Shown here: positions 1 through 64,000 of the stretch, piece by piece
How the letters are laid out: each line of letters opens with the position of its first letter
How positions within the stretch are numbered: position 1 is the first letter of the stretch
Program-made: the position numbers and the translations under genes
Notes under the pieces: generated by a model
Databases searched by the model: none
What the model was told of the DNA's origin: nothing
Seen by the model: the letters and a program-made list of their open reading frames with translations, nothing else
From: Candidatus Poriferisocius sp.
Lineage (GTDB): Bacteria > Actinomycetota > Acidimicrobiia > Acidimicrobiales > Bin134
Length of the DNA stretch: 64,000 nt
NCBI GenBank assembly: GCA_965221865.1
Contig: OZ244918.1
Span: forward strand, 1,702,816 to 1,766,815
Direction: 5' to 3'

Positions 1-127
1 GCGGACACTTGCCTAGACTACTTGCAGCCCGTGTCAGCTTTAGATCAAAGCACAAACGAACTCCTCATGTTTTAGCGTTATTTTGCTGAGGATGCCTGCT
101 CTGCTAGAGGTATGTTTGATGGTATGT

Positions 128-1073
128 CTAAATCAAGGTGAACTCCGTCGGTGGTTGCGACGGGTCGGCTATTATAATTGGTTTGATGTTTCTGCGGCCT
201 ATCGGTGGAGGGTTTTGTTGTGGCATAGTGTTTGGGTGTGTGGAGGCGCGCATGTTTTGAGGTGTTGTTACAGCAGGGGTTTATGTAACGCTGAGGTTGT
301 TTTGTGTTTGGGCAGGTGAAAGATCGGTTTGGTGAGTGTTTATTGCTTCACGCTATTGCAGCGGAGTTACGTTGTTTGGGTTACCGGATTTGTGTTGAGA
401 CGATTTGCTGGGCTTGTTATGATTTTTCTAACCGTAGCGGTTTACTATCAAAATGTTGGAAACTGCTGCCTCGTGCTTGGCGGCGTAAACCACCTAGCCG
501 CAGTTCGCAGGGTAGGTGCAGTGTTTTAGGTGATTGGTGTCGTATATGTGAGCGTCCCAGCGAAGCTGATAGCTGGGTTGAGCCTGGTCATTAGCAAGAC
601 GATCTGATTATCACTCAAAAACCATCGCTCAGCTATAGCTACTTTAGCAGAACGCAAAAGCCGTCAAACCTTCAGTGTCAGCTTAGGTGACAGCTACGAT
701 GCTGTTAACACTGCTAACACCTGTCACCCAAGCACTAGCCCAGCAACTTGCACATATGGTGAAAACCCTTCATCTGAGACCACCGCAGAGAAATGACACG
801 GTTAGCTGACATAGAAAAAACCGTCGGTATCAAAGTCTACTTCTGTGAACCCCACTCACCCTCACAACAACCCAACCAACAAACAAACCAACACCTATCC
901 TACGCCGCCCGCTACCCAAACACACCAACCCCAACACCACCAAACCCCTACCAGCAACCATCAAAGACCATATCAAGGTAAACTCCATCAGTGGTTGCAA
1001 CAGGTTAACTGTTAGGACTGGTTTGAATTATCAGCAACCGACCGATGGAATTTACCAATTTGTTGATGGGTGA
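128..1073 (+). mobile_element. Degenerate IS30-family element, copy 1 (transposase pseudogene)
   Basis: IS30-type transposase landmarks appear in order but are spread over several frames with stops. They are ETICWACY, ICERPSEADSWVEPGH*QDDLI (GHWEGDLI box with TGG->TAG), AIATLAERKSR, VYFCEPHSPSQQ (SPWQRG.NEN box) and the LNYQQPTDGIYQF C-terminus. About 97% identical to 2956-3612. Confidence 0.7.
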
Positions 1074-1098
1074 GCCTTGACAGTTTAAGCTTTTTGTT

Positions 1099-1794
1099 AT
1101 GACATACAGTAAGCATTTTTCGCGGCTTCGCATTGTTGCAGCAACCCTTATGGCAGTTGTCCTAGTATCTTTTGTTTTCACAGGGGTGGTTTCAGCTGAT
1201 CCAAAAGCAGATGGCTCGCAGGAGGAGCCTACAAAAGAGACTCCCACAAGCGAAGAGCGCCCCGACGATAACGGTGAGACCAACTCACGACACGAAAATA
1301 AAGAGCCTCAAGATGAAAAATCAGAAGATACCAAAAACAATCATAATCCTCAGGGTGACGAGCAGCCTCAAGATATTCAATTTGATGCAATATGTATATT
1401 GGGGGTTGGCTTTTGTGGCAGTAATGATCCCAAACCTCAGACAGATACCGGTTATAAAAATTGTGGAGGGTTTTTGCTTTCCCAAGTAGGTCTAACTTAT
1501 AGAGCGAATGGCACGAGCTATACTGCTATTCATGCTGTACCAACCAGGTTCGGTAGACTACTGTCAGGATCGTCATATTTAACCATGTACAATGATATAA
1601 GAGGTTGTTTAAATAAGTATAGACTGCTAGAAAGTGTAAAAGTGAGAAGTTGGACATCAATTAGGCAACAGTTAAGCTGCCATCTTCTTGGACAATATTT
1701 TGGTGGAGGAGGTTCAACATGGGATCTAGAAGGATATCGTGATGCTAATTATATTTGGTTAGCTAATGTGGGTGATCATATGTGTAATTGGTAG
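1099..1794 (+). CDS. Secreted protein, DUF2599-like C-terminal domain
   Basis: N-terminal signal peptide (RLRIVAATLMAVVLVSFVFTGVVSA), an acidic low-complexity linker, and a C-terminal region with Q..SCH...WDLEG.R...CNW resembling DUF2599. AT-rich relative to the rest of the window. Confidence 0.5.
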   Translation: MTYSKHFSRLRIVAATLMAVVLVSFVFTGVVSADPKADGSQEEPTKETPTSEERPDDNGETNSRHENKEPQDEKSEDTKNNHNPQGDEQPQDIQFDAICILGVGFCGSNDPKPQTDTGYKNCGGFLLSQVGLTYRANGTSYTAIHAVPTRFGRLLSGSSYLTMYNDIRGCLNKYRLLESVKVRSWTSIRQQLSCHLLGQYFGGGGSTWDLEGYRDANYIWLANVGDHMCNW

Positions 1795-1830
1795 TTTCAA
1801 AAAACTCTAAGCTAGTGTGAAACAGTATTA

Positions 1831-2406
1831 ATGCAACACTATATTGTAAGTAGTCGGTATTACTGGATATTTCACATTAAGCGCCGGCTGTTTGGTTGGT
1901 TATACCATGAGGATAGTCTTGACAAAATCCTGATTCCATGGATTATAGTTTCTCTAGCAATATCATTAGTTCCATTTCATTTATGGCATGTTATTGCAGT
2001 TTTTTTATTATTATTTTATGGGTTTTTCTATCTTAAGATTTCAACTGAGAAAGATTGCAGTGACCTTATCAGGCCATATTGGATGGAACAGCTGCGTACT
2101 CCAGCATTAGTACGTCTTTGGATTCTTGTAACATATTCAGCATGGAGAACAGGTGTATCATTTATTACTGGCTCTGCTCCTAGCTATGAACGTTTGGTTG
2201 ATTTAGAGAAAGGAATTGTTATTCCTTCAACTATGTTTTATATTTGGAAAATAGGTGCTTGGGGTATAGTGATAATTTCAATACTATTTTCAATACAATT
2301 TGCATGGTGGGTGCGCTGGAAACCAATTCTTATCGTAGCTATAATGCTTGTACCAGTTCAATTATGGGTTTGGACTAATCGGATATCGCATGGCCTCATA
2401 TTTTGA
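1831..2406 (+). CDS. Integral membrane protein, unknown function
   Basis: 191-aa ORF with about five hydrophobic helices. AT-rich and co-oriented with 1099-1794. Confidence 0.5.
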   Translation: MQHYIVSSRYYWIFHIKRRLFGWLYHEDSLDKILIPWIIVSLAISLVPFHLWHVIAVFLLLFYGFFYLKISTEKDCSDLIRPYWMEQLRTPALVRLWILVTYSAWRTGVSFITGSAPSYERLVDLEKGIVIPSTMFYIWKIGAWGIVIISILFSIQFAWWVRWKPILIVAIMLVPVQLWVWTNRISHGLIF

Positions 2407-2460
2407 GCCTCAGCGATTTTGTAGGGTGAAGGTTGTTTAGAGATCGGCTATTGCAGTGCA

Positions 2461-2487
2461 GAGCTAACAACCTCTATGGACACTACA
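2461..2487. repeat. 27-bp perfect direct repeat, copy a (gagctaacaacctctatggacactaca)
   Basis: The identical 27-mer occurs again at 4030-4056. The pair brackets IS30-like copy 2 and a 330-bp remnant. Confidence 0.9.
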
Positions 2488-2549
2488 CCTAGCAGGGCAG
2501 GCTCTTCAGCAAAATAATGCTAAAAAATGAGGAGTTCATTTGTGCTTTG

Positions 2550-3698
2550 GCAAGCTCTAGTGGTGGTCGCGACATAGTTGATTGTATATGGTTTGGGCTG
2601 TGTTCGGGTGGTGGAGTTTTCTGGGCATGTTGTTTGGTGAACTCCGTCGGTGGTCGCGACGGGTCGGCTATTATGGTCGGTTTGATGTTTCTGCGGCCTA
2701 TCGTTGGAGGGTTTTGTTGTGGCATAGTGTTTGGGTGTGTGGGGGCGCGCATGTTTTGAGGTGTTGTTACAGCAGGGTTTGAGTGATGCTGGGTTTGGGA
2801 AGTGTTTGGGTAGGAGTCGGGTAACGGTGTGGTGGGAACAGAAGCGTTTCGTTCAGGGCGCGTATCATGCTGAAACCGCTCAAAATGGGGCTGATGGGAA
2901 AGCGTTACGACCGAGGCTGTGTGAACTGGTTGTAGATGGTGAACTTGTTTAGCTGGTGAAAGATCGGTTTGGTGAGTGTTTATCGCTTCACGCTATTGCA
3001 GCGGAGTTACGTTGTTTGGGTTACCGGATTTGTGCCGAGATGATTTGCTGGGCTTGTTATGATTTTTCTAACCGTAGCGGTTTACTATCAAAATGTTGGA
3101 AACTGCTGCCTCGTGCTTGGCGGCGTAAACCACCTAGCCGCAGTTCGCAGGGTAGGTGCAGTGTTTTAGGTGATTGGTGTCGTATATGTGAGCGTCCCAG
3201 CGAAGCTGATAGCTGAGTTGAGCCTGGTCATTAGCAAGGCGATCTGATTATCACCCAAAAACCATCGCTCAGCTATAGCTACTTTAGCAGAACGCAAAAG
3301 CCGTCAAACCTTCAGTGTCAGCTTAGGTGACAGCTACGATGCTGTTAACACTGCTAACACCTGTCACCCAAGCACTAGCCCGGCAACTTGCACATATGGT
3401 GAAAACCCTCATCTGAGACCACCGCAGAGAAATGACACGGTTAGCTGACATAGAAAAAACCGTCGGTATCAAAGTTTACTTCTGTGAACCCCACTCACCA
3501 TGGCAACAACCCAACCAACAAACAAACCAACACCTATCTTACGACGCCCGCTACTCAAACACACCAACCTCAACACCACCAAACCCCTACCAGCAACCAT
3601 CAAAGACCATATCAACAACACACCCAAAAAACCCCACCACCCGAACACAACCCAAACCACACACAACCAACCATGTCACAACCACCACTAGAACTTGC
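2550..3698 (+). mobile_element. Degenerate IS30-family element, copy 2 (transposase pseudogene) with 85-bp terminal inverted repeat
   Basis: Contains N-terminal HTH-like LGRSRVTVWWEQKRF..AYHAETAQ, then the same landmarks as copy 1 (EPGH*QGDLI, VYFCEPHSPWQQ), with stops and frameshifts. 2550-2634 is the reverse complement of 3614-3698 (73/85 identical). Confidence 0.7.
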
Positions 3699-4029
3699 CT
3701 TATTTAGCAGTAATTTTTTGTCCCAGTTGCCAAACCCAATCAGGCGCATTTATAGCGTCATGGTCGCATAAAGCGTTAACTGCCATAGCGATCCGTGTCA
3801 GATCGTGGCGGCGCGGCGTGTGAAACGATGCCACCACCGATGTCGCTGCGGTGGTATTTTCATACTTATTACTCTATGAGCGTGATCTGTGTGCGATCAT
3901 TGCTTGCACAGTTCGCGAAGGTCAACCACACGACCACGCATATCGTTATTACGCATCAGCTCAGGAGTATCAGCAGCTGTGATAGTAGGAACAAACACCA
4001 CACTGACACAGGAGGCTCACCCAAACACG

Positions 4030-4056
4030 GAGCTAACAACCTCTATGGACACTACA
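4030..4056. repeat. 27-bp perfect direct repeat, copy b
   Basis: Identical to 2461-2487. Confidence 0.9.
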
Positions 4057-4164
4057 TGTAGCCGCACATAGGTAGACATATATTTAGTTTAGTACTCTCC
4101 TAGATTGAAGCTATTGCAAAGTGATGTAGATATTTTGATTTAGCCCATTAGTGTTAATACTCGT

Positions 4165-5358
4165 ATGCCTGATGATGAGATGGCTGCTCAAACCTCCGCC
4201 GAGTTACCGGTAGCCGAGTTAATTGATATAGAACCAGCCATTGTTGCAGAAGACGCTGCGCCAGCCCCCGCTGTTGCAGAACCTGCACTAACCCTAGCTG
4301 CTGTTACAGACCTCAAACCTGAAGCTCCGCCGGGAGAGCCTGTATCAGCCACGGTGGACGGGCTTGTTAGCGGCACAATTGTTGCTGGTGCGGTTAAAAC
4401 TAAGGCTGTTCACGAAGTGGAATTAGATTTAGGTGGAGATCGGATTGGGGTAATCAGCCAGCGCTACTGGGGTGACGACCCGGCTGCTGATCTAACTCGA
4501 GAATGTGTTTTGGGTGAGGTTGTTAACGCTGCTGTTTTGGTGCGCCAAGACCATAAGGGTCGTATCGTGTTGTCGCGGTTGTGGGCTATGCAGCAGATTG
4601 CTTGGGCAAACATTGCCAGAGCAGCATCAGCCAATGAGGCGATTAGCGGCACTATCACAGCTGTAGTGAAAGGTGGGCTATCTTGTGATGTGGGGGTGCG
4701 GGGTTTTATCCCCTTGTCTTTAGTAGATATTGAGCCGGTAGAGAACCTTCAGTCTTTGGTTGGCCAGGAGGTTCAGTGCAAGGTTGTTGATGCCGATCAG
4801 ATGTCAGGCCGATTGGTGTTATCGCGCAAAGCGGTACTGCGGGCTACCCAGCGCAAGGCGGCAAAAGCGCTGCTGGAATCTATGACCCCAGGCGATGAGC
4901 ACACTGCCAGAGTGGTAGATATTCAAGATTTTGGTGTCTTTGTAGATATCAGCGGGGTGCGGGGGTTGGTGCATATAGCTGATATGGCTTGGAAGCGTGT
5001 GCAACACCCTAGTGAGTTAGTTGCAGTAGGTGATGAGGTGAAGGTGCGGGTGAAGTCGGTGCAGGTTCCTAAGCAGCGTGTGAACCTTACTATGAAGTTA
5101 GATGCCGATCCGCTACAGAGATTAGAAGTAGGTAGTCTGCTGGTGGGCCAAGTTAGCCGTTTAGTAGATTTTGGTGCTTTTGTGATGCTAGAAGGCGATG
5201 TTGAAGGTTTGGTTCACATCACCGAGATGGCCGAGTACCGTGTGTATCATCCCGAAGAAGTGGTGTTGCCTGGTGAACAGGTTTGGGTAAAGGTACTTGC
5301 CGTAGACCGTAAACGCCGCCGTGTGGACTTGTCCATAGCGCAAGCCATCGCTGGCTAA
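4165..5358 (+). CDS. S1 RNA-binding domain protein (RpsA-like, four S1 repeats)
   Basis: Ala/Pro-rich N-terminus followed by repeated S1 motifs (G.V..V..FGVFVDI.GVRGLVHI..M, VDFGAFVMLEG.VEGLVHITE). Confidence 0.7.
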   Translation: MPDDEMAAQTSAELPVAELIDIEPAIVAEDAAPAPAVAEPALTLAAVTDLKPEAPPGEPVSATVDGLVSGTIVAGAVKTKAVHEVELDLGGDRIGVISQRYWGDDPAADLTRECVLGEVVNAAVLVRQDHKGRIVLSRLWAMQQIAWANIARAASANEAISGTITAVVKGGLSCDVGVRGFIPLSLVDIEPVENLQSLVGQEVQCKVVDADQMSGRLVLSRKAVLRATQRKAAKALLESMTPGDEHTARVVDIQDFGVFVDISGVRGLVHIADMAWKRVQHPSELVAVGDEVKVRVKSVQVPKQRVNLTMKLDADPLQRLEVGSLLVGQVSRLVDFGAFVMLEGDVEGLVHITEMAEYRVYHPEEVVLPGEQVWVKVLAVDRKRRRVDLSIAQAIAG

Positions 5359-5868
5359 TTGTAGCGTCCATGGAGTTCACCTAACCATCACAAAAACCAA
5401 AACCTGACGTCCCTGCTTAAACGCGCAGAGCCGGTTTCTAGATACTCAACCTTCGCTTCTTCATATAGGAGACCAGCCATTTTCCTAGAGAGTCCAAAAT
5501 GTAAATTACGATACTTCTAACCGTAGTGGACCGAAACGAAAACAAGTCTTACCGAAACACTAAATCTTGTTTGAAACTAGACATCCATTTTCCCACAACG
5601 CGGCTGAGCTACTTAGAGTAATCTGAATAGTATGTAGTTGCCTAAAGTGTTGGACCCCATCGTGAAGACCTCTAAAAACGGTGCTGCGGTGGATTATCTG
5701 CGGTATATGCAACAGTTCGCTTATTTTCGTTTAGAAGACCTGCCATGCAGTCCGAAAGTCGTTAAAGAAGTGGAACTGTTTGTCATCCACCAGTCTTTGC
5801 CTGATTTTTACATTTTGCTCTAATGCGGTCATTATTGCTAATGCGGTCGTTATTGCTAAGATAGTCGT

Positions 5869-7176
5869 ATGCAGAAACTTGATCCGTGGGAAGAAGGACT
5901 CGCCAAATCTGCAAACAGTCCATTTACACCTGCTTTTGGAACTGCACCTACCACTATGGTTGGCAGGGACGACTTGATTCGATCCATAGCTAGTGGATTT
6001 CAAGACCGGGCAGGTTCCCCTGGGCATTCTCCACTTGTGTTTGGTGCTCGCGGGACTGGTAAAACGTCTTTACTTCACTCAATCTGCGAATCGGCTGCTA
6101 GAAGCGGGTGGCTAACGCTATCTCTGGATGCTGGCAGTCCAGGACTGTTGAAACGTGTTGATGCTGCTATTGAGTGGGCGGTACGCGAGTCTGGGCATCA
6201 ATCCCTTGAAGATATTTCTTCTGATTCTTTGTCTCGGCTAAACCATCTGCAATTTTTAGGTGTAGGAGCTGGGTGGGAGCCAAAAAGACGCGACACGAAC
6301 CCAGTCAACTACACAATCCGTGAGCGCTTAGCAAAACTAACAAAAGCGGTAGCTGCAAATGGTGGACGTGTGCTTATCACAGTAGATGAAATGCATAACA
6401 TTAGGCTCACGGAAGCGCGTCGGTTTTGTAACGATTTGCAACATATAACCAAAGGCGACGAGTTGCCTCTTTTATTTCTCGGAGCGGGTTTCCCAATGAT
6501 GAGAGAAGGGATACTTAAAGATAGTCGGCTCTCATTTTTTAGGCGTTCCGATCTTTACGATATTGCGGCACTTACTATCAATGACGCGCTTGAAGGGATA
6601 GAACAGCCGATATTAGAAGCAGGCGGGACGATCAGTGAAGAAGCATTACAGATCGCAGCAGAGGGTTCTGTTGGTAAATATCCATATATGCTTCAGCTGA
6701 TAGGGGATCACGCGTGGAAAGCGGCCGGAGCGCCTTTAGGTCGTATAGAGGTAAAGCACGCAGAGCGGGCAGTAGAGGCGGCTAGAAAAGAGTTTGACGA
6801 TAAAATATCAGCTCCTTCTTGGTCTGATTTATCTGACGCTGAGCAAGATTTCATGGCAGGTCTAGCTTCGCTGGGGGGAAAAGCCGAATCAGCTCAAGTA
6901 AGAACCGCTTCAGGTTTGATCCCACGCACTGCTAGAAGAATTCAACTGCGACTAACGATCGGTGGGTATATCACAGAAGATAGGGGTTTCTTGGAAATCA
7001 CCGATCTCGTTTCACGAGAATCGGTGTCAGCGTTCTTTTCCCCAGATTTACTTGAAAACAGGCAGAGCACAGCGCATGTTGCGGGGAAGCGCCAGTGTAA
7101 TAAATGGATGCCGCGTGCCCGACAACCTTGCGTGTTGGCATTGAATCATAAAGGACCATGCCGCTCTCATATTTAA
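5869..7176 (+). CDS. AAA/STAND-like NTPase with C-terminal wHTH-like region
   Basis: Walker A GARGTGKTSLL and Walker B LITVDEMH. 435 aa. Confidence 0.55.
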   Translation: MQKLDPWEEGLAKSANSPFTPAFGTAPTTMVGRDDLIRSIASGFQDRAGSPGHSPLVFGARGTGKTSLLHSICESAARSGWLTLSLDAGSPGLLKRVDAAIEWAVRESGHQSLEDISSDSLSRLNHLQFLGVGAGWEPKRRDTNPVNYTIRERLAKLTKAVAANGGRVLITVDEMHNIRLTEARRFCNDLQHITKGDELPLLFLGAGFPMMREGILKDSRLSFFRRSDLYDIAALTINDALEGIEQPILEAGGTISEEALQIAAEGSVGKYPYMLQLIGDHAWKAAGAPLGRIEVKHAERAVEAARKEFDDKISAPSWSDLSDAEQDFMAGLASLGGKAESAQVRTASGLIPRTARRIQLRLTIGGYITEDRGFLEITDLVSRESVSAFFSPDLLENRQSTAHVAGKRQCNKWMPRARQPCVLALNHKGPCRSHI

Positions 7177-7236
7177 TACACACCAGCCCTCAGCACAGCA
7201 TTACCGCCACGGATACACTCTTTGACCTGCATGTGA

Positions 7237-7941
7237 TGGGATCCCCCCCCCTTAGACGACATCAGCCGAACCGATATCACCCAAGTAGAAGACGTGCAAC
7301 GCGACCCTGTCGGCGTCCGTAGACTGCTAACTTCGTTGGGGCGTAACACCGGCGCCAAAGCATCTTTGCGAACACTGTCTCAAGACGCTTCTAAGGATCG
7401 AGATGTGGCTATGCATCCCCGAACTATTAAGGCATACTTACAAGCGCTTGAGCGCTTGTTTGTGGTTGAAGATTTGCTGGCATGGCAACCGCATCTTCGG
7501 TCGCGAATAGCTTTACGCACAACTCCAGTTCGCCATTTCGTATGCCCCTCTCTCGCTGTTGTCGCTTTGCGTACCAACAGCACTCGCCTGCGAGCCGATT
7601 TGAGGTTCTTCGGTTGTCTCTTTGAATCGCTTGTTGTGCGTGATCTTCGCATCTACTCACAGATTGAGGGCTGCCTTCTCTCCCACTATCGAGACGAATA
7701 CGGCTTAGAAGTAGATGTGATTTTAGAAAGAGCCTACGGAGAGTGGGCTGCATTCGAAATCAAACTAGGAAGCCAGGCAGTCATCATGGAAGGAATCGAG
7801 TCGCTTCGCATGCTAAAAGATCGCGTTAACACCAAACGTATAGGGGAACCCAGCAAGCTAGCAGTAATCACTGCAACAGGCATTGGTGGGGAGTTGCCTG
7901 ACAACATAGCAGTCATACCCATCACAGCCCTCGGCCCCTGA
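7237..7941 (+). pseudogene. DUF4143-domain ATPase, 5'-truncated C-terminal fragment
   Basis: The region DI..V.RDP..VRRLL..L..N.G...S...L......HPRTIKAYL.ALE.LF resembles the DUF4143 C-terminal half of AAA_14 proteins. The N-terminal ATPase half is absent. The frame opens just after a stop at 7234-7236 and runs through a C9 tract (7243-7251); the first start codon is GTG 7294. Confidence 0.5.
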
Positions 7942-8216
7942 CGGCTCACATAGCCAAAACAACCAACTCAACAAACTGTCAGTACCTAATAAACCGGCGC
8001 CCCTACTGTAAACACGTTCCATTGCAGCATTCAAAACCTCACACGGCAGCCGCCCAAACAATTCCAGTCTCAAGTTCTCAGTCAATAGCGACTCTTTCTC
8101 GGATTCCGGCAAAAACACCGGAACTAACTATCTCAGACCACACCCTTCACACAGACAATCTGACAGTCTCCCAGCAAGCATTTTCGACATGCTTTAACCT
8201 TTGAATAAATTGGGTA

Positions 8217-8705
8217 TTATTGCCCCAAGACAAACCGCGCTTTTTCTTCCCGCAACATCTCGTAGGGGTTTATAAATGTGACCCCGACTCCACGACAAGC
8301 TTCGGGAATTTTGATCTTTTTCAACGACTCGCTAGATGCCTCATGCGTCACCACAATACAGTCATTAGCATGGGCTTGGGCTACTAGGTAATAGTCGGTA
8401 CTTTGTAAAAATTCGGAGACTCCAGCTGATGTGTATTTTTGGCTGTTTGCCCACCCGCTAACCAAACTTAAGCTGTCACTGATCAAGTCGCTTTCAAGAG
8501 GAAAAAGGTCAGGTCTCCGCCCAGCCCATTCGGCGAGTTCATCCTCCTTAGCTTGAATTCCATCGCCTACTTTTTTGATGCTGAAAACTTTGCCCGCTTC
8601 ATTTTGCTGATCCAGCCAATCCCAGAATGCTGGGCAGAATTCGAATCCGTAATGCAGGTTCTTTGCCTGAATAAAGACGTTGGTATCTAGCAGATAAGTT
8701 GTCAT
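8217..8705 (-). CDS. DUF4411 (PIN-like) family protein
   Basis: N-terminus YLLDTNVFIQAKNLHYGFEFCPAFWDWL is typical of DUF4411. Its start overlaps the stop of the upstream ImmA gene. Confidence 0.7.
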   Translation of the reverse strand: MTTYLLDTNVFIQAKNLHYGFEFCPAFWDWLDQQNEAGKVFSIKKVGDGIQAKEDELAEWAGRRPDLFPLESDLISDSLSLVSGWANSQKYTSAGVSEFLQSTDYYLVAQAHANDCIVVTHEASSESLKKIKIPEACRGVGVTFINPYEMLREEKARFVLGQ

Positions 8706-9847
8706 ATCACTTCAAGCTGCTTGCAGAGTTTGTCGAAGGTGGATTGTTTTTTGAGTCCAAGCATATTGAAGGCATCTGTGTAGAGTGTTTGCCCTTCAAG
8801 GGTGTTAGCGATCACTGAACGTGTGAATTGTTTGGAGACTCTTGTAAGCAGTGTGTTGCAGAAGTTGCCTCCGCTATTTTTTGTGGGTAACAAGTCCATC
8901 ACTCGCGCTAGTTCAGTTTGATATGTGTTTTGGTAGCTATTCCAGTCAAGATATCTCGCTTCATGCACTTGATGTAACACTACAAGAGTGCTTGATTTGA
9001 AATGATGTGCTAGCCGATCTAGCTCATCAATTAAGGGTGCATTGACATCAAAAGCTGTACGTAACTCTTGTAATGGCACTAGAACTTCTGCGGCAACGCT
9101 ATTGCACCACCGTTCTATCTCATTTGTGGTTCGCGCTCTGAGGTTGAAATCTGACAAAGCGCTCTCACCAAGCCAGATATGGGCTAGTTCATGTACAAGA
9201 GTGAATGTTTGTGCTGCCTGCGTGTCCGCTCTGTTGATAAATACCAGCGGTGCCACTGAGTCTACTAGTGCAAAACCCCTGAACTCTTCAGGATTCAACT
9301 TGCGGTGGGTGTTGCTGCCAACAACACCACTCACCATGACTAGCACACCGATTGCCTCAGCTTGATCACGTAGGTAGGTAAATGTACCCGCCCAACCTGC
9401 TTCTCGCTTTTCCGATCCAAAAGAAAGTGCTTCTGTAATCTCTGCACCTGCTGCAACGGGATCAACTTCAGTAGTAAGTGAACCAACTTGAGACACCTCA
9501 TTGAGCCCGATAGTACGAGCGTAATCCCGGTACCAGTCCTGTCGTTGTTGACATTGGTAAATAGTGTCTAGGAGGTCCGGGCTCGGACGAACAGCTGAGC
9601 GGTCGCCGATGGTACGAAAGTCGGGAATGGGTATGTCTTCTTTTGGTGGTACTGCCAAGAAGAGGTAGCCAACCGGCGTGCGTGTTGCCCTTGCAAAGTT
9701 TTCCAGCTGCTTCAAAGTTGGGTTCACCTCACCAGACTCCCACTGATACAACTTAGGAAACTTTTGAATTAGCAAGTCCGCGTCAAGGCCAGAGCGCGCG
9801 CGTGCCCATGCCAGCAAAGCGGGCTCAACTGTAACCTGAACTGTCAC
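8702..9847 (-). CDS. HTH (XRE-like) + ImmA/IrrE zinc metallopeptidase
   Basis: N-terminal HTH-like segment and the HEXXH motif HELAHIWLG. The usual partner gene of DUF4411. Confidence 0.75.
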   Translation of the reverse strand: MTVQVTVEPALLAWARARSGLDADLLIQKFPKLYQWESGEVNPTLKQLENFARATRTPVGYLFLAVPPKEDIPIPDFRTIGDRSAVRPSPDLLDTIYQCQQRQDWYRDYARTIGLNEVSQVGSLTTEVDPVAAGAEITEALSFGSEKREAGWAGTFTYLRDQAEAIGVLVMVSGVVGSNTHRKLNPEEFRGFALVDSVAPLVFINRADTQAAQTFTLVHELAHIWLGESALSDFNLRARTTNEIERWCNSVAAEVLVPLQELRTAFDVNAPLIDELDRLAHHFKSSTLVVLHQVHEARYLDWNSYQNTYQTELARVMDLLPTKNSGGNFCNTLLTRVSKQFTRSVIANTLEGQTLYTDAFNMLGLKKQSTFDKLCKQLEVI

Positions 9848-9867
9848 GCTCGTTTAGCCTGTATTGC
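9787..9867. repeat. 81-bp direct repeat, copy 1 (covers the real 5' end of the ImmA gene)
   Basis: Near-identical to 10611-10691, with a few mismatches clustered in the first 20 nt. Confidence 0.9.
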
Positions 9868-9883
9868 TAATACTCATTTTCTC

Positions 9884-10300
9884 TTAGTTGGGCGAAGTGG
9901 TTTGCTTGGCTCCAGGGGAAACAATTGCTACTCCATGATTGGCCGCTGCGTGTGCCATTCTAGAGTCATAGGTAACAATGCCTTGAAGTTCATGGCCGAA
10001 TTCAAGTGCTGTTGTTAAATGAATTGCGTCTAGGGAACGTAGCGAGGGCGGGTCAAGCAAACCTGCTAGTTTGAATATGCGCTCCCCTAATCGGATAAGT
10101 TGGATTGCGCCAAGTACTTCCTTAGCTAACTTAATGTGTTCAGAGGATTGTCTGTGAGCTGCTCTGAGAAGTTCTGTTTGCACAAGGTCCCCGGCTATCA
10201 AGATTCGTTCTTTTTGCGTGAGCCAAGATTTAAGTGCGTTTGTCTCTGGTTCTGCGGTGATCAGTGTCACAAGGGCAGATGTATCAATGTAAAACGGCAT
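9884..10300 (-). CDS. vapC: Type II toxin VapC (PIN domain)
   Basis: MPFYIDTSAL.., with acidic PIN residues (IDTS, QTEL, SLDAIHL, TYD). ATG at 10300 lies 1 nt after the antitoxin stop. The longer ORF-track start (10360) overlaps the antitoxin. Confidence 0.85.
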   Translation of the reverse strand: MPFYIDTSALVTLITAEPETNALKSWLTQKERILIAGDLVQTELLRAAHRQSSEHIKLAKEVLGAIQLIRLGERIFKLAGLLDPPSLRSLDAIHLTTALEFGHELQGIVTYDSRMAHAAANHGVAIVSPGAKQTTSPN

Positions 10301-10301
10301 C

Positions 10302-10574
10302 TTAGCAGCGTTCATCTTCGCGCATTTCAGCAAGTGTTTTTGACATACTCGGACCTGCAATAGGATCGGATAACTCTGCTATGCTTCTTTGAATAGGTGT
10401 TGTCAAACCGGCATCGATTAGTTCTTGTAAGCGAGACTTTGGGATTGGTGTCAACAGAGCCACTGGATGCCCGCGACTGGTTATTGTGACGATTTCACCT
10501 GCTGCTGCAGTAGCCACCACTGCTGATGCGTTTTGTTTGAGCGACCTAATGCCCACTTCAGTCATGTGCATCAT
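10302..10574 (-). CDS. Type II antitoxin, Phd/YefM family
   Basis: MTEVGIRSLKQNASAVV...GEIVTITSRGHPVALL is typical of Phd/YefM. The start is uncertain (ATG 10574/10571/10565 or TTG 10598). Confidence 0.8.
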   Translation of the reverse strand: MMHMTEVGIRSLKQNASAVVATAAAGEIVTITSRGHPVALLTPIPKSRLQELIDAGLTTPIQRSIAELSDPIAGPSMSKTLAEMREDERC

Positions 10575-10610
10575 TGTAGTACATGGCGCCTGTTGCAAAA
10601 CTAAAAAAAG

Positions 10611-10691
10611 TTAACTAAATGGCCAGAGCGCTCGCTCGCACATGCCAGCAAAGCGGGCTCAACTGTAACCTGAACTGTCACGCTCGTTTAG
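10611..10691. repeat. 81-bp direct repeat, copy 2 (orphan copy of ImmA 5' end)
   Basis: Encodes a pseudo N-terminus MTVQVTVEPALLACASERSG on the minus strand. Lies between vapB and the ABC ATPase stop. Confidence 0.9.
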
Positions 10692-10713
10692 CCTGTATTG
10701 CAAATGGTGTTTA

Positions 10714-11844
10714 TTATTCCAAGACCAAGCCGGTTTTAGGATTAATCCAGCGGATTTGGTCAGGTGGGAATCGTATCCACAAATCTTGTCCGGGCGTAGC
10801 CTCAAAGGTGGGGTGCGTGGAAACTTTAATAGCATGTGTAGATTGAGCAGAATGTGTGGCAACAGATTGCGGGGCAGCACCGGGTAACAGGGACACAGTA
10901 AGCAGGTTTTGGGCTCCAAGTGGCTCAACCACCTGTACCCGCACTCGCAAAGCATCGTCAGTGGCTTTAGACATAGTTTCCATGTTCTCAGCTCTGATGC
11001 CTAAACGGATGTCTGTGTCCACAAAAGCCTTTAGCTTGTTCAGCAACGAGCTGCTGCTAAGCATTTGACCGGCTAAGTCCACCGAAACTTCGCCATTATG
11101 AGCCCTTACCACACCATCTAGAAAGTTCATAGGCGGGTTGCCAATGAAGCCCCCCACAAACTCATTAGACGGGTTGTCGTATATCAGCGAAGGGCGATCC
11201 ACCTGCTGTAAGACGCCGTCGCGCATTACTGCTACACGGTCACCCATGCTAAGCGCTTCAATTTGGTCATGCGTCACATAAATAGTTGTGGCATTAACTT
11301 CAGCAAGCAGACGTTTTAGCTCGGCACGCATCTCTAAGCGCAAAAGGGCATCTAAGTTGCTTAGAGGTTCGTCCATTAACAACACCTCAGCTTTCATCGC
11401 TAAGGCCCGGGCGACAGCCACACGCTGGCGTTGCCCACCGCTCATAGCGTTGGGTTTGCGATCTAATAATTCTTCAATGTGCAAAAGCGCAGCGGCTTCT
11501 TCCACCCGTTCTTGGATGACTGGCTTGGCAACCTTGTTCATTCGCAACCCGAAAGCAATGTTGTCGCGCACCGACATGTGGGGAAAGATGGCATAACTCT
11601 GAAACACCATTGAAATCTTGCGATCCCCAGCGGGCAGGTAGGTGACATCTCTGCCGTCGATGCTGATACGACCCGAATCCACCATACCGAGTCCTGCAAC
11701 AGCCCGCAGCAGCGTAGTTTTGCCACAACCGCTTGGCCCCAGCAGCACTAAGAACTCGCCGTCGCGCACGGTGATGCTCACATCGTCTAAGGCAACTTTT
11801 TCGCCAAAGGATTTTGTTGCTTGTTCAACAACTATTTCAGCCAT
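10714..11844 (-). CDS. Sugar ABC transporter ATP-binding protein (MalK/UgpC type)
   Basis: Walker A GPSGCGKTT, signature LSGGQRQR, Walker B LLMDEPLS, and a TOBE-like C-terminus. ATG 11844 is preceded by GAGG. Confidence 0.9.
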   Translation of the reverse strand: MAEIVVEQATKSFGEKVALDDVSITVRDGEFLVLLGPSGCGKTTLLRAVAGLGMVDSGRISIDGRDVTYLPAGDRKISMVFQSYAIFPHMSVRDNIAFGLRMNKVAKPVIQERVEEAAALLHIEELLDRKPNAMSGGQRQRVAVARALAMKAEVLLMDEPLSNLDALLRLEMRAELKRLLAEVNATTIYVTHDQIEALSMGDRVAVMRDGVLQQVDRPSLIYDNPSNEFVGGFIGNPPMNFLDGVVRAHNGEVSVDLAGQMLSSSSLLNKLKAFVDTDIRLGIRAENMETMSKATDDALRVRVQVVEPLGAQNLLTVSLLPGAAPQSVATHSAQSTHAIKVSTHPTFEATPGQDLWIRFPPDQIRWINPKTGLVLE

Positions 11845-11889
11845 AACACACCTCGCTAACAACAAGGATTAGCCAACAATTCTGATAGC

Positions 11890-12768
11890 TCATTTTGTAA
11901 CCTGACTCCACATGTTGAACAGATAGTTGCGAATTAGGAACATAAACACAATGGACGGTGCCATCAAAAAGAAACCGCCAGCGAACTGGTAGGCATCGCT
12001 GGACTCTGCAAGCTGTGTTAAAAGCAGTGCAGGTAGGGTTCTGTTCTCAAAAGTAAGAACACCCGCAGCGAACACTTCGTTCCAGCTCAACACGAAAGAG
12101 AAAACCGCACTAGCAGCAATACCCGGCAACGCTAAAGGCAGCACGATATACCAAAAAGATTGCAGTGCTGAAGCCCCAAACACTTGTCCGGCTTCTTCTA
12201 GTTCATGGGGGACGCTGGCAAACACGCTAGCGATGATCAATACAGAAGTAGGCATGGCTAGTGCTGTGTGCATCATGGCCAGACTGTAGACGCTGTCAAA
12301 AATGCCAGCTCGCAAGAACAAAACAGCCAATGGAATTGATAAAACAACAATCGGAAAGGCTCTTACTGCCAGTATCCCTAGGCGTACGATGTCTCGTCCC
12401 ACAAAAATGTAGCGAGCAATGGCATAGCCAGCAGGTGCAGCCAAAGCAGTAGACAGCGCTAGGGTGATGCCAGCAACTATCAAACTGTTTAGCAAGCCGT
12501 CTATAACCCCAGGTTGATCTAGAAAAAAGCGCACAGTGTCTGTGGAAAACGGAATAAAGGGGAGCACGTTTTTGGGGTAGGAAAGCACAGTCTCACGGGT
12601 AGTGAAGGCCATGGATGTTAAAAACACCAGCGGTATGAGTATCCACAATGCGATTAGCACAGCTCCTATATATGTCCACACTCGGCCTCGTTTGGAACGC
12701 AGCTTCATGCGCCGGTGAAGTTTACGTACCTCTGGGGAATCTAAGGGTGGCAGGGCTGTTACGGTCAT
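11890..12768 (-). CDS. Carbohydrate ABC transporter permease (MalG-like)
   Basis: Six TM segments with an EAA-like loop. Start and stop overlap the neighbouring genes. Confidence 0.85.
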   Translation of the reverse strand: MTVTALPPLDSPEVRKLHRRMKLRSKRGRVWTYIGAVLIALWILIPLVFLTSMAFTTRETVLSYPKNVLPFIPFSTDTVRFFLDQPGVIDGLLNSLIVAGITLALSTALAAPAGYAIARYIFVGRDIVRLGILAVRAFPIVVLSIPLAVLFLRAGIFDSVYSLAMMHTALAMPTSVLIIASVFASVPHELEEAGQVFGASALQSFWYIVLPLALPGIAASAVFSFVLSWNEVFAAGVLTFENRTLPALLLTQLAESSDAYQFAGGFFLMAPSIVFMFLIRNYLFNMWSQVTK

Positions 12769-14222
12769 CTTTGAATCTCTGGGTCGGTTCGTACTGAGCG
12801 TAAGTAGAAGAAAGCGCTTGCTAGCGACAACCCCATCACGAACACGGCGTAGGCTGCGGCTACGTTGTTGTTGCGGAACTCAAAGTACTGGCGGAAAGCC
12901 TCGTTGGTTAGCACCGTAATCGTGTCACCGCCACCTAGAGCTATAACCACCGCAAAAACTTGCAGTGCCAAAATGGTTCGCAAGATCAGCGCTACTTGGA
13001 TGCTGGGTTTTAGTAATGGCAGCATCACATGGCGTACTCGTTGCCAGTAAGAAGCACCAAACAGTTCTGCGGCTTCTAGGTTTTCATCGGGAATTGCTTG
13101 CAGACCTGACACTAAGATCACCATGACTATCGAGGTGGAGCGCCAAATTTCGGCTACTACAATGGCAAAGATTATCCAGTTGCGGGTTTGTGCGCTTAAA
13201 AACACATGTGGCGAGTCAATTATGCCTAGACCTTCCAGAATGGAGTTTAAAAGACCGTTGCCGGTAAATATGGAAAAGAACAACGTGCCCACAGCTAGAT
13301 CACTCATGCCCATAGGGATGGTGAAGATGTAGAGGAACCAAGAGTTCAACTTGGTGCGGGCGTGGATCACCAGCGACATCAAAAGGGCGAGCACAAACTG
13401 CGCCGGAATAATAAGCACCAGCAGCAACAATGTGGTGCGCAGTGCCGTGCCAAAAAAGCGGTCGTCAAACATTTTGCGAAAGAAGTCGGCTGTGAACTGC
13501 CCTGCAGAGCCTCGGTCGATGCGTCCGTTTACCTCATTGCCAAACACTTGAATAAACCGTGAAGGTGCCCAACCCTCCGCAATGCTGCTTTGGTTTATGT
13601 TGCCAGCAGCGGCTGTGCTATCAGCATCAGCACCGGCAACAGTGTGGCGAACGTTGAACCACACCTCCAAGATAGCTACCTCGGTAACCTCCACTGCTGC
13701 GCGCGGTTCAATTAGAGCGATCTGAGCGGCGGTTTCTCCGGGCTCATCACGCAAAATGGTTAGCGGATTGTCGGGTGCGCCCAATTTAGGGCGAACTGTT
13801 GCTGTTAGCGGTGTGCCGTCTGCGGTTTCTTGGCGGATTCTGATGCGGGACTCTGGAGCCCAGCCTTGCGTAGGGGTGCCATCTTGCTCGCGCAAAGTAA
13901 CTTGATACCAAGTCTCAGTTAGCAGATCGCTGGCTTCTTCGTTTACTAACAGGTTGCCTTGTCTGCCAAGAATCTCTACGCGTTCCCCTTGCGGGAGGCG
14001 CCCCGATTCGGAGGCGCTCAAGCTAGGAGCTTCCCGCAACGCCAGCACAGCATCATCATCCCAGATAGCTAAACGCAACCCTTCATACATTGGGTATGCA
14101 AAGAAGAGGCCGAGGAACACAAGCACCGGTGCGACGAGCAGGTAAGGCTTAACTGCTCGTCGCACGGCATGGAACTTAGGTTTATGTACCGGTGCGTTAG
14201 AGTTACGCACCGGCCATTTCAT
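12765..14222 (-). CDS. Carbohydrate ABC transporter permease (MalF-like) with ~190-aa extracytoplasmic insert
   Basis: Permease core with EAAELFGAS. The first loop carries two SH3b-like segments (..W.QV......GWAP.SRI..). Confidence 0.8.
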   Translation of the reverse strand: MKWPVRNSNAPVHKPKFHAVRRAVKPYLLVAPVLVFLGLFFAYPMYEGLRLAIWDDDAVLALREAPSLSASESGRLPQGERVEILGRQGNLLVNEEASDLLTETWYQVTLREQDGTPTQGWAPESRIRIRQETADGTPLTATVRPKLGAPDNPLTILRDEPGETAAQIALIEPRAAVEVTEVAILEVWFNVRHTVAGADADSTAAAGNINQSSIAEGWAPSRFIQVFGNEVNGRIDRGSAGQFTADFFRKMFDDRFFGTALRTTLLLLVLIIPAQFVLALLMSLVIHARTKLNSWFLYIFTIPMGMSDLAVGTLFFSIFTGNGLLNSILEGLGIIDSPHVFLSAQTRNWIIFAIVVAEIWRSTSIVMVILVSGLQAIPDENLEAAELFGASYWQRVRHVMLPLLKPSIQVALILRTILALQVFAVVIALGGGDTITVLTNEAFRQYFEFRNNNVAAAYAVFVMGLSLASAFFYLRSVRTDPEIQR

Positions 14223-14270
14223 TGGGTTAATTCCTTATGGTGGGAGTAGTCCCTCAGGAGTTTTAATTGC

Positions 14271-15764
14271 TTAGTTAGCGGGTTCCACCACGCACGGGCC
14301 ATCGCTGGCTGGATCAGGATCCCAGCAGGGTGCCCCGGTTTCGTTTAGCAGAGCCTGAAGTGCATTACCTTCGCTGTCTAGCACCGAAGCTATGTTTTCA
14401 CCGCCATCTACTATGCGGTCATACGCGTTGCGGAAGATCTGGTTGATCTCACCGCCACGTTCACCGAGGCCCACAGGCAACAGTGCTGGGATGCCGTCTG
14501 GGGCATTGAGCAGCTTGTTCACGGCTTCGGCTTCTATGGCTACGCCTGCGGGCAGGTTGCTAGTGTCCACACCTTCAACCACTGGGAAGAACCCAAGCTC
14601 TGCTAGAACCTGCTCTTGCACCTCAGGACGGGTGAGGTACTCAATAGCTGCTGCTGCAGCTTCTGGATCAGGAGCATCAGCGGGAATACCAAGCCCAACG
14701 ATAACCGGCATAAAGCCCCGGCCTTGCGGGCCAGCTGGTGTTGGGAAAGCCACGAAGTTGTTGGGTTCTGTGTCAAATGCTGGTAGCAAGCGGGCCACAT
14801 GGTCAAAGGCCACCCAAACCTCACCGCTTAGCAAAGGCTCATTCATGAAGTCATAGGTGAGGCTTTCGGGATGCAAGGTTGGGGCTAGATCATCTCTCAG
14901 GTATTCCATCATCTCTGTAGCGGCAGCACTGCGGAACTGACTAACCATGCCACCGGTGTAAGAAGGCCACATGTAGCCCTCTAAGAAACGGTGGAACAAA
15001 CCTGCCCGGGGGAGCCCGCACAACCGACGTCCTTCACCTTCTTGCAATGCTTGACACCACTCCGCTAGGTGATCCCATGTGAGGCTGTCAATGTCGGCAC
15101 CATCTGGGAGGTAATCCAAAGCTTCTGTATGAGCAGCCATGATGTAGGTGGCTTGTGCCCACGGCACAAAGGCTAGGAAGTCTTCGGTACCTAGCAGTCC
15201 AGCGCTTACCATTGAAGGCGCAAAAGTACGGCTGCCGCTTAGATCGTCGTATACGTCAATGACATTTGTCAGAGTGTTCTCCCGTGCTAGTGGCGGGAAG
15301 GAACCGTGCAACGCCCCAAACACATCAATTTGGCCTGAACCGGCCAAGATTTGATCTGTGAATGCGCCAGCATCGCCAAAAGTCATATCTAAGCCGCTGG
15401 TACCGGCATCGGCAGTGATAGCCAGAATTTTTTGCTGTTCTTCAGGTGGTGCAAACTGAGTAGAGGCCACCGCCGCATCGGAAGCATCAGCCATATCAGA
15501 CATGTCGTCTGTAGACATATCGTCTGTAGACATATCATCAGCCATTGCAGGTTCAGGAGTTGCGGGTTCAGCCATTTCAGTTGCCATTGGTGTGGCTGCT
15601 TCAGTTGCCATTGGTGTGGCTGCTTCAGTTGCCATTGGTGTGGCTGCTGTATCACCTGAATCAGCGGGTATGGCATCATCGTCGTTGCCGCAGGCTGCTG
15701 CTAATAGAGCGACAGCCATCATTATTGCTGCTAGCTTAGCTAGCAGGCTTCTTTGGTTTTTCAT
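14271..15764 (-). CDS. ABC transporter solute-binding lipoprotein
   Basis: Lipobox LLAAAC, a low-complexity linker (3x ATPMATEA, DDMST repeats), then an SBP fold. Confidence 0.8.
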   Translation of the reverse strand: MKNQRSLLAKLAAIMMAVALLAAACGNDDDAIPADSGDTAATPMATEAATPMATEAATPMATEMAEPATPEPAMADDMSTDDMSTDDMSDMADASDAAVASTQFAPPEEQQKILAITADAGTSGLDMTFGDAGAFTDQILAGSGQIDVFGALHGSFPPLARENTLTNVIDVYDDLSGSRTFAPSMVSAGLLGTEDFLAFVPWAQATYIMAAHTEALDYLPDGADIDSLTWDHLAEWCQALQEGEGRRLCGLPRAGLFHRFLEGYMWPSYTGGMVSQFRSAAATEMMEYLRDDLAPTLHPESLTYDFMNEPLLSGEVWVAFDHVARLLPAFDTEPNNFVAFPTPAGPQGRGFMPVIVGLGIPADAPDPEAAAAAIEYLTRPEVQEQVLAELGFFPVVEGVDTSNLPAGVAIEAEAVNKLLNAPDGIPALLPVGLGERGGEINQIFRNAYDRIVDGGENIASVLDSEGNALQALLNETGAPCWDPDPASDGPCVVEPAN

Positions 15765-15827
15765 TTTTTTATGCCCTCCTAATCCATCGGTTTCGATGGA
15801 TTTTTGAAAGTTTAGCGGGAGGACAGG

Positions 15828-18563
15828 CTAGCGGTCAAATGCTTGAAACTTTAGCAGATCGTCAACATAGTCGTAGATGCGCCGCTGAATCCGTAGATCG
15901 TTGAGTTGTCTACCGATTTGTTCAATAGCTGGCAAGGGTTTGTCGGGCAGGCTTACTTCGGCATCAGGCGCATCTAAGCGTAGCTGGTTGAGAGCTAGTG
16001 ACAGCTTTAGTTCTTGGAGTTCTCGTTCGTAAACAAGGGCTCTATGAACCCCAAGGTGGTAGGCATCCCCCTGAAGAGACTGTAACGAAGAGCGCTCTGT
16101 TTGTGCTTTTGCTGCTAGCGCATCAGCTTGTTCCCGCAAGTGTTGCAATATGTGCTCTTTGGGTAGTGAAGTTGAGCGACCTGCACGGTCTTTTGGCAGC
16201 CCATGGACATTTACCGTAGGTTTTGTTGTGTCAGCAGAAGGAACTGTTTGCATAATGGGGAGTTCAACGATTTTTTTGGGTGCAATGCTGTGGGTTTGTG
16301 TGGTTATGGTTATGTGTGTGGGGTTGTAAAAGCGTGCTAGCAGGACATTTTTGTTTGGTTGTAGCGCGCTCATTGGCAGGCTGGCAGCAAAAGCTTTCCA
16401 GTGTTTGTGTGTGCCTTGGCTGTTTTTAACCTCTACTAGTGTTGGGGGGTTGCGGAAGGCTTCACAAGCGGCTAACAGCTGTTTGTCGTCGGGCGATGCA
16501 GGGATTACCGACATTCCTAGCTGGTGTTGGATCTTGCGTTCACAGCGAGCGCCAGGAACGTATATTGCAGGCCCAGCATCGCCCGTTCGGTGAGTCAGCC
16601 CAGATTTAGCCAACCACTCTACGCTGCGGCGCAGCGGTAATATGATTTTTCCATCTGGAGTGCAGCGGTAGGCGCGGATACCGCGGGCGTGTACCACAAA
16701 GCAACGTTCACCATCGAAGGTTGTAACGAAATCATGGAACGGGAAGGTAGAAACTTCATGTACCTCGCGTTGCCCCATTAGAACTCTAGCTAGGTCTGGG
16801 TGTATCTCATGGCCGAAAAGGTCGTTGTCGGCAGAGTTTCTTGGCACCATGTCAAACGGCATTCCCGCTAGGATTTTGATTTGTTTTTGGCCCTTAGGAG
16901 GTGTTGGAGGACTAAAACAAAGCTCAGCTACAAAGGCTGTTCCGCGGCTGTCCAAACTGAGGTCAAGTTCTACTGTTTGGTTTTGGCTAAAGCGAAACCG
17001 CAGTTCGGCTGTTAGCTCACCGTCTTCCCAGCAGGCTTGCATCGCAACAGCCAGAACACCATCTATAGCACTTACCGATTCTGCTGTTACTTGGGTTATG
17101 TGGGCAATAGTTAGGAGGTCTTTAGGTTCGCTGGAATAGCTGTCACCCTCGTCGTGACGTACCTCTAAGGGGCCAACAACTACATTGCCGATATTTATGG
17201 TGTGGTCGTTGTTGATTTTTAGCGGGCCAAAGGGTGTGGGCAGCTCCTCTACTGACAAATTGTGCGTCTTAATTGGATGCGAAGTTGCGGCAAAAAGCCC
17301 AAAACCATCTGAGTTGAACTCATAAACCAACCCTTTAGCTTGTACACTCGCCAAGCGAGGTATCGCTGAAGTCGATAGGACGTACTGCCCATCTTGTAGG
17401 CCGCAGCATATGTGGGCAAGAGAGTTTTCGGCATCTTCATGCATTGCGTTGAGCAGGCTACGGTAGGAACGTTCCATGCGTTCGTGTACTGCATCGATGC
17501 TGACCCCGCAAATGCAGTCGTGTACTGCGTTTTGTAGTAACTGTCGGTTCCAGTTTTCGTAGCGGCTGGGATTATAGGTGTTGCCAAGCGCGGCTAGAGG
17601 CTCACAAATACGGTGCAGTAAGTGTTCGGTGTCGGCGTGTAAAAGTTTTAGGTATGTTCTTGTTGAAAGGCTTCCTGGGAAGGTTGCCCCGTACTTGCCA
17701 GATAGCAATTCGCCTTCAATGGTGGGGGCTGAAGCTAGATGTGCTGTGAGCGCTTGTACATACTGTTCTGATGAAGATGCCAGCACCTGCGGGCAGTTGG
17801 CCTCAGCATTAGCCTCAGCAGTAGGAGTGTTTTGTGCTTGAAGGATGGCTACGGGATCTTCTGGTTCGGTTTCGAGGTCATAGCCGTCAAACAGCGGTGT
17901 GGGCAGAGCACCGTAGAAAGGGGCTAGTTTTTCGTATTCTCCTGCTAAGCGTCGCATAGCAAGGTTTGGTGTTTTGGAAATCCCGTATAGGTTGCGGTAG
18001 CCGCCAAAGAGGTTAATAGCGGTGAGCTTGCTGCCATCTGAGGCTGCCCAGTGAAACAAGGGTTCTAGTTGCGGTACTCCACGCCACAGGTACACAGCTT
18101 CTATGGCAAATAAAGAAAGCATTTGTGGGGCTTGTGAGATGTGGCCGAAGGTGTCTACTAACCAAGCTGTTTTTGTTTGGCCACCATAGTGCGCCACATC
18201 AGCGATGCCTGTGCTGATGTTTCTAAGCAACAATTCTCCGCTGGCGATTCGCCAGTCTGGTTGGCTGTAGAGGGGGCCGATTTCAAGGATTCTTCTACTA
18301 ACCAAGTCTGTGAGTAGCGGCGAATATTGGGGTTGTGTGCGAATCAGATCTTCGCAAATTAAGGTTTGGCCATCTAACAGGTAGCGGTAGTGGGGATTGG
18401 CTTCTCTAATCTTATCGATGGCATCAATCAGCTGCGGTATCCACTCTGTGGTGTACTCCTCAGTTAAAAACCATTCTCTGTCCCAGTGGGTGTGGTTGAT
18501 AATGTGTACCGGTGGTTTTGTCGCTGAACTAGGGTGTGTAAGGTTGGGGCTAGCGGTTTGCAT
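15828..18563 (-). CDS. Glycoside hydrolase family 38 alpha-mannosidase-like
   Basis: N-terminal HIINHTHWDREW motif and WLVDTFGH. 911 aa. Confidence 0.8.
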   Translation of the reverse strand: MQTASPNLTHPSSATKPPVHIINHTHWDREWFLTEEYTTEWIPQLIDAIDKIREANPHYRYLLDGQTLICEDLIRTQPQYSPLLTDLVSRRILEIGPLYSQPDWRIASGELLLRNISTGIADVAHYGGQTKTAWLVDTFGHISQAPQMLSLFAIEAVYLWRGVPQLEPLFHWAASDGSKLTAINLFGGYRNLYGISKTPNLAMRRLAGEYEKLAPFYGALPTPLFDGYDLETEPEDPVAILQAQNTPTAEANAEANCPQVLASSSEQYVQALTAHLASAPTIEGELLSGKYGATFPGSLSTRTYLKLLHADTEHLLHRICEPLAALGNTYNPSRYENWNRQLLQNAVHDCICGVSIDAVHERMERSYRSLLNAMHEDAENSLAHICCGLQDGQYVLSTSAIPRLASVQAKGLVYEFNSDGFGLFAATSHPIKTHNLSVEELPTPFGPLKINNDHTINIGNVVVGPLEVRHDEGDSYSSEPKDLLTIAHITQVTAESVSAIDGVLAVAMQACWEDGELTAELRFRFSQNQTVELDLSLDSRGTAFVAELCFSPPTPPKGQKQIKILAGMPFDMVPRNSADNDLFGHEIHPDLARVLMGQREVHEVSTFPFHDFVTTFDGERCFVVHARGIRAYRCTPDGKIILPLRRSVEWLAKSGLTHRTGDAGPAIYVPGARCERKIQHQLGMSVIPASPDDKQLLAACEAFRNPPTLVEVKNSQGTHKHWKAFAASLPMSALQPNKNVLLARFYNPTHITITTQTHSIAPKKIVELPIMQTVPSADTTKPTVNVHGLPKDRAGRSTSLPKEHILQHLREQADALAAKAQTERSSLQSLQGDAYHLGVHRALVYERELQELKLSLALNQLRLDAPDAEVSLPDKPLPAIEQIGRQLNDLRIQRRIYDYVDDLLKFQAFDR

Positions 18564-18593
18564 ATTAATTGAATATGTATTTCGGGTAGCTAG

Positions 18594-18668
18594 CGCGCTT
18601 GGAGGGACTCGAACCCCCGGCCTTCTGATCCGTAGTCAGACGCTCTATTCCAACTGAGCTACAAGCGC
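18594..18668 (-). tRNA. tRNA-Arg (anticodon ACG)
   Basis: Hand-folded cloverleaf: acceptor gcgcttg/caagcgc, anticodon arm tctga-ctACGga-tcaga, T-loop ttcgagt. Confidence 0.9.
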
Positions 18669-18828
18669 AAGGCTCTTTATTCTAACCACTGTGATGTGTG
18701 TTGTTGCGAAAGAAAATGTTTATTGCCTATTAGCAAGGTTTCTGAACTCAAAACCGGTGTCAAGAATTAGGTGAAGTTGCAATGAATGGGAGGCCAGCAG
18801 GATTGGCCGCTAGGCTTGGGGACTCTTT

Positions 18829-18911
18829 GGGTCGGTGCCCGAGTGGCCAAAGGGAACGGGCTGTAAACCCGTCGGCATTAGCCTTCGGAGGTTCAAATCC
18901 TCCCCGGCCCA
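18829..18911 (+). tRNA. tRNA-Tyr (anticodon GTA)
   Basis: Acceptor gggtcgg/ccggccc, anticodon arm acggg-ctGTAaa-cccgt, a long variable arm, T-loop ttcaaat. Confidence 0.9.
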
Positions 18912-18927
18912 CTGTGTGAAGTAGAGA

Positions 18928-19455
18928 TCAACCGCTAGAGGTCAACCTGCGGTGAAAGCTTTGCAGCATTATTTGCATGACAATTACGTCTAGCCAGCGC
19001 CCAAATTTGCGACCAACCTCTCGTTCGGTTCCTACAACCTCGAAACCTAAAGAACGGTGCATTTCCACCGAAACTTCGTTGCCACCTGAGATGCGCGCAA
19101 TCATCGTGTGAAAGCCGTGGCTTATGGCTAGCTGAAGGATTTCTTGCAGCAGTGCTTTACCGATTCCCCGCCCGCGGTGGTCTTGATGCACATACACCGA
19201 ATTTTCTACGGTGCTGTTGTAGGCGGGACGGGCGTGAAAAGGCGAGAGCGAAGCAAACCCCAGCACTTTGTCATCGTCACCGTTAGCCGTAGCCACTATC
19301 ACCGCATGTACGCCGCTGCGGTTTTGCAGCCATGTTTGTTGGTCGGCCAATGTTCGGGGTTCCAACTCGAAGATGCTAGTACCATTCAAGATTTCATAGT
19401 TCATAATCTCACAGATACCCGCAGCATCTGTGAGTCGCGCTGTTCTAATTAACAC
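18928..19455 (-). CDS. GNAT N-acetyltransferase (phosphinothricin/MSO acetyltransferase-like)
   Basis: IRTA...D...I..I.N..I...T..FE..P......W motif and the acetyl-CoA site HRGRGIGKALL. Confidence 0.75.
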   Translation of the reverse strand: MLIRTARLTDAAGICEIMNYEILNGTSIFELEPRTLADQQTWLQNRSGVHAVIVATANGDDDKVLGFASLSPFHARPAYNSTVENSVYVHQDHRGRGIGKALLQEILQLAISHGFHTMIARISGGNEVSVEMHRSLGFEVVGTEREVGRKFGRWLDVIVMQIMLQSFHRRLTSSG

Positions 19456-19524
19456 GCTGGCAGGCTAGCGTTATAAAAACTAAGTAGCATGGTTACACTC
19501 TAAAGCAGGTAAAGTTTGAGTCTT

Positions 19525-19597
19525 GCCTCCTTAGCTCAGTCGGCAGAGCGTTTCCATGGTAAGGAAAAGGTCGAGAGTTCGATTCTCTCAGGAGGCT
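19525..19597 (+). tRNA. tRNA-Thr (anticodon GGT)
   Basis: Acceptor gcctcct/aggaggc, anticodon arm tttcc-atGGTaa-ggaaa, T-loop ttcgatt. Confidence 0.9.
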
Positions 19598-19643
19598 CAC
19601 AGGTTCTTTTTAGCAACTTCTAGGCTGCTAAAAAGAACTCTAA

Positions 19644-19717
19644 GGCGGCGTAGCTCAGTCGGTAAGAGCGCTCGACTCATAATCGAGAGGTCGCCAGTTC
19701 AAGTCTGGCCGCCGCTA
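19644..19717 (+). tRNA. tRNA-Met (anticodon CAT; elongator type, Ile2 not excluded)
   Basis: Acceptor ggcggcg/cgccgct, anticodon arm ctcga-ctCATaa-tcgag, T-loop ttcaagt. Confidence 0.85.
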
Positions 19718-19876
19718 CTGCTTACGCTATTGCTTAAAAGCTTACTGTTTAACTAACTGCTGCTAACCGCTATAATTTGTACTATCCAACCTGCACGTTC
19801 CAAGCGACAATCAGATCAACACGCCGAATTAATAGAAGCTGCCCGGCGTGGTGATAGAGATGCTTTTAATGAGTTA

Positions 19877-20365
19877 GTGCGGGCTACCTATCGTGATGCT
19901 TATGCGTTAGCGTATCGACTTACTCGCAACGCTGCCGATGCTAGCGATGTGGTGCAAGATGCCTATGTACGTGCATACCGAGCTATTCGCCGGTTTAGGG
20001 GTGAATCTAGCTTTTCTACATGGATGTATCGGATTGTTAGCAACTGCGCGTCTACGCATTTAAGCCGGCGTTCGCGTTATCGTACCGATGAACTTAAAGA
20101 TGATGCTGCGGTCTTCGACATCAGCCCCGAGCAAGACCCAACTCTGCGTGCCGAGGCAGTGTTGTTGCATCAGCATTTAGACCATGCCATTCGGACTCTT
20201 CCTGAGCGGCTACGACAAGTAGTTGTATTACGACATTTGCATGATTTCAGCCACCGGGAGATTGCATCTCAGCTCGGTATTACGACAACGGCAGCAAAGG
20301 TGCGACTGCACCGGGCTCGGCAACGACTCCAAGAGCTGCTGCATCTAGCAACCGAGGTTGAATGA
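19877..20365 (+). CDS. ECF-type RNA polymerase sigma-70 factor (start probably further upstream)
   Basis: Region 2 (DVVQDAYVRAY..FRGES.FSTWMYRIV.N) and region 4 (L..RQVVVLRH....S..EIA..LGIT..A.KVRLHRAR). Confidence 0.85.
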   Translation: MRATYRDAYALAYRLTRNAADASDVVQDAYVRAYRAIRRFRGESSFSTWMYRIVSNCASTHLSRRSRYRTDELKDDAAVFDISPEQDPTLRAEAVLLHQHLDHAIRTLPERLRQVVVLRHLHDFSHREIASQLGITTTAAKVRLHRARQRLQELLHLATEVE

Positions 20366-20550
20366 GTTCTGAGGTGAATCGCATGGGTGCCCAACGTCGC
20401 CCAGAGGTGGCACACCCAACTTTAGTGTGGGAGGTCATGGGCCGTCTTGATGCATATGAGAGACGGCAACGTTTAACTAAGCGTTGGTTAGCTGGAGCGG
20501 GTTTAGCGGTTGTTACATGGGTAGCTCACAAAAAGTCCGTTTCGCATTAA
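20362..20550 (+). CDS. Putative anti-sigma factor (single TM)
   Basis: ATGA start/stop overlap with the sigma gene and one TM segment (WLAGAGLAVVTWVA). Assigned by position only. Confidence 0.4.
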   Translation: MSSEVNRMGAQRRPEVAHPTLVWEVMGRLDAYERRQRLTKRWLAGAGLAVVTWVAHKKSVSH

Positions 20551-20627
20551 CCGCAATTTTGTGTTTACATTATTTTTGTATTGTGGCTTGGGGGTTAACT
20601 CCTGTAGTCTAAAAGAACCCCTGACTT

Positions 20628-20700
20628 AGGGCAGTGGCTCAATTGGTAGAGCACCGGTCTCCAAAACCGGCGGTTGGGGGTTCGAGTCCCTCCTGCCCTG
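20628..20700 (+). tRNA. tRNA-Trp (anticodon CCA)
   Basis: Acceptor agggcag/ctgccct, anticodon arm ccggt-ctCCAaa-accgg. In the canonical position upstream of secE. Confidence 0.9.
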
Positions 20701-20743
20701 CGTAAGCAGTCCCTTTCCTAAGCGTTAGACGTACTAAAGTAAT

Positions 20744-21049
20744 ATGACAGACCTTAACCGACAACAAAAACGCATGGCCCAAAGACAAGGCTTTGTAGAC
20801 GACGAAGGCGAGCCAGTCCGCGAGCGTCGTCAAAATCGCGATCAGCCCCGTCCGGGCCAATCTCGTGTTGGGCCTGTGCAGTTTCTAAGAGAAGTAAGAG
20901 GGGAGTTACGCAAGGTTTCATGGCCACGTCGTGATGAGGTAGTCAACTATTCAATTGTCGTGCTAGTGGTGTTGGTGCTTTTGACAACAGCTATTGGTCT
21001 TTTGGACTGGGGCTTTAGTGAAGCCATATTGAAGTTGTTCGATCGATGA
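20744..21049 (+). CDS. secE: Preprotein translocase subunit SecE
   Basis: FLREVRGELRKVSWP.R.EV followed by a TM helix. Synteny with nusG. Confidence 0.9.
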   Translation: MTDLNRQQKRMAQRQGFVDDEGEPVRERRQNRDQPRPGQSRVGPVQFLREVRGELRKVSWPRRDEVVNYSIVVLVVLVLLTTAIGLLDWGFSEAILKLFDR

Positions 21050-21918
21050 GTACCGATACTCCAGTCAGCTCCGACCAAACCGTTGCTAGCGATGATGTTA
21101 GTGATATTGCCGAAGCCGAATCGCAACCCAAAGCTGCATCCGATCTTTTACCAACCGGCGACTTAGACCACGCAGATGAAAACGAAGCGCAGCTTGATGA
21201 TGGTTTAGCCGGTGCTTTAGAGCCTGCTGAGTTGCTGCCAACAGGCCCTGGTGTTTCTCAAACTCCAAATGAAACAGCCACCGATGAGTCGTTTGAGGTA
21301 ATCGGTGTAGAAGATTTGGTATATGAAAAACCACAAGAAGATGTTGAACCAACAATTAGCCCTTACGACATGCCCGGCAAGTGGTATGTGGTTCACACCC
21401 AATCTGGCTATGAAAATAAGGTGCAACAAAATATTGAATCGCGTCGCCGGACAATGGGTGCCGAAAACACCATTCACGACACTGTGATTCCTATGGAAGA
21501 TGTGGTTGAGTTCAAAGGTGGTAAGAAGGTCACCGCCAAGAAAAAGATGTTTCCCGGTTACCTATTGGTGCGTGCTGAACTTAACGATTCCTCTTGGGAT
21601 GTTATTCGCAACACGCCTGGTGTGACAGGGTTTGTCGGACAAGGACGTAGGGGAGCTAAACCAGTTCCTCTTAAACGCAAGGATGTGGAGAACTTCTTAC
21701 AAGTTAAAACCGACGGAGAGCAGGTTATCCGCCGCACCAAACCACGTTTACAGTATGAGGTTGGTGAAACCATCAGAGTTAAAGAAGGCCCATTCGCAGA
21801 CTTCTCTGGGGAAGTAGCCGAAATAAACGAAGACCAACTTAAGGTAAAAGTGCTAGTCAACATCTTTGGGAGAGAAACTCCAGTAGAACTTGAGTTCTCC
21901 CAAGTAGCGAAACTGTAG
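21046..21918 (+). CDS. nusG: Transcription termination/antitermination factor NusG
   Basis: KWYVVHT.SGYENKV, a KOW motif, and an acidic N-terminal extension. Confidence 0.95.
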
Positions 21919-21929
21919 AGGGAAGGCTG

Positions 21930-22355
21930 ATGGCTCCAAAAAAAGTTGCTGCAGTAGTAAAGATACAGATACCCGCAGGCCAAGCCACGCCTGCACCGCC
22001 AGTAGGAACTGCTCTTGGCCCGCATGGTGTTGCAATCATGGATTTTTGTAAGGCATACAACGCTAAGACCGAAGACAAACGCGGGCAGGTTGTACCTGTT
22101 GAGATCACAATTTACGAAGACCGCACATTCACATTCGTTACAAAAACTCCGCCTACGTCGTTTTTAATTCGACAAGCAGCTGGGTTAGAGAAAGGTTCTA
22201 CAGAGCCCGGGCGCACGCAGGCCGGCAGCATTACTGCTAGTCAATGCGCTGAGATAGCCCAAGTGAAGCTGCCCGATTTGAACACCGATGATTTAGAGCA
22301 AGCCACCTTGCAGGTTGCTGGAACAGCCCGCAGCATGGGCATTGCGGTGGATTAA
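21930..22355 (+). CDS. rplK: 50S ribosomal protein L11
   Basis: [27 protein letters not shown]. Confidence 0.97.
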
Positions 22356-22368
22356 GGGAGATTAGCTG

Positions 22369-23070
22369 ATGGGCAACAAGGGTAAGCGTTACAGCGATTC
22401 GGTTAAGCGCTACGACAAAGAGCTGTCGCACACCACTAAAGAAGGCGTTGATTTAGTAAAGAGTTTAGGTTCCGCCAAATTTGATGAAACCTTAGAGTTA
22501 GCTGCACGACTAGGGGTAGACCCTCGTAAATCGGATCAAGCGTTGCGGGGTACCGTTAGCTTGCCTTCGGGTACTGGCGCTACTACGCGCATTGCCGTGT
22601 TTGCTCAGGGAGAAGCAGCGCAACAAGCCACTGAAGCTGGTGCTGACATAGTGGGCGCAGACGATCTAGTCGCAAAAGTAGAAGCGGGCGACATGGCCTT
22701 TGACGTGGCAATCGCAACCCCCGACATGATGGGGATGGTTAGCAAGCTAGGCAGGGTGCTAGGCCCGCGGGGTTTGATGCCTAACCCCAAAACAGGCACG
22801 GTTACAGACGATGTGGCTAAGGCAGTGACCGAGTTTAAAGGTGGCAGGGTGGAATACCGCACAGATAGGCAAGGCAATGTACATGTGCCAGTAGGTAAGC
22901 TCAGCTTTACCGCCGATGAACTGGTTGCAAATATTACAGCAGTTGTAGATGAGCTGAACCGGGCAAGACCTGCAGCTGTGAAAGGCCGTTACTTTCGTAA
23001 GCTAACCATTGCTTCCACTATGGGCCCAGGCATCAAGTTAGATTTAGCCGATTTGGGCGCAAACCGCTGA
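22369..23070 (+). CDS. rplA: 50S ribosomal protein L1
   Basis: [23 protein letters not shown], plus synteny. Confidence 0.97.
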
Positions 23071-23182
23071 TCCGCTAAAATAGTGTTTTCAAAAACTGAA
23101 CTCTTGCCGTAGAACTCAGGTGCAGTGTCTTATACTGCTTAATCCTCACAGCCTGATGAGGTGAACTTTTCCAAGAAACCTT

Positions 23183-23213
23183 GGGGCGTTTGCTGTCAGC
23201 GGCGCCCCATTTT
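23183..23213 (+). terminator. Possible attenuator/terminator between rplKA and rplJL
   Basis: GC stem ggggcg...cgcccc followed by atttt. The loop is long, so this is only moderately convincing. Confidence 0.35.
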
Positions 23214-23290
23214 GCATGTTAGCGCCTATTTACGGGCCAAGATGTTGTGAGATGTGGAACGCATGAACGAATAAGGGAAACTAAATCAAA

Positions 23291-23863
23291 ATGGACAACC
23301 CACGCAGCGAGAAGGTAGCCATAGTTCAAGAAGTGCGTGAGCGCATTTCATCTGCTGAAGCTGTGGTAATAACCGACTATCGGGGTTTAGATGTGCCGGC
23401 ACTAGCCGATTTACGTGCCCGCCTGCGCCAAGCAGGTAGCGACTACAAGGTTTACAAGAACACGCTTATTGGTTTTGCGGCACGTGATTTAGACCTTGAC
23501 TTAGATGATGTGTTGGTTGGTCCAACGGCGCTTGCTTTTGTAGGTACCCATGATGATGGCACCCCGTCTGATGCAGTTTCTCTAGCTAAGGCTGTATGTG
23601 AGTTTGCAAACAGTTCTGATTTCTTGTCCATTAAGGGAGGAGTGTTAGACGGCCGCGTACTAACCGGCGCAGAGGTTACTGCTCTTTCCAAGTTAGGCAC
23701 CAGAACAGAGATTCTGGCAGAGTTACTCGGTCTGTTGGATGCTCCACTAGCAGAAATGGCAGGGCTATTAGAAGCACCACTAGTGGAGATGGCAGGTTTG
23801 TTGGATGCCCCGCTCCTAGAGACCGCCGGCCTGATAGAGGCTTTAGCTGCTGTAAAGCAATAA
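23291..23863 (+). CDS. rplJ: 50S ribosomal protein L10
   Basis: L10 N-terminal domain with a repeated C-terminal helix (GLLDAPLAEMA/GLLEAPLVEMA/GLLDAPLLETA). Confidence 0.95.
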   Translation: MDNPRSEKVAIVQEVRERISSAEAVVITDYRGLDVPALADLRARLRQAGSDYKVYKNTLIGFAARDLDLDLDDVLVGPTALAFVGTHDDGTPSDAVSLAKAVCEFANSSDFLSIKGGVLDGRVLTGAEVTALSKLGTRTEILAELLGLLDAPLAEMAGLLEAPLVEMAGLLDAPLLETAGLIEALAAVKQ

Positions 23864-23905
23864 GTAAGAACTAACCAATAACAACCAACCCATGAAGGAA
23901 AAACT

Positions 23906-24301
23906 ATGTCAAAGGTAGATGAAGTACTCGACTCCATCGGGTCTATGACCGTACTTGAGCTTGCGGAACTCAAAGAAGCTTTCAAAGAACGCTTCAATGT
24001 GGAAGCAGCCGCTCCAGTTGCGGCCATGCCACTGACGACTGCGGCTGTTAGCGGCGATAGCGATGCTGCTAGCGATGCTGGTGAAGAGCAATCTGAGTTT
24101 GATGTGATCTTGACTGGCGGCGGTGATAAGAAGATTCAGGTCATCAAAGAGGTGCGTACCCTTACCAACTTAGGTCTAAAAGATGCTAAAGATTTAGTAG
24201 ACAACGCTCCTAAGACGATACTTGAGAAAGCCTCTAAAGCCGATGCCGATAAGGCTAAAGAGCTTATTGAGGCTGCAGGCGGAAGCATAGAACTCAAGTA
24301 A
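23906..24301 (+). CDS. rplL: 50S ribosomal protein L7/L12
   Basis: FDVIL...G.KKI.VIK.VR..T.LGLK.AK.LV. Confidence 0.97.
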   Translation: MSKVDEVLDSIGSMTVLELAELKEAFKERFNVEAAAPVAAMPLTTAAVSGDSDAASDAGEEQSEFDVILTGGGDKKIQVIKEVRTLTNLGLKDAKDLVDNAPKTILEKASKADADKAKELIEAAGGSIELK

Positions 24302-24454
24302 CTCTAGAGAGTTGCGCCTAAATAATTAATTTCGCTGCTAGCGACAGCAAAATCTTGTTGAGTACGACTTTGCAAGTTTGACTACAGACGCGTATAATCA
24401 AAAGATACGCGCTTGCTTTTGTCTTTGGTCATGCCATTTTCTTTTGCACAACCG

Positions 24455-24486
24455 CGTTTGTGAGGTCATCAACCTCACAAACGTTT
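24455..24486 (+). promoter_or_regulatory. Perfect 11-bp hairpin in the rpoB leader
   Basis: cgtttgtgagg-tcatcaa-cctcacaaacg followed by ttt, about 30 nt upstream of the rpoB ATG. A second 7-bp hairpin at 24389-24411 is followed by a T-rich run. Confidence 0.35.
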
Positions 24487-24514
24487 AGGAATGTGCTCAG
24501 CATAGCAGCGTTGG

Positions 24515-27500
24515 ATGTCCACAACCATAATTGCTCAGGAGCGTATCTTGGCCCCCCGCTTGGCGACCCGCGACCGTTACTCTTTCGGAAACTTGGAGGA
24601 GGTATTACCCCTACCCGATCTTCTTGCGGTGCAAAAGGATTCTTTTGAGTGGTTTATACGCCACGGGCTATCCGACGCTTTTGCGGACATCAGCCCCATA
24701 AAAGATTTTTCTGAAAACCTGCAGCTGGAGTTGGAGTTTGATCCTGACGATGAAGACTTAAACCCAGGGCCGCGTTTTGGCACAACGGTGGAGGAATGCA
24801 AAGAGAAGGATATGACCTACTCGGCTCCTATTTTGGTGAGAGCCCGTTTCTCTAACCGCATTACTGGGGAGATCATCGAGCAAATCGTGTTTCTAGGCGA
24901 TTTCCCAGTAATGACCGAAAAAGGCACCTTCATCGTTAATGGAACTGAACGAGTAGTGGTGTCACAGTTAGTGCGTTCACCTGGTGTGATATTTCAGCCG
25001 GGAGAACGTTTTCGTTTGCGCAATTTGAGTAAACACCAGCTTGTCACTGGCACAATCCACCCGTATCGGGGGGAGTGGATTGAGTTTGATGTAGAACACA
25101 AACCGGGACGCAACCCAACGGCAGGAGCTCGGGTGGCCCGTAAACGGCGGATGAGCTTGTTTACCTTGTTGCGGGCATTGGGATATGACGAGCAAGGTGC
25201 TCCAGGCTTTTTAGATCGCTTTGTAGCCCATTTTGATTTTTTAGCTGATCAGTGGGAAACCGATAAGCACCAGCACAGCACCCGCGAGGAATCTTTGCTG
25301 GAAATCTACAAGCGGGCTCGCCCTGGTGAACCGCAGACCTTGGATGCAGCAGATAAGTATTTCACAAATGCTTTCTTTGAGAACCGACGTTACGACCTCT
25401 CACGCGTAGGTCGTTACAAGCTGGATCGCAAGCTGGGGCCAGAGCTGAATCGCATTGAAGAGCTTTTCGGCCTTGAGTTGGAGCGCCCAGAAAAAGATCA
25501 ACCAGTTTTGTCGCGCGCTGAGGTGCTAGCAACTTGCACCTATTTGCTTCATCTTATGAAGTTTGAGGCTGGCTATCGTCTAGACGATCAAGATCATTTT
25601 GCTAATCGCCGTATTCGCTCGGTGGGTGAGTTGATTCAAAACCAGGTGCGTGTGGGCTTATCACGTATGGAGCGAGTAGTGCGTGAGCGCATGACTACCC
25701 AAGATATGGAGGCCATCACCCCCACATCGCTAATTAACAGTCGGCCAGTATCGGCAGCCATCAAAGAGTTCTTTGGCACAAGCCAGCTTTCGCAGTTTAT
25801 GGACCAGGTCAACCCCTTATCGGGGTTAACGCATCGGCGGCGGTTATCGGCGCTTGGCCCTGGTGGTCTCTCCCGCGAGCGGGCTGGTTTTGAAGTGCGA
25901 GATGTACACTTTTCGCATTATGGACGCATGTGCCCTATTGAAACTCCTGAAGGCCCAAATATCGGTCTGATAGGCGCTTTAGCTTCTTATGGCCGCGTCA
26001 ACGAGTTTGGTTTCATAGAGTCGCCCTATCGCAAGGTTGTTGATGGGAAGGTTACTAACCAAATTATTTGGCTAGCCGCCGATGACGAGGAGGAGTATGT
26101 AGTGGCTCAGGCTAATGCTCCTTTAGATGCCGACAACAGGTTCGTAAACGATCGAGTGCTGGTGCGACGTTCCCCGCAGGCTGCAACCATGCAGGGTTTG
26201 CAAGCTCAGCTAGAACAAGAGGTTTTCTTCGGGGCTACTACCGAAATTTCATCGGTTCCTCCAGATGAAGTGCAGCTTATGGATGTGTCGCCAAAGCAGA
26301 TTGTTTCCGTGGCTACTGCGTTGATTCCCTTCTTAGAACATGACGATGCCAACCGTGCTCTTATGGGAGCCAACATGCAGCGCCAAGCGGTGCCGTTAGT
26401 GCGCCCAGAAGCCCCTTATGTGGGTACCGGAATCGAAGCTAAAGCAGCCCGTGATGCTGCAGACATTATCGTCGCTAAAGAAGCAGGCACCGTTACAGAT
26501 GTGGCCGGCGACTCGCTTACGGTGAACTACACAAATATGGGCAAAGTGAACTACAACCTCATGAAGTTTCAGCGCTCTAATCAAGACACCAGCATCAATC
26601 AGAAATCGTTAGTTCAGCCAGGTGATTCTTTTAGCCAAGGAACCATCTTGGCTGATGGGCCTTCCACCGAAAACGGTGAGCTTGCCTTAGGCAAAAACTT
26701 GTTGGTGGCCTTCATGGCATGGGAAGGGTACAACTTTGAAGATGCCATTATTTTGAGTGAAAGGTTGGTGCGCGACGACGTGCTCACCTCTATTCACATT
26801 CACGAACATGAGATTGATGCCCGAGACACCAAGCTAGGTGCCGAAGAGATAACCAGAGATATTCCGAACCTTTCTGAAGAGATCTTGGCTGACCTAGATA
26901 TTGAGGGCATTATTCGCCCAGGCGCAGAGGTTGGGCCTGGTGATGTGTTGGTAGGCAAAGTCACTCCTAAAGGTGAAACCGAACTAACCCCTGAAGAGCG
27001 TTTGCTGCGGGCCATCTTTGGTGAAAAAGCCCGTGAGGTGCGCGACACCAGCCTAAAAGTGCCCCATGGCGAGAGCGGCAAGGTGATTGATGTTAAGAAG
27101 TTCAATCGCTTCTATGGCGACGAGCTACCCCCAGGTGTGAACCAGCTTGTGCGTGTGTATGTAGCTCAAAAACGTAAAATATCTGTGGGCGACAAGCTAG
27201 CAGGACGTCACGGCAATAAAGGGGTGATCTCTAAGATCCTGCCAGTTGAGGATATGCCTCATTTAGCAGATGGCACACCAGTGGATATCATTTTGAATCC
27301 GTTAGGTGTACCTTCGCGCATGAACGTGGGGCAGGTTTTAGAAGCCCACTTGGGCTATGCTGCTCGCTGGGGTTGGGATGTTAATGGTTCGGTGGGGACA
27401 CAACCCGACCGGGGGGAGGGTCGTAAAACACGGCCCACAACACAAGCTTCTACCCTCGTAGCCACACCAGTGTTTGATGGGGCTAACTGGGATGAGACGG

Positions 27501-28132
27501 CTCGTGCTGGCAGTCATCCCACTATCCAACAACTGTTAGAGAACATCAAACCAGAAAGCACTGATGGAGAGCGACTAGTTGGGGCTGATGGCAAGGCTGT
27601 TTTGTATAACGGGCGTACCGGGGAGCGCTATGACAATCGCATCATGGTTGGTTACATGTACATCCTCAAGCTAGCTCACCTTGTGGATGATAAAATACAC
27701 GCTCGGTCTACTGGCCCTTACTCCATGATTACGCAGCAACCGCTAGGTGGTAAGGCTCAGTTTGGTGGGCAGCGTTTCGGAGAGATGGAAGTATGGGCGT
27801 TAGAAGCCTATGGGGCTGCGTATTGTTTGCAAGAGTTGCTCACAGTTAAGTCTGACGATGTAGTGGGCAGAGTTAGGGTGTATGAAGCCATTGTCAAGGG
27901 TGACAACATTCCTGAAGCGGGTATCCCTGAGAGCTTTAAAGTGCTCATAAAAGAGATGCAAGCCTTATGTTTGAACGTGGAAGTGCGTGACACAGCAGGT
28001 GCTCAAGTTGAGATAACCGAGTTAGACGATGATGCTTTCCGAACTTCTGAAGAGTTAGGTATTGATATTTCTCGCCCCGAGAGGGGAACCGATGATGACG
28101 ATGATCGCCGTATGGTGGGAAGGACTTTCTAA
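24515..28132 (+). CDS. rpoB: DNA-directed RNA polymerase subunit beta
   Basis: 1205 aa with full-length RpoB motifs (e.g. [17 protein letters not shown]). Confidence 0.99.
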
Positions 28133-31100
28133 ATGCTAGATGTCAACGCTTTTAATCAGCTTTCCATCGGGCTTGCCACTGCCGATGCCATTAGAACTTG
28201 GTCAAATGGTGAGGTAAAGAAACCTGAGACCATCAACTATCGTACGCTTCGTCCTGAAAAAGACGGCTTGTTTTGCGAGAAGATTTTTGGGCCCACTAAG
28301 GATTGGGAGTGCTACTGCGGCAAGTACAAGCGTATCCGCTTCAAAGGTATCATCTGCGAACGCTGTGGCGTAGAAGTTACCCGCTCCAAAGTACGCCGTG
28401 ACCGTATGGGCCATATTGAGCTAGCCGCTCCAGCAGTACACATCTGGTATTTGCGGGGGACTAGATCGTGGTTGGCGTATCTTTTGATGGGCACAGAGCC
28501 TAAAGAAGAGTTGAAGGCTAAGCAGCTTGAAAAGGTTATCTACTTTGCTGCCTATTTGGTTATAGAAGTAGACGAAGAAGAGCGCCATAAGCATTTGCCA
28601 ACTCTAGAGAAAGAGATGCATGAAGAGGTGCAAGCCATTCGCGATGAGCTTGAGGTGAATAAAAATGAGCGTTTAGCTGAACTAGAAGCGGAGTTAGAAG
28701 AGGTTGAAGCAACCGGTTCTAGAGACATAGATCGTCGTCAAAAAGCTGCTGAAAAAGACATCGCTGTTTTTACTGAAGAAGCCGAAGAAGAAATAGAGAT
28801 GGTAGAGCGCGCTTTTGAGGAGTTCTCCAAACTGCACCGGCGCATGATCGTTGAAGATGAAGAGCTGTGGCGGGAAATGCAAGATCGCTATGGTCAAATG
28901 TTTAGTGGCGGTATGGGGGCATCGGTTATTGCTACTTTGATTGACAGTGTGGATTTAGATGAAGAAGAACGCAAACTACGCGAACTACTCGATCCCTCTG
29001 ATGGCAAAAAAGGGCTTTCGCAGCAACGTGAGCAAAAAGCCATCAAGCGTTTGAAAATTGTTTCAGCCTTCAATCGCCGCGATAAGCATGGGCGGCGCAT
29101 CAACGATCCACGAGCAATGATTTTAGATGCCGTGCCGGTTATACCACCTGAGTTGCGCCCGATGGTGCAGCTAGACGGGGGGCGTTTTGCTACTTCTGAT
29201 CTGAACGACTTGTATCGGCGCGTTATTAACCGCAACAACCGTTTGAAGCGTTTGCTGGACTTAGATGCGCCTGAGATTATCGTTAACAACGAAAAGCGGA
29301 TGCTGCAAGAAGCGGTGGACGCGTTGTTTGATAACGGTCGTAGGGGTCGTCCGGTAACTGGGCCTGGTAATCGGCCTTTGAAGTCGCTATCAGACATGTT
29401 GAAAGGCAAGCAGGGACGCTTTCGCCAGAACTTGTTAGGCAAGCGGGTGGACTACTCGGGTCGGTCGGTAATTGTGGCCGGGCCTACTCTTAAGTTGCAT
29501 CAGTGTGGGTTACCCAAGTTGATGGCGCTGGAGTTGTTCAAGCCTTTTGTGATGAAGAAGCTAGTAAACGAAGACCTAGCTCAAAACATCAAGTCTGCTA
29601 AGCGGATGGTGGAACGGCGACGCCCACAGGTGTGGGATGTATTAGATGAGGTCATTCAAGAGCATCCAGTGCTGTTGAACAGGGCTCCAACTTTGCACCG
29701 TTTAGGTATTCAAGCATTCGAACCAGTGTTGGTAGAAGGCAAAGCCATCCAGATTCACCCCTTAGTTTGTACCGCTTTTAACGCAGACTTTGATGGCGAT
29801 CAGATGGCTGTTCATTTGCCTTTGTCAGCTCACGCCCAAGCCGAGGCTAGGGTGCTTATGTTGTCGGCCAATAATGTGTTGAGCCCCGCACATGGTCGCC
29901 CGTTAGTTACCCCTAGCCAAGATATGATCATTGGCGCATACTATTTGACCGAAGAGGTAGAAGGCGCTCTAGGTGAAGGGCGAGTTTTCCGTCGCCAAGA
30001 TCAAATTGAGCGAGCCTATGAAGCTAAAGAAGTTGACCTGCATGCGCGCATTCAATACCGCATTCCTGAGTTGCTTGCTACCCCTCCAAACGGTAAAGCA
30101 GCCGAGTATCACCCCACCACTGTGGGCAGAGTGCTGCTAAACAGCACGCTTCCCGAAGACTTCCCTTATGTAAATCGGCTGGCCACCAAACGCGATATAA
30201 CCGTCATCGTAGATCAGCTAGCACAGAACTACAGCAAAGAAGTTGTAGCGCGTAGTTTGGACGAGTTGAAGAACCTTACTTTCAAGTTCGCTAGTCTTTC
30301 TGGACTAACCGTTTCTGTAGATGATGTCAAGGTGCCCGGCGATAAACAAGCAATCTTGGATCGCTACGAAAAAGAAGCTCAGAAAGTAGAAAACCAGTTC
30401 CGCAGAGGCATCATCACAGATGGGGAGCGTCGCCAAAAAGAGGTGGAGATTTGGACCGAGGCCACCGAAATGGTGCGCCAGCGCATGGAAGTTGTGCTCA
30501 AATCCGAGCAGTTTAACCCTATTGACATGATGGTGGATTCTGGGGCTAGAGGCAACATGATGCAGGTACGTCAAATCGCTGGGATGCGTGGCTTGGTGGC
30601 TAACCCCCGTGGTGACATGATTCCGCGTCCTATAAAAAGCAACTTCCGTGAGGGACTAGCGATGTTGGAGTACTTCATCGCTACCCCAGGGGCTCGTAAG
30701 GGTTTGGTTGATACTGCTTTGCGAACAGCGGACTCTGGCTATCTCACGAGGCGTTTGGTGGACGTAGCCCAAGAGGTGATCATCAACGACAGAGACCCCT
30801 TTGCAAGCGGTGGCCCAGTGCGAGGCATTTGGATTGAAGATGTAACGCCCGATGAGGCAGGTAAACGCACCTATCTTGAAACCAGATTGTTTAGCCGAAC
30901 CTTGGCCGAGGACGTAACCCTCAGCGACAAAACGGTGCTGGCAAAGGGCAGTGTGGTAGGCGATAACGAGATGGTTATGTTGCGTGACGATCCGCAAATA
31001 AACCGAGTTAGGGTGCTATCACCTCTCACCGATGATTCTGAGGTAGGTATCAGCAGGGCTTCTTACGGCATATCTTTGGCTACTGGTCAAGATATTGAGG

Positions 31101-32059
31101 TAGGCGAGGCTGTGGGCGTGATTGCTGCTCAGTCCATCGGTGAACCTGGCACGCAGTTAACCATGCGCACTTTTCACACTGGTGGTGTGGCAGGCAAAGA
31201 CATTGCTGGTGGTTTACCTCGGGTTGTGGAGTTATTTGAAGCCCGCACGCCTAAAGGCAAAGCCGAGTTAACCCGTATATCTGGTGTGGTACGTATTGAA
31301 GAAGAGGACGGTAAAGCTAGTCGCTTGTTAGTAGTAGGCGATGATGGTTCTGAGTGGTCAGTGCTAGTAGATCCAGCGTGGAGGTTGGCTGTAAGCGAAG
31401 GCCAAGAGGTTTCCGCAGGCGATCCAGTAGCTCAAGCTGACGGCCCGTTAGACCCTAAAGAATTGTTGGAGATTCGCGGTGTACGTGAAACTCAGCAGTA
31501 TCTTGTGGATGAGGTGCAGCGGGTGTATCGCGACCAAGGTGTGTCTATCCACGATAAGCACATTGAGTTGATAGTGCGTCAGATGACTCGTCGTGTTGCC
31601 ATTCAAGAGCCAGGAGATTCCAATTTCTTGCCTGGAGAGCGCGTAGATTCTCAGACTTTTACCAACGTTAATCGGGCCTTAGCTAAAGAAGGTAAACGCC
31701 CTGCAGAGGGACGTCCCGAGTTAATGGGTATAACCAAGGCTTCGTTGGCTACAGATTCGTGGCTGTCGGCAGCATCATTTCAAGAAACAACTCGGGTACT
31801 AACCGAAGCTGCTATTGAGTCGCGCCAAGATGGGCTGATTGGCCTCAAAGAAAACATTATTATCGGTAAGCTCATTCCTGCTGGTACAGGAATGGAGATA
31901 TACCGTGACATTGCTACGCATGCGCCTGATTACACTCCGATGGAGTTCTATACATCAAGCGATGATGATTTGAATCTACCGCAGTATTTTGCCGATATGG
32001 TTTCAGCTTCTAGCACTGAGGGTGCTGATGTGTTGCCGATTGGTTCAATAGCCACGTAG
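28133..32059 (+). CDS. rpoC: DNA-directed RNA polymerase subunit beta'
   Basis: 1308 aa with the NADFDGDQM catalytic motif and a zinc-binding N-terminus. The ATG abuts the rpoB stop. Confidence 0.99.
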
Positions 32060-32134
32060 ACTTACCTACAGGGCATGGCTAATGTCGCGCCCTAATCTTG
32101 TTCTATTTTGTTTTGATCAGCTTTAGGAAGTGCT

Positions 32135-32506
32135 GTGCCCACAATTCAGCAGTTGGTGCGTAAGGGACGCCAGTCAAAGTTCCGTAAGGAAAAGACACCA
32201 GCCCTACAGGGCGCGCCCCAAAGACGAGGGGTGTGTACACGTGTGTACACCACTACCCCTAAAAAACCTAACTCTGCATTACGCCGGGTAGCACGCGTGC
32301 GGCTTACTAGTGGGATGGAGGTTACTGCTTACATCCCTGGTGAAGGTCACAATCTGCAAGAGCACTCCATCGTTTTGGTGCGCGGTGGACGAGTTAGAGA
32401 TTTACCCGGAGTGCGTTACAAGGTAGTACGCGGTACCCTAGATACTTCTGGCGTGTCTGAACGTCGTCAAGCTCGTAGTCGCTACGGCGCAAAGAAAGAA
32501 GACTGA
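32135..32506 (+). CDS. rpsL: 30S ribosomal protein S12
   Basis: [11 protein letters not shown]...PKKPNSALR. Confidence 0.98.
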
Positions 32507-32508
32507 TC

Positions 32509-32979
32509 ATGTCACGGAAAGGTTCTACAGGTCGACGCAACCTGCCTCATGATCCAATTTATGACTCTTTGCTAGTCACGCAGTTTGTCAACAAGATATT
32601 GCAGCGCGGTAAGCGTTCCACTGCAGAGCGGATCGTGTACGGGGCGCTAGACATTGTTGAGCAGCGAACAAGCGCAGAGCCTGTGGGAACTCTGAAGCGG
32701 GCTTTAGATAACGTACGCCCGCAATTAGAGGTGCGCAGTCGTCGTGTTGGGGGGGCCACATATCAGGTACCTGTAGATGTGCGTCCGCGTCGCGCTAACA
32801 CTTTGGCTATTCGCTGGATTGTCAACAATGCTAGAGGCCGGCGGGAGCGCACTATGATGGATCGCCTCGCTAGCGAAATTTTAGATGCATCTAACGGACT
32901 TGGCGCGTCGGTTAAACGGCGCGAGGACATGCACAAGATGGCAGAGGCCAACCGAGCCTTCGCCCATTACCGCTGGTAA
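32509..32979 (+). CDS. rpsG: 30S ribosomal protein S7
   Basis: S7 motifs and synteny. Confidence 0.98.
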
Positions 32980-33003
32980 GCGGTCTGACCTCCATTGAGT
33001 TAC

Positions 33004-35082
33004 ATGTCTCGCCACCCGTTGGAAAAAACCCGCAATATCGGCATCATGGCTCACATTGACGCGGGCAAAACTACTTGCACTGAGCGCATCTTGTACTACA
33101 CCGGCAAGGCTTACAAGCTAGGTGAGGTGCATGACGGTGCTGCCACTATGGACTGGATGGCCCAAGAACAAGAAAGAGGCATAACCATTACCTCCGCAGC
33201 TACAACTGCCGAGTGGGCTGGGCATCGCATCAACATTATTGATACGCCCGGGCACGTGGACTTCACCATGGAGGTGGAGCGCTCGTTGCGAGTCCTAGAC
33301 GGTGCTGTGGCCTTGTTTGATGGGGTAGCTGGGGTGGAGCCTCAGTCTGAAACGGTTTGGCGTCAAGCTAACAAGTACCAAGTGCCGCGGATCTGCTTTA
33401 TCAACAAACTAGACCGTACCGGCGCAAACTTTGAGCATGCCGTACTTACAATTAACGAACGGTTACGGGCCAATACTGCTGTGGTGCAGTTCCCAATCGG
33501 TATTGAAGCCGATTTGTTGGGAGTAGTGGATGTAGTAGAGATGCAAGGTCTGGTTTGGAGGGGTGATGATTTGGGATCTACTTGGGATGTCACGCCGATT
33601 CCAGATGAATTGCAAGAACAAGCTACGCAAGTTCGCCTAGAGCTAATCGACTTGTTGACTCGTTTTGATGAAACTTTGTTGGAGAAATACATCGAAGATG
33701 AGGAATCTATAACCCCCGCAGACTTAAGAGCTTCGCTTCGTGCTTGCACATTATCGTTAGATGTTGTGCCGGTGCTTTGTGGTTCGGCTTTTAAGAACAA
33801 AGGTGTGCAGCCGCTGTTAGATGCTGTGGTGGATTATTTGCCGTCGCCTATGGATATTCCCACCATTAAGGGTAGTTACAAGGGTCAAGAGTTAGAACGG
33901 CCTGCAGAAGACGATGCTCCGTTTAGCGCTTTAGCTTTCAAGATAATGAGCGACCCGCATGTGGGTAAGCTCACATATCTGCGTATTTACAGTGGGCAAC
34001 TAGAAAAGGGCGGTCAAGTGTTAAACCCCCGCACTGGCCGCAAAGAGCGCATAGGACGCATTTTGGAGATGCACGCTAACGACCGTGAAGATTTAGACAT
34101 AGTACGTTCTGGCGACATTGTTGCAGCTATTGGTTTTAAAGATGTGCGCACTGGCGACACTTTGACAGCTGTTGATCAGCCGATTGTTTTAGAGGAAATG
34201 GACTTTCCCGAACCAGTTATTCAAGTAGCAGTGGAGCCGCGCACCAAAGCAGATCAAGACAAGCTAGGCAAGGCCATGGCTGCTTTAGCCGAAGAAGATC
34301 CAACTTTCCAAGTTCGTACCGATGCTGAGACAGCGCAAACTCTTATTGCTGGAATGGGAGAATTGCATCTTGAAGTGCTAATCGACAGGATGTTGCGTGA
34401 GTTTAGCGTGGATGCCTCTGTTGGTAAACCGCAGGTAGCGTATCGTGAAACTCTTTCAGGGTCGGTTACTAAATATACTTACACCCACAAAAAACAAACT
34501 GGTGGTGCGGGGCAGTTTGCCGAGATAGTCTTTGATTTAGAACCTAACGAAGCAGGTAAAGGTTACGAGTTTTCTAGCGCCGTTACTGGTGGGCGTATTC
34601 CTAAAGAGTACATTCCTGCCGTGGATCATGGTATGAAAGATGCTATGACAACTGGGCCTTTGGCAGGATTTCCGATGGTAGACATTAAAGTCAAGTTGAC
34701 CGATGGCAAGCACCATGATGTTGACTCATCCGAAATGGCTTTCAAGGTGGCTGCTACTGCGGCTTTTCGCGAGGCATCCAAGCGAGCGAAGCCAGTTTTG
34801 TTGGAACCTATTATGGCGGTAGACGTAGTAACTCCCGAAGAGTATATGGGAGATGTTATTGGCGACCTGAATAGTCGGCGCGGCAAGATTGACAGCATGG
34901 AACAACGTGGGCGTGAGCAGATTGTTAAGGCTCATGTGCCACTTTCGGAAATGTTCGGGTACGCTACTGATTTACGTTCGCGCACTCAAGGTCGAGCAAC
35001 GTACACAATGCAGTTTGACACTTATCGGCAAGCTCCTGCCAAAGTGCAAGAAGAGATCGTAGCCCGAATTAGGGGCGAATAA
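33004..35082 (+). CDS. fusA: Elongation factor G
   Basis: [25 protein letters not shown] 33004 is preferred over TTG 32995. Confidence 0.97.
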
Positions 35083-35118
35083 TTTAGGTATATATAACCC
35101 ATTTGGGAAGGTTGAAAT

Positions 35119-36309
35119 ATGGCAAAAGAAACATTTGAGCGCAATAAGCCGCACTTGAACGTGGGCACGATGGGTCACATCGACCACGGCAAGACAACCT
35201 TAACAGCGGCTATCACGCGTGTGTTGTCGGAGGCTGATCCAACTAGCACGGAGTTCACCGCGTTTGACAACATTGATAAGGCTCCTGAAGAACGTGAGCG
35301 TGGTATTACTATCAATGTGGCGCATGTTGAGTATGAGACGTCTAACCGTCACTATGCACACGTAGACATGCCCGGCCACGCTGATTATATCAAAAACATG
35401 ATTACTGGTGCCGCTCAGGTTGATGGCGCAATCTTGGTTGTGTCTGCTGCAGACGGCCCGATGCCACAGACACGTGAGCACGTATTGCTAGCTCGTCAAG
35501 TAGGTGTGCCAGCAATTGTTGTCGCTCTTAACAAGGTAGATCAGGTGGATGACGAAGAGTTGCTAGAGCTAGTTGAGCTTGAGGTGCGTGAGCTGCTCAA
35601 CGAGTACGATTTCCCTGGTGACGACATTCCGATCGTCCCTGTGTCTGCGATTAAGGCTTTAGAAGGCGATTCAGGTGCTGCAGATCAGGTGAAAGCTCTT
35701 ATGGAAGCAGTTGACACTTATATTGAAGAGCCAGAGCGAGATGTGGATCGTCCTTTCTTGATGCCCATTGAGGATGTCTTTTCAATTACCGGTAGGGGAA
35801 CCGTTGTAACCGGTCGTGTAGAACAAGGCATTGTGAACAGTGGTGACAAGGTGGAGATTGTGGGCATCCGTGATACTGCTGAAACAGTTTGTACAGGTGT
35901 GGAGATGTTCCGCAAGCTGCTAGATGAGGGACGCGCCGGTGACAACATTGGTGCGTTGCTAAGAGGTACCGCTAAAGAAGAAGTGCAGCGTGGACAAGTG
36001 TTAGCGGCACCGGGTTCGATAACCCCTCACACTCACTTTGAGGCGCAGGTATACGTGCTTACTAAAGATGAGGGCGGTCGTCATAAGCCATTTTTTAGCA
36101 ACTACCGGCCTCAGTTTTATTTCCGTACAACAGATGTAACTGGTACTGTTGCTTTGCCTGATGGTACAGAAATGTGCATGCCCGGCGATAACACAGAGAT
36201 GACAATAGACTTGATTGCTCCGATTGCTATGGATGAAGGCTTGCGCTTTGCTATCCGTGAGGGTGGGCGTACTGTGGGTGCTGGCACTGTTACTAAGATT
36301 TTGAAGTAG
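35119..36309 (+). CDS. tuf: Elongation factor Tu
   Basis: [22 protein letters not shown]. Confidence 0.99.
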
Positions 36310-36314
36310 CACTC

Positions 36315-36635
36315 ATGCCCGTTGGACCAAAAATTCGCATTCGGTTGAAGGCTTACGATCACGAGATTATTGACCTATCCACCAAAAAGATCGTGGAAAC
36401 AGTTAAGCGCACTCAAGCAGATTTGCGAGGGCCTGTTCCTTTACCAACGGAAAAACATCGTTTCACGGTAATACGGTCTCCGCATAAGGACAAAGACAGT
36501 CGTGAACACTTTGAAATCCGCATACACAAGCGATTGTTGGACATCGTAAATCCTGGCGCAAAAACTGTGGATTCGCTTCAGCGGCTAGACCTGCCTGCAG
36601 GTGTGGATATAGAAATCAAACTGCAACACAGTTAA
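36315..36635 (+). CDS. rpsJ: 30S ribosomal protein S10
   Basis: [12 protein letters not shown], about 105 aa. Confidence 0.97.
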
Positions 36636-36676
36636 GGCATATCTAGGTTGCGGCTAGCTTGCCTTTAGCAGCTGAG

Positions 36677-37855
36677 ATGACAGTATCAGAATCTCAAGTA
36701 ATCCTATTAAGGGTTTCTGGTCCCGATCGCCCGGGCCTGTTTGCAGGGGTTTTAGGGGTGCTTATCGAGGGTAAAGCTCAAATTCAAGACGTTGAGCAAG
36801 TTGTTATTCGCCGTCAGCTCACACTGTGTCTGGTGCTTGAGGTTCCTAGGGGCCAAGATATTCTCAAAGACTTACTTTTGTTTGGCTGGGAAAACGATGT
36901 AGCTGTGGACTTTGAGGTGGTAGATCCCACCCCTTCAGCCAACTTGGGCGCTCACGCTGTGACTGTTTTAGGCCGTGAACTAACACCCGCGATGCTAGCT
37001 GCCACTGCTACTGCTATAGCTAACGGGCAAGGCAACATTAGGCGGATTGTAAGGCTATCGCGTCATCCCATTTACAGTTATGAGCTGTTGGTAGAGGGTG
37101 GTGATGGTGCTGTACTTCGTCAAAACCTTTTAGCGGTGGCGGGCGCTAACCATGAGTTTGATGTAGCCATCCAGCGGGAAGGGTTAGCCCGGCGCGCCAA
37201 GCGGGTAGCGGTGTTAGATGTGGATTCAACCTTGATTCAGGACGAGATGATCGACTTGTTGGCAGCTGAGGCTGGTTGCGTGAAGAAGTGTCAAACGTTG
37301 ACTGCACAAGCAATGCGTGGGGAGATTGATTTTGAGACTGCTCTGCGTGAACGGGTGCGCTTGTTGGCAGGCTTACAAGAAGCCGACTTAGATCGGGCTT
37401 GGGCACAGGTGAGGTTAACCCCAGGGGCACGAACTTTTTTGACCACCTTGAAGCGCTTAGGGTTTGCGGTGGCCATCGTAAGCGGCGGTTTCACACGATT
37501 TTGCAATCGCCTCAAAGAAGAGTTCGAACTCGATCATGCTTATGCCAACGTCTTAGAGATGGTAGACGGACGGCTTACTGGCAACTTAGAGGGGACTATA
37601 GTAGATCGACCCCGCAAAGCCGACTTACTAAAGCAGATTGCAGCTAGTGAAGGTGTTTCGCCTGAGCAGGTTGTTGCAGTGGGAGACGGTGCCAACGATA
37701 TAGATATGCTTACTGTAGCTGGGTTGGGCATAGCATTTAATGCTAAGCCTAAGGTGCGCGAAGCAATAGAAACAGCTGTGAACGTGCCGCATCTAGATGC
37801 TATTTTGTTTTTGCTGGGGGTTAGTCGCCAAGAACTAGAGGCCGAGGGCATCTAA
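36677..37855 (+). CDS. serB: Phosphoserine phosphatase SerB with N-terminal ACT domains
   Basis: HAD motifs VLDVDSTLI and GDGANDIDM, with ACT-like N-terminal repeats. ATG 36677 is preferred over TTG 36659. Confidence 0.85.
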   Translation: MTVSESQVILLRVSGPDRPGLFAGVLGVLIEGKAQIQDVEQVVIRRQLTLCLVLEVPRGQDILKDLLLFGWENDVAVDFEVVDPTPSANLGAHAVTVLGRELTPAMLAATATAIANGQGNIRRIVRLSRHPIYSYELLVEGGDGAVLRQNLLAVAGANHEFDVAIQREGLARRAKRVAVLDVDSTLIQDEMIDLLAAEAGCVKKCQTLTAQAMRGEIDFETALRERVRLLAGLQEADLDRAWAQVRLTPGARTFLTTLKRLGFAVAIVSGGFTRFCNRLKEEFELDHAYANVLEMVDGRLTGNLEGTIVDRPRKADLLKQIAASEGVSPEQVVAVGDGANDIDMLTVAGLGIAFNAKPKVREAIETAVNVPHLDAILFLLGVSRQELEAEGI

Positions 37856-37865
37856 ACCGGCCTGT

Positions 37866-38771
37866 TTAGTCACCTTGTTCGCGTAGGAAATCTTCGATCT
37901 GAGTCACAAGTGTGCTGGGGTCTGCGGTACGCATTTGTTCTAGGTTTTTATTTTCGGCAACGGCCTCGTCGTAGTTTGCTTCAAGCGTTGCTAAGTATTC
38001 GGCAGTGTCATCAGATTGCGGGATTAGGTTGGATACGCGTTTTTCATAGTTTTTGGCTAGTTTCTTAAGTTCTGCTGTGTTAGGTGTTATGTCTAAAATC
38101 CTGCACAAGTTTTCAATAAGGCCGAGAGATGCTTTTGGGGAAGGAACTTCGGAAGCATATCCGGGCACTGCAGCCCATAGCGAAGCTGTTTGCAGACCTG
38201 CTTCTACACAGGCACTGTTGAGGACTCCCACAATGCCGGTAGGTCCTTCGTAGCTAGATCTTGGCAGGCTTAGTTGTTCGGCCAGTTTTGCGTCTGGGCT
38301 GCTGCCGTAGATTACCGAGGGTCGAGTGTGAGGTATGTCGGCCAATAGTGATCCTAGCGTTATTATCAGTGGGCTGTTGATGCGTCGTGCCATTGTGATG
38401 ATCTCTTGAGTGTATGTACGCCACTTGAACTGTGGTTCGGTGCCAACCAATATGGCTAGATCGGTGTAAGACAGGTTGTGCGGCTTGTCAGCTTGAGGTA
38501 TTTTGCAAATCAAGGTGGCGGCTATGAGATTGTTATTAGGCCAGCTTAGGTAGCGGGAGCCGTCTTTATTTAGGTGAATAAGAGGGCGTGTTTCACTGAA
38601 ATCGTAAAATGGTTCTGGATCAAGAGTAGCGAGTAGTTTTGCTTTACACCGTTTGGTTAACCAGTTGAGGGCGCTTGATGCAGCATCTCCAGCATCATTC
38701 CAGCCGGTAAATGCCACTAGAAGGGTTGGTTGAGTTTGGTTCGGGTTTTTTAGCCAAGTGATTTTGCTCAC
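37866..38771 (-). CDS. PAC2 (proteasome assembly chaperone 2-like) family protein
   Basis: LLVAFTGWNDAGDAAS motif, about 300 aa. Confidence 0.8.
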   Translation of the reverse strand: MSKITWLKNPNQTQPTLLVAFTGWNDAGDAASSALNWLTKRCKAKLLATLDPEPFYDFSETRPLIHLNKDGSRYLSWPNNNLIAATLICKIPQADKPHNLSYTDLAILVGTEPQFKWRTYTQEIITMARRINSPLIITLGSLLADIPHTRPSVIYGSSPDAKLAEQLSLPRSSYEGPTGIVGVLNSACVEAGLQTASLWAAVPGYASEVPSPKASLGLIENLCRILDITPNTAELKKLAKNYEKRVSNLIPQSDDTAEYLATLEANYDEAVAENKNLEQMRTADPSTLVTQIEDFLREQGD

Positions 38772-38848
38772 CGTTTCAACCTACCGTTTTTTCTAAGATT
38801 AACTGTTGTCGCACCGCTAGTCTTTGTTTATTCGGTTAGTCTCATCAT

Positions 38849-39280
38849 GTGCAAGTTACGATTGTTGAGGTTACAGAGGTAAGTGCAGAACTGTTGAGCG
38901 CGTTTGAGCGGCTCACACCTCAACTGTCGTCATCGAATCCACCGCCTGATGTGAGGGCATTGCAAGAAATTGTTGAGTCTGGGTGTACTCGTTTACTGCT
39001 AGCCCATTTAGATGGTGTCATTGTTGGCAGTCTGACCTTAGTGCTGGTGCGTATTCCCACTGGTCTGCGAGCCATCATTGAGGACGTTGTGGTAGACGAG
39101 CATTACCGTAGCCAAGGTATAGGTGGTGCCCTTAGCAAGCATGCTTTAGAGTTAGCACGTTCTGTGGGTGCAGTAACCGTAGACCTCACCTCGCGGCCTT
39201 CGCGCGAAGCCGCCAATCGCCTTTACCGCAGCCTCGGTTTCAAAGCACGCGACACCAATGTTTACCGCTACGAGCTTTAG
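38849..39280 (+). CDS. GNAT family N-acetyltransferase
   Basis: Acetyl-CoA motif YRSQGIGGAL and ..A..LY..LGF. Confidence 0.8.
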   Translation: MQVTIVEVTEVSAELLSAFERLTPQLSSSNPPPDVRALQEIVESGCTRLLLAHLDGVIVGSLTLVLVRIPTGLRAIIEDVVVDEHYRSQGIGGALSKHALELARSVGAVTVDLTSRPSREAANRLYRSLGFKARDTNVYRYEL

Positions 39281-39308
39281 TTGGGGGCTGTCACTTAGTG
39301 CGTGATTT

Positions 39309-40262
39309 TTATTGTGCAGGTACCGCTAGCGGGCTTACACGTCTAATGAATGCTTTACCAAGGTGGTTTTCAACAATCTTCACTGTTCCTGTGTGATTCA
39401 TCAAGTGGTTTATGGCATGATGTACGCTGAGAATCAGATCTTGAAGTCGGTCGTCTTCTTCAAGATCAACAACCTTTAGTCCCAAGTTTTTGAGCTGTGC
39501 CTTGCCGAGGCGCCGATTATGACTCATGTATTGATCATAGTTTGAAAGGGCTTTTGCAACCTCTTTCGCTTTGGCTGTGGCATTATCTGATGATGAAAAC
39601 ATGTATTTTGCAAGCCAATCAGCCACCATTGATACGGCTAGGCGTTCGGCATTGTCACAAATCTGTAGTAGCGCCGGTGATAATCCCCGGATGATGGGAA
39701 GCCACGCTGCCATGTGGTTAGGATTTTTTCGCAGGTCCTCGATTGCATCTTGAAACTGTTTTCGTATTGCGGCTGCTGGTGCTGTTCTCGGACCCTCTGG
39801 TGTTGCTATAGTAAGTTGGGGGTCAATCGGACCTAACTGAGAGTGATCCCCTAGCATTATTTCATCGGCGGCCATCGCCATCATAGTCGCAGCTGACATA
39901 GCAGCAATGGGTACAATTACTTGGAGTCCTGGAAATCTCCCACGCAGATACTCAACTATTGACTCGGCCGCTTCTGCGGTGCCTCCCGGTGAGTGAAGAA
40001 TCAGGTCTAATGGCTTTTTGGGGTCGAGTCCGTGTACAACTTCCATGAATGCGCCAACATCTGGATCGAGGGATATTTGGATGCTGTCGGGAGTTGCTCC
40101 TAGTGGAGGAGCAAAACCTGCAGTTTCGTAGAGAATTATCGATCTACCGGTATATGCGAATAGTTCTCGCAAGTATCGACGACGTACTCCATCAAAATCT
40201 ACAGGTCCGTCCTCTGTACGGCTAGCGAGTAATTCTCTTTCGACTTCACCCCAGGTTGCCAC
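39309..40262 (-). CDS. SDH-family Clp-fold serine protease (SppA/ClpP-like)
   Basis: LILHSPGGTAEAAE....L......V.VP..AMSAATMMA.AADEI.....S.LGPIDPQ. Confidence 0.7.
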   Translation of the reverse strand: MATWGEVERELLASRTEDGPVDFDGVRRRYLRELFAYTGRSIILYETAGFAPPLGATPDSIQISLDPDVGAFMEVVHGLDPKKPLDLILHSPGGTAEAAESIVEYLRGRFPGLQVIVPIAAMSAATMMAMAADEIMLGDHSQLGPIDPQLTIATPEGPRTAPAAAIRKQFQDAIEDLRKNPNHMAAWLPIIRGLSPALLQICDNAERLAVSMVADWLAKYMFSSSDNATAKAKEVAKALSNYDQYMSHNRRLGKAQLKNLGLKVVDLEEDDRLQDLILSVHHAINHLMNHTGTVKIVENHLGKAFIRRVSPLAVPAQ

Positions 40263-40271
40263 CAGATAATT

Positions 40272-40481
40272 CTATGTGGCGGGCATGTATTTTCCAGCTG
40301 ATGATGTAGAGGAGATAGTTATTGTAGAACTTATCTGACTTTGTGCAGCAGAATAGGCAGCCATAGCTGCTTCGTATAGCTGCAAGACCTCAATTACTCC
40401 GGGTGAAGTCTCGAGGTCTTTAAATGATACTTCAGCAATGTCTCTGCTGATTGCATCTTTCTTGTCGGTGTAACTAGGCAT
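40272..40481 (-). CDS. Small hypothetical protein (69 aa) upstream of the Clp-fold protease
   Basis: ATG 40481 is preceded by AGGAGA. The longer ORF-track start would overlap the oppF-like gene. Confidence 0.45.
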   Translation of the reverse strand: MPSYTDKKDAISRDIAEVSFKDLETSPGVIEVLQLYEAAMAAYSAAQSQISSTITISSTSSAGKYMPAT

Positions 40482-40587
40482 TGTTTCTCTCCTATAAGAC
40501 AGACTGTAGCGCTTGTTGTATTCACCGCTGGGCTCACGTACTTGGCTCATCTTGTCGAAAGAGGTATGGGTAGGGTTATGGACATTG

Positions 40588-41589
40588 CTATACATTCACG
40601 GGGACTTCGTTGGGAAAGTGGCAGGCAACAAAGTGGTCGGGGGCGACTTCTCGAAGTTCGGGCTCGTCGGTTGCACAAACATCTTGCACCTTTTCGCAGC
40701 GAGTGCGGAAACGACATCCCGAAGGTGGGCTTATGGGTGACGGTAACTCTCCAGTGATTTGGCGGTCTGGTATTGGTTGTTCAGGATCAGGCTCAGGTAT
40801 GGATGCCAGCAGTACTTCGGTGTAGGGATGAGATTGATATCCGTAGAGGCTGTCGGGATTGGCTACCTCACATATTTTTCCGAGGTACATCACAACTACT
40901 CTGTCGGACACGTTTTTGACAACAGCTAAGTCGTGGGCGATAAACACCAAAGTGAGCTTGTAGCGTTCTTTCATGTCCTCTAAAAGATTCAATATCTGTG
41001 CTTGCACCGATACATCTAACGCTGATACAGGCTCATCGCAGATAATCATTTTGGGGTCTAGTACGAGAGCTCGAGCAATGCAGATACGCTGACATTGTCC
41101 CCCAGAAAACTGATGCGGTTTGCGGTCTGCAACAGCTCTAGGGTCTAGCCCAACAGCTGCGAGCATCTCTTGTACTTTTTGCTCTGCGGTGTCTCCAGAA
41201 TCGTTATGCCAGATAGACAGCCCTTCAGCCACAATGTCATGTACGTTGCGACGAGGATTGAGTGAGGAAATTGGATCTTGGAATATCATCTGCATACGGG
41301 TACGACTATGGCGCAACTCTTGTTTGGAAAGCTTGGTCATTTCTGTGCCGTCAAACATCACCGAACCTGACGTGGGGGGAGGCAGTTGCATGATGGCTCG
41401 TCCAGTGGTGGATTTACCACAGCCAGATTCCCCTACTACTCCCAGAGTTTCACCTTCAAACACATCAAAGCTGATGTTAGAAACAGCGTGTACTATTTTT
41501 TTACGACCAGCAGGAAATTCCACGGTGAGGTTTTTTACTGACAACAGCGCATCGCTGCCTCTCAGGTGAACTGTTCCAGTACCAGCCAT
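40588..41589 (-). CDS. Oligopeptide/dipeptide ABC transporter ATP-binding protein (OppF/DppF-like)
   Basis: Walker A GESGCGKST, LSGGQCQR, and a C-terminal Cys-rich oligo_HPY tail. ATG 41589 is preferred over TTG 41631. Confidence 0.85.
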   Translation of the reverse strand: MAGTGTVHLRGSDALLSVKNLTVEFPAGRKKIVHAVSNISFDVFEGETLGVVGESGCGKSTTGRAIMQLPPPTSGSVMFDGTEMTKLSKQELRHSRTRMQMIFQDPISSLNPRRNVHDIVAEGLSIWHNDSGDTAEQKVQEMLAAVGLDPRAVADRKPHQFSGGQCQRICIARALVLDPKMIICDEPVSALDVSVQAQILNLLEDMKERYKLTLVFIAHDLAVVKNVSDRVVVMYLGKICEVANPDSLYGYQSHPYTEVLLASIPEPDPEQPIPDRQITGELPSPISPPSGCRFRTRCEKVQDVCATDEPELREVAPDHFVACHFPNEVPVNV

Positions 41590-41614
41590 TGCTTTGTGAT
41601 CCTTTGGCTTATTT

Positions 41615-42694
41615 TTAGCTAGATTTTGCAACCGCTGCTGCGGTCAGATCTAGCCCAGCAGCGGTTACTCCTGCTGTTTGGTTATGGATGTCGGCCTGTT
41701 GGTTTTCAGGTGACCCTACAGGGAACAAGCAGGCTTGGTGGTGCCCAACTCTGCTGGTTTCAAATAAGACAGGCTCATCGGTTAAGCACTGGGTTTGAGC
41801 ATAGCGACAGCGTGGGGCAAAGCGGCATCCCACAAACTTTCGGGTCATATCGGGTGGTCGCCCGCTGATAGCCGAGAGCCTTGTGTGGCTTTGGTCTTCC
41901 ATGCGGGGTATAGATTTGAAAAGCGCCTGTGTGTAAGGATGGTTCATGTTGGCGAACAAAGTGTGGGTGTCGGCAGTTTCAACCATCCTGCCCGCGTACA
42001 TAACACCAATGCGTTGCGCTCGGCCAGCAACCACACCTAAATCATGGGTAATCAAGATCATGGCCATATCTAATTCTTGCTGAATAGACGACAGCAAGTC
42101 TAGAATTTGTTTTTGAACGGTCACATCAAGCGCAGTTGTAGGCTCATCTGCGATCAGCAGCTTGGGGTTGCAGGCCAGAGCAATGGCGATGGTAACCCGT
42201 TGGCGCATACCTCCTGAAAGCTGATGCGGATATTCTCCTAATCTTTTGCGAGGTTCGGGAATACCTACTTGCACCATAAGTTCTAAAGCTCGTTGTGTGG
42301 CTTTTTGCTTAGACATTTTTAAGTGAAAGCGTAAGGATTCGGTAATTTGAACTCCGATTTTTTTCACCGGGTTTAGTGAAGTCATTGGGTCTTGAAAGAC
42401 CATTGCCATCTGCGTACCCCAAAAGTGTTTGGCTTCTGCACGGTTTAGCTGCGAGATGTCCTGACCATCAAAATACACTTTAGAAGATTCGGGTACTATG
42501 GCGTTAGTTGTCAAAATGTTCATGATAGACCGCACCAGAACGGACTTGCCAGAACCTGATTCACCTACGATCCCAATCGTTTCACCTTTGTTCAAAGAGA
42601 AACTCACTCCATCTACGGCCTTGAGTATGCCGCGAGGCGTGTTAAAGTAGGTTTTAAGGTTATTAATCTCTAATAGAGGTTGGTCGCCTGGCAT
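41615..42694 (-). CDS. Oligopeptide/dipeptide ABC transporter ATP-binding protein (OppD/DppD-like)
   Basis: [29 protein letters not shown]. Confidence 0.88.
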
Positions 42695-42737
42695 TTATGT
42701 CTCCATTTTCGCAGCAACACAACTGCCCAACCCGTGT

Positions 42738-43349
42738 TTAGCTAAGTCGTGATTGTTTGCGTGCTGCTGGCGCTGGATCCTCATCATCGGACTCCTCTTT
42801 GTCGCGATCATAAACGATTACCGTAGTACCAGCTAGCCAATCTGACAATGTGCGGCGACGTTTATCAAACGGTGATGTCAGGTAGTTGGCTGCATTTATC
42901 AGCAAACCGCCTAGCACAACTGGGGGTACAATCCAGCTAGCACCGCCCAACAACCAGTGCAAACCACAGCGTCCTAAGCTCATATGGCTGCCATCTGCTG
43001 TGCGAACTGCCCGCAGTTTCATGAAGTCCATAGCTGGAGTTTGGCCTTCGTTCCAGCGAAGAAACACCACCGTATATATCAAGTGCAAAAAAATATAGAC
43101 CAAAATGGCAGCACTGTAGCGTCCCCAGGGTTCTGGTTGCCACCGGGTAGAAACGCTGTCCATAAATCCCAGCACCTGAACAATCGTTAACATCCACTGT
43201 AAAAAAAACACTGTAAAAGCATCAATGAGGCGCGCTAGGGCTTTACGCCAGACTGGGGCAACAGGATAGGAAATCCCCTGTGGGCCGCTGACCAATAGCA
43301 CGCTTTCAGATATTTGAGGTGCTTGAGAAGATGTGCTGGTAATAGTCAC
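42738..43349 (-). CDS. RDD family membrane protein
   Basis: R..A.LID motif plus TM helices. Confidence 0.6.
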   Translation of the reverse strand: MTITSTSSQAPQISESVLLVSGPQGISYPVAPVWRKALARLIDAFTVFFLQWMLTIVQVLGFMDSVSTRWQPEPWGRYSAAILVYIFLHLIYTVVFLRWNEGQTPAMDFMKLRAVRTADGSHMSLGRCGLHWLLGGASWIVPPVVLGGLLINAANYLTSPFDKRRRTLSDWLAGTTVIVYDRDKEESDDEDPAPAARKQSRLS

Positions 43350-43696
43350 AGCAACTGCAGAACCTCCCTGTATGGACGGGCTATGATTGCTTTGTTACCT
43401 CGTACTGCTACCGGTCGTTGCATCAGCTTAGGATGTTCTAGTAGTAGTTGCACTACTGCTGCTGCACTTTGGTAATCGTTAATATTGAGGCCAAGTTTTT
43501 TAAAGTGGCTGTCTTGGCGTACCAACTCCGCTGGTTCTGTAGGAAGCAAGTTTACCAAGCGTTCTAGTTCTTGTTGGTTGAGTGGGGTTTTCATGTAGTA
43601 CACAACATCGAACTCGATGCTTTGCTCCTCGAGAACCTCGAGTGCGTTTTTGGAACTGGTTCAACCAGGATTGTGATAGATGGTTATTTTGGTCAT
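43346..43696 (-). CDS. ArsC/YffB-family thiol reductase with in-frame TGA at the catalytic Cys position (selenoprotein candidate or pseudogene)
   Basis: The minus strand reads MTKITIYHNPG-TGA-TSSKNALEVLEEQSIEFDVVYYMKTPL.., colinear with E. coli ArsC ITIYHNPAC(12)GTSRNTL. TGA is at 43661-43663. Total length is 116 codons, typical of the family. Confidence 0.6.
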
Positions 43697-43860
43697 GCCC
43701 TAAAGACTACACCCAATTGACAGACTTGCTAAAGAGCAGTGTATTTACAAATAGGGGGGGGGCAGCTCACTGTTGAGTTTTTTCTTATGATTATGGTGGT
43801 GTTGTTGGTTGGGGGTGGGGTTGTGGTATGCTTTTTGGATGCGTTTTTTCGGGTTTTTAG

Positions 43861-46800
43861 TTGGTGGTGTTGTGTGTGGGTTTGCGCGTCTTGTTGCTGT
43901 TGTGGGGGGGGGGGGGGGCAGGTTTGGTGAGGTGTCTGAGGTTGGGTGGTTGGTTGCGTAAGGTTTTGCGCGTGCGGGGGTTTGTTGCTGCGGCACTGGC
44001 CGCGGTGTTGTTTGGGGTGTTGTTTGGGGTGTTGGCGCCTGGTTCTGTTGGGGCGCAAACTTCGTCTGTGGTGTCTTCTACTGGTGATAGTGCGGTGGAG
44101 GTAGGCGAGGGTTCCGTGGCTGTTGTTGGGTTTAGTGTGTCGCCTCCGGTGGATTCGGAGGTGTGGCTTCGGTTTTGTTTTGAGAGTTCTTTAGCTGATT
44201 CTAATTTTTCTAATCTGCAGACTCAAATTGGTAATATGAACGTGTCTTTGGATAATAATGGTTGTTTTGATGGCCAGACGGTAACTGTTACCGTGGCCGG
44301 GGCGACGACTCAGTCAGCTACTATTAGGTTTCAGCCTTTGACTAATACGGTGGATGATCTTGATGAGGTTGTTACTGTTACGGTGAGTGAGGATCCTGAT
44401 AATCCGTTGCCTGATGGTGTAAGTATCGATGCTGAGGCTGATTCGGTGTCGAGGAAGATTGTGGATGAAGATCCGACGGTGGTGTCGTTGGCTCGTTCGG
44501 GTTCGGGGGCGATCACCGAAGGCGGGTCAGCGGAGTTAACGGTGAGTTTGGGTCGTGAGCTTGTTGCGGGTGAGATGGTGGGTGTGCCGTTGGCTATTAG
44601 CGGTACGAATGTGACGACCGCGGACTATGATTTGGTGTTGAAGGAAGGACAGGGGCTCAACACTGGCGTTGAGTTGTCGGGTGTGTCAACAACCGAACCG
44701 CATTTGAGTTTTTCTGGTGCTGGCGCGCAGACAGCAACTTTGCTGCTGACAGCGTTGCTAAATAATGATACGGGTGCTGAAACAGTAACAGTCGCGTTGG
44801 GGCCTGATGATGCGACTGCTAACGGTTTTGATCGCCCAGCGTTAGAGACGAACGTAAGTGGCGGTGTTAACCGGTCAAGCACGCAGAATAGTGTGAATGT
44901 GACAGTGAACGATCCTGCTGCGCCTGCTGCGCCTAGGTTATCGTTGGCTCAAGCTGGTGATGGGCAGGTGTATTTGTCGTGGGCTAATCCGGTTAATAGT
45001 TTGATTACTGGTTATGAGTTTCAACGCCGCCCAAGCGGCGGTGAGTGGGGTTCAGCGAAAGGGATTGTTGGTAGTAACGCTAATACCATTACTTATGTGG
45101 TAACCGGTCTCACTAATGACACGGCTTACACTTTCCGGGTGCGCGCTGTGTCTGGTAATACGGATGGGGCGTGGTCGGATGCGTCTGCTGCTGTGACACC
45201 AACGTCTGCTTCTACTGCTAGACCGGCTGTTCCAACGAATTTGGCGGCTGTTGCCGGTGACTCACAAGTAGTGTTAACGTGGGATAACCCGGGTAACACG
45301 GCGATTACTAGTTATGAGGTTCGTCAAAGAACTGGGTCCGCTGATTGGGGTACGTGGGCTGCTATTGCTTCTAGCAGCGCTACTACTGTTACCCATACTG
45401 TTACCGGGTTAACTAACGGTGTGACATATCAGTTTCAAGTACGTGCCGCTACTGGAAACCAAGACGCGTTGAAAAGTTTAACGCCAACAGATTTTTTCGC
45501 TGAAGCTACCCCCAGACCGGCACCACCAACGTTGCTGGTGTCGTCAAGGTCTGCGTTGCGGGTGCCTGAGGGGACGACAACTTTAGGGTATAATATTGTG
45601 TTGTCCCGGGCGTTGACGGCTGATGATCCTGCTGTGTTGGAGTTTGAGATAGCTGTTTCTGGCACTGCTACGCGTGGTACGGATTACTCGTTTTCGTCTG
45701 ATTCTAATTTGAGTGGCACAGGTGTGAGTGTGGTTAACACTGCGGGTAAGGGTAACCCTGTGATTCGTATTGACCGGGCCGCGTTCGGTCTCACTCGAAG
45801 AGGTAGCACTGCTGGGTTGATTATCAACGTGAATCCTGATAGTGATACGGAATCGACTGATGAGACGATTGTACTAACAACACCAGGCACCACCCTCACC
45901 CACATGATTTATGATGCGCCTGCGTCTGTTGAAGCTAAGTTCGCTTTAGCTTCTTCTACTTACGCTGAAGGTTTCGGTCCTTTAACGGTTGTTGTTCAAT
46001 TGAGCGCGTTAACAGGCCGGGATTTGGTGTTCCCCATATTATACCCGTCGGCTACTACAACAGCGGTAGCGAATGTTGATTACACACCGGTTAACAGTTT
46101 CACGGTGAAAGCTAATGGGCAGTTAACTCATTCTTTGGTTATTCCTTATGTTGATAATGATGTTGATGAGCCTAATAAAACGTTGTCTGTGATGTTGGGT
46201 GCTGCGCCTTCGGGTGCTACTAAGGCCACAACAGACACTATGACGGTGACTATTGCTGATAATGATGCAACAACAGTCGCTTTAGCGGTGGCAGATACTA
46301 CGTTGCGTGAAGACACTGACACTCGTTTGACTGTCACTTTGAGTCGTGATTTAGTGGCTGGTGAAATAGTGCGGGTGCCTTTGACTGTAAGCGGAACTGG
46401 TGTGACAGCTGATGATTACACGTTGGAGTTGGCTTCGGATGCGGGGTTGAACACGGGTGTTAGGTTGAACATTGCCTCTCCTTTTAGTGCTGCTTCACCG
46501 CAGGTAGTGTTCACAGGTAGTAGCGGCACCGAACAGGTCGCTACTTTGGTGTTGAGCGCTTCCTATGATGCTACCTCTGAGGGTGCGGAGACGTTGCAGG
46601 TTGGTTTCGGTGCGGTTACAAGCAATTTAGCTCACCCGGATCGGTCTACGTTTACTGCTGCTGGTACTACTGCGGGTGCCCCGGTTGATGTGACAGTGAA
46701 TAATTTGGATGCCCCAGCAGCGCCTACAGGACTCGCCGCGACTGCGGGGGACACGCAAGTGTCGCTGGTTTGGGATGATCCGGGTAATAATTTGATTACT

Positions 46801-49800
46801 GGGTACCAGTTTCGTAGAGGTTCAGGTGACCCGTTTAGTTGGGGTACGCATAAAGGTGTTGCTAATAGTGATGCGTCTACTACGTCTTATGTGGTGACGT
46901 CTTTGACTAATAGCACGGAGTACAGTTTTCAGGTACGCGCTTTAATTAACAGTGTGGAAGGTGCTTGGTCTAGCACAGTTAAAGCTACTCCTACGTCTAG
47001 TTCTACTGCTCCTCCGGCTGCTCCTTCAAACGTCACCGCCACAGCTGGTGACACACAAGTAGTATTAACGTGGGCTAACCCAGGTAACGCGGCTATTACC
47101 GGCTATGAGGTGCGCCAGCGTGCCGGGTCTTCTGGTAGTTGGGGTTCGTGGGCTGCTATTGCTTCAAGCAGCGCTACTACTGTTACCCACACTGCAACCG
47201 GGTTAACTAACGGCATTGAGTATAGTTTTGAGGTGCGCGCGGTTGCGGGCACAACACAAGGCGCAGCGTCGGTGACAGTAACCGCGACGCCGATGATTGA
47301 ACCGCCTATTTTGAATCTTTTTCGGCGTCCCCCAGCTAGGTTGCCTGAAGGTACAATAACCGATACCAATTTTGATTTCAGGTTGTCCCGGGCGTTGACT
47401 TCAGATGATCCTGCTTTAGTGGATTTGGAAGTAGCAGTTTCGGGTACTGCTACGCGTAACGTTGATTATCAGTTTTTTAGTAGTGGAACGGTTGCGGGTG
47501 TGTCTGTGTTGAACACAGCCGGTACAGGTAATCTTGTGCTTCGCATTAATCGGGCGACGTTCGGTACTACCAGTCAGGCCGTGTCGGTGAAGTTGGGTAT
47601 AAGAGTTCTGCCAGACAACACGGTGGAGTCGTCTGATGAGACGATTATTCTCACACCAGCGGGTGGTAGCGCGCGTACTTTTAGTGTTTATGATGCGCCA
47701 GCGTCGGTGGAAGTCAATGTTGAACAAAGCAGGCTTCGTGCTTCAACTCTTGAGAACCGTTCTTTGCATTTAACCCTTGTTTTAGACGCTGCTACTGGTA
47801 AGGATTTAGTGTTTCCTGTTTCGTATTCTGGTACAGCAACATCAGGGTCAGATTACACACCGGTTGATAGTTTCACGGTGAAAGCTAACGGGCGGTTAAC
47901 TCATTCTTTGGTTATTCCTTATGTTGATGATGATGTTGATGAGACTAACGAAACGGTGACAGTAATGTTAGGCGACGCCCCGTCTGGTGCTACTAAAGGT
48001 AGTACAGACACTGCGACTTTCACGATTGTTGATAACGATGCGACAACAGTGACAATGAAGCTTGCGGGTAGGGCGGGTATTGAAGAAAACACTTCCACTC
48101 AGCTGACAGTGTCATTAAGCCGCGATTTGGTAACAGGTGAGGAGGTTTGGGTGCCGTTGACGGTGTCGGGTACTGGTGTCACGGCAGATGATTACACGTT
48201 TAGTTTAGCTTCAGGTACAGGGTTGAACACTGGTGTCACGTTGAACACTACCGCTCCGTACAGCGCTGCGTTACCGCAGGTTTTGATTACTGGTGGTTCC
48301 GCTGTTGAGCGGTTTGCTACTTTGACTCTCAGCGCAGCTGATGATAGTACAGCAGAGAACACAGAAACATTGTCAATTGGTTACGGTAGTGTGGAAAGTA
48401 ATCTTGACCGGTTGGATGCATCTATTTTTTCTACAGGTGGTACTACTACTGCTGGTGCCCCGGTCACAGTTCAGATCAGCGATGAAGCTACTGGACCAAC
48501 GTTGCTGTTCACCAGGACAGGAACAGGGACACGGCTTCCTGAGGGCACAACTCTTGTGGAACACAATTTTGTGTTGTCTCGTCGTTTAAATGGCACTGAT
48601 CCTCAAGTACTTGAATACGAAATCGGGTTGGGTGGCACCGCTACTCGGGGTGCTGATTACACGTTAAGGTTTGTTTCGCAAGCACGCCACTCTGATGGTG
48701 TCACCGTCATTAACACTGCTGGTAGCAGTAATCCTGTTTTGCGTATCAACAGAACAGTGTTTGGCAGCAGGTTAACCAGGGGTACTGTTGGTTTAGTTTT
48801 GAGTGTAACAGCCGATAACACTGTTGAATCAGCTGCTGAAACAATTACTTTAACAACATCAGGCGGCAGCCTGGCTTACACGATTTATGATGCGCCTGCG
48901 TCTGTTGAAGCCAAGTTCACACGAGCCGCTTACGGGTATCAAGAAGGCAATAGAGTCTTTACAGTTGTGATTCAATTAAACGAACCAACAGGCAAAGATT
49001 TAGTGTTCCCCTTATCGTACCCGCAGCCTACAACAGCGGTATCAGGGGTTGATTACACACCGGTTGATAGTTACACTGTGAAAGCTAACGGGGAGTTAAA
49101 TCACGCAATCTCATTCCTATACAATGATAATAACCTTGATGAACTAACTAAAACATTGACTGTGATGTTAGGCGCAGCACCTGATGGTGTTACTAAAGGC
49201 ACCCCAGACACCGCAACAGTGACTATCTATGATAATACTCCCACAGCAGTTACTTTAGCCGTAAACGGTTCGTCTTCAATTGAAGAAGACACTAGTACTC
49301 AGCTCACTGTGACTTTGGGTCGTGATCTAGTGGCCGGTGAGATAGTGCGGGTGCCTTTGACTGTGAGCGGTACGGGTGTGACAGCCGATGATTACACGTT
49401 GGAGTTGGCTTCGGATGCGGGTGTGAATACTGGTGTAACTTTGAACACTGCTAACCCGTATAGTGCTGCTGAACCCCAAATAGTGTTCACTGGGGGCAGT
49501 AGTGTTGAGCGGGTAGCTACTTTAGTGTTAAAAGCGGTTGCTGATAATGATGATACTGAAACTTCTGAAACTATGACTATTAGTTTCGGTTCGGTTACAA
49601 GCAACTTAGATCAAATAAACCCGTCTGTTTTCGATGGGAGTGGTACTGCTGCTGGTGAGCCGGTGGAAATACTATTAGGCGCAGCTGTTTTGACTTTGTC
49701 TGTTGATAGTGGCACTGCTAATCCCACGGAGGTGGTTGAAGGCGAGTTGTTGATGATTACTGTTACGCGTAGCCAAGCTAACCGGACTGGTGCTGATATT

Positions 49801-51861
49801 AATGTTCCGTTCCGTTTGTTGATCGATGATGTAGGTTTAGTGGGTTTAGCTGATTTCACTATTCACAATGGTGATACTACTAGTTCAGCTAGTTTGAAAG
49901 CTCCTAACGACCGGTATGATGAACCAACTAAACAAGCATGGACAGCGGAATTGAACACTGCGTTGCTACCCGAAAATCATGTTGCTGATACATCTCGGGT
50001 GGCATTTACTGTTACAGATAATGATCCGACCACGGTTACTCTCAACGGGCTTGCAGGTGATATCGCTGAGGACACGGTGAAACGATTTACAATCACCCTT
50101 AACCGCGGGTTAGTAGCCGGTGAAACCTTGCCTGTACCTTTGGTTTTTGGTGGTACTGCTACCCGCAACGCGGATTACACTACTGCTTGCCCTGATCCTT
50201 TGCCGGTGGGAATACAATGCAATAATCTTGATACCGCTGAGACGCCGACTGTAACATTCACTGGCCCTCAACAAGGTGTAACAGCCCGTTCGGTTACTTT
50301 AACAGTCACCGCCCAAGCAGACCTATACACTGAAAACGACGAAACTCTGCGCATCGCTTTAGCACCCCTAAACGCTGATTCTGGTGACGGTTTAGGCGGC
50401 GGCGCGGTTGCTGTCAACGATTTTGATGCGTTCAACATCACAGACACCACCGACCCAGCAACCGCAATACAACCACCCCCAGAAGACCCTGAAGAACCTG
50501 TTGATCCTGAACCTGAAACAGTACCAACAACGCCCATATATCAAGTACCCACCAGCCTCATAGCTGATGTGCGCGGTTACGCTGCTGAAACTCACAATGG
50601 TGCCGCGCATGTGCGCCGTTGGCAACAAGTCTTGTTAGCGTTCGGTGACACCGTTAATGGGTTCACCGGCGCTCCGATCACTCTCACCGAAGCGCGAACC
50701 TATGCGCAACAGTTCTGGAGTGTTCGCTGGGATCCGGTAGTTGAAGCACTACAACAACTCGCCAACAACCCCCAACCCCAACCCACCGCAACACCTCAAC
50801 CCACTCCAACATCCACACCAACACCATCTGTTTACACCGTGCCAGCCAGCCTCATAGCTGATGTGCGCGGTTACGCTGCTGAAACTCACAATGGTGCCGC
50901 GCACGTGCGCCGTTGGCAAAGAGTCTTGCTCGCGTTCGGTGAAGACGTGCCAGGCTTCACTGGCACCCCGATCACCCTCACTCAAGCGCGAACCTATGCG
51001 CAACAGTTCTGGGGCAGCCGCTGGGATCCTGTAGTTGAAGCATTGCAACAACTCGCCAACAACCCGCCACCCCAACCTAACGACCCGTCGCCTAACAATC
51101 CGCCGCCTAACAATCCTTCAGTTGACCCACAGCCAAAACCTGTGCTGCCCAGAATCGGTGTTACAGCACCCACCGATATCACCGAAGGCCAAACCGCCGA
51201 TTTCACATTCACCGCTGTGTCCGCCCCCGCAACCCCGCTCACTGTCACTGTCAACATAATCACAACAGGTGATTATGGCATCACCGCTGGCAGCCGCACC
51301 GTGACCATAGACACCAACGGCACCGCCACACTGTCACTAGCTACCATTGGTGACAGCGTTGACGAACCAAACGGCACTATCACCGTCACACTTACCACCA
51401 GTAACACCTATAATGTTGACTCTGCTGCTGCGACTGCGACGGTTACTATCGCAGACGACGACGCACCAGTACAAACCACAAGCACACCTATTATTTCTAT
51501 AGCCGACCAAACCATCACCGAAGGCACCTCCTGTCGTACCCCCGCCCCCTGGTCCTGCCTCAACTTATACCCTGTCACTGTCACTTTGAACCAACCCCAC
51601 CACCAAAGCGTGTGGGTCTCATTCACCATCACCCAACTCGGACAAGGAACAGGCTATGCCACCGCGAACCAAGACTTCGCCGCACGCGACCGAAGAAGCT
51701 TCATCATCGCCGCAGGCCAAACCACCAAAAACATATACGTCAACATCAAAGACGACAACACCAAAGAACCCGACGAAACCTTCCAAATCACCCTACACAA
51801 CCCCCTCCGCGGACAAATCGGCGACGGACAAGCCACCATCACCATCAAAGACAACGACTAA
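43861..51861 (+). CDS. Giant secreted Calx-beta-like/FN3 repeat protein (2666 aa as listed; likely start GTG 43972)
   Basis: Signal-peptide-like RGFVAAALAAVLFGVLFGVLAPGSVGA-QT. Contains two FN3 pairs, many Calx-beta-like modules (..DNDATTV.., VD.DVDEPN.TL.V.L), three super-repeats and two 98-aa C-terminal modules. An AAGG lies 8 nt before 43972. Confidence 0.85.
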   Translation: MVVLCVGLRVLLLLWGGGGAGLVRCLRLGGWLRKVLRVRGFVAAALAAVLFGVLFGVLAPGSVGAQTSSVVSSTGDSAVEVGEGSVAVVGFSVSPPVDSEVWLRFCFESSLADSNFSNLQTQIGNMNVSLDNNGCFDGQTVTVTVAGATTQSATIRFQPLTNTVDDLDEVVTVTVSEDPDNPLPDGVSIDAEADSVSRKIVDEDPTVVSLARSGSGAITEGGSAELTVSLGRELVAGEMVGVPLAISGTNVTTADYDLVLKEGQGLNTGVELSGVSTTEPHLSFSGAGAQTATLLLTALLNNDTGAETVTVALGPDDATANGFDRPALETNVSGGVNRSSTQNSVNVTVNDPAAPAAPRLSLAQAGDGQVYLSWANPVNSLITGYEFQRRPSGGEWGSAKGIVGSNANTITYVVTGLTNDTAYTFRVRAVSGNTDGAWSDASAAVTPTSASTARPAVPTNLAAVAGDSQVVLTWDNPGNTAITSYEVRQRTGSADWGTWAAIASSSATTVTHTVTGLTNGVTYQFQVRAATGNQDALKSLTPTDFFAEATPRPAPPTLLVSSRSALRVPEGTTTLGYNIVLSRALTADDPAVLEFEIAVSGTATRGTDYSFSSDSNLSGTGVSVVNTAGKGNPVIRIDRAAFGLTRRGSTAGLIINVNPDSDTESTDETIVLTTPGTTLTHMIYDAPASVEAKFALASSTYAEGFGPLTVVVQLSALTGRDLVFPILYPSATTTAVANVDYTPVNSFTVKANGQLTHSLVIPYVDNDVDEPNKTLSVMLGAAPSGATKATTDTMTVTIADNDATTVALAVADTTLREDTDTRLTVTLSRDLVAGEIVRVPLTVSGTGVTADDYTLELASDAGLNTGVRLNIASPFSAASPQVVFTGSSGTEQVATLVLSASYDATSEGAETLQVGFGAVTSNLAHPDRSTFTAAGTTAGAPVDVTVNNLDAPAAPTGLAATAGDTQVSLVWDDPGNNLITGYQFRRGSGDPFSWGTHKGVANSDASTTSYVVTSLTNSTEYSFQVRALINSVEGAWSSTVKATPTSSSTAPPAAPSNVTATAGDTQVVLTWANPGNAAITGYEVRQRAGSSGSWGSWAAIASSSATTVTHTATGLTNGIEYSFEVRAVAGTTQGAASVTVTATPMIEPPILNLFRRPPARLPEGTITDTNFDFRLSRALTSDDPALVDLEVAVSGTATRNVDYQFFSSGTVAGVSVLNTAGTGNLVLRINRATFGTTSQAVSVKLGIRVLPDNTVESSDETIILTPAGGSARTFSVYDAPASVEVNVEQSRLRASTLENRSLHLTLVLDAATGKDLVFPVSYSGTATSGSDYTPVDSFTVKANGRLTHSLVIPYVDDDVDETNETVTVMLGDAPSGATKGSTDTATFTIVDNDATTVTMKLAGRAGIEENTSTQLTVSLSRDLVTGEEVWVPLTVSGTGVTADDYTFSLASGTGLNTGVTLNTTAPYSAALPQVLITGGSAVERFATLTLSAADDSTAENTETLSIGYGSVESNLDRLDASIFSTGGTTTAGAPVTVQISDEATGPTLLFTRTGTGTRLPEGTTLVEHNFVLSRRLNGTDPQVLEYEIGLGGTATRGADYTLRFVSQARHSDGVTVINTAGSSNPVLRINRTVFGSRLTRGTVGLVLSVTADNTVESAAETITLTTSGGSLAYTIYDAPASVEAKFTRAAYGYQEGNRVFTVVIQLNEPTGKDLVFPLSYPQPTTAVSGVDYTPVDSYTVKANGELNHAISFLYNDNNLDELTKTLTVMLGAAPDGVTKGTPDTATVTIYDNTPTAVTLAVNGSSSIEEDTSTQLTVTLGRDLVAGEIVRVPLTVSGTGVTADDYTLELASDAGVNTGVTLNTANPYSAAEPQIVFTGGSSVERVATLVLKAVADNDDTETSETMTISFGSVTSNLDQINPSVFDGSGTAAGEPVEILLGAAVLTLSVDSGTANPTEVVEGELLMITVTRSQANRTGADINVPFRLLIDDVGLVGLADFTIHNGDTTSSASLKAPNDRYDEPTKQAWTAELNTALLPENHVADTSRVAFTVTDNDPTTVTLNGLAGDIAEDTVKRFTITLNRGLVAGETLPVPLVFGGTATRNADYTTACPDPLPVGIQCNNLDTAETPTVTFTGPQQGVTARSVTLTVTAQADLYTENDETLRIALAPLNADSGDGLGGGAVAVNDFDAFNITDTTDPATAIQPPPEDPEEPVDPEPETVPTTPIYQVPTSLIADVRGYAAETHNGAAHVRRWQQVLLAFGDTVNGFTGAPITLTEARTYAQQFWSVRWDPVVEALQQLANNPQPQPTATPQPTPTSTPTPSVYTVPASLIADVRGYAAETHNGAAHVRRWQRVLLAFGEDVPGFTGTPITLTQARTYAQQFWGSRWDPVVEALQQLANNPPPQPNDPSPNNPPPNNPSVDPQPKPVLPRIGVTAPTDITEGQTADFTFTAVSAPATPLTVTVNIITTGDYGITAGSRTVTIDTNGTATLSLATIGDSVDEPNGTITVTLTTSNTYNVDSAAATATVTIADDDAPVQTTSTPIISIADQTITEGTSCRTPAPWSCLNLYPVTVTLNQPHHQSVWVSFTITQLGQGTGYATANQDFAARDRRSFIIAAGQTTKNIYVNIKDDNTKEPDETFQITLHNPLRGQIGDGQATITIKDND
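43904..43918 (+). repeat. Homopolymeric G15 tract in the giant gene 1 leader / extreme 5' end
   Basis: Counted directly. Lies 54 nt upstream of GTG 43972, where a signal-peptide-like sequence starts. A G9 run is at 43754-43762. Confidence 0.95.
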
Positions 51862-51882
51862 CCCCGTTGGGGGTTAGTCGTT
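51853..51882. terminator. 13-bp perfect palindromic hairpin between convergent genes (bidirectional terminator candidate)
   Basis: aacgactaacccc-gttg-ggggttagtcgtt. Both stop codons (51859-61 and 51874-76) lie inside the stem. There is no U-tract. Confidence 0.5.
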
Positions 51883-52278
51883 GGGGCGTGGTAGTCCGGC
51901 GGCGGTTTCGAGGCGAGCTAGGCGGTCGGTGTGGTCGAGGAGTATCGCGTTGATTTCAGCAAATCCTGCCTGCATTTCTGTGCGTACGCTGCTGATTTCG
52001 GTGCGTAGTTCGGTGCTTAGTTCTGTGCGTACGTTGTTGATTTCGGTGCGTAGTTGAGTGTCGAGGTTGTCTATGCGGTTGCCGAGTGAGTTGATTTGTG
52101 AGATGATTATGCTTAACAGCACAGATACTAGGGTAACTAGTAGTGTGCCGACCACCGAGCTGAGGGATGGGAGCCATTTACGTGTTGTGCTTTGTGTGTC
52201 ACCGGTTTGAGATTGCGCGGTGTCGCTCATCTCGACAGTGGTTGTTTCGGTTGGCACGTTTTGTATTATAGCAGCCAT
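51874..52278 (-). CDS. Membrane-anchored coiled-coil protein, unknown function
   Basis: AGGAGG SD, one TM (VVGTLLVTLVSVLLSIIIS), and a repeated RTEINNVRTELSTELRTEISSVRTEM. Confidence 0.65.
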   Translation of the reverse strand: MAAIIQNVPTETTTVEMSDTAQSQTGDTQSTTRKWLPSLSSVVGTLLVTLVSVLLSIIISQINSLGNRIDNLDTQLRTEINNVRTELSTELRTEISSVRTEMQAGFAEINAILLDHTDRLARLETAAGLPRPND

Positions 52279-52613
52279 CGAACCTCCTAATGCATCGATA
52301 ATTAGAATATATATGTATTATACTTGAAATAGTTTACAAAACTTGAAAACATTTGATTTTTACTTGTTTTGATGAAACATATTCTATAAGCTGCTATCAC
52401 CCTCTAAAACAATGACTGCTTAAACTCTTGCTGTGGGAAATGGGCTGGGCAACTTCTCTCCTCATCCCCTCCCCAAACGTATCCTTCACAAAAAAGGGCG
52501 GTTGACTGTGTTTGCGCAACGCAGCCCACAGCTTGTTGGTGCTAATATGGTAGGGCACATGTCATCTAGCGTTGATGTTGTTATGAAGTGTTTTAAGCAT
52601 TTGGAGGAACTTT

Positions 52614-53456
52614 ATGTCTAATGTAGTGAGAGCCGCAGTTGTGCAGACTGCGTGGACAGGTGATCAAGAGTCCATGATGGAACTGCACGAAAAGTATTTG
52701 GCCGAGGCTGCGGCTGCGGGAACTCAGGTGATGTGCTTTCAAGAGTTGTTCAACGGCCCGTATTTCTGTCAAGTGCAAGAGGCGGACTATTACAGTTATG
52801 CAGAAGCTATTCCCGACGGTCCCACCACTAAGCGTTTTCAAGAACTAGCAGCTAAGCACAACATGGTTCTGGTTTTACCCATGTATGAACAAGAACAGCC
52901 TGGAGTGCTTTACAACACTGCTGCAGTAATCGACGCTGACGGTTCTTATCTGGGAAAATATCGTAAGGTACATATTCCCCATGTGAAAGGCTTTTTTGAG
53001 AAGTTCTATTTTCGCCCGGGCAACCTGGGGTTTCCAGTGTTTGACACCGCAATAGGTAAGGTTGGGGTGTACATCTGTTACGACCGTCATTTTCCTGAAG
53101 GATGGCGAGCTTTAGGTTTAGCCGGTGCACAGGTGGTGTTTAATCCGTCGGCAACTAGCAGAGGGTTGTCCTCATATTTGTGGAAATTGGAGCAGACATC
53201 TTCTGCGGCGGCCAATATGTACTTCGTGGGTGCCATTAACAGGGTGGGTATAGAAGAACTAGGAGACAACGATTTTTACGGCACTTCTTATTTCGCTAAC
53301 CCTCGTGGTGAGTTTGTGGATGATCCAGCGTCGGATCAACATGAGGAGTTGGTGATCCGCGACTTAGATTTTGCGTTGATTACACAGATACGTAATCAGT
53401 GGGCTTTTTATCGAGATCGCCGTCCCGATATGTACGGGCCGCTTGCTCACGCTTAG
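52614..53456 (+). CDS. Carbon-nitrogen hydrolase, beta-ureidopropionase-like
   Basis: Nitrilase-superfamily E-K-C triad context (FQELF, YRKVHIP, ICYDRHFPE). Assignment supported by its neighbours in the pyrimidine pathway. Confidence 0.75.
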   Translation: MSNVVRAAVVQTAWTGDQESMMELHEKYLAEAAAAGTQVMCFQELFNGPYFCQVQEADYYSYAEAIPDGPTTKRFQELAAKHNMVLVLPMYEQEQPGVLYNTAAVIDADGSYLGKYRKVHIPHVKGFFEKFYFRPGNLGFPVFDTAIGKVGVYICYDRHFPEGWRALGLAGAQVVFNPSATSRGLSSYLWKLEQTSSAAANMYFVGAINRVGIEELGDNDFYGTSYFANPRGEFVDDPASDQHEELVIRDLDFALITQIRNQWAFYRDRRPDMYGPLAHA

Positions 53457-53516
53457 AGCACAAAACATGCCCAGGGGGGAAGCTAAACAAGGTCAAATGT
53501 TCACAGGGCAGAGCAA

Positions 53517-54824
53517 ATGACCACAAACGCAGAACTGTATAAGCGTTATCGAGCCGTGTTGCCTTCTTATGTGAAACCGCTTTACACCGAACCTATTAGC
53601 ATCCACCGTGGCCAGGGCAGCTATGTGTGGGATGTGGAAGGTAACCGCTATTTAGATTTTTTTGGTGGCGTGCTTACCACAATGGTGGGCCACAACAACC
53701 CAGCAGTTACAGCTGCCATACAGAATCAAGCATCCAAGGTGCTTCACACCTCCACGTTGTATTTGTGTGAACCCATGATCCAGCTAGCCGAAGAGATAGC
53801 AGCAGTTAGCGGCATAGATGATGCGCGAGTGTTTTTTACTACCTCAGGTAGCGAAGCCAACGATACCGCTATTTTGTTAGCTACTAGCTACAGAAAATCA
53901 AATGAAGTGTTGGCTATGCGTAACAGTTATCACGGCCGCTCCTTTACGACTCAGGCCATTACAGCGCACTCTTCTTGGACGTCTACTGCACTGTCTGGGC
54001 TGTCGGTGCATTTTGTGCATGGTGCCTATCGGTTGCGTAGTCCGTTTCGCGATTTAGATGACGAAGAGCTAACCGCAGCTTGTACTGAGGATCTGCGTCA
54101 AGTTCTAGACATGATGACCACAGGATCGCCAGCTTGTTTTATTGCTGAACCCATTCAAGGTGTTGGTGGGTTTACTACCCCACCTGATGGTTTTTTTACG
54201 CCTATGCATAAGCTTTTGTCCAAACACGAGACATTGTTTGTAACAGATGAGGTGCAAACTGGTTGGGGGCGAACTGGCGAGCATTTTTGGGGCTACCAAG
54301 CCCACAACATAATTCCCGACATGTTGACTTTTGCCAAAGGCGTGGGTAATGGCATTACTCTGGCAGGGATCGTAGCTAGAGCCGAGATAATGGATACGAT
54401 CAAGGCGCTGAGCTTCTCCACCTTTGGCGGCAATCCACTGTCGGCAGCAGCTGGTTTAGCTACTTTGCGGTATGTGCAGGAAAATAATTTGCAACAAAAT
54501 GCTTCTACGATGGGCCGCCGCATGGTCGATGCTCTGAGGCCAGCTGCACAAAGAGCGCCATGGATTGCAGAGTTGCGGGGTAAGGGTCTTATGTGGGCTT
54601 TAGAGATCGTAGTGCCAGATACGATTGAGCCTGATGCAGTTCGCGCCGGTGACCTTTTGGAAGGTTGTAAGCGGCGTGGACTCTTGGTGGGTAAGGGTGG
54701 GTTGTATGGCAATGTTTTGCGTATCACGCCCATGCTGGATGTAACTGCAGCAGAAATTGATGAGGGTGTGGCAGCCATTTGCGAGACCATCGAAGAGATA
54801 GAAGAGATAGATAGGAAGGTGTAG
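53517..54824 (+). CDS. Class-III PLP aminotransferase (beta-alanine/omega-amino acid type)
   Basis: GSEANDTA, DEVQTGWGRTG, TFAKGVGNG. Confidence 0.8.
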   Translation: MTTNAELYKRYRAVLPSYVKPLYTEPISIHRGQGSYVWDVEGNRYLDFFGGVLTTMVGHNNPAVTAAIQNQASKVLHTSTLYLCEPMIQLAEEIAAVSGIDDARVFFTTSGSEANDTAILLATSYRKSNEVLAMRNSYHGRSFTTQAITAHSSWTSTALSGLSVHFVHGAYRLRSPFRDLDDEELTAACTEDLRQVLDMMTTGSPACFIAEPIQGVGGFTTPPDGFFTPMHKLLSKHETLFVTDEVQTGWGRTGEHFWGYQAHNIIPDMLTFAKGVGNGITLAGIVARAEIMDTIKALSFSTFGGNPLSAAAGLATLRYVQENNLQQNASTMGRRMVDALRPAAQRAPWIAELRGKGLMWALEIVVPDTIEPDAVRAGDLLEGCKRRGLLVGKGGLYGNVLRITPMLDVTAAEIDEGVAAICETIEEIEEIDRKV

Positions 54825-54828
54825 CGCT

Positions 54829-56238
54829 GTGACTAAGTTTATTAAAGGTGGAACTGTCGTAAGCCCCACTGGAGCCGATCCTGTGGAGGTGCTGATTGAC
54901 GGCGAGACTATCGCCGCTGTGTTGCAACCAGGTTCAGATGTAGCTTTAGCAGCCGAAAACGGGGCTGATCAGATACTAGACGCTACAGGAAAGCTGGTTG
55001 TGCCCGGTGGCGTAGATGTGCATACTCATATGGAGTTGCCGTTTGGTGGCACTGTTGCGTCAGACGATTTTGAATCAGGAACTCGCGCTGCTGCTTGGGG
55101 TGGCACTACCACTATTGTAGATTTTGCTACGCAAAGCTACGGCTTAGACGTGCGCGAGTGTTTTGAGGCTCGTATGGCTCAAGCCGAAGGGCGCTGTGCC
55201 ATTGATTATGGCTTCCATATGATTATTGGTGATGTTACCGATGTTGCTCTTGGTGAGATGGACCTTTTAGTTAATGAAGGCGTGAGCAGCTTCAAACTGT
55301 TTATGGCGTATCCAGGCGTGTTTTACAGTGATGACGGCCAGATTTTGCGGGCTATGCAGCAGTGCGCCAGCAATGGTGGTTTGATGATGATGCATGCTGA
55401 AAATGGTATAGCCATTGATGTGCTAGCCGAACAAGCTTTTGAACGAGGTGAGACCGACCCTGTTAACCATGGGTATGTGCGTCGAGCCGAGTTTGAGTCG
55501 GAGGCAACCCATCGTGCTATTCAGCTAGCTAAGGTGGGTGCAGCCCCGCTGTACATCGTTCACCTGTCTGCTAAGCAAGCCTTAGAGCAGGTAGCCATTG
55601 CTCGCAATAACGGTGCCAATGTTTTTGCAGAGACCTGCCCACAATACTTGTATTTCAGTTTGGAGGAACACCTAGATCAAGGTTGGGATGGTGCCGCCTA
55701 CGTTTGTTCCACGCCTATCCGTTCTCATCACCATCACCATCAAGATGAGTTGTGGAAGGGTTTGCGAACTAACGATTTGGCGGTTGTGTCAACCGACCAT
55801 TGCCCGTTTTGCATGAAGGAGCAAAAAGAGTTGGGTGTTGGCGATTTTCGGGCTATTCCTAATGGTATAGGTGGCGTAGAGCATCGCATGGATTTGATTT
55901 ATCAAGGTGTAGCTACAGGCGAGATTAGTGTTCCCCGTTGGGTGGAGTTGTGTTCAACAACGCCAGCTCGCATGATGGGTCTTTATCCTCGCAAGGGTAT
56001 TATCCAACCGGGATCAGATGCTGATTTGGTTATCTACGATCCACAAGCCTCTTGGACTATTAGCGTGGATAATCATCACATGAACATCGACCATTCCGCT
56101 TATGAGGGTATAGAGGTAAGTGGACATGTAGACACGGTGTTGTCTAGAGGGCGTGTGATAGTTGATAAGAATCAGTATTTTGGCCACATGAGTCACGGCC
56201 AGTATCAGCGCCGTGGTTTGAGCAGCTACTTGATCTAA
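54829..56238 (+). CDS. Dihydropyrimidinase / D-hydantoinase
   Basis: GGVDVHTHMELPFGG, FKLFMAY (carboxylated Lys), STDHCPF. Confidence 0.88.
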   Translation: MTKFIKGGTVVSPTGADPVEVLIDGETIAAVLQPGSDVALAAENGADQILDATGKLVVPGGVDVHTHMELPFGGTVASDDFESGTRAAAWGGTTTIVDFATQSYGLDVRECFEARMAQAEGRCAIDYGFHMIIGDVTDVALGEMDLLVNEGVSSFKLFMAYPGVFYSDDGQILRAMQQCASNGGLMMMHAENGIAIDVLAEQAFERGETDPVNHGYVRRAEFESEATHRAIQLAKVGAAPLYIVHLSAKQALEQVAIARNNGANVFAETCPQYLYFSLEEHLDQGWDGAAYVCSTPIRSHHHHHQDELWKGLRTNDLAVVSTDHCPFCMKEQKELGVGDFRAIPNGIGGVEHRMDLIYQGVATGEISVPRWVELCSTTPARMMGLYPRKGIIQPGSDADLVIYDPQASWTISVDNHHMNIDHSAYEGIEVSGHVDTVLSRGRVIVDKNQYFGHMSHGQYQRRGLSSYLI

Positions 56239-56277
56239 CGGCTGAGATATGTATTTCACACCCATGAGGAGTTAATA

Positions 56278-57765
56278 GTGCAGGAGATACACCATTTAAT
56301 TAACGCAAAGCAGGTTGCAGGCACATCAGGGCGTACATCTGCGGTTTTTAATCCTGCTACTGGCACACAAACCGGTGTTTTGTCGCTGGCAGCTAAAGAC
56401 GAGGTAGATTATGCGGTAGCAGCAGCACAGGCTGCTTTTACCGAGTGGCGTAAGGTGTCGGTGGCGCGCCGCATCACCTTAATGTTTAGTTTTCGTAATT
56501 TGGTGGTAGAACATACCGACAAGATAGCGGGCTTGCTTACTGCTGAGCATGGCAAGGTTAACGTAGATGCTTTGGGTGAGGTAGCTCGCGCTATTGAGAA
56601 CGTTGAGTATGCGTGTGGGGTAGCTGAGCATCTTAAAGGTAGCCACAATGAGACGGCATCTACTGGTGTAGATGTCTATACGGTGCGTCGCCCTTTGGGT
56701 GTTGTGGCTGGAATAACACCGTTTAATTTTCCGGCCATGGTGCCTTTATGGATGATTCCTAACGCTGTTGCTTGCGGTAATACTTTTGTGCTCAAACCTT
56801 CAGAGCGCGACCCGTCTGCTCCTATGTTCATAGCTGAGTTGTTTCAACAAGCTGGTTTCCCGCCTGGGGTATTGAATGTAGTTAACGGCGATAAGGTAGC
56901 CGTGGATCGGCTGTTAGAGCATGCAGATATCAAGGCGGTGAGCTTTGTTGGTTCTACCCCTATTGCTCGTTATGTGTACGAAACTGGCACTTCGCATGGA
57001 AAGCGGGTTCAAGCTCTAGGCGGCGCTAAAAATCATATGGTGGTGTTACCCGATGCTGATATTGATTTAGCTGCTGACTCAGCGGTTTCAGCTGCCTACG
57101 GATCAGCTGGGGAACGCTGCATGGCTATTTCTGTGGTGGCCGCAGTTGGGGATGTTGCCGATCCATTGGTTGATGCTATTAAAGTACGTATGGAGAAGCT
57201 GGTTATTGGCAGTGGCGTTGATCCCGCTTCGGATATGGGGCCGCTAATCACCCGGGAACATCGCGACAAGGTAGCGGGGTACATTGATTCTGCTGTGGTA
57301 CAAGGGGCAAATGTTGTGGTAGACGGTAGGCAAAGTCATTTTGAAGGAGACGGCTTCTTTCTTGGAGTGTCGTTGTTAGACAACGTAACTGCTGATATGG
57401 ATGCCTACCGCGATGAGATATTTGGCCCGGTGCTTTGTGTTGTGCGATGCGATACTTACGCTGAAGCTGTTGGGCTCATAGCAGACAATTCTTATGGTAA
57501 TGGTGCAGCTATCTTTACTCGAGATGGTGGAGCAGCTCGACGGTTTCAAGAAGATGCCGATGCTGGCATGGTGGGGATAAATGTACCTTTGCCAGTACCA
57601 GTGGGGTACCACTCTTTTGGTGGTTGGAAAGACTCCCTTTTTGGCGACACTACTATGTATGGACCTGAAGGAATTTCTTTCTACACCCGCCCTAAGGTGA
57701 TGACCACCCGTTGGCCCGACCCTGCTGAAAGTTCAGTAAACCTTGGTTTTCCCACTAATGCTTGA
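56278..57765 (+). CDS. mmsA: CoA-acylating methylmalonate/malonate-semialdehyde dehydrogenase
   Basis: FNFPAMVPLWM, VLKPSERDP, GERCMA. Confidence 0.88.
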   Translation: MQEIHHLINAKQVAGTSGRTSAVFNPATGTQTGVLSLAAKDEVDYAVAAAQAAFTEWRKVSVARRITLMFSFRNLVVEHTDKIAGLLTAEHGKVNVDALGEVARAIENVEYACGVAEHLKGSHNETASTGVDVYTVRRPLGVVAGITPFNFPAMVPLWMIPNAVACGNTFVLKPSERDPSAPMFIAELFQQAGFPPGVLNVVNGDKVAVDRLLEHADIKAVSFVGSTPIARYVYETGTSHGKRVQALGGAKNHMVVLPDADIDLAADSAVSAAYGSAGERCMAISVVAAVGDVADPLVDAIKVRMEKLVIGSGVDPASDMGPLITREHRDKVAGYIDSAVVQGANVVVDGRQSHFEGDGFFLGVSLLDNVTADMDAYRDEIFGPVLCVVRCDTYAEAVGLIADNSYGNGAAIFTRDGGAARRFQEDADAGMVGINVPLPVPVGYHSFGGWKDSLFGDTTMYGPEGISFYTRPKVMTTRWPDPAESSVNLGFPTNA

Positions 57766-57868
57766 CGGGACACACCTGTTCCCCGATATTTTGAGAGCAG
57801 ATTGTTTGGGTAATATAGTAAACGTTACGTCAAGCTACTATTGTTGGTGATTGTTGAAAGGATGAGGA

Positions 57869-58741
57869 ATGGCAAAAACTGAGACTATTCGTGCTCGAGT
57901 TGAGCCAGAGCTTAAACAAAAGGCCGACAAGGCACTAGCTGAACTTGGTGTTACAGCTACCGATGCCATTACACGAATGTATGAAGAGGTTGTGTCCACA
58001 GGGGCGTTACCGTTTGCCGATGATGCAACAACCACAGCTAATCCGAATAAACAAATCGCAAACCCTAAAGAACCGGTAGAAGGGCAAACTGTTGTAGCTA
58101 CATCTCAACGCCCACCTACAGAGGCGAGTCGTTCCGAAGGTTATCACGATAAGGTTTCAGGGGAACAGCAGCGTCAAGGCACACCTAAAAACGATATACC
58201 TAAAGAAGAACTACCTACTTCTAGTTCACGGGAGGGAACGGTTTCGCTAGGCGGTTTTTCGCCTGACGCGAGGATAAAGCCTGCAACTATTTTTATTATT
58301 TTGGGGTCTTTGGCTTTTGCAGCCTTGTTTGCGGTCTTTTTGTATCTTCTTGTCGCAGAGCGTTCTCACACTCATGATGAGTACGCCGAACACACCCATG
58401 CGCATGATGAGTATGCCAGTCACACGCATGCGCATGATGAGTACGCTGAGCACACTCATGATGAGTACGCCGAACATACCCATACCCACGATGAATATGC
58501 TGAACATACCCATGTGGTGAGCCCTTATGGTTATGGCCTAAACAGCCAGCCTCAGTACCCGGTGCCTCCTGTTTATGGGACTATTCCTGCACCTGCTCCA
58601 TTTTGGCCTGCTCCAGAGCTTTATTCACAACCCAATTCTGGAGCAGAAATGTATTACTGTCCTAATGGAGAGCATTATTCATTTCAAGCATCTCCAGACT
58701 GCGTTTATAGGGGAACATATTACAATAGACCTTTTGGATAA
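57869..58741 (+). CDS. DinJ/RelB-like RHH domain fused to a TM helix and a His-rich repeat region
   Basis: N-terminus TIRARVEPELKQKADKALAELGVTATDAITRMY..V...GALPF resembles DinJ. TM is ATIFIILGSLAFAALFAVFLYLLVA. Five HTH(A)HDEYAE repeats lie at 58367-58513. Confidence 0.6.
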   Translation: MAKTETIRARVEPELKQKADKALAELGVTATDAITRMYEEVVSTGALPFADDATTTANPNKQIANPKEPVEGQTVVATSQRPPTEASRSEGYHDKVSGEQQRQGTPKNDIPKEELPTSSSREGTVSLGGFSPDARIKPATIFIILGSLAFAALFAVFLYLLVAERSHTHDEYAEHTHAHDEYASHTHAHDEYAEHTHDEYAEHTHTHDEYAEHTHVVSPYGYGLNSQPQYPVPPVYGTIPAPAPFWPAPELYSQPNSGAEMYYCPNGEHYSFQASPDCVYRGTYYNRPFG

Positions 58742-58756
58742 AGGCTAGAAAATCAG

Positions 58757-60900
58757 CGGTGGTTGGGTGGGGTTAGAGTTTTATGTAGGTGTCGGGGTTT
58801 TGGGTGTGTTTTTGCTTTGGGGAACAGATTTTTCGTGTTGTTGATAATTGGGGAACAGATTTTGTTTGTTTGTTTTTATCTGGGTTTTTAGCTTGTTTGT
58901 AAGGGTTTTCTAGTTTTTGTTGTTCCTCGTGGTTTGTTTTCCGTTATCTGTGTGTGTTGGTTGTTTGTTTTTGTAGTTTGTGGGGGTTTGGTGTTTGTTG
59001 GAGGGTAGCTGCTGGGGGTGGTGGGGTTTTGGTGGGGGTGTGGTTGGTTTTTTATTGTTTGTTGATTTTTGTATAGTATATGAATTATGAGTGGTTTGTT
59101 GTTTTGTTTGTTGAGGGGGGGTTTGTGTTTTGATTCTTTGGTGTGCGGGGGGGGGGGCTGGGTTTGTTGTTTGGGGTTGTGTGTGTGGGTTGAGGTGGGG
59201 TTGTGATGTTGGTGGGGGGTTTTTGTTTTAGGGTTGTTTGTGGTTTGGTGGTTGTGTTGGGTTTGTTTGTTTCGGGTTTGGGTGTTGGTGGTGGTGTGGT
59301 TGCGGAGGGGGGTGGTTTTGTGGGGGTGGGTGTGGGGGGTTCTGGTGTTGTTGTGGGGGTGGGTGATGTTGGTGTTGGTGGGGTTTTGGGTGTTGGGGGT
59401 GGGTCTGATTTGTTTTGGGGTTTGGATGGTTTGGAGGGTTTGGAGGGTGTTGGGGGTGGTGTTGGTGTGGTTGGGGGTCGTGTGGGTGGTGGGTTGTTGT
59501 TTGGTGGGGATGGTTTTTTGGATTTGGGTGTGGGTGTGGGTGGGGGTGGGGGTTTTGGTTTTGAGGGGTGTGGGTCTGGGGAATCTGGTGTGGTTGAGGG
59601 TGTTGTTGAGGAGCTTATGTCAGATACTGTTGTGGCGGATAGTGGGTGTGGGTGGTCTGTTGGTTTGTGGGTGAAGCGGGTTGGTGGGGTTGTTGGTGGG
59701 TCTGTGTTGTTGGGGTCTTTGGAGGGTGGGGATTCTTTGTTGTTGGAGGGTGTTGGGGGTCGTGTGGGTGTGGGGCGGTTGGGTGGTGTGGTTCGTAGTT
59801 TTGGGTTTGGTACGCCGTTGGGTGAGTGGGTTTATTTGGTGTTTGTGGGGTCGTCGGGTGGTGTGGGTTTGTTTGTGGATGGGGTGTTGGTGGGTTGGGT
59901 TGGTGGGGGTGTTGGGTTGTCTTTGGGTGTTTTGGGTGGTGGTGTTGGTGGTGTTGGGGGTGTGAGGGCTGTTTTGGATGATTTGCGGGTGTGGGGTCGT
60001 GTGTTGTCTGCGGGTGAGGTGGCGGGGGTGTTTGGGGGGTTTGAGCCGTTGTTGGTGCCTGGTGTTGTTGAGGGTTTGGTTGGGGCTGATGTTGGTGTTG
60101 GGAGTGTTGGGTTGGGGTGGTTAGCGCCTGTTGGTGGTGGTGGGGTTGAGGGGTTTGAGGTGCGTTGGCGTGAGGAGGGTTCGGGTGTGTGGTTGGGTGA
60201 GGGTGTGGTTGAGGTGTCGGCTCAGGGGAAGGGGGAAGAGGGGTATGGTTTTGTGGCCGATGGGTTGGGTGTTGGGGTGGCATATGAGTTTTGGGTGCGT
60301 GCTGTTAATGGTGTGGGTGGTGGTGGTTGGGTTTCTGTTCGGTTTGTTGCGGGTGTTTCGGGGGTGGCTGATGTTGTGAGCGGGTTGAGGGTGTCTTCTG
60401 AGCCGGGTGGGTTTAGGGTTTCGTGGGGTAGGCCTGTTGATGCGGGTGGTTTTGATGTGTCGGGGTTTGAGGTGCGTTACCGGCGTGGTGGTGGTGGTGG
60501 TTGGGTGTCTGAGTTTGTGGGTGACACAGAGCGGGGGTTGGTGGTGGATGGTTTGGTTGTTGGTGGTGCCTATGAGGTGCAGGTGCGGGTTTTGACTGGG
60601 TTTGGTGCGGGTTTGTGGGTGTCTGGGAGGGTTGTTGTGGGTCGTGAAGGTGTTCCGGGTGTTCCGGGTGGGTTGTTGGTTGATGTTGGGGCAGATGGGG
60701 TGGTGTTGTTGTGGGATGCGCCTGTTAGTGATGGTGGTGTTGGGGTTGATGGTTATGAGGTTCGGTATAGGCGGGGCGGGTTTTGGTCTGAGCCTGTTGG
60801 TTTAGAGTCTTGGGTGCGGGGTTATGAGTTTTCGGGTTTGGTGCGTGGTGTGGATCATGTGTTGTTGGTGCGGGCTATAAATGAGCGTGGGCCGGGTTCT
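58757..60900 (+). other. G+T-saturated (A/C-depleted) tract
   Basis: For example, 59281-59400 has 4 A/C in 120 nt. The tract covers 450 nt of non-coding DNA and the first 1.7 kb of giant gene 2. Confidence 0.9.
59147..59157 (+). repeat. Homopolymeric G11 tract 49 nt upstream of the giant gene 2 ATG (plus G7 at 59115-59121)
   Basis: Counted directly. Confidence 0.95.
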
Positions 60901-63900
60901 TGGGCTGGTTTAGAGGTAGGTTTTGGTGTTTCATCTAAACAAGCGTTCACGGTGCCTAGGTTGGTTGGTTGGTTGCCTGGTGATGGGGTGTTCACAGTTG
61001 TTAGGGGTTCACGTGTTGTGATTACGGGTGGTGATACAGCTAGGAGTTGGTCTGAGGATTTCATGTCCACAGTATTAGAAAACGAAGAGGTGGTAGCCGA
61101 TGTTGACAGTGTTTTAGGTGTGAATGTGTTGCAAGCACATTCACAGGTTGTGGGTGTTGCTACTGCTGCGCGTAGGGTTTTACGGGAGGTAGCAGAAAAG
61201 ATAGCTGCCGATTTGGAAGCTGTCACAGGTTTTGATGTGCCTGTGGTGGTGGTTGATGATATTCAAAGTGCGCGTGCTGGTGACATTGTGTTGGATGTAG
61301 CTGATAGTTCGGTTGAAGGGTTGGGGGTGGAAGGTTACACATTGTTTGTGGGTGATGTGGTAAGGATTGTTGGGAATACTTCTACTGGCGTGTTTTGGGG
61401 GTCGAGGTCTTTGCTGCAATTGTTAGCAGCATCTGAAACCGGTTTGGTGGTACCAGCAGGTTCGGTGCGTGATATTCCTTCAGCGGTTAGCGCTGTGAGA
61501 TCTTTGCATTTAGATAAAGCAGCCAGGTTTTACAGTCCAACACATTTACAACAGTTGATCGGGTTGTTGTCTTGGCACAAACTAAACGTGTTACACCTTG
61601 ATTTCACTTTCGCTAATGGTAGATACGATCAAGCGGTTTGGCTTTCGGATTTAGAAAACTTCGCTCGCGACCATCATGTGGCAGTAATCGTTAGCGAACC
61701 GCTTGCCGACACTACACCACCCGCAGAACAAGCAGACAGGCTAGTTGCTGAAAGTTTTGTTAGCAGCGGTGTGGTTGGGAGTGTTGTTGGTGACGGTGAT
61801 GCAGGGTTAGTTGAGAGCACAGTCACACAAGACCGTCAACAATTAGCTAACACTGTGTCTGGTGTGAGCGCGGATCGTTGGGTGAGGGGACACCGTTTTG
61901 TTTTAGGACGTCAACTTGTGTTACCTGATTTAGCGGCTATTCACAGTCTGGCTAGCAAACTGAATGGGCCCGGTGAGGTGGGTGCTGGACTGTTCGTGGG
62001 CGGCCCGTTAGCTTTAGCAGCCACCGACGGGTTCATCAACTATCATTTAGGTTCGTCTTTAGCAGTGCTCGGTGACCGGTTATGGAACGAGCAGGCATCT
62101 AACTGGACAGTCGACGAGTTCCTAACAGCTAAAAACATTATCGGTTCACCGCTCACAACAAAAACCGTTCACAACTCTGAACAACATCGCGGGCTCATAC
62201 ACCACTGGAGTTTCAACAATGTGAAATATTATCAAACCTCTGAAAACACAGCAGATAAGACAAGCTATTTACTAATACCCGATCATACGGGCAGAGCTGA
62301 CGGATATGCGATCGGTGACCCACAAAAATTTCCTCGGCTAAACGCTGACAGCCGTCTTTTAGGTCAAAGCATAGAATTCGGGCACAGCGAACAAGTCCTA
62401 AACCAAGACGGCATAGAACTAGGCGCCACAGACTTACCAGTACCATGGACCCTGTCAGCGTGGGTGAAACGAACCGGCAACCATCCCGGAGCGACACTAC
62501 TAAACTCAATTAACGGGGCGATACGCCTACAACAACACAACAAACCCGTAATAGGCCTCCTAGACCGCACAAACACACCATACACATACCACAACTTTGA
62601 CTACACCCTGCCACTAAACAAATGGGTACACCTAACACTCATCGCCACCCAACAAGGCACAGTACTATACGCTGATAGCCGTCTTGTCGGCTCAGTGCCC
62701 AAGTCGATTTCGTTGCCGCTACAACAAATCGGGTTTGAAAACCTCATCGGCCTAAAAGCCAAAATAGATGATATCAAAATATGGGGGCAACCACTTGTTT
62801 CTGCTGTCAACCAAGTTATATCCACCCCAACAACACCCATTGATCAACCCATAGTGCCCGAGCTGGTTGCTACACCACCATTAGAACCCGGTTTAGTAGC
62901 AGTGTCGCTGGATGTGAACAACTCGGGCACAGTCACAGAGGGTGGCACGTTGACGGTCACTGCGACATTAGCGGCAGCGGCCGCAGCGAACGTTACGATT
63001 CCAGTGCGCGTTGCCTCCGGTGGCACAGCAGGAGCTGGTGATTACACACTTTCTGCTTCGGGGAACATTACTATTAGCAGCGGTTCCACATCAGGCACTT
63101 TGACGTTTAATGCTACCGATGACAGTATTGATGAAAACAATGAGACGCTAACATTAGAGTTCGGTACGCTACCTGCCGGTTATCGTGCTGGCAGCCCGTC
63201 AAGTGTGAACATCACCATAACAGACAACGACACAGCGGGTGTGACCATCACCGAGACCGGTGACAGCACATCGGTAGCAGAAAACGCTGGTACTGACACT
63301 TACACCGTCGTGTTAGACACCCAGCCAACCCATGATGTGTCGGTGGCGGTCACATCAACAGGGCCTGTGGCGTTTGATGGACCAGATGATGCGACCGCGT
63401 ACACCACAAGTGAAACATTAACGTTCACACCAACTAACTGGGCGACAGCGCAGACGATCACAGTGCAAGGCCAAAACGATGATGTGGACAACACTGGCGG
63501 GTCGCGTAGCGCGACACTCTCTCATGATGTGTCGTCCAGCGACACGGCTTATAACGCTATAGCTGACCAAGATGTCACCGTAACGGTGACCGATGATGAT
63601 GCGACGCCTGAGATTGATTTAAGTGTGAACCCGGCAACGGTGGCAGAAGATGCTGGCGCGACCACGGTGACAGTTACCGCCACGGTTGATGACGCGACCA
63701 TCAGATTTGACGCGGCGAAAACGGTAGCAGTGTCGGTTACAGGGTCGGGTGAGGCTAACCGGGTCGGGTTCACAGCGGTCAACAACTTCAACATTACTAT
63801 CGCTGCTGGCCAACCGTCGGGGAGTAACACGTTCACGCTCACACCAGATGATGACAGCACTGATGAGACCGACGAGACAATCACCATATCGGGCACTTCA

Positions 63901-64000
63901 ACTGGGCTAACCATCAACCCGGCGACGTTGACCCTCACCGACGATGATGCTCTTGCACTTGTTAGCATGCCTGTCACGTTGGGGGTCAACAACTCGGGCA
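59206..64000 (+). CDS. Giant surface protein 2 (partial, continues past the window)
   Basis: Domain order is TM/signal, LamG, 3x FN3, GH20-like, LamG, Calx-beta-like repeats. Frame 1 is open from the stop at 59191-59193 to the window end, checked by hand translation of several segments. It is absent from the ORF track because no stop is reached. Recognisable landmarks include W.VGLWVKR...LFVDG...DDLRVWGR.LSAGEV (LamG_3), FRVSWGRPVDAGGFDVSGFEVRYR (FN3), EGYTLFV...GVFWGSRSLLQLL...D.P....R.LHLD.AR.FYS...L..LI.LLS.HKLNVLHLDF (GH20-like), and ..TITDNDTAGV.. (Calx-beta-like). Confidence 0.85.
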   Translation, partial: MLVGGFCFRVVCGLVVVLGLFVSGLGVGGGVVAEGGGFVGVGVGGSGVVVGVGDVGVGGVLGVGGGSDLFWGLDGLEGLEGVGGGVGVVGGRVGGGLLFGGDGFLDLGVGVGGGGGFGFEGCGSGESGVVEGVVEELMSDTVVADSGCGWSVGLWVKRVGGVVGGSVLLGSLEGGDSLLLEGVGGRVGVGRLGGVVRSFGFGTPLGEWVYLVFVGSSGGVGLFVDGVLVGWVGGGVGLSLGVLGGGVGGVGGVRAVLDDLRVWGRVLSAGEVAGVFGGFEPLLVPGVVEGLVGADVGVGSVGLGWLAPVGGGGVEGFEVRWREEGSGVWLGEGVVEVSAQGKGEEGYGFVADGLGVGVAYEFWVRAVNGVGGGGWVSVRFVAGVSGVADVVSGLRVSSEPGGFRVSWGRPVDAGGFDVSGFEVRYRRGGGGGWVSEFVGDTERGLVVDGLVVGGAYEVQVRVLTGFGAGLWVSGRVVVGREGVPGVPGGLLVDVGADGVVLLWDAPVSDGGVGVDGYEVRYRRGGFWSEPVGLESWVRGYEFSGLVRGVDHVLLVRAINERGPGSWAGLEVGFGVSSKQAFTVPRLVGWLPGDGVFTVVRGSRVVITGGDTARSWSEDFMSTVLENEEVVADVDSVLGVNVLQAHSQVVGVATAARRVLREVAEKIAADLEAVTGFDVPVVVVDDIQSARAGDIVLDVADSSVEGLGVEGYTLFVGDVVRIVGNTSTGVFWGSRSLLQLLAASETGLVVPAGSVRDIPSAVSAVRSLHLDKAARFYSPTHLQQLIGLLSWHKLNVLHLDFTFANGRYDQAVWLSDLENFARDHHVAVIVSEPLADTTPPAEQADRLVAESFVSSGVVGSVVGDGDAGLVESTVTQDRQQLANTVSGVSADRWVRGHRFVLGRQLVLPDLAAIHSLASKLNGPGEVGAGLFVGGPLALAATDGFINYHLGSSLAVLGDRLWNEQASNWTVDEFLTAKNIIGSPLTTKTVHNSEQHRGLIHHWSFNNVKYYQTSENTADKTSYLLIPDHTGRADGYAIGDPQKFPRLNADSRLLGQSIEFGHSEQVLNQDGIELGATDLPVPWTLSAWVKRTGNHPGATLLNSINGAIRLQQHNKPVIGLLDRTNTPYTYHNFDYTLPLNKWVHLTLIATQQGTVLYADSRLVGSVPKSISLPLQQIGFENLIGLKAKIDDIKIWGQPLVSAVNQVISTPTTPIDQPIVPELVATPPLEPGLVAVSLDVNNSGTVTEGGTLTVTATLAAAAAANVTIPVRVASGGTAGAGDYTLSASGNITISSGSTSGTLTFNATDDSIDENNETLTLEFGTLPAGYRAGSPSSVNITITDNDTAGVTITETGDSTSVAENAGTDTYTVVLDTQPTHDVSVAVTSTGPVAFDGPDDATAYTTSETLTFTPTNWATAQTITVQGQNDDVDNTGGSRSATLSHDVSSSDTAYNAIADQDVTVTVTDDDATPEIDLSVNPATVAEDAGATTVTVTATVDDATIRFDAAKTVAVSVTGSGEANRVGFTAVNNFNITIAAGQPSGSNTFTLTPDDDSTDETDETITISGTSTGLTINPATLTLTDDDALALVSMPVTLGVNNSG

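Follow-up and report, generated by a model that had tools for sequence, protein, structure and literature searches.

How does one strand of a bacterial chromosome come to lose nearly all of its A and C across both non-coding DNA and the start of a protein-coding gene? We addressed this question for a tract on the + strand of a 64,000-nt window (the whole stretch of DNA that was analysed), which the initial annotation had read as near-saturating A-to-G and C-to-T deamination filtered by purifying selection. By base count, we found that positions 58757-60900 are 87.5% G+T (1034 G, 841 T, 143 A and 126 C), with G+T of 0.81-0.97 per 100 nt over 58801-60900 and a maximum of 97%. Recounting gave the annotation's values exactly, both for the 4 A/C in 120 nt at 59281-59400 and for the 37 of 40 in-frame codons ending in G or T at 60409-60528, and the fading that it placed after about 60.9 kb is real: G+T is 0.62-0.75 by 61.4 kb and 0.27-0.45 at 62.1-62.9 kb. 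Third codon positions in the tract are G or T in 97% of cases (GT3 of 0.94-1.00). Over the 2.93-Mb genome, the proposed skew scan gave a mean G+T of 0.50 per 300 nt (sd 0.078), and G+T above 0.85 over about 2 kb occurs in only three tracts, that of the window and those of two paralogues. The tract strand is the leading strand for replication; genome-wide, GT3 is about 0.59 in leading-strand genes and about 0.45 in lagging-strand genes. A cyanobacterial source was rejected for want of any Photo_RC match; the sizes of RpoB and RpoC, together with distant matches, suggest Actinomycetota and possibly Acidimicrobiia.

The annotation had dismissed a random low-complexity insert, and we agree: the tract is coding DNA with Pfam domains and has no tandem-repeat structure. 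Repeats accounting for it were not found (short, weak arrays of at most 130 nt, scores 52-90), and Rfam covariance models gave no match at E <= 0.1 for the tract locus or for one IS locus.

The gene that carries the tract is one of three paralogues of 9.5-10.8 thousand codons each, here P1 (the window copy), P2 and P3. The features of the window copy are:

58757..59037, + strand: non-coding G/T-rich leader, G+T 0.66-0.88, present in the window paralogue only
59038..59202, + strand: shared leader, common to P3 from 59038 and to P2 from about 59141
59147..59157, + strand: poly-G run of 11 nt, about 55 nt upstream of the start codon
59192..59208, + strand: Shine-Dalgarno-like GAGGTGGGG, then GTG (59203) and ATG (59206) starts, as read from the sequence
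59203..63999, + strand: 5' part of the 10,768-codon ORF of a giant surface protein, continuing past the window to genome position 1794324
59203..59649, + strand: residues 1-149, a signal-peptide-like hydrophobic start followed by a Gly/Val-rich segment, G+T 0.92-0.97
59650..60024, + strand: Laminin_G_3 (LamG) domain 1, written in G/T, Pfam 39.6 bits (cut-off 27.6)
60076-60330, 60376-60612 and 60664-60903, + strand: three FN3 domains, written in G/T, G+T 0.78-0.88
60904..61500, + strand: fading zone, G+T 0.62-0.75, GT3 0.66-0.82
62100..62900, + strand: A/C-rich mirror domain in the same ORF, G+T 0.27-0.45, GT3 0.12-0.40, Leu coded CTA

A LamG domain and three FN3 domains had been proposed under the tract, and in profile searches all four exceed the Pfam gathering cut-offs, with fn3 scores of 38.5, 32.2 and 31.9 bits (cut-off 25). 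The Laminin_G_3 domain of the orthologue in G005, a sister species, scores 49.7 bits. The Pfam families in the protein are fn3, Laminin_G_3, GH20b and Calx-beta; a GH20b-like domain at 61129-61473 lies in the fading zone, and a second Laminin_G_3 domain (62404-62796) falls in the A/C-rich mirror domain. Residues 1-149 match no Pfam family and are modelled as disordered (pLDDT 23-25). An AlphaFold2 model of residues 1-666 from a 4-row alignment has a mean pLDDT of 43.8 and is usable in its FN3 part alone, which has beta-sandwich strand patterns (pLDDT 55-78).

The composition also reshapes the protein. The tract encodes 29.7% Gly and 22.1% Val but only 0.7% Thr, against 14.1% Thr in the remainder of the protein; Cys and Trp are well under expectation, and there are 0 stop codons against 14 expected. 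Every amino acid in the tract is coded by G/T-ending codons, which the remainder of the gene also prefers (0.60-0.80). The A and C that survive in codons 1-566 sit mainly at codon positions 1 and 2 (61 and 135), with 16 at position 3. Hence, some force disfavours A and C, and purifying selection on the protein counteracts it, a conclusion that these counts support and that retains the selective filter of the initial annotation. It is well supported that the tract forms the promoter-proximal module of a giant surface-protein gene with two paralogues; the parts of this module are, in order, a leader, the poly-G run, a signal peptide, the Gly/Val-rich segment, LamG and three FN3 domains.

The reported start, about 450 nt upstream of the start codon, is right for the window copy and does not extend to the paralogues, whose leaders are about 70 nt and about 165 nt long. 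By BLAST, the outermost leader (58757..59037) has no homologue upstream of P2 or P3; it contains no ORF and carries a 31-nt direct repeat at 58806-58863. An A/T island in the shared leader (59061-59092) is kept in P3. A consensus scan found neither a sigma-70 promoter nor a terminator upstream of the window copy, so that a promoter role for this island is a guess. P2 has a near-consensus promoter-like site, then about 250 nt of ordinary composition and then the G/T regime. In the window copy, an in-frame stop at 59191 lies ahead of the start codons.

Runs of G or C near the starts of surface genes mark the contingency loci of Neisseria, Haemophilus and Campylobacter. Our locus shares with them a homopolymer just upstream of a surface-gene start, with a length that varies between copies: G11 in P1, G18 in P2 and G13 in P3, where 9 bases was taken as the lower limit for a homopolymer. 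An independent ENA contig has G10 in place of the window's G11. HiFi homopolymer error may contribute to these length differences. From sequence, the poly-G run is a candidate slipped-strand phase-variation tract, and the giant surface-protein genes are probably phase-variable. To our knowledge, a two-letter coding domain has no counterpart in contingency loci. At the starts of surface genes, the genome holds about 50 G/C homopolymers in all.

Sequencers have difficulty with extreme composition and homopolymers, and in G005 the assembly is broken upstream of the orthologue, at a poly-G/poly-C run, as might be seen if the tract were an assembly or consensus artefact. However, the independent metagenome contig is the same as window 54278-59457, which covers the first 700 nt of the tract, except for one poly-G base. 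The ORFs of about 10,000 codons run intact across the tract in all three paralogues, Pfam domains remain readable, and orthologues occur in two further assemblies. We therefore regard an artefact as extremely improbable.

The module of LamG and three FN3 domains is also found in the two sister species, G005 and G042, with GT3 of 0.70-0.94 and 0.82-1.00, respectively. The three copies are 97-99% identical, with the two paralogues at 97-98%, and orthologues are about 68% identical; paralogues diverge by 0.9-1.6% in the tract versus 2.1-3.0% in the next 1.9 kb. Beyond these species, scanning genome contigs with the protein's ordinary-composition part gave only 3 distant matches (38-43% identity) in unrelated MAGs, and a protein homologue search with residues 130-666, in which giant proteins were excluded by length, gave two weak matches. 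Scanning metagenome contigs with the module alignment gave 42 loci, all of them distant FN3 proteins (21-39% identity); hence, there were no close strains for polymorphism analysis. Other surface-protein genes of relatives, at loci retrieved by similarity to the tract, also have G/T-biased third positions.

Next to these copies, the direction of change can be read. In the inferred common ancestor, 327 of 332 third positions were already G or T (98.5%), an estimate that, like the polarised counts, comes from majority-rule inference on crude ORF calls with small counts. On the branch of the genome analysed here (G000), third positions of the tract show 33 exchanges between G and T, 0 A>G, 1 C>T, 1 G>A and 1 T>C. 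At positions 1 and 2, A>T is found 8 times versus 2 for A>G, and C>G 5 times versus 6 for C>T; against G005, the tract has 54 C>G and 60 C>T. By comparison, third positions of the next 680 codons, a neighbouring control segment that is itself drifting towards A/C, have 30 G-T exchanges versus 50 G>A plus T>C (Fisher 3e-9), and the ratio of G>A to G>T is 117:48 in rpoB versus 1:17 in the tract (Fisher 6e-8). Corroborating these results, third-position singletons among the 97-99% identical paralogues comprise 2 changes from G/T to A/C and 6 G-T exchanges in the tract versus 28 and 6 downstream (Fisher 0.004).

Relative to a transversion clock, G to A and T to C are about 20-40 times rarer than predicted. 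Overall, change from G/T to A/C is suppressed about 20-fold and the reverse is raised only about 3-fold, as expected for a scaled selection coefficient of about 3.5-4.5. Added damage would raise change towards G/T and leave change towards A/C as it was. The pattern thus points to fixation bias more than to added damage. The counts give moderate support for a bias that disfavours sense-strand A and C through selection on the DNA or RNA itself, possibly through biased gene conversion; the two are indistinguishable with these data. With similar, moderate support from the sequence comparison, the G/T state appears to be an old steady state common to the orthologues of two sister species rather than a deamination burst.

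The view that one strand recently had its A turned into G and its C into T, by a deaminase of the AID-like or toxin type or by spontaneous deamination of single-stranded DNA, draws on several real features. Compared with the G005 orthologue, which is less skewed, residues have changed directionally (e.g. Asp, Glu or Lys to Gly), A>G is the commonest per-site class among paralogue differences (8 events at about 105 A's), and repair capacity for deaminated bases is reduced. As in the targets of AID/APOBEC, fungal RIP and DddA/SsdA-type toxins, base loss is strand-polar over kilobases and transposable elements are skewed. The tract differs from such hypermutation in that a transition-only signature and an unmutated progenitor are missing, three paralogues and two orthologues all being G/T-rich, and A/C are lost as often by transversion as by transition. 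The initial annotation had itself named orthologues of the same composition as an observation that counts against deamination, and they occur in two other species. The deaminase search that it proposed, run as a six-frame scan for H/C-x-E...PC-x-x-C, gave only RibD-, Cdd- and TadA-like ORFs, UvrA being a false match. The proposed deamination thus fails because the ancestor was already G/T, in a state older than the split of the three species and now stationary, because third-position change is mostly between G and T, because the motif scan found no dedicated deaminase, and because the skew reverses in a mirror-image A/C domain of the same gene. We give it very little probability.

The same composition recurs elsewhere in the genome, at gene borders. 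We found GT3 of 0.80-1.00 in the first 100 codons of 9 of the 14 largest genes and of 0.03-0.08 in the last 100 codons of 6 of these genes, so the sign of the skew flips at the 3' ends of large genes as well as within the ORF. The rve/IS remnants, 24 of 24, go from 0.65-0.8 down to 0.12-0.25; intact IS copies in high-GC relatives have a milder polarity, and all genes together have a weak trend of the same sign. In four dead IS copies, recent changes erode the skew (27 versus 15 reinforcing). These data support the tract as the extreme case of a genome-wide polarity, from a G/T-rich 5' border to an A/C-rich 3' border, in large surface-protein genes and IS elements. The low-GC branch is also a site of wholesale IS decay.

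A strand enriched in G+T is familiar from the A>G and C>T gradient of the vertebrate mtDNA heavy strand and from the GC or keto skew of leading strands. Replication does not account for the tract: neighbouring co-oriented genes have ordinary GT3 (0.56-0.63), and the sign reverses at 62.1-62.9 kb. The tract departs from both skews in being local (2 kb), near-absolute (97% at position 3), tied to a border and sign-reversing, and in substitution counts that point to fixation bias rather than damage. A rule by which all secreted proteins are G/T-rich found no support, the effect of signal peptides on GT3 being weak (0.613 versus 0.576 on the leading strand, p = 0.06; none on the lagging strand). 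In genes for multi-pass membrane proteins, GT3 is raised by about 0.05, on the leading and the lagging strand alike.

Three other processes could be thought to write such tracts. Transcription could do so if the exposed sense strand accumulated C>T, A>G, G>T and A>T damage, aggravated by loss of uracil glycosylases. The skew does include the non-coding leader and fade away from the start, the sense strand is G-rich, and 21 of the 115 G4 motifs in the genome fall within the three tracts. Negative supercoiling is known to be trapped at the barrier that transertion sets up (PMC9352719), and membrane-protein genes have raised GT3. Repair is also depleted: G000, G005 and G042, whose genomes have fallen to about 50-54% GC, have 1 UDG-family gene versus 3 in other members of the genus, and EndoV was found in none of the 40 genomes examined. 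Yet damage of this kind does not match a 20-40-fold suppression of change from G/T to A/C in which the reverse is not simply boosted, a sign that reverses within one transcription unit, or the ordinary GT3 (0.56-0.62) of rpoB, rpoC, tuf and fusA on the same strand. Relatives with all three UDG genes are strongly G/T-biased at third positions too (at loci picked by similarity), P2 seems to have an ordinary transcribed leader, and the 7 G4 motifs in the tract equal the mean of 7.1 in composition-matched shuffles, a lack of excess for which selection for G-quadruplexes was also rejected. We consider transcription-linked mutation, together with its aggravation by glycosylase loss, unlikely.

Strand-biased gene conversion, in which recombination homogenises the copies and G/T alleles are favoured by heteroduplex repair or by recurrent exposure of one strand as the invading single strand, is more doubtful still. 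It would suit the fixation bias, the near-identity of the copies beside orthologues at about 68%, the lower divergence of the tract than of the next 1.9 kb, and the skew of the multi-copy IS elements. Against it, no known conversion bias is both keto/amino-specific and strand-specific, and neither the 3'-end sign reversal nor the G/T third positions in other surface genes of relatives is explained, while the dead IS copies are losing their skew. Selection on the protein or its translation, for a Gly/Val-rich stalk or for a long ramp of slow G/U-ending codons where a giant exported protein begins, has a slightly smaller chance. The Gly and Val content, the G/T-ending codons for every amino acid and in the remainder of the gene, and the disorder modelled for the first 149 residues speak for it. 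However, the non-coding leader is as G/T-rich, folded LamG and FN3 domains have been moved off their usual residues (Thr above all), the second LamG of this protein uses the reverse alphabet, IS pseudogenes carry the same polarity, and the tRNA gene set is ordinary. Codon ramps, like the rare codons of signal sequences, span tens of codons and leave non-coding DNA and amino-acid content untouched; the tract shares with them atypical 5' synonymous codons in a gene for an exported protein, but it covers about 570 codons plus a leader.

The explanation that we favour as a whole combines the module, its steady state, the genome-wide polarity and a function of the borders in Rho-dependent termination; we hold it as a leading but less than even prospect. 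Its last element is tentative and is predicted from sequence. RNA leaving a large gene across either border would consist of C and A only and would be unfoldable, G-lacking and C-rich, making it the best possible loading site for Rho, as sense RNA at the 3' end and as antisense RNA at the 5' end. In the sense direction, the 5' module gives an RNA that is almost free of C and would resist Rho. Gene borders would then act as directional insulators, and the 5' part of the 32-kb transcript would be spared premature termination.

In agreement with this proposal, we found 28.6 YC dinucleotides per 100 nt in the antisense RNA of the tract, relative to a genome mean of 11.0 and 3.1 in the sense RNA. 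The predicted minimum free energy of the antisense RNA is -10 kcal/mol per 900 nt versus -312 for an ordinary gene, and its centroid is unpaired. Rho itself is encoded (607-codon ORF, Rho_RNA_bind 91 bits). By these predictions, the antisense strand of the tract is rut-like: C-rich, G-poor, unstructured and dense in YC, in a genome with Rho. In E. coli, sense ORFs are typically refractory to Rho and antisense strands typically carry strong Rho signals (Nadiras et al. 2018, PMC6144790, and Peters et al. 2012 as cited in it). The tract shares C-poor sense RNA, C-rich, G-poor and unstructured antisense RNA and the presence of Rho with such ORFs. The C>G bubbles of E. coli are a mild tendency, whereas the tract is a kilobase-scale two-letter alphabet that reshapes the protein, with a role in termination that is predicted here from sequence.

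Several observations fit the Rho proposal poorly. About 100 nt is enough for Rho loading, which leaves the 2-kb length unaccounted for, and exclusion of A from the sense strand is accounted for through the antisense RNA only. Within the gene, the A/C-rich domain that lies 3 kb into the ORF would offer Rho a site on the sense strand, the sequence that immediately follows stop codons is on average not A/C-rich, and P2 has its ordinary 250 nt between the promoter-like site and the G/T regime. Like the R-loop tracts of immunoglobulin class-switch regions, the tract is kilobase-sized, lies downstream of a promoter and has G-rich non-template clusters with many G4 motifs; it differs from them in being coding, in being T-rich as well, in having no repeat units and in a G4 count that composition predicts. 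There is perhaps a modest chance that kilobase-scale two-letter domains, G/T at 5' borders and A/C at 3' borders, are an undescribed class of cis-element. Selection on the nucleic acid would then be strong enough to alter folded protein domains, and the domains would set directional, Rho-dependent insulation and polarity for giant contingency genes and IS elements in this actinobacterial lineage; or else they are the footprint of an unknown DNA repair or conversion process specific to strand and border.

If the composition is selected, the tract would be an unusually clear case of a DNA or RNA constraint that overrides protein sequence: recoding has made the LamG and FN3 domains rich in Gly, Val, Leu and Trp and the sister LamG rich in Thr, Asn, Gln, His, Lys and Pro, and both remain recognisable. 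Such composition would also offer a way to test how bacteria that have few hairpin terminators delimit their genes and how genes of 30 kb evade premature termination. On the practical side, such tracts are a source of error for gene finders, codon-usage measures and horizontal-transfer tests, and short-read assemblies break at them. The homopolymers at surface-gene starts, the loss of two of three UDG genes and the IS decay are linked observations that form a coherent lead on how the low-GC branch evolved.

The region 58757-60900 of the window, comprising the leader and first ~1.7 kb of a giant surface-protein ORF, is strongly skewed towards G and T (G 1034, T 841, A 143, C 126). The initial annotation had counted four A/C within 59281-59400 and 37 of 40 in-frame codons of 60409-60528 ending in G or T, and we obtained both counts again. 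G+T per 100 nt stays at 0.81-0.97 between 58.8 and 60.9 kb, declines to 0.62-0.75 by 61.4 kb and reaches 0.27-0.45 at 62.1-62.9 kb; the genome (G000, a single 2.93-Mb contig, 50.3% GC) averages 0.50 per 300 nt (sd 0.078). Three tracts of ~2 kb with G+T >0.85 occur in the whole genome, this one included. Tandem repetition does not account for the tract, and no Rfam family matches it. Replication adds background skew through a strong genome-wide keto bias that switches near 1.45 Mb and 2.7 Mb, with the G/T fraction at third codon positions (GT3) ~0.59 in leading-strand genes vs 0.45 in lagging-strand genes. Eight genes of 4,751-17,824 codons, all co-oriented with replication, total ~255 kb, or 8.7% of G000.

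The two further tracts each form the 5' end of a paralogous gene (P2 and P3; 9,488 and 10,458 codons) and are 97-98% identical to the window's copy over 3.7-7.4 kb. The same N-terminal architecture recurs in orthologues from two sister species of the genus, G005 and G042, again with a G/T-rich composition (GT3 0.70-0.94 and 0.82-1.00, respectively). Directly upstream of the G005 orthologue are poly-G and poly-C runs and an N gap (locus L002, G005:C44, 660-880), and the G042 orthologue lies on a 4.5-kb contig cut at both ends. A contig of a separate metagenome assembly (ENA ERZ25072152) equals window 54278-59457 save one base in a poly-G run. This independent contig, the unbroken ORF, the two paralogues and the orthologues in G005 and G042 rule out an assembly artefact. 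Further G/T-biased surface-protein genes at two loci of relatives (L006, L007) were picked by similarity to the tract and prove existence, not frequency. Short-read assemblies appear to break at G/T tracts. The upstream neighbour (57869-58741) is RelB-antitoxin-like at its N-terminus and continues with repeats rich in His, Asp and Glu (HAHDEYAEHTH-like), and its C-terminal end is also found upstream of the G005 orthologue; hence, gene order is conserved.

The ORF begins at 59203 and is 10,768 codons long, and its protein starts with a hydrophobic signal-like segment followed by ~110 Gly/Val-rich residues without a family match. The LamG-like domain and three FN3-like domains proposed from the sequence were recovered above the Pfam cut-offs (Laminin_G_3, 39.6 bits; fn3, 38.5, 32.2 and 31.9 bits). 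With very little alignment depth to draw on, the AlphaFold2 model is poor as a whole (pLDDT 43.8), but it shows beta-sandwich strand patterns in the FN3 part (pLDDT 55-78). Across codons 1-566, A or C occupies 16 third, 61 first and 135 second positions. G/T-ending codons are used for every amino acid (TTG for 50/53 Leu), and Thr, Asn, Ile, Lys, Gln and His are nearly gone (Thr 0.7% vs 14.1% in the remaining protein). Cys (0.7% vs 8.0%) and Trp (3.0% vs 9.5%) fall far below the expectation from the tract's base composition, and no stop codons occur where 14 are expected. Hence, constraint on the protein opposes the anti-A/C force, in agreement with the purifying selection that had been suggested.

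The tract had also been read as near-saturating deamination of one strand (A>G with C>T), and the substitution record contradicts such a burst. We compared G000, G005 and G042 codon by codon, assigning changes to branches by majority rule, and found that third positions of the inferred common ancestor were already G or T at 327/332. On the G000 branch, the changes at third positions include 33 G<->T transversions, one C>T and no A>G. At positions 1 and 2, A was lost to T eight times and to G twice, and C to T six times and to G five times; pairwise comparison with G005 gives a matching picture (C>G 54, C>T 60). Neither G000 nor any of the 39 other genomes of the genus has a progenitor copy with ordinary composition, and a six-frame motif scan for deaminases returned RibD-, Cdd- and TadA-like genes only.

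The third-position G<->T rate is equal in the tract (33/327) and the next 680 codons (30/293), so it is usable as a clock. Against this clock, G>A and T>C number 2 in the tract vs 50 in the control segment, which is itself drifting towards A/C (Fisher 3e-9), and G>A:G>T is 1:17 in the tract vs 117:48 in rpoB on the same strand (Fisher 6e-8). Corroborating counts come from third-position singletons among the paralogues, whose time-scale is very short and whose events are not masked by reversion: G or T was replaced by A or C (GT>AC) twice in the tract with 6 G<->T changes, and 28 times downstream with 6 (Fisher 0.004). The reverse change, AC>GT, is raised only ~threefold per site in the tract. 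Sense-strand damage alone would be expected to leave GT>AC as it is. Strong GT>AC suppression with a mild AC>GT rise points to moderate selection or biased conversion, for which it is the expectation; hence, a fixation bias is favored over added damage, with the caveats that the counts are small, polarised by majority rule and based on crude ORF calls.

The same ORF contains a mirror-image A/C-rich domain at 62.1-62.9 kb (window 62100-62900; GT3 0.12-0.40, Leu as CTA) that spans a second LamG (Laminin_G_3) domain. Hence, one protein has two paralogous LamG domains spelled in opposite two-letter alphabets. GT3 reaches 0.80-1.00 over the first 100 codons of nine of the 14 largest genes and falls to 0.03-0.08 over the last 100 codons in six of them, and several of these genes have G/T-rich 5' ends of 200-400 nt. 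With all genes pooled, GT3 declines weakly from 0.57 at starts to 0.45 in the last 20 codons, and the highly expressed neighbours rpoB, rpoC, fusA and tuf have ordinary GT3 (0.56-0.62). Hence, the sign change inside one transcription unit and the lack of an expression effect disfavor a simple model of non-template-strand mutation. Another large surface-protein gene in the window (43861-51861, 2,666 codons) has a G/T-rich 5' end of 300-400 nt (region 43710-44211; G+T 0.75-0.89) with two poly-G runs, a leader peptide motif common to other surface-protein genes and GT3 of 0.08 across its last 100 codons.

Insertion-sequence remnants have the same polarity. Across all 24 rve (IS481/IS3-like) remnants of the genome, G+T falls from 0.65-0.80 at the 5' end to 0.12-0.25 over the final 200-300 nt, with an abrupt return to ~0.5 at the element end. 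All 24 have stops or poor scores, and no intact rve copy was seen in G000; intact IS copies in high-GC relatives have a milder gradient of the same kind (GT3 0.67-0.70 to 0.10-0.27). A dead 1.25-kb IS has terminal inverted repeats GAGCTTTCCCCC / GGGGGAAGCTC, and recent changes among its four copies tend to erode the skew (27 vs 15 reinforcing, not significant).

Insertion-sequence remnants
Window 3363-3702: rve remnant, A/C-rich part 3391-3702; 23 further in the genome
G000 942562-943818, 267050-268292, 955752-956994, 2392288-2393528: dead IS copies, 96-97% identical, each without an ORF >81 codons
G000 2026513-2027307: partial dead IS directly upstream of P3, whose leader is displaced

R-loop or supercoiling-linked damage has some support as the source of the skew (PMC9352719): the low-GC genomes G000, G005 and G042 have one UDG-family gene vs three in the others, endonuclease V was not found in any of the 40 genus genomes (these three plus 37), and membrane-protein genes are slightly higher in GT3. 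However, such damage conflicts with the GT>AC suppression, with the sign flip in one transcription unit and with the absent expression effect. Strand-biased gene conversion fits the multi-copy state and would likewise produce a fixation bias, but it is without a known mechanism and leaves the 3' reversal unexplained. Protein-level or codon-ramp selection fails, contradicted by the non-coding leader and the opposite-alphabet LamG domain. The three tract-bearing genomes are 1.8-2.9 Mb with ~50-54% GC and heavy C>T and G>A change at rpoB third positions; the 37 others, nearly all with three UDG-family genes, are 3.1-4.1 Mb with 60-68% GC.

The G/T-rich leader of ~450 nt was found in the window's copy as first described; its last 165 nt are common to P3, whose leader is broken by a decayed IS copy, and only its last 60-70 nt to P2. 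P2 has a near-consensus promoter-like site (TTGACG-17-TATAAT, 11/12 matches) at -360 to -332 (locus L109 around P2, 381-409; genome 1800680-1800708), separated by ~250 nt of ordinary composition from the onset of the G/T regime; a consensus scan upstream of the window's copy found no comparable site. A poly-G run lies ~55 nt before the start in all three paralogues (11, 18 and 13 bases), and the independent contig has G10 where the window reads G11. These length differences look like candidate slipped-strand phase variation. The genome contains ~50 homopolymeric runs of G or C, 9-23 nt long, and A or T runs of at least 11 are absent. Most of the G or C runs are found where a giant or large surface-protein gene starts, either 20-150 nt upstream or just within.

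G or C homopolymer sites in the window
Window 59147-59157
Window 43754
Window 43904
Window 7243

RNA made only of C and A is unable to self-pair, and the defining ligand of Rho is single-stranded, C-rich, G-poor RNA. We found predicted folding per 900 nt of -10 kcal/mol for antisense tract RNA, -104 for sense RNA and -312 for an ordinary gene, and YC dinucleotides per 100 nt of 28.6 in antisense tract RNA, 3.1 in sense RNA and 11.0 as the genome mean. G000 has a Rho gene. Sense ORFs in E. coli typically have Rho-refractory sequence, and antisense strands typically have strong Rho signals (PMC6144790). With a G/T 5' border and an A/C 3' border, RNA exiting the gene either way would be an ideal Rho substrate and sense transcripts heading into the giant gene would be refractory, which would make the gene borders putative directional insulators. 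Against this Rho reading, the 2-kb tract far exceeds the Rho loading need, an A/C-rich domain lies inside the ORF and composition is ordinary just past the stop codons. No account of tracts like these turned up in the searchable literature, a weak form of negative evidence. Among known phenomena, strand compositional skews and the Rho sense/antisense asymmetry come nearest, and the tract is an extreme, gene-border-bound and protein-rewriting version of them.

What the first reader, a model, noticed from the sequence alone, without database searches (positions are those of the whole stretch)
58757..60900. 2.1-kb tract with A and C almost erased from the coding strand, spanning the upstream region and first 1.7 kb of a giant surface-protein gene
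On the + strand, 59281-59400 holds only 4 A/C in 120 nt. In 40 consecutive frame-1 codons (60409-60528), 37 end in G or T. The tract begins about 450 nt upstream of the ATG and crosses non-coding DNA, a LamG-like domain and three FN3-like domains. It fades at about 60.9 kb, after which the same ORF has ordinary composition. The surviving A's sit mostly at amino-acid-defining positions (GAN Asp/Glu, TAY Tyr), and domain landmarks are still readable (W, Y.V.V, DDLRVWGR.LS..E). This looks like near-saturating A->G plus C->T change on one strand, filtered by purifying selection, rather than a random low-complexity insert. A->G together with C->T on the same strand is the signature of adenine and cytosine deamination in single-stranded DNA. 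Known parallels are the vertebrate mtDNA heavy strand, the non-template strand during transcription, and AID-type promoter-proximal hypermutation. I do not know of a described bacterial process that produces kb-sized, sharply bounded tracts like this in chromosomal surface-protein genes.
Basis: partly seen in the sequence, partly recalled or inferred. Interest (0 to 1): 0.88.

Follow-up and report, generated by a model that had tools for sequence, protein, structure and literature searches.

The report
Polar G+T to A+C repeat unit
The G+T-only stretch is real DNA: it is the front half of a 4-kb block shared by three giant surface-protein genes, which runs from almost pure G+T to A+C-rich, and 24 young transposon copies in the same genome show the same strand-specific mutation pattern still at work, a pattern I could not find described for bacteria.

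Summary
In window 58757-60900, G+T is 0.87. The third positions of the first 566 codons are 97% G/T. The 446-nt non-coding leader is also G+T-rich.

It is not an artefact. Contigs from three independent studies carry it. It still encodes a recognisable Laminin_G_3 domain and three fn3 domains.

It is not a one-off event:
- Three paralogous ~10,000-aa genes share it at 97-98% identity and exchange segments.
- Orthologues in other species are also G+T-rich at the 5' end.
- The skew does not fade to ordinary composition. It falls smoothly to an A+C-rich minimum (GT3 0.13-0.26) at 62.5-62.8 kb, exactly where the three-way shared block ends.

The same G+T to A+C polarity marks IS607-TnpB elements, DUF222-HNH genes and other large surface-protein genes. 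It is nearly absent from unique genes. Young variants in the 24 IS607 copies are C>T and A>G in the left half and G>A in the right half.

The process is therefore ongoing, mutational, dominated by transitions, and polar within repeat units.

The best mechanism is inferred, not shown: damage to single-stranded nascent DNA during recombination-dependent copying, in a lineage without endonuclease V that has lost two uracil/mismatch glycosylases. No dedicated deaminase was found.

The parts
58757..59202 (+). Non-coding G+T-rich leader, the left end of the repeat unit. G+T is 0.79-0.94 and there are stops in all three frames. It holds two GGGGAACAG motifs (58819-58827, 58850-58858), an A-retaining TATAGT/ATG-containing patch near 59075-59095, and a poly-G run.
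   Evidence: Positions 58799-58976 are homologous to the far-upstream region of paralogue T3 (score 77 against 39.5 +/- 5.8 for shuffles). Contigs of runs X1, X5 and X7 cover it with 0 to 1 differences.
59147..59157 (+). Homopolymeric G tract: G11 here, G18 and G13 in the two paralogues. It lies 46 nt upstream of the GTG start. It is a candidate slipped-strand (phase-variation) site.
   Evidence: Counted. Short-read contigs of X1 and X5 break at 59068-59159. The G005 orthologue has a poly-G/poly-C run with Ns at the same place.
59203..60913 (+). G+T-written start of the 10,768-aa gene. It encodes a hydrophobic signal-like N-terminus, a Laminin_G_3 domain (about residues 150-274) and three fn3 domains (about residues 292-570). 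GT3 is 1.00 to 0.89.
   Evidence: Alignment with orthologues. AlphaFold model is all-beta, with pLDDT 80-90 over the fn3 domains and 60-70 over LamG.
60914..62379 (+). Transition zone of the same shared block (GH20b-like domain, residues 643-757). GT3 falls 0.71, 0.66, 0.54, 0.46, 0.32.
62380..62800 (+). A+C-rich mirror tract at the right edge of the three-way shared block. GT3 is 0.26/0.22/0.13 in the three copies. It encodes the second Laminin_G_3 domain in N/K/T/Q/H/P/I-rich codons.
59203..64000 (+). Giant surface-protein gene (10,768 aa, running out of the window). It is one of three paralogues (genome 1762018, 1801040, 2027494), all on the leading strand.

Best explanation
SHOWN.
1. The tract is genuine chromosomal DNA. 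It is the 5' half of a repeat unit of about 4 kb (58757 to about 62800). The unit is shared at 97-98% identity by three ~10,000-aa adhesin-like genes, which exchange segments by gene conversion.
2. Composition runs as a smooth gradient across the unit. Third positions go from 100% G/T at the left end to 13-26% at the right end.
3. The same polarity is found in IS607-TnpB elements, in DUF222-HNH genes and in most large surface-protein genes of this genome. In each, a strand is G+T-rich towards its own 5' end of the unit. The polarity is almost absent from unique genes.
4. It is kept up by a continuing strand-specific transition bias. In 24 near-identical IS607 copies, new variants are C>T and A>G on the top strand in the left half and G>A in the right half. 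This holds whatever the copy's orientation to replication.
5. Protein-level selection keeps A and C only where Asp, Glu, Ser, Arg, Ala, Pro and Tyr codons need them.

INFERRED.
6. The pattern is what is expected if each unit is repeatedly re-copied from both ends inward by recombination-dependent DNA synthesis. That would be gene conversion between the adhesin paralogues, and break-induced homing or gap repair for IS607-TnpB and HNH elements.
7. In that process each nascent strand is displaced as single-stranded DNA. Its 5' part stays single-stranded longest, so cytosine and adenine deamination (and perhaps guanine oxidation) are fixed when the second strand is made.
8. The lineage is predisposed. 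The genus has no endonuclease V. This genome and its low-GC, small-genome relatives have lost the family-4 uracil-DNA glycosylase and a Mug-like G:U/G:T glycosylase.
For: Reality of the sequence:
- Contigs from three studies match it, with 2-3x depth over the paralogous part.

Paralogy and mosaic exchange:
- Three copies at 97-98% identity.
- 127 variable sites fall in 28 runs against 81.5 expected, p<1e-4.

Gradient tied to the unit:
- GT3 goes from 1.00 to 0.13-0.26, with the minimum at 62503-62803, where three-way identity ends.
- The leader is part of the unit, because it is homologous to the T3 upstream region.

Class effect:
- A 100-codon window with GT3 >= 0.9 occurs in 39 of 192 repeated genes against 2 of 1698 unique genes (Fisher 3e-38). 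A window with GT3 <= 0.1 occurs in 15 of 192 against 3 of 1698.
- In 48 repeat families, the 5'-minus-3' GT3 difference is positive in 37 and negative in 8.
- Unique genes show no promoter-proximal enrichment: 0.530 for first genes against 0.541 for operon-internal genes.

Ongoing mutation:
- IS607 columns 49-1207 show C>T 17 and A>G 11. Columns 1436-2274 show G>A 12 and C>T 1.
- Left against right gives Fisher 1.7e-6. The pattern occurs in co-oriented and head-on copies alike, and also in variants shared by 2-3 copies.

Lineage contrast:
- On the G000 branch (three copies), A/C-to-G/T is 33 against 6 in reverse. On the single-copy G005 branch it is 9 against 39 (Fisher 5e-10).

Element-bound gradient elsewhere:
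- A 65%-identical IS607 in a 61%-GC genome runs from 0.71 to 0.30 G+T within the element, with flanks near 0.5.

Repair genes:
- PF04493 (endonuclease V) is found in 0 of 40 genus genomes.
- The UDG superfamily has 3 genes in most genomes but 1 in G000, G005 and G042. The missing ones are TIGR00758 family 4 (209.7 bits in G001) and a Mug-like gene.
- Those three genomes have lower GC, 50-57% against 63-70%.

Precedents from the literature:
- TnpB cleaves vacant donor sites, and the break is repaired by recombination that re-copies the element (PMC10055086; 10.1101/2023.11.20.567912).
- Nascent single-stranded DNA in migrating-bubble synthesis is a target for damage (PMC9262586).
- Break repair gives strand-coordinated clusters (PMC6786661).
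Against: - No recombination intermediate or single-stranded DNA was observed. The mechanism is inferred from pattern only.
- The two halves of IS607 are not exact mirrors. The right half shows G>A 12 but T>C only 1, where about 8 would be expected from the left-half A>G rate.
- Long-term change includes C>G and G>T transversions.
- G005 also lacks the two glycosylases, yet its single-copy orthologue is drifting away from G+T. Glycosylase loss alone is therefore not sufficient.
- Genus members with all three UDG genes still hold short pure-G/T patches.
- The TnpB-like ORF matches its family only weakly (43 bits, cut-off 100), so its homing activity is unproven.
- Giant genes keep GT3 of 0.6-0.8 over tens of kb. 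The unit-edge model explains this only with help from the leading-strand bias and internal repeats.
- Majority-rule polarisation among only three paralogues is unreliable where copies have exchanged segments.
Confidence: 0.45

Rival explanations
1. Transcription-associated damage of the non-template strand (R-loop or AID-like promoter-proximal hypermutation). The G-rich sense strand stabilises RNA:DNA hybrids, exposes itself, and runs away towards G+T. A+C-rich 3' ends would need antisense transcription from the unit's right end.
For: - The tract begins upstream of the start codon and is strongest over the first 1.5 kb.
- The polarity follows gene orientation in 37 of 45 repeat families that have a non-zero difference.
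- Seven of the window's 8 G-quadruplex motifs lie in the tract.
- A positive-feedback model would explain why only some genes reach the extreme.
- Orthologues in other genomes are also skewed at the 5' end.
Against: - Unique promoter-proximal genes show no 5' G+T enrichment.
- In paralogue T2 a canonical TTGACG-17-TATAAT promoter lies about 330 nt upstream, yet the 5' leader between it and the shared block is only 0.59-0.70 G+T. The extreme skew starts where homology starts.
- GT3 does not decay to the gene's baseline. It dips to 0.13-0.26 exactly at the end of the shared block and then rebounds.
- The polarity switch in mid-IS607 needs an unproven antisense promoter.
- G-quadruplex motifs are no more frequent than the composition predicts: 7 against 7.0 +/- 2.1.
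- The pattern is symmetric under reverse complement, so agreement with gene orientation does not discriminate.
Confidence: 0.2
2. An unrecognised, dedicated mutator (a DNA deaminase or error-prone polymerase recruited to these units), possibly used to diversify surface-protein N-termini or to cripple repeats, as RIP does in fungi.
For: - Repeated DNA is hit and unique DNA is spared.
- Per-site rate ratios of about 9 to 14-fold are larger than usual spontaneous asymmetries.
- Three IS607 copies carry TAG stops, which fit CAG-to-TAG (C>T) changes (the codon change itself was not checked).
Against: - Only three CDA-fold proteins exist, TadA, RibD and Cdd, by family search and by a six-frame H[AV]E...PC..C motif scan.
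- There is no reverse transcriptase.
- The fn3 and LamG folds are conserved rather than diversified.
- The IS607 copies are still mostly intact, so the process is not an effective repeat-killing system.
- The search did not cover every deaminase family.
Confidence: 0.12
3. Selection on the RNA or DNA itself. Examples are a C-poor, G-rich 5' transcript that escapes Rho loading, a C-rich unstructured 3' part, or selection for weakly structured mRNA.
For: - G/U-only and A/C-only RNAs cannot form strong internal helices.
- Giant genes and foreign elements are classic Rho targets (general knowledge).
- The skew is conserved in orthologues across very different GC contents.
Against: - New variants in 24 young IS copies already carry the bias. 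Selection cannot sort these efficiently after insertion.
- Rho avoidance does not explain the loss of A in favour of T.
- The A+C-rich part lies inside the translated region, and DNA downstream of the stop codons is not A+C-rich.
Confidence: 0.08
4. Ordinary leading-strand (replication) skew, or horizontally acquired DNA of odd composition.
For: - The genome has a strong replichore skew. The origin is near 1.40 Mb and the terminus near 2.86 Mb.
- GT3 is 0.58 in co-oriented genes and 0.46 in head-on genes. All three paralogues lie on the leading strand.
Against: - The magnitude is too small: 0.58 against 0.97-1.00.
- The sign flips within the same gene.
- The IS607 spectrum is the same in co-oriented and head-on copies.
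- The bias continues in situ, and the locus is syntenic with that of the sister species.
Confidence: 0.05
5. Assembly, base-calling or two-colour-chemistry artefact.
For: - G/T-only sequence and poly-G runs resemble known sequencing failure modes.
- Some relatives' contig ends carry pure poly-G.
Against: - Independent contigs from three studies agree base for base over 55000-59149 and 59187-59535.
- The translation gives significant fn3 and Laminin_G_3 hits and aligns with orthologues from other genomes.
Confidence: 0.02

Closest known systems
Heavy-strand compositional gradient of vertebrate mitochondrial DNA
   Same: One strand is enriched in G+T through C>T and A>G. There is a smooth gradient, which in mtDNA is read as time spent single-stranded. 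Amino-acid composition is dragged along.
   Different: Here the pattern is bounded by 2-4 kb repeat units inside a bacterial chromosome. It flips to the other strand at the far end of each unit, and it is far more extreme (third positions 97-100% G/T). No strand-displacement replication is known for these units.
Strand-coordinated mutation clusters from single-stranded DNA at double-strand-break repair or break-induced replication (yeast, cancers; PMC6786661, PMC9262586)
   Same: Changes are coordinated on one strand, switch strand across the event, and are linked to recombination-dependent synthesis and nascent or resected single-stranded DNA.
   Different: Those are single-event clusters, mostly driven by APOBEC or alkylation. 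Here it is a long-term equilibrium composition built from many events, with A>G as well as C>T, and no APOBEC-like enzyme was found.
AID-driven somatic hypermutation and G-rich immunoglobulin switch regions
   Same: A kb-scale, 5'-proximal, G-rich non-template strand in genes for variable surface molecules, and an association with recombination.
   Different: No AID/APOBEC homologue was found. The boundaries follow homology blocks, not the promoter. There is a mirror A+C end. This is germ-line equilibrium rather than somatic change.
Repeat-induced point mutation (RIP) of fungi
   Same: Repeated DNA is affected and unique DNA is spared. Transitions dominate.
   Different: RIP gives C>T on both strands and A+T-rich, inactivated repeats. 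Here GC stays at 55-59%, A>G is part of the spectrum, the effect is polar along the unit, and the genes remain functional.
Replication- and transcription-associated strand skews of bacteria (leading-strand G+T excess; non-transcribed-strand C>T)
   Same: The same direction of change (C>T, G+T excess). The genome has a clear replichore skew of this kind.
   Different: Usual skews amount to a few percent and are uniform over co-oriented genes. This one saturates, is local, and reverses within a gene.
TnpB/IscB-assisted homing of IS200/IS605 and IS607 elements (PMC10055086; 10.1101/2023.11.20.567912)
   Same: It supplies a known life-cycle step in which a whole element is re-copied by break-induced recombination. 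That step is what the polar IS607 spectrum here would need.
   Different: As far as I found, a polar compositional consequence has not been reported. Activity of this element's TnpB-like ORF is untested.

Membership tests
Replication-associated strand skew | The sign follows the leading/lagging strand and switches at the origin and terminus | tested here: met
   Cumulative GC skew has its minimum near 1.40 Mb and its maximum near 2.65-2.86 Mb. The tract lies on the leading strand.
Replication-associated strand skew | Similar magnitude in all co-oriented genes, with no reversal inside a gene | tested here: not met
   Co-oriented unique genes have GT3 0.58 against 0.97-1.00 in the tract. GT3 falls to 0.13-0.26 inside the same ORF. 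The IS607 spectrum is independent of orientation.
AID/APOBEC-type promoter-proximal hypermutation | A polynucleotide cytidine deaminase is encoded | tested here: not met
   PF00383 and PF14437 searches, plus a six-frame zinc-motif scan, find only TadA, RibD and Cdd. Not every deaminase family was searched.
AID/APOBEC-type promoter-proximal hypermutation | The zone starts just downstream of the transcription start and decays to background within 1-2 kb | tested here: inconclusive
   The transcription start is unknown and no sigma-70-like site was found. In paralogue T2, the leader between a canonical promoter and the shared block is only 0.59-0.70 G+T. The decay overshoots to A+C-rich.
Diversity-generating retroelement | Reverse transcriptase plus a template/variable repeat pair with adenine-specific differences | tested here: not met
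   There is no PF00078 match in the genome. Both A and C are lost over 2 kb, and the folds are conserved.
Repeat-induced point mutation (RIP-like) | Acts on duplicated sequence | tested here: met
   39 of 192 repeated genes against 2 of 1698 unique genes reach the extreme skew.
Repeat-induced point mutation (RIP-like) | C>T on both strands, giving A+T-rich, inactivated copies | tested here: not met
   GC is 0.55-0.59 in the tract. A>G is part of the spectrum. The effect is strand-polar, and the ORFs and domains are intact.
Single-stranded-DNA damage gradient (mtDNA heavy-strand type) | C>T and A>G excess on the exposed strand | tested here: met
   In the IS607 left half, C>T per C is 0.070 against G>A per G 0.008, and A>G per A is 0.045 against T>C per T 0.005. 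On the G000 branch C>T is 22 against G>A 6.
Single-stranded-DNA damage gradient (mtDNA heavy-strand type) | Monotonic gradient along the unit | tested here: met
   GT3 goes from 1.00 to 0.13-0.26 over 1,200 codons. IS607 G+T goes from 0.78 to 0.33 over 2.3 kb.
Single-stranded-DNA damage gradient (mtDNA heavy-strand type) | A demonstrated single-stranded intermediate of the unit | not testable with these tools
   This needs single-stranded-DNA, R-loop or recombination-intermediate mapping.
Break-repair/BIR-type strand-coordinated mutagenesis | The mutated strand switches across the copied segment | tested here: met
   The IS607 switch lies between columns 1207 and 1436 of 2,321 (Fisher 1.7e-6).
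Break-repair/BIR-type strand-coordinated mutagenesis | The affected DNA undergoes recombination-dependent copying | tested here: inconclusive
   The mosaic among the three paralogues fits gene conversion. Homing of the IS607-TnpB and HNH elements is assumed from the literature and is not shown here.
Phase-variable contingency locus (the poly-G tract only) | A homopolymer close to the start or promoter whose length varies | tested here: met
   G11, G18 and G13 in the three copies, 46 nt before the start. Contigs break there.
Phase-variable contingency locus (the poly-G tract only) | A length change switches expression | not testable with these tools
   The tract is not in the main reading frame. 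No expression data are available.
IS607 family (the comparison element, not the tract) | Serine-recombinase TnpA of the IS607 type, with an accessory TnpB | tested here: met
   NF033518 at 132.9 bits, over its cut-off of 110. The second ORF matches guided_TnpB only weakly, at 43 bits against a cut-off of 100.

The most novel reading that the evidence does not exclude
Bacteria of this lineage have a recombination-coupled, strand-polar hypermutation. Any DNA unit that is repeatedly re-copied by break-induced gene conversion is progressively rewritten, into G+T at the 5' end of each strand and A+C at the 3' end. Such units include homing IS607-TnpB and HNH elements and paralogous adhesin cassettes. 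On this reading, composition alone records the recombination history of a unit and marks which units are being gene-converted. The process also forces surface-protein domains into two opposite amino-acid alphabets.
Probability: 0.3. Interest if true: 0.85.

Novelty: new variant of a known kind. Interest (0 to 1): 0.74.

Why it matters
If the reading holds, three things follow.

1. It would be a natural bacterial example of position-specific, strand-specific mutation pressure strong enough to remove two of the four bases from kilobases of functional coding DNA. The same protein fold (LamG) is written once almost only with G/T codons and once mostly with A/C codons, in one protein. That is a natural experiment on how far folds tolerate a reduced amino-acid alphabet.

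2. The polar signature would give a purely computational read-out of which elements are being copied by break-induced recombination. That would include the proposed homing of TnpB-carrying insertion sequences, which so far has been shown mainly in laboratory systems.

3. It links loss of uracil and mismatch glycosylases to GC decline and genome reduction inside one genus.

There is also a practical point. G/T-only and A/C-only DNA cannot contain stop codons, so such tracts give spurious ORFs on both strands and in several frames, and they mislead gene callers and composition-based binning.

Tried and rejected
- Artefact. Rejected by independent contigs and by domain and orthologue matches.
- DGR or retro-element. 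No reverse transcriptase was found.
- Dedicated deaminase. Only TadA, RibD and Cdd were found. The search was not exhaustive.
- G-quadruplex enrichment. There are 7 motifs, equal to the 7.0 +/- 2.1 expected from composition.
- Promoter and terminator scan of 58400-59400. Nothing was found.
- Rfam scan of the window. Only five tRNAs were found.
- The search for related loci in genome contigs with the tract protein gave one irrelevant fn3 hit.
- Mutation spectrum from the 23 DUF222-HNH genes. They are too diverged and too poorly aligned, and the result was dominated by transversions and noise.
- Strain polymorphism from laid contigs. There were too few differences, and they were confounded by collapsed paralogues, so no spectrum could be taken.
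- Expression. No RNA holder was listed for the tract in either search. This says nothing about expression.
- Literature. Four searches found no description of such tracts in bacteria. Search terms were IS607 with hypermutation/deaminase; GT-rich with coding strand/giant gene/skew; keto/GT/TG skew and G+T content; and repeat-induced point mutation in prokaryotes with strand asymmetry/deamination.
- Organism name. It is hidden by the tools. Only the phylum Actinomycetota could be inferred, from exact matches of the 16S rRNA to the HGC236 and Actino-235 probe sites.
- Glycosylase loss as a sufficient cause. Rejected, because G005 has the same loss but its single-copy orthologue is drifting away from G+T, and because relatives with all three UDG genes hold short pure-G/T patches.
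Full report

Yes.
- From window 58757 to about 60900 the + strand is 0.87 G+T. GC skew reaches +0.94 and AT skew -0.87.
- The ORF starts at the GTG at 59203. In its first 566 codons, G+T at codon positions 1, 2 and 3 is 0.89, 0.76 and 0.972.
- The first 100 codons have 100% G/T third positions.
- 389 of 566 codons use only G and T. What A and C remain lie in GAG, GAT, TCT, CGT/CGG, GCG and TAT.
- The 446 nt before the start have stops in every frame and are 0.79-0.94 G+T. The effect is therefore on DNA, not on protein composition.
- Genome-wide, the G+T fraction of 300-nt windows has mean 0.50 and sd 0.078. Only three ~2-kb tracts reach 0.86 or more.
- The binomial tail for the third positions, against the mean of co-oriented genes, is 1e-104.

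It is not an artefact.
- Contigs from three independent studies match 55000-59067/59149 with 0, 12 and 0 differences. The part shared with the paralogues has two to three times the depth.
- The translation gives three fn3 hits (E 4.6e-24) and a Laminin_G_3 hit above its cut-off.
- It aligns over 520 residues with orthologues.
- With a shallow alignment it folds as an all-beta model, with pLDDT 80-90 over the fn3 domains.

One caution: DNA made only of G and T cannot contain a stop codon. The open frame alone proves nothing, and the extra ORFs at 59234-59674 (+) and 59615-60283 (-) are spurious.

**2. What the tract belongs to**

- The genome is a single 2.93-Mb contig of 50% GC.
- It is an actinobacterium by 16S signature sites.
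- The ORF is 10,768 codons long.
- Two other genes (genome 1801040 and 2027494, 9,487 and 10,457 codons) share its first 3.7 to 7.4 kb at 97-98% identity.
- The 127 variable sites among the three copies fall into 28 runs where 81.5 are expected (p<1e-4). Each of the three pairings is the closest pair somewhere. This mosaic is the mark of gene conversion.
- The non-coding leader is part of the unit. Positions 58799-58976 are homologous to DNA far upstream of the third copy, where a 0.8-kb repeat has been inserted.
- A poly-G run lies 46 nt before the start: G11 here, G18 and G13 in the other copies.

**3. The tract is half of a polar unit**

- In 100-codon steps, GT3 runs 1.00, 0.98, 1.00, 0.95, 0.94, 0.89, 0.71, 0.66, 0.54, 0.46, 0.32. 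It reaches 0.26, 0.22 and 0.13 in the three copies at 62503-62803, and then jumps back.
- The minimum lies where three-way identity ends.
- That stretch is plainly A+C-rich. It encodes the second Laminin_G_3 domain.
- The same fold therefore appears twice in one protein: once in G/V/L/F/W/R codons and once in N/K/T/Q/H/P/I codons.

**4. The same pattern elsewhere in the genome**

A crude gene set of 1,890 ORFs shows three groups with the pattern.
- An IS607-family element of 2.28 kb in 24 copies at about 99% identity. Its tnpA has GT3 0.96. G+T falls almost linearly from 0.78 to 0.33 along the element.
- A second IS607-like element (4 copies) and about 23 DUF222-HNH genes.
- Most genes above 1,200 codons for fn3/Calx-beta proteins. 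These include the 2,666-codon gene at window 43861-51861.

How specific the pattern is to repeats:
- A 100-codon window with GT3 >= 0.9 occurs in 39 of 192 repeated genes and 2 of 1,698 unique ones. The mirror extreme (GT3 <= 0.1) occurs in 15 and 3.
- Over 48 repeat families, the 5'-minus-3' difference is positive in 37 and negative in 8.
- In unique genes, GT3 depends on orientation to replication: 0.58 co-oriented and 0.46 head-on. The origin is near 1.40 Mb.
- Unique genes show no promoter-proximal enrichment.

**5. It is an ongoing mutation bias**

In the 24 IS607 copies, I took variants present in at most three copies as derived.
- Columns 49-1207 hold C>T 17 and A>G 11.
- Columns 1436-2274 hold G>A 12 and C>T 1.
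- The left-right contrast gives Fisher 1.7e-6.
- Per-site ratios are 9- to 14-fold.
- The pattern is the same in copies co-oriented and head-on to replication. It also holds for variants shared by two or three copies, which cannot be consensus errors.

Among the three paralogues inside the tract:
- A>G per A is 0.087 against G>A per G 0.007.
- The raw counts are similar (9 vs 6, 4 vs 6), as expected at compositional equilibrium.

**6. History**

- The sister species G005 has a syntenic single-copy orthologue of 1,249 codons. It is 59-61% identical and 0.75-0.82 G+T.
- More distant orthologues in 64% and 71% GC genomes are also skewed at the 5' end, with GT3 0.8-0.94.
- I polarised with these outgroups. 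At first and second positions, the G000 branch has 33 A/C-to-G/T changes against 6 reverse. The G005 branch has 9 against 39.
- Over all positions, C>T against G>A is 22:6 in G000 and 2:31 in G005.
- The skew is therefore old. It is still being driven in the three-copy genome and is being lost in the single-copy one.
- A 65%-identical IS607 in another genome shows the same gradient confined to the element.

**7. Repair and mutator genes**

- Endonuclease V was found in none of the 40 genus genomes.
- NucS is present.
- Most genomes have three UDG-superfamily genes. G000, G005 and G042 have one, a divergent family-4/5-like gene. They lack a bona fide family-4 UDG and a Mug-like glycosylase.
- In the loci sampled, these three genomes have 50-57% GC against 63-70% in the rest of the genus.
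- Only TadA, RibD and Cdd carry a deaminase fold.
- There is no reverse transcriptase.
- Runs of 45 consecutive G/T occur in 15 of 40 genus genomes. Outside G000 they are short patches or poly-G contig ends.

**8. Mechanism**

What is shown is a transition-dominated, strand-specific bias in which each strand is affected most towards its own 5' end of a repeat unit.

That geometry is not what 5'-to-3' resection alone predicts:
- Breaks at the unit edges would give the opposite sign.
- Central breaks would give a maximum at the centre.

It is what is expected in either of two cases.
- (a) The unit is copied from both ends inward and the nascent strands are displaced as single strands. This happens in synthesis-dependent strand annealing or migrating-bubble synthesis (PMC9262586, PMC6786661).
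- (b) There is convergent transcription with R-loops.

I prefer (a), for these reasons:
- The extremes coincide with homology-block and element ends rather than with promoters.
- The skew overshoots to A+C-rich and then rebounds.
- Unique genes are spared.
- The three kinds of affected DNA are those expected to be re-copied by break-induced recombination: gene-converting paralogues, TnpB-carrying insertion sequences (PMC10055086; 10.1101/2023.11.20.567912), and HNH endonuclease genes.
- The single-copy orthologue is relaxing.

Weak points of (a):
- The IS607 halves are not exact mirrors.
- Transversions matter over long times.
- TnpB activity is unproven.
- Nothing was observed directly.

I give this reading 0.45, the transcription model 0.20, an unknown dedicated mutator 0.12, selection on RNA or DNA 0.08, replication skew or foreign origin 0.05, and artefact 0.02. 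The rest is unassigned.

**9. Novelty**

Strand-asymmetric mutation pressure, single-stranded-DNA deamination gradients and break-associated strand-coordinated clusters are all known. A saturating, polar, repeat-unit-bound version in a bacterial chromosome, which rewrites functional domains into two opposite codon alphabets, was not found in four literature searches. I file it as a new variant of a known kind.

Noticed in passing
window 59147-59157; genome copies near 1800987-1801004 and 2027434-2027446 (derived from the line offsets): There is a poly-G tract of 11, 18 and 13 G, 46 nt upstream of the start of each of the three giant genes. Short-read contigs break there, and the G005 orthologue has a poly-G/poly-C run with Ns at the same place. 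It is a candidate phase-variation switch for the adhesin family.
   Followed up: partly
window 62380-62800 compared with 59650-60025: Two Laminin_G_3 domains of the same protein carry the same motif (DDLRVWGR against DDIKIWGQ). One is written in G+T-rich codons and the other in A+C-rich codons. This is a natural pair for testing fold tolerance to a reduced amino-acid alphabet.
   Followed up: partly
window 43861-51861 (+): A second large surface-protein gene (2,666 aa; fn3 x4, Calx-beta x4) has the same polarity. GT3 is 0.90 at the start and 0.13 in the last 5%, and GC skew goes from +0.42 to -0.31.
   Followed up: partly
genome 642732-645011 and 23 other copies (L013 and L017, L020-L036): An IS607-family element is present in 24 near-identical copies, so it expanded recently. 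Three copies carry TAG stops in tnpA. The second ORF (545 aa) matches TnpB only weakly and gives no Pfam hit.
   Followed up: partly
window 57869-58741 (+): The upstream gene encodes a RelB/DinJ-like N-terminus, a membrane segment and a run of HDEYAEHTH-type histidine-rich repeats. It is conserved and syntenic in G005 (L016 6065-7063).
   Followed up: no
window 58819-58827 and 58850-58858; T3 upstream near genome 2026350-2026410: A GGGGAACAG motif occurs twice in the G+T-rich leader and is conserved in the homologous upstream DNA of the third paralogue. It keeps its A and C in a context where they are otherwise lost, so it is probably functional.
   Followed up: no
genome 2026182-2026330 and 2026496-2027295 (upstream of the third paralogue): This region holds a remnant of the tract's own LamG-coding part. 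It also holds an inserted 0.8-kb repeat (5 or more copies at about 80% identity) whose right end is 0.21 G+T. The family's upstream regions have been rearranged.
   Followed up: partly
whole genus (G000-G055): G000, G005 and G042 are the small genomes (1.8-2.9 Mb). In sampled loci they have 50-57% GC against 63-70% in relatives. They have one UDG-superfamily gene instead of three. This is a possible case of repair-gene loss driving GC decline and genome reduction.
   Followed up: partly
window 59234-59674 (+) and 59615-60283 (-): ORFs in other frames and on the opposite strand are open only because G/T-only and A/C-only DNA cannot spell a stop codon. Gene callers may report them.
   Followed up: yes
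window 18594-20700: A cluster of five tRNA genes.
   Followed up: no
genome 1672143-1672583 (-) next to the IS607 copy at 1673298-1675571: The TadA-like tRNA adenosine deaminase gene lies directly beside an IS607 copy. This is probably coincidence.
   Followed up: no

What the first reader, a model, noticed from the sequence alone, without database searches (positions are those of the whole stretch)
62100..62880. Two LamG paralogues in the same ORF carry opposite strand biases
Giant gene 2 has one LamG_3-like domain inside the G+T tract (about 59440-60050). It reads WSVGLWVKRVGG, encoded tgg tct gtt ggt ttg tgg gtg aag cgg gtt ggt ggg. A second LamG domain lies in a C+A tract (about 62330-62800). 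It reads WTLSAWVKRTGN, encoded tgg acc ctg tca gcg tgg gtg aaa cga acc ggc aac. G+T makes up only 29 of 120 nt in 62521-62640. The intervening GH20-like region and the downstream Calx-beta-like repeats look normal. An internal C+A patch cannot be explained by a single promoter-proximal or end-proximal gradient. Either patches arise independently on either strand, or the gene is a mosaic of segments with different histories.
Basis: seen in the sequence. Interest (0 to 1): 0.6.

Follow-up and report, generated by a model that had tools for sequence, protein, structure and literature searches.

The report
Reverse-polarity hypermutation patch in giant gene
Inside a giant surface-protein gene of an uncultured sponge-associated bacterium, about 0.9 kb has had its G's and T's systematically replaced by A's and C's, the mirror image of an almost pure G+T tract at the start of the same gene, which points to a local, strand-specific mutation process that I could not find described for bacteria.

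Summary
62521-62640 has 29/120 G+T. The bias sits at synonymous sites: third-position G+T falls to 0.08 (62524-62673), against 0.575 +/- 0.087 (minimum 0.32) in 937 blocks of ordinary genes. Leu codons switch from TTG to CTA. The patch spans about 61980-62860, core 62270-62680.

The same ORF (11,004 aa in a sister strain) starts with a 2.2-kb tract that is 94-100% G/T at third positions.

The two LamG domains are old paralogues (30% identity), each with its own orthologue in two related sponge Acidimicrobiia. No domain import is needed. In those species the C+A patch lies 0.7-1.5 kb further downstream, so it is lineage-specific and not a property of LamG.

In the core, changes separating the window from two outgroups are 46 G>A/T>C against 8 reverse. 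A 99% strain differs by 9 transitions, all on the same axis.

The same two-polarity tracts occur in giant gene 1 and in IS relics, where 12 of 12 differences between the inverted repeats are C>T or A>G. They are absent from 398 kb of unrelated contigs.

Best reading: in-situ, strand-coordinated transition hypermutation acting here on the minus strand. The molecular cause is unresolved. No published precedent was found.

The parts
59206..64000 (+). Giant gene 2. The probable start is GTG/ATG at 59206-59211, and the frame is open from 59194 to the window end. The product is 11,004 aa in sister strain L007. Domain order is signal peptide, LamG1, fn3 x3, GH20b plus a vestigial GH20 catalytic start, LamG2, then Calx-beta modules.
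58751..60993 (.). Saturated G+T tract on the + strand. It starts about 10 nt after the stop of the upstream RelB-like gene and includes about 450 nt of non-coding leader. Third-position G+T is 0.94-1.00, and Leu is TTG in 52 of 56 codons.
60994..61593 (.). Decaying tail of the G+T tract, with third-position G+T of 0.58-0.78.
59650..60025 (+). LamG1 (Pfam Laminin_G_3, 38.5 bits) inside the G+T tract. G, V, L, W, F and C make up 71% of residues, against 32-37% in an outgroup.
61980..62860 (.). C+A patch on the + strand, so the - strand is the G+T-enriched one. It fades in from the left and has a sharper right edge.
62270..62680 (.). Core of the C+A patch. Third-position G+T is 0.08-0.30. Four-fold sites are A 0.45, C 0.28, G 0.15, T 0.11. 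Changes on the branch separating the window from the two outgroups are 46 G>A/T>C against 8 A>G/C>T.
62194..62810 (+). LamG2, from LIHHWSF to IKIWGQP. The Pfam Laminin_G_3 match is 62404-62797 at 41.2 bits. It is orthologous to LamG2 of L004 and L009.
62674..62745 (.). Island of ordinary composition between the core and a weaker C+A stretch (62746-62860).
   Evidence: direct reading of the sequence
43745..44460 (.). G+T tract at the 5' end of giant gene 1, with third-position G+T of 0.90. The gene body stays near 0.7.
50400..51861 (.). C+A tract at the 3' end of giant gene 1, with third-position G+T of 0.32-0.38. It is a second reversed-polarity tract in the window.
51852..51883 (.). Perfect 14-bp hairpin with a 4-nt loop that overlaps the TAA of giant gene 1. 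Polarity flips here: C+A to the left, G+T to the right (51865-52108, over the 3' end of a minus-strand gene).
2549..3699 (.). Relic of an IS element; I assign it to IS30 only from a C-terminal motif, without a profile search. The 86-nt inverted repeats are at 2549-2634 and 3614-3699. The left end is G+T-rich and the right end C+A-rich. All 12 differences between the inverted repeats are C>T or A>G. A second copy lies at about 97-1061.

Best explanation
The C+A patch is the footprint of an in-situ, strand-coordinated transition process. On the minus strand of this 0.9-kb stretch, A was repeatedly changed to G and C to T, which reads as T>C and G>A on the coding strand. The same process, acting on the plus strand, produced the saturated G+T tract at the 5' end of the gene.

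The process is local, at kb scale. It is polar: in four of the five reversed tracts I inspected, one edge is sharper and the bias tails off 5'->3' along the G+T-enriched strand. It is also locus-specific. It affects the two giant adhesin-like genes and the IS relics but not neighbouring or highly expressed genes. Purifying selection keeps the ORF and the LamG fold, so the signal is strongest at synonymous sites.

What is shown: the synonymous bias, its lineage specificity, the dominance and direction of transitions, the parallel tracts of both polarities, and continuing differences between strains along the same axis.

What is inferred is the molecular cause. My preferred version, at roughly 0.35-0.4, is that one strand is exposed as single-stranded DNA and its amino bases are deaminated (C->U, A->hypoxanthine). 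In the patch the exposed strand would be the minus strand. The exposure could come from R-loops that reinforce themselves as the displaced strand becomes G-rich, with the patch seeded by internal antisense transcription starting near 62.7-62.9 kb. The main alternative, at about 0.25, is repeated nick-primed re-synthesis of one strand by a polymerase prone to wobble mispairs.
For: (1) The bias is synonymous.
- Third-position G+T is 0.08-0.30 in the core, against 0.575 +/- 0.087 in background blocks.
- Four-fold sites are A+C 0.73.
- Leu codons are CTA 14/36 and TTG 1/36, against TTG 35% and CTA 14% in ordinary genes.

(2) The patch is not a property of the domain. In the collinear orthologues L004 and L009, LamG2 has third-position G+T of 0.42-0.87 in the columns aligned to the patch core. 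Their C+A patches lie at window-equivalent 62683-63250, and at 63538 onward in L009.

(3) Sites where both outgroups agree and the window differs, in 62270-62680: G>A 24 and T>C 22, against A>G 1 and C>T 7, with 24 transversions.

(4) Against strain L007, which is about 99% identical, all 9 transition differences in 62130-62769 have G/T in the window and A/C in L007. Seven of the 10 differences there lie in three clusters of 4 nt or less. In the G+T tail the ratio is 9:4 the other way.

(5) The same phenomenon occurs elsewhere in the window.
- All 12 differences between the IS inverted repeats are C>T or A>G.
- Giant gene 1 has a G+T 5' end and a C+A 3' end, with the flip at a hairpin.

(6) Highly expressed genes are not affected: tuf is 0.62, fusA 0.58 and rpoBC 0.56.

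(7) The tracts are seen only in this clade. There are none in 398 kb of unrelated contigs. They appear in short-read and long-read assemblies of three species.

(8) L004 has TGG>TGA at the conserved Trp of LamG2 in three assemblies. This is the by-product expected of G>A mutagenesis.
Against: The outgroups are distant (about 50% aa identity), and L004 and L009 may be sister taxa. Part of the 46:8 asymmetry could therefore lie on their branch.

The 9:0 strain comparison cannot be polarised. At the ten sites, the L004 state agrees with L007 at 4 and with the window at 3.

No antisense promoter-like site was found. No neighbour-base preference typical of known deaminases was seen. No deaminase, reverse transcriptase or error-prone polymerase gene was found among the window ORFs I scanned.

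Spontaneous adenine deamination is much slower than cytosine deamination (my own background knowledge). The roughly equal G>A and T>C counts therefore need an enzyme, unequal repair, or the polymerase model.

The first L009 patch does not show the sharp-right-edge shape.
Confidence: 0.7

Rival explanations
1. Mosaic origin. The LamG2 segment was imported by recombination from a donor with a different composition, or from a divergent allele in which the patch had formed. Under this reading the skew borders are recombination junctions.
For: The giant genes do recombine. In the 98% strain L064, giant gene 1 is 33-41% divergent from about 44000 onward, while its flanks are 1-2% divergent. L003 carries a 370-nt block (51385-51751) that is about 11% divergent and contains indels. 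Window and L007 differ in small clusters at 61074-61100 and 61395-61420.
Against: LamG2 is collinear and orthologous in three species. It scores 210-231 bits against LamG2 of L004 and L009, and 59 bits against LamG1. Window and L007 differ by only about 1% across the patch, with no divergence step at 62.1 or 62.88 kb. The bias fades in gradually and has no block edge on the left. No other copy of the segment exists in the window. A donor with third-position G+T of 0.08 would itself need the same mutational process.
Confidence: 0.12
2. Selection on composition. Either the protein needs T/N/Q/H/P/K-rich residues, or the mRNA or DNA is selected to be C+A-rich, for example to be unstructured, since A and C cannot pair with each other.
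For: LamG2 is slightly enriched in TNQHPK (0.34, against 0.27-0.28 in the orthologues). Both tract types would give weakly structured RNA; this is an inference and was not tested.
Against: The effect is largest at synonymous and four-fold sites. The same mRNA carries the opposite bias 2 kb upstream. Orthologous LamG2 domains lack the bias, and their patches sit in other domains. Non-coding IS relics and inverted repeats show the same spectrum. The differences between strains are clustered multi-nucleotide changes.
Confidence: 0.08
3. Ordinary heterogeneity. The patch is chance codon-usage variation, or a replication- or expression-linked skew.
For: The + strand of the window is mildly G+T-rich overall (0.54). 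Weak patches also exist in ordinary genes, for example 7888-8183 and 16209-16428.
Against: The patch lies 5-6 sd from background and below the minimum of 937 background blocks. It is also outside the range seen in 398 kb of control contigs. Its sign is opposite to the local replication skew and to its own gene. Highly expressed genes look ordinary.
Confidence: 0.02

Closest known systems
Vertebrate mitochondrial H/L-strand asymmetry (deamination of the strand left single-stranded during replication; abstracts of PMC1794132 and PMC3269014)
   Same: One strand becomes G+T-rich and the other A+C-rich. This is attributed to a strand-biased mutation pressure linked to replication; the C>T plus A>G spectrum is background knowledge. 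The effect is strongest at third codon positions.
   Different: The mitochondrial bias is genome-wide and tied to replication origins. Here the tracts are 0.3-2.3 kb long, locus-specific, reach about 100% at synonymous sites, and both polarities occur inside one ORF.
Immunoglobulin somatic hypermutation and class-switch regions (AID acting on transcription- or R-loop-exposed DNA); background knowledge
   Same: The mutagenesis is targeted to particular genes and starts near the promoter. It decays over about 2 kb. A G-rich non-template strand favours R-loops, and the mutations are clustered.
   Different: AID deaminates C only, with WRC hotspots, and it acts somatically. Here A>G and C>T are about equal, no hotspot context was seen, the changes are inherited, and no deaminase has been identified.
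eMutaT7-transition, an engineered T7 RNA polymerase fused to cytidine and adenosine deaminases (PMC10250238)
   Same: It is a gene-specific hypermutation system built on nucleobase deaminase-T7 RNA polymerase fusions and installs all four transitions at similar frequencies (abstract). That the mutations fall on the strand displaced by transcription, and that the opposite polarity needs transcription from the other side, is background knowledge.
   Different: It is synthetic. No natural RNA-polymerase-coupled dual deaminase is known, and none was found in this window.
Fungal repeat-induced point mutation (RIP); background knowledge
   Same: Strand-coordinated transition tracts that can switch polarity along a sequence and that inactivate transposon copies. 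The IS relics here are pseudogenised.
   Different: RIP is C>T only and lowers GC. Here GC is unchanged or raised (0.485-0.54 against 0.496) and A>G is as frequent as C>T. LamG2 has no detectable repeat partner in the window.
Diversity-generating retroelements; background knowledge
   Same: Targeted diversification of ligand-binding domains in surface proteins.
   Different: DGRs change template A to any base, need a TR/VR pair and a reverse transcriptase, and act on about 100-150 bp. None of these was found.
APOBEC3G hypermutation of retroviral DNA; background knowledge
   Same: Strand-specific G>A runs on the coding strand, with TGG converted to stop codons as collateral damage. L004 shows TGG>TGA.
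   Different: It acts on viral cDNA, affects C only, and has a strong dinucleotide context.

Membership tests
Laminin_G_3 / concanavalin-A-like lectin domain (PF13385) | The profile match exceeds the Pfam gathering score, for both domains. | tested here: met
   LamG1 scores 38.5 bits and LamG2 41.2 bits against a cut-off of 27.6. The two align at 30% identity with E = 4e-20.
Recently duplicated paralogues or domain import (mosaic) | The two LamG domains are closer to each other, or to a foreign donor, than to positional orthologues; or collinearity with orthologues is broken. | tested here: not met
   Each domain has its own orthologue in L004 and L009 (197 and 94 bits for LamG1; 231 and 210 bits for LamG2), against 59 bits between LamG1 and LamG2. 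Each also has its own closest unit in P0002. The whole region is collinear.
Replication-associated strand skew | Chromosome-arm scale, with the same sign for all neighbouring genes on a strand. | tested here: not met
   Neighbouring + strand genes have third-position G+T of 0.54-0.63. The patch reaches 0.08 and the 5' tract 1.00 within one gene.
Generic transcription-associated mutational asymmetry (coding-strand G+T excess that scales with expression) | The effect is present in highly expressed genes, and its sign follows the sense strand. | tested here: not met
   tuf, fusA and rpoBC are ordinary (0.56-0.62). The patch has the opposite sign to its own gene.
Antisense-transcription or R-loop-coupled strand exposure | An antisense transcript or an RNA:DNA hybrid lies over the patch. 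| not testable with these tools
   The consensus scan found no promoter-like site on either strand in 61800-63400. That scan is not decisive for Actinomycetota promoters.
Deaminase-type hypermutation (AID/APOBEC-like, TadA/ADAR-like) | Strand-coordinated clusters of transitions. | tested here: met
Deaminase-type hypermutation (AID/APOBEC-like, TadA/ADAR-like) | A characteristic neighbour-base context. | tested here: inconclusive
   No 3'-neighbour preference was seen among 32 G>A and 34 T>C inferred conversions. The 5'-neighbour signal is confounded by adjacent conversions.
Deaminase-type hypermutation (AID/APOBEC-like, TadA/ADAR-like) | A deaminase gene is encoded in the genome. | not testable with these tools
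   None was found among 20 neighbouring ORFs. The rest of the 2.75-Mb genome could not be fetched.
Diversity-generating retroelement | A template/variable repeat pair, A-specific substitutions, and a nearby reverse transcriptase. | tested here: not met
   No second copy of the patch exists in the window. The spectrum is G>A plus T>C. No reverse transcriptase was found among the scanned ORFs.
RIP-like repeat-induced mutation | C>T only with loss of GC, restricted to duplicated DNA. | tested here: not met
   Both transition types are about equally frequent. GC is 0.485 in the patch and 0.54 in the G+T tract, against 0.496 for the window. LamG2 is not duplicated in the window, although the IS relics are repeats.

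The most novel reading that the evidence does not exclude
Sponge-symbiont Acidimicrobiia possess a dedicated, locus-targeted system that edits DNA on one strand or hypermutates it, converting both A and C (to G and T). It starts at defined entry points and runs for up to about 2 kb. It continuously reshapes giant adhesin-like genes and destroys IS copies. Under this reading, the C+A patch in LamG2 marks an internal entry point on the antisense strand. This would be a natural bacterial counterpart of somatic hypermutation and of the engineered polymerase-deaminase mutators.
Probability: 0.3. Interest if true: 0.95.

Novelty: categorically new. Interest (0 to 1): 0.8.

Why it matters
Bacterial strand asymmetries known so far are mild and operate at the scale of a chromosome arm or a transcription unit. 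Here, kb-sized tracts reach saturation at synonymous sites. They occur in both polarities within one ORF, differ between sister species and are still changing between 99% strains.

If a targeted mechanism underlies this, it would be a new way for bacteria to diversify host-interaction proteins and to silence mobile DNA. It could also be a natural source of dual A and C strand-specific mutators.

There are practical consequences. Such tracts distort codon-usage, HGT and gene-calling statistics. They create spurious ORFs on the G+T-rich strand and can generate premature stops, as with TGG>TGA in L004.

The opposite-polarity patch is the key observation. It rules out any single-gradient or sense-strand-only explanation.

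Tried and rejected
- Exact-protein look-ups meant to reach the 98% strain's copy of giant gene 2 (Aldedh, RelB-like, CN_hydrolase) returned only the 99% strains. rpoB was not on record.
- The genome-contig scan gave a single locus, L009.
- The metagenome scan gave 54 loci, almost all unrelated GH20 genes. They served only as a composition control.
- Sigma-70 promoter and terminator scans at the tract starts and around the patch found nothing.
- Short-repeat and hairpin searches at the patch borders found nothing meaningful.
- Rfam gave no match in 57800-64000.
- A BLAST search for a template-like second copy of the patch gave no hit. A transition-collapsed two-letter alphabet search produced only meaningless alignments of about 73% identity everywhere, so I discarded it.
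- Neighbour-base context of the inferred conversions was uninformative.
- Minus-strand ORFs under the patch are only 60-98 aa, as expected for a stop-poor G+T-rich strand, so an antisense gene was rejected.
- L004, L005 and L006 are nearly identical, with three G/T differences, so they gave no polymorphism information.
- Eight literature searches found no description of such tracts. The sponge-Actinobacteriota comparative paper does not mention skew, codon, strand or hypermutation.
- A sequencing or assembly artefact was considered and rejected. The tracts keep a 3,178-codon frame open and retain recognisable domains. They recur in HiFi/metaMDBG, MEGAHIT and SPAdes assemblies of three species.
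Full report
OBSERVATION.
The frame that contains the finding is open from 59194 to the end of the window. It encodes a signal peptide, LamG1, three fn3 domains, a GH20b domain, a vestigial GH20 catalytic start, LamG2 and Calx-beta modules. In a sister strain the product is 11,004 aa.

The two motif strings start at 59653 and 62446. G+T is 29/120 in 62521-62640 and 0.373 over 62100-62880, against a window mean of 0.540. Both LamG domains pass the Pfam threshold: 38.5 bits at 59650-60025 and 41.2 bits at 62404-62797. They align at 30% identity over 126 aa, E = 4e-20.

IS IT MORE THAN CHANCE, AND IS IT MUTATIONAL?
Codon-position analysis shows that the effect is strongest where the protein does not constrain it.
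- Third-position G+T is 0.24, 0.12 and 0.34 in three successive 150-nt blocks from 62344. Four-fold sites give 0.35, 0.12 and 0.36.
- Across 937 sliding 50-codon blocks of 19 ordinary genes, third-position G+T on the + strand averages 0.575, with sd 0.087 and minimum 0.32.
- In giant gene 2, 25 consecutive blocks (starts 62269-62629) fall below that minimum, and the lowest is 0.08 at 62524-62673.
- Binomial P values run from 2.7e-10 to 1.2e-16.
- Leu codons change from TTG 35% and CTA 14% in ordinary genes to CTA 14/36 and TTG 1/36 in the patch. In the G+T tract they are TTG 52/56.
- In 398 kb of unrelated metagenome contigs, 240-nt G+T never leaves 0.367-0.708. The patch reaches 0.30.

The patch fades in from about 61980 and is deepest at 62360-62670. 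It recovers within about 130 nt on the right, has a normal island at about 62674-62745, and is weakly C+A again up to about 62860.

CONTEXT IN THE SAME GENE.
From 58751, about 10 nt after the stop of the upstream RelB-like gene, to about 60993 the + strand is 83-97% G+T and 94-100% G/T at third positions. A tail continues to about 61590. Beyond the window, in strain L007, third-position G+T returns to 0.72-0.92 for at least 4.4 kb. The gene is therefore a patchwork, and the C+A patch is the only reversed segment in its first 9.5 kb.

SOURCE AND RELATIVES.
The identical EF-Tu occurs on a 2.75-Mb contig and a 111-kb contig whose names follow the metaMDBG long-read style. Their DNA is 98.2% and 99.5% identical to the window there.

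Syntenic orthologues of giant gene 2, at about 48% aa identity, occur in three short-read sponge-metagenome assemblies (L004-L006) and in 'Acidimicrobiia bacterium SB0675_bin_2' (L009). Sponge-symbiotic Acidimicrobiia are known to be enriched in fn3 and Calx-beta proteins (PMC11706023).

COMPARATIVE TEST.
I made a four-way codon alignment.
- All three species share the 5' G+T tract. Third-position G+T is about 1.0 in the window, 0.72-1.0 in L004 and 0.85-1.0 in L009.
- The C+A patches differ. Window and L007 have theirs at 62014-62890.
- L004 and L009 have theirs at window-equivalent 62683-63250 (minima 0.05 and 0.20). L009 has a second patch from 63538 onward (0.03-0.18).
- Across the columns aligned to the window's patch core (62254-62682), third-position G+T is 0.42-0.70 in L004 and 0.55-0.87 in L009.

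So the bias is not a property of LamG2 and was not inherited with it.

Domain bit scores show that LamG1 and LamG2 each have their own orthologues and their own closest unit in a more distant Acidimicrobiia protein. They are old paralogues, and no import is needed.

Where both outgroups agree and the window differs, the core (62270-62680) shows G>A 24 and T>C 22, against A>G 1 and C>T 7, with 24 transversions. The region 60952-61999 gives 37 against 19. At third positions where both outgroups have T, 24 of 35 are C in the window.

Caveat: the outgroups are distant and may be sisters, so polarity is not strict.

STRAIN-LEVEL TEST.
Window and L007 are 98.7% identical over 16 kb. In 62130-62769 they differ at 10 sites. 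Nine are transitions, and in all nine the window has G/T where L007 has A/C. One is T>A. Seven of the ten lie in three clusters: 62387/62389, 62656/62657 and 62733/62735/62736. In 60912-61420 L007 is the more G+T-rich sequence, 9 to 4.

The flanking housekeeping genes differ by about 0.3% with balanced directions.

Direction cannot be rooted with the distant outgroup. Even so, both tracts differ between near-identical strains strictly along their own axis. This argues for an ongoing, strand-coordinated, clustered process.

THE SAME PHENOMENON ELSEWHERE IN THE WINDOW.
- Giant gene 1 (43861-51861) has third-position G+T of 0.90 at its 5' end, about 0.7 in its body and 0.32-0.38 in its last 1.4 kb.
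- At its stop codon a perfect 14-bp hairpin (51852-51883) marks a flip to + strand G+T over the 3' end of a convergent gene.
- Two relics of an IS element are G+T-rich on the left and C+A-rich on the right. Their decayed ORF keeps a transposase C-terminal motif that I recognise as IS30-like from memory only; I ran no profile search on it.
- All 12 differences between the 86-nt inverted repeats are C>T or A>G.
- A flanking direct repeat (about 137-230 and 976-1070) differs mainly by G in the left copy against A in the right copy.

Four of the five C+A tracts I examined have the sharper edge on the right and tail off to the left. That mirrors the G+T tracts. The first L009 patch does not fit this shape.

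MECHANISM.
Shown: a local, polar, locus-specific excess of A>G plus C>T on one strand. In the LamG2 patch that strand is the minus strand.

Inferred: the cause. Generic replication skew and generic expression-linked skew are excluded, because neighbours and highly expressed genes are ordinary.

I favour exposure of one strand as single-stranded DNA, followed by deamination of its amino bases. The exposure could come from R-loops that become self-reinforcing as the displaced strand turns G-rich. In this version the patch is seeded by antisense transcription from about 62.7-62.9 kb.

Points in favour:
- The tract starts right after the upstream gene and includes the leader.
- The bodies of the giant genes carry a coding-strand G+T excess.
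- Polarity flips at a convergent terminator.

Points against:
- No promoter-like site was detected.
- No context preference was seen.
- No candidate enzyme lies in the window.
- A>G is as frequent as C>T.

Nick-primed re-synthesis by a polymerase prone to wobble mispairs predicts the same geometry and explains the equal rates naturally. I cannot separate the two versions with these tools.

RIVALS.
Mosaic origin: these genes do recombine. One allele is replaced in the 98% strain and L003 carries a block about 11% divergent. However, the LamG2 segment is collinear and orthologous and shows no divergence step at the skew borders.

Selection on protein or RNA composition is contradicted by four things: the synonymous signal, the opposite bias in the same mRNA, the displaced patches in the orthologues, and the same spectrum in non-coding relics.

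Chance is excluded.

KNOWN SYSTEMS.
The pattern resembles mitochondrial strand asymmetry, AID-type hypermutation and switch-region R-loops, engineered polymerase-deaminase mutators (PMC10250238), RIP, DGRs and APOBEC editing. It fails defining features of each one that could be tested; see the membership table. Eight full-text searches found no description of kb-scale saturated G+T or C+A tracts in bacterial genes.

VERDICT.

Noticed in passing
window 58751-60993: A 2.2-kb tract is 83-97% G+T and 94-100% G/T at third codon positions. It still encodes a recognisable LamG domain and three fn3 domains. It starts about 10 nt after the upstream gene's stop and includes about 450 nt of non-coding leader. 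It is shared, less intensely, by two related species.
   Followed up: partly
window 58816-58830, 58847-58861, 59068-59092: A/C-containing islands survive inside the non-coding G+T leader. GGGGAACAGATT occurs twice, with a weaker third copy at 58707-58721, and TGTATAGTATATGAATTATGAG lies about 115 nt before the start codon. They are probably operator or promoter elements protected by selection.
   Followed up: no
window 97-1061 and 2526-3781: Two relics of an IS element whose decayed ORF ends in ...KVYFCEPHSPWQQ..., a motif I take to be IS30-like from memory only (no profile search). The left ends are G+T-rich and the right ends C+A-rich. All 12 differences between the 86-nt inverted repeats (2549-2634 and 3614-3699) are C>T or A>G.
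   Followed up: partly
window 50400-52108: The last 1.4 kb of giant gene 1 is C+A-rich (third-position G+T 0.32-0.38). At a perfect 14-bp hairpin that overlaps its TAA (51852-51883), the + strand flips to G+T over the 3' end of the convergent gene 51874-52278.
   Followed up: partly
L004 13748-13750 (also L005, L006): An in-frame TGA replaces the conserved Trp of LamG2 (window TGG at about 62623). It splits the orthologous giant gene into two called genes in three independent assemblies. This is the stop expected from G>A mutagenesis; it could also be a recoding site.
   Followed up: partly
L064 18524-21191 vs window 43861-46309: In a strain 98-99% identical in its housekeeping genes, giant gene 1 becomes 33-41% divergent from about 44000 onward (product 3,236 aa against 2,666 aa). 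The body of the gene has been replaced by another allele while the leader and signal peptide are kept.
   Followed up: partly
window 51385-51751 vs L003: A 370-nt block with about 40 substitutions and 6 indels separates L003 from the window and L007. Its flanks are nearly identical. It is likely a gene-conversion or recombination tract, but L003 is a 2x-coverage contig.
   Followed up: partly
window 43904-43918, 43754-43762, 59147-59157: Poly-G runs in the leaders of both giant genes vary in length between strains: 15, 18 and 19 G; 9 and 8 G; 11 and 10 G. They are possible slipped-strand expression switches.
   Followed up: partly
L007 16438-20872 (beyond the window end): The Calx-beta module array of giant gene 2 has third-position G+T of 0.72-0.92 over at least 4.4 kb. 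The gene body as a whole therefore leans to G+T on the coding strand.
   Followed up: partly
window 61498-61608 (aa 769-805 of the ORF): Only the first 40 or so positions of the GH20 catalytic domain match the profile, at 21.3 bits against a cut-off of 22.3. The enzyme domain looks vestigial, although GH20b is intact. The region aligns collinearly in the orthologues.
   Followed up: no
window 57869-58741: The gene upstream of giant gene 2 encodes a RelB-like N-terminus, a transmembrane segment and His-rich HDEYAEHTH repeats. It is syntenic in the related species.
   Followed up: no
window 59234-59674 and other frames of 58760-60900: The G+T-rich strand is nearly free of stop codons. Long spurious ORFs therefore appear in other frames, and gene callers report artefactual genes there, for example the 105-aa 'gene' at L004 9687-10004.
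   Followed up: no
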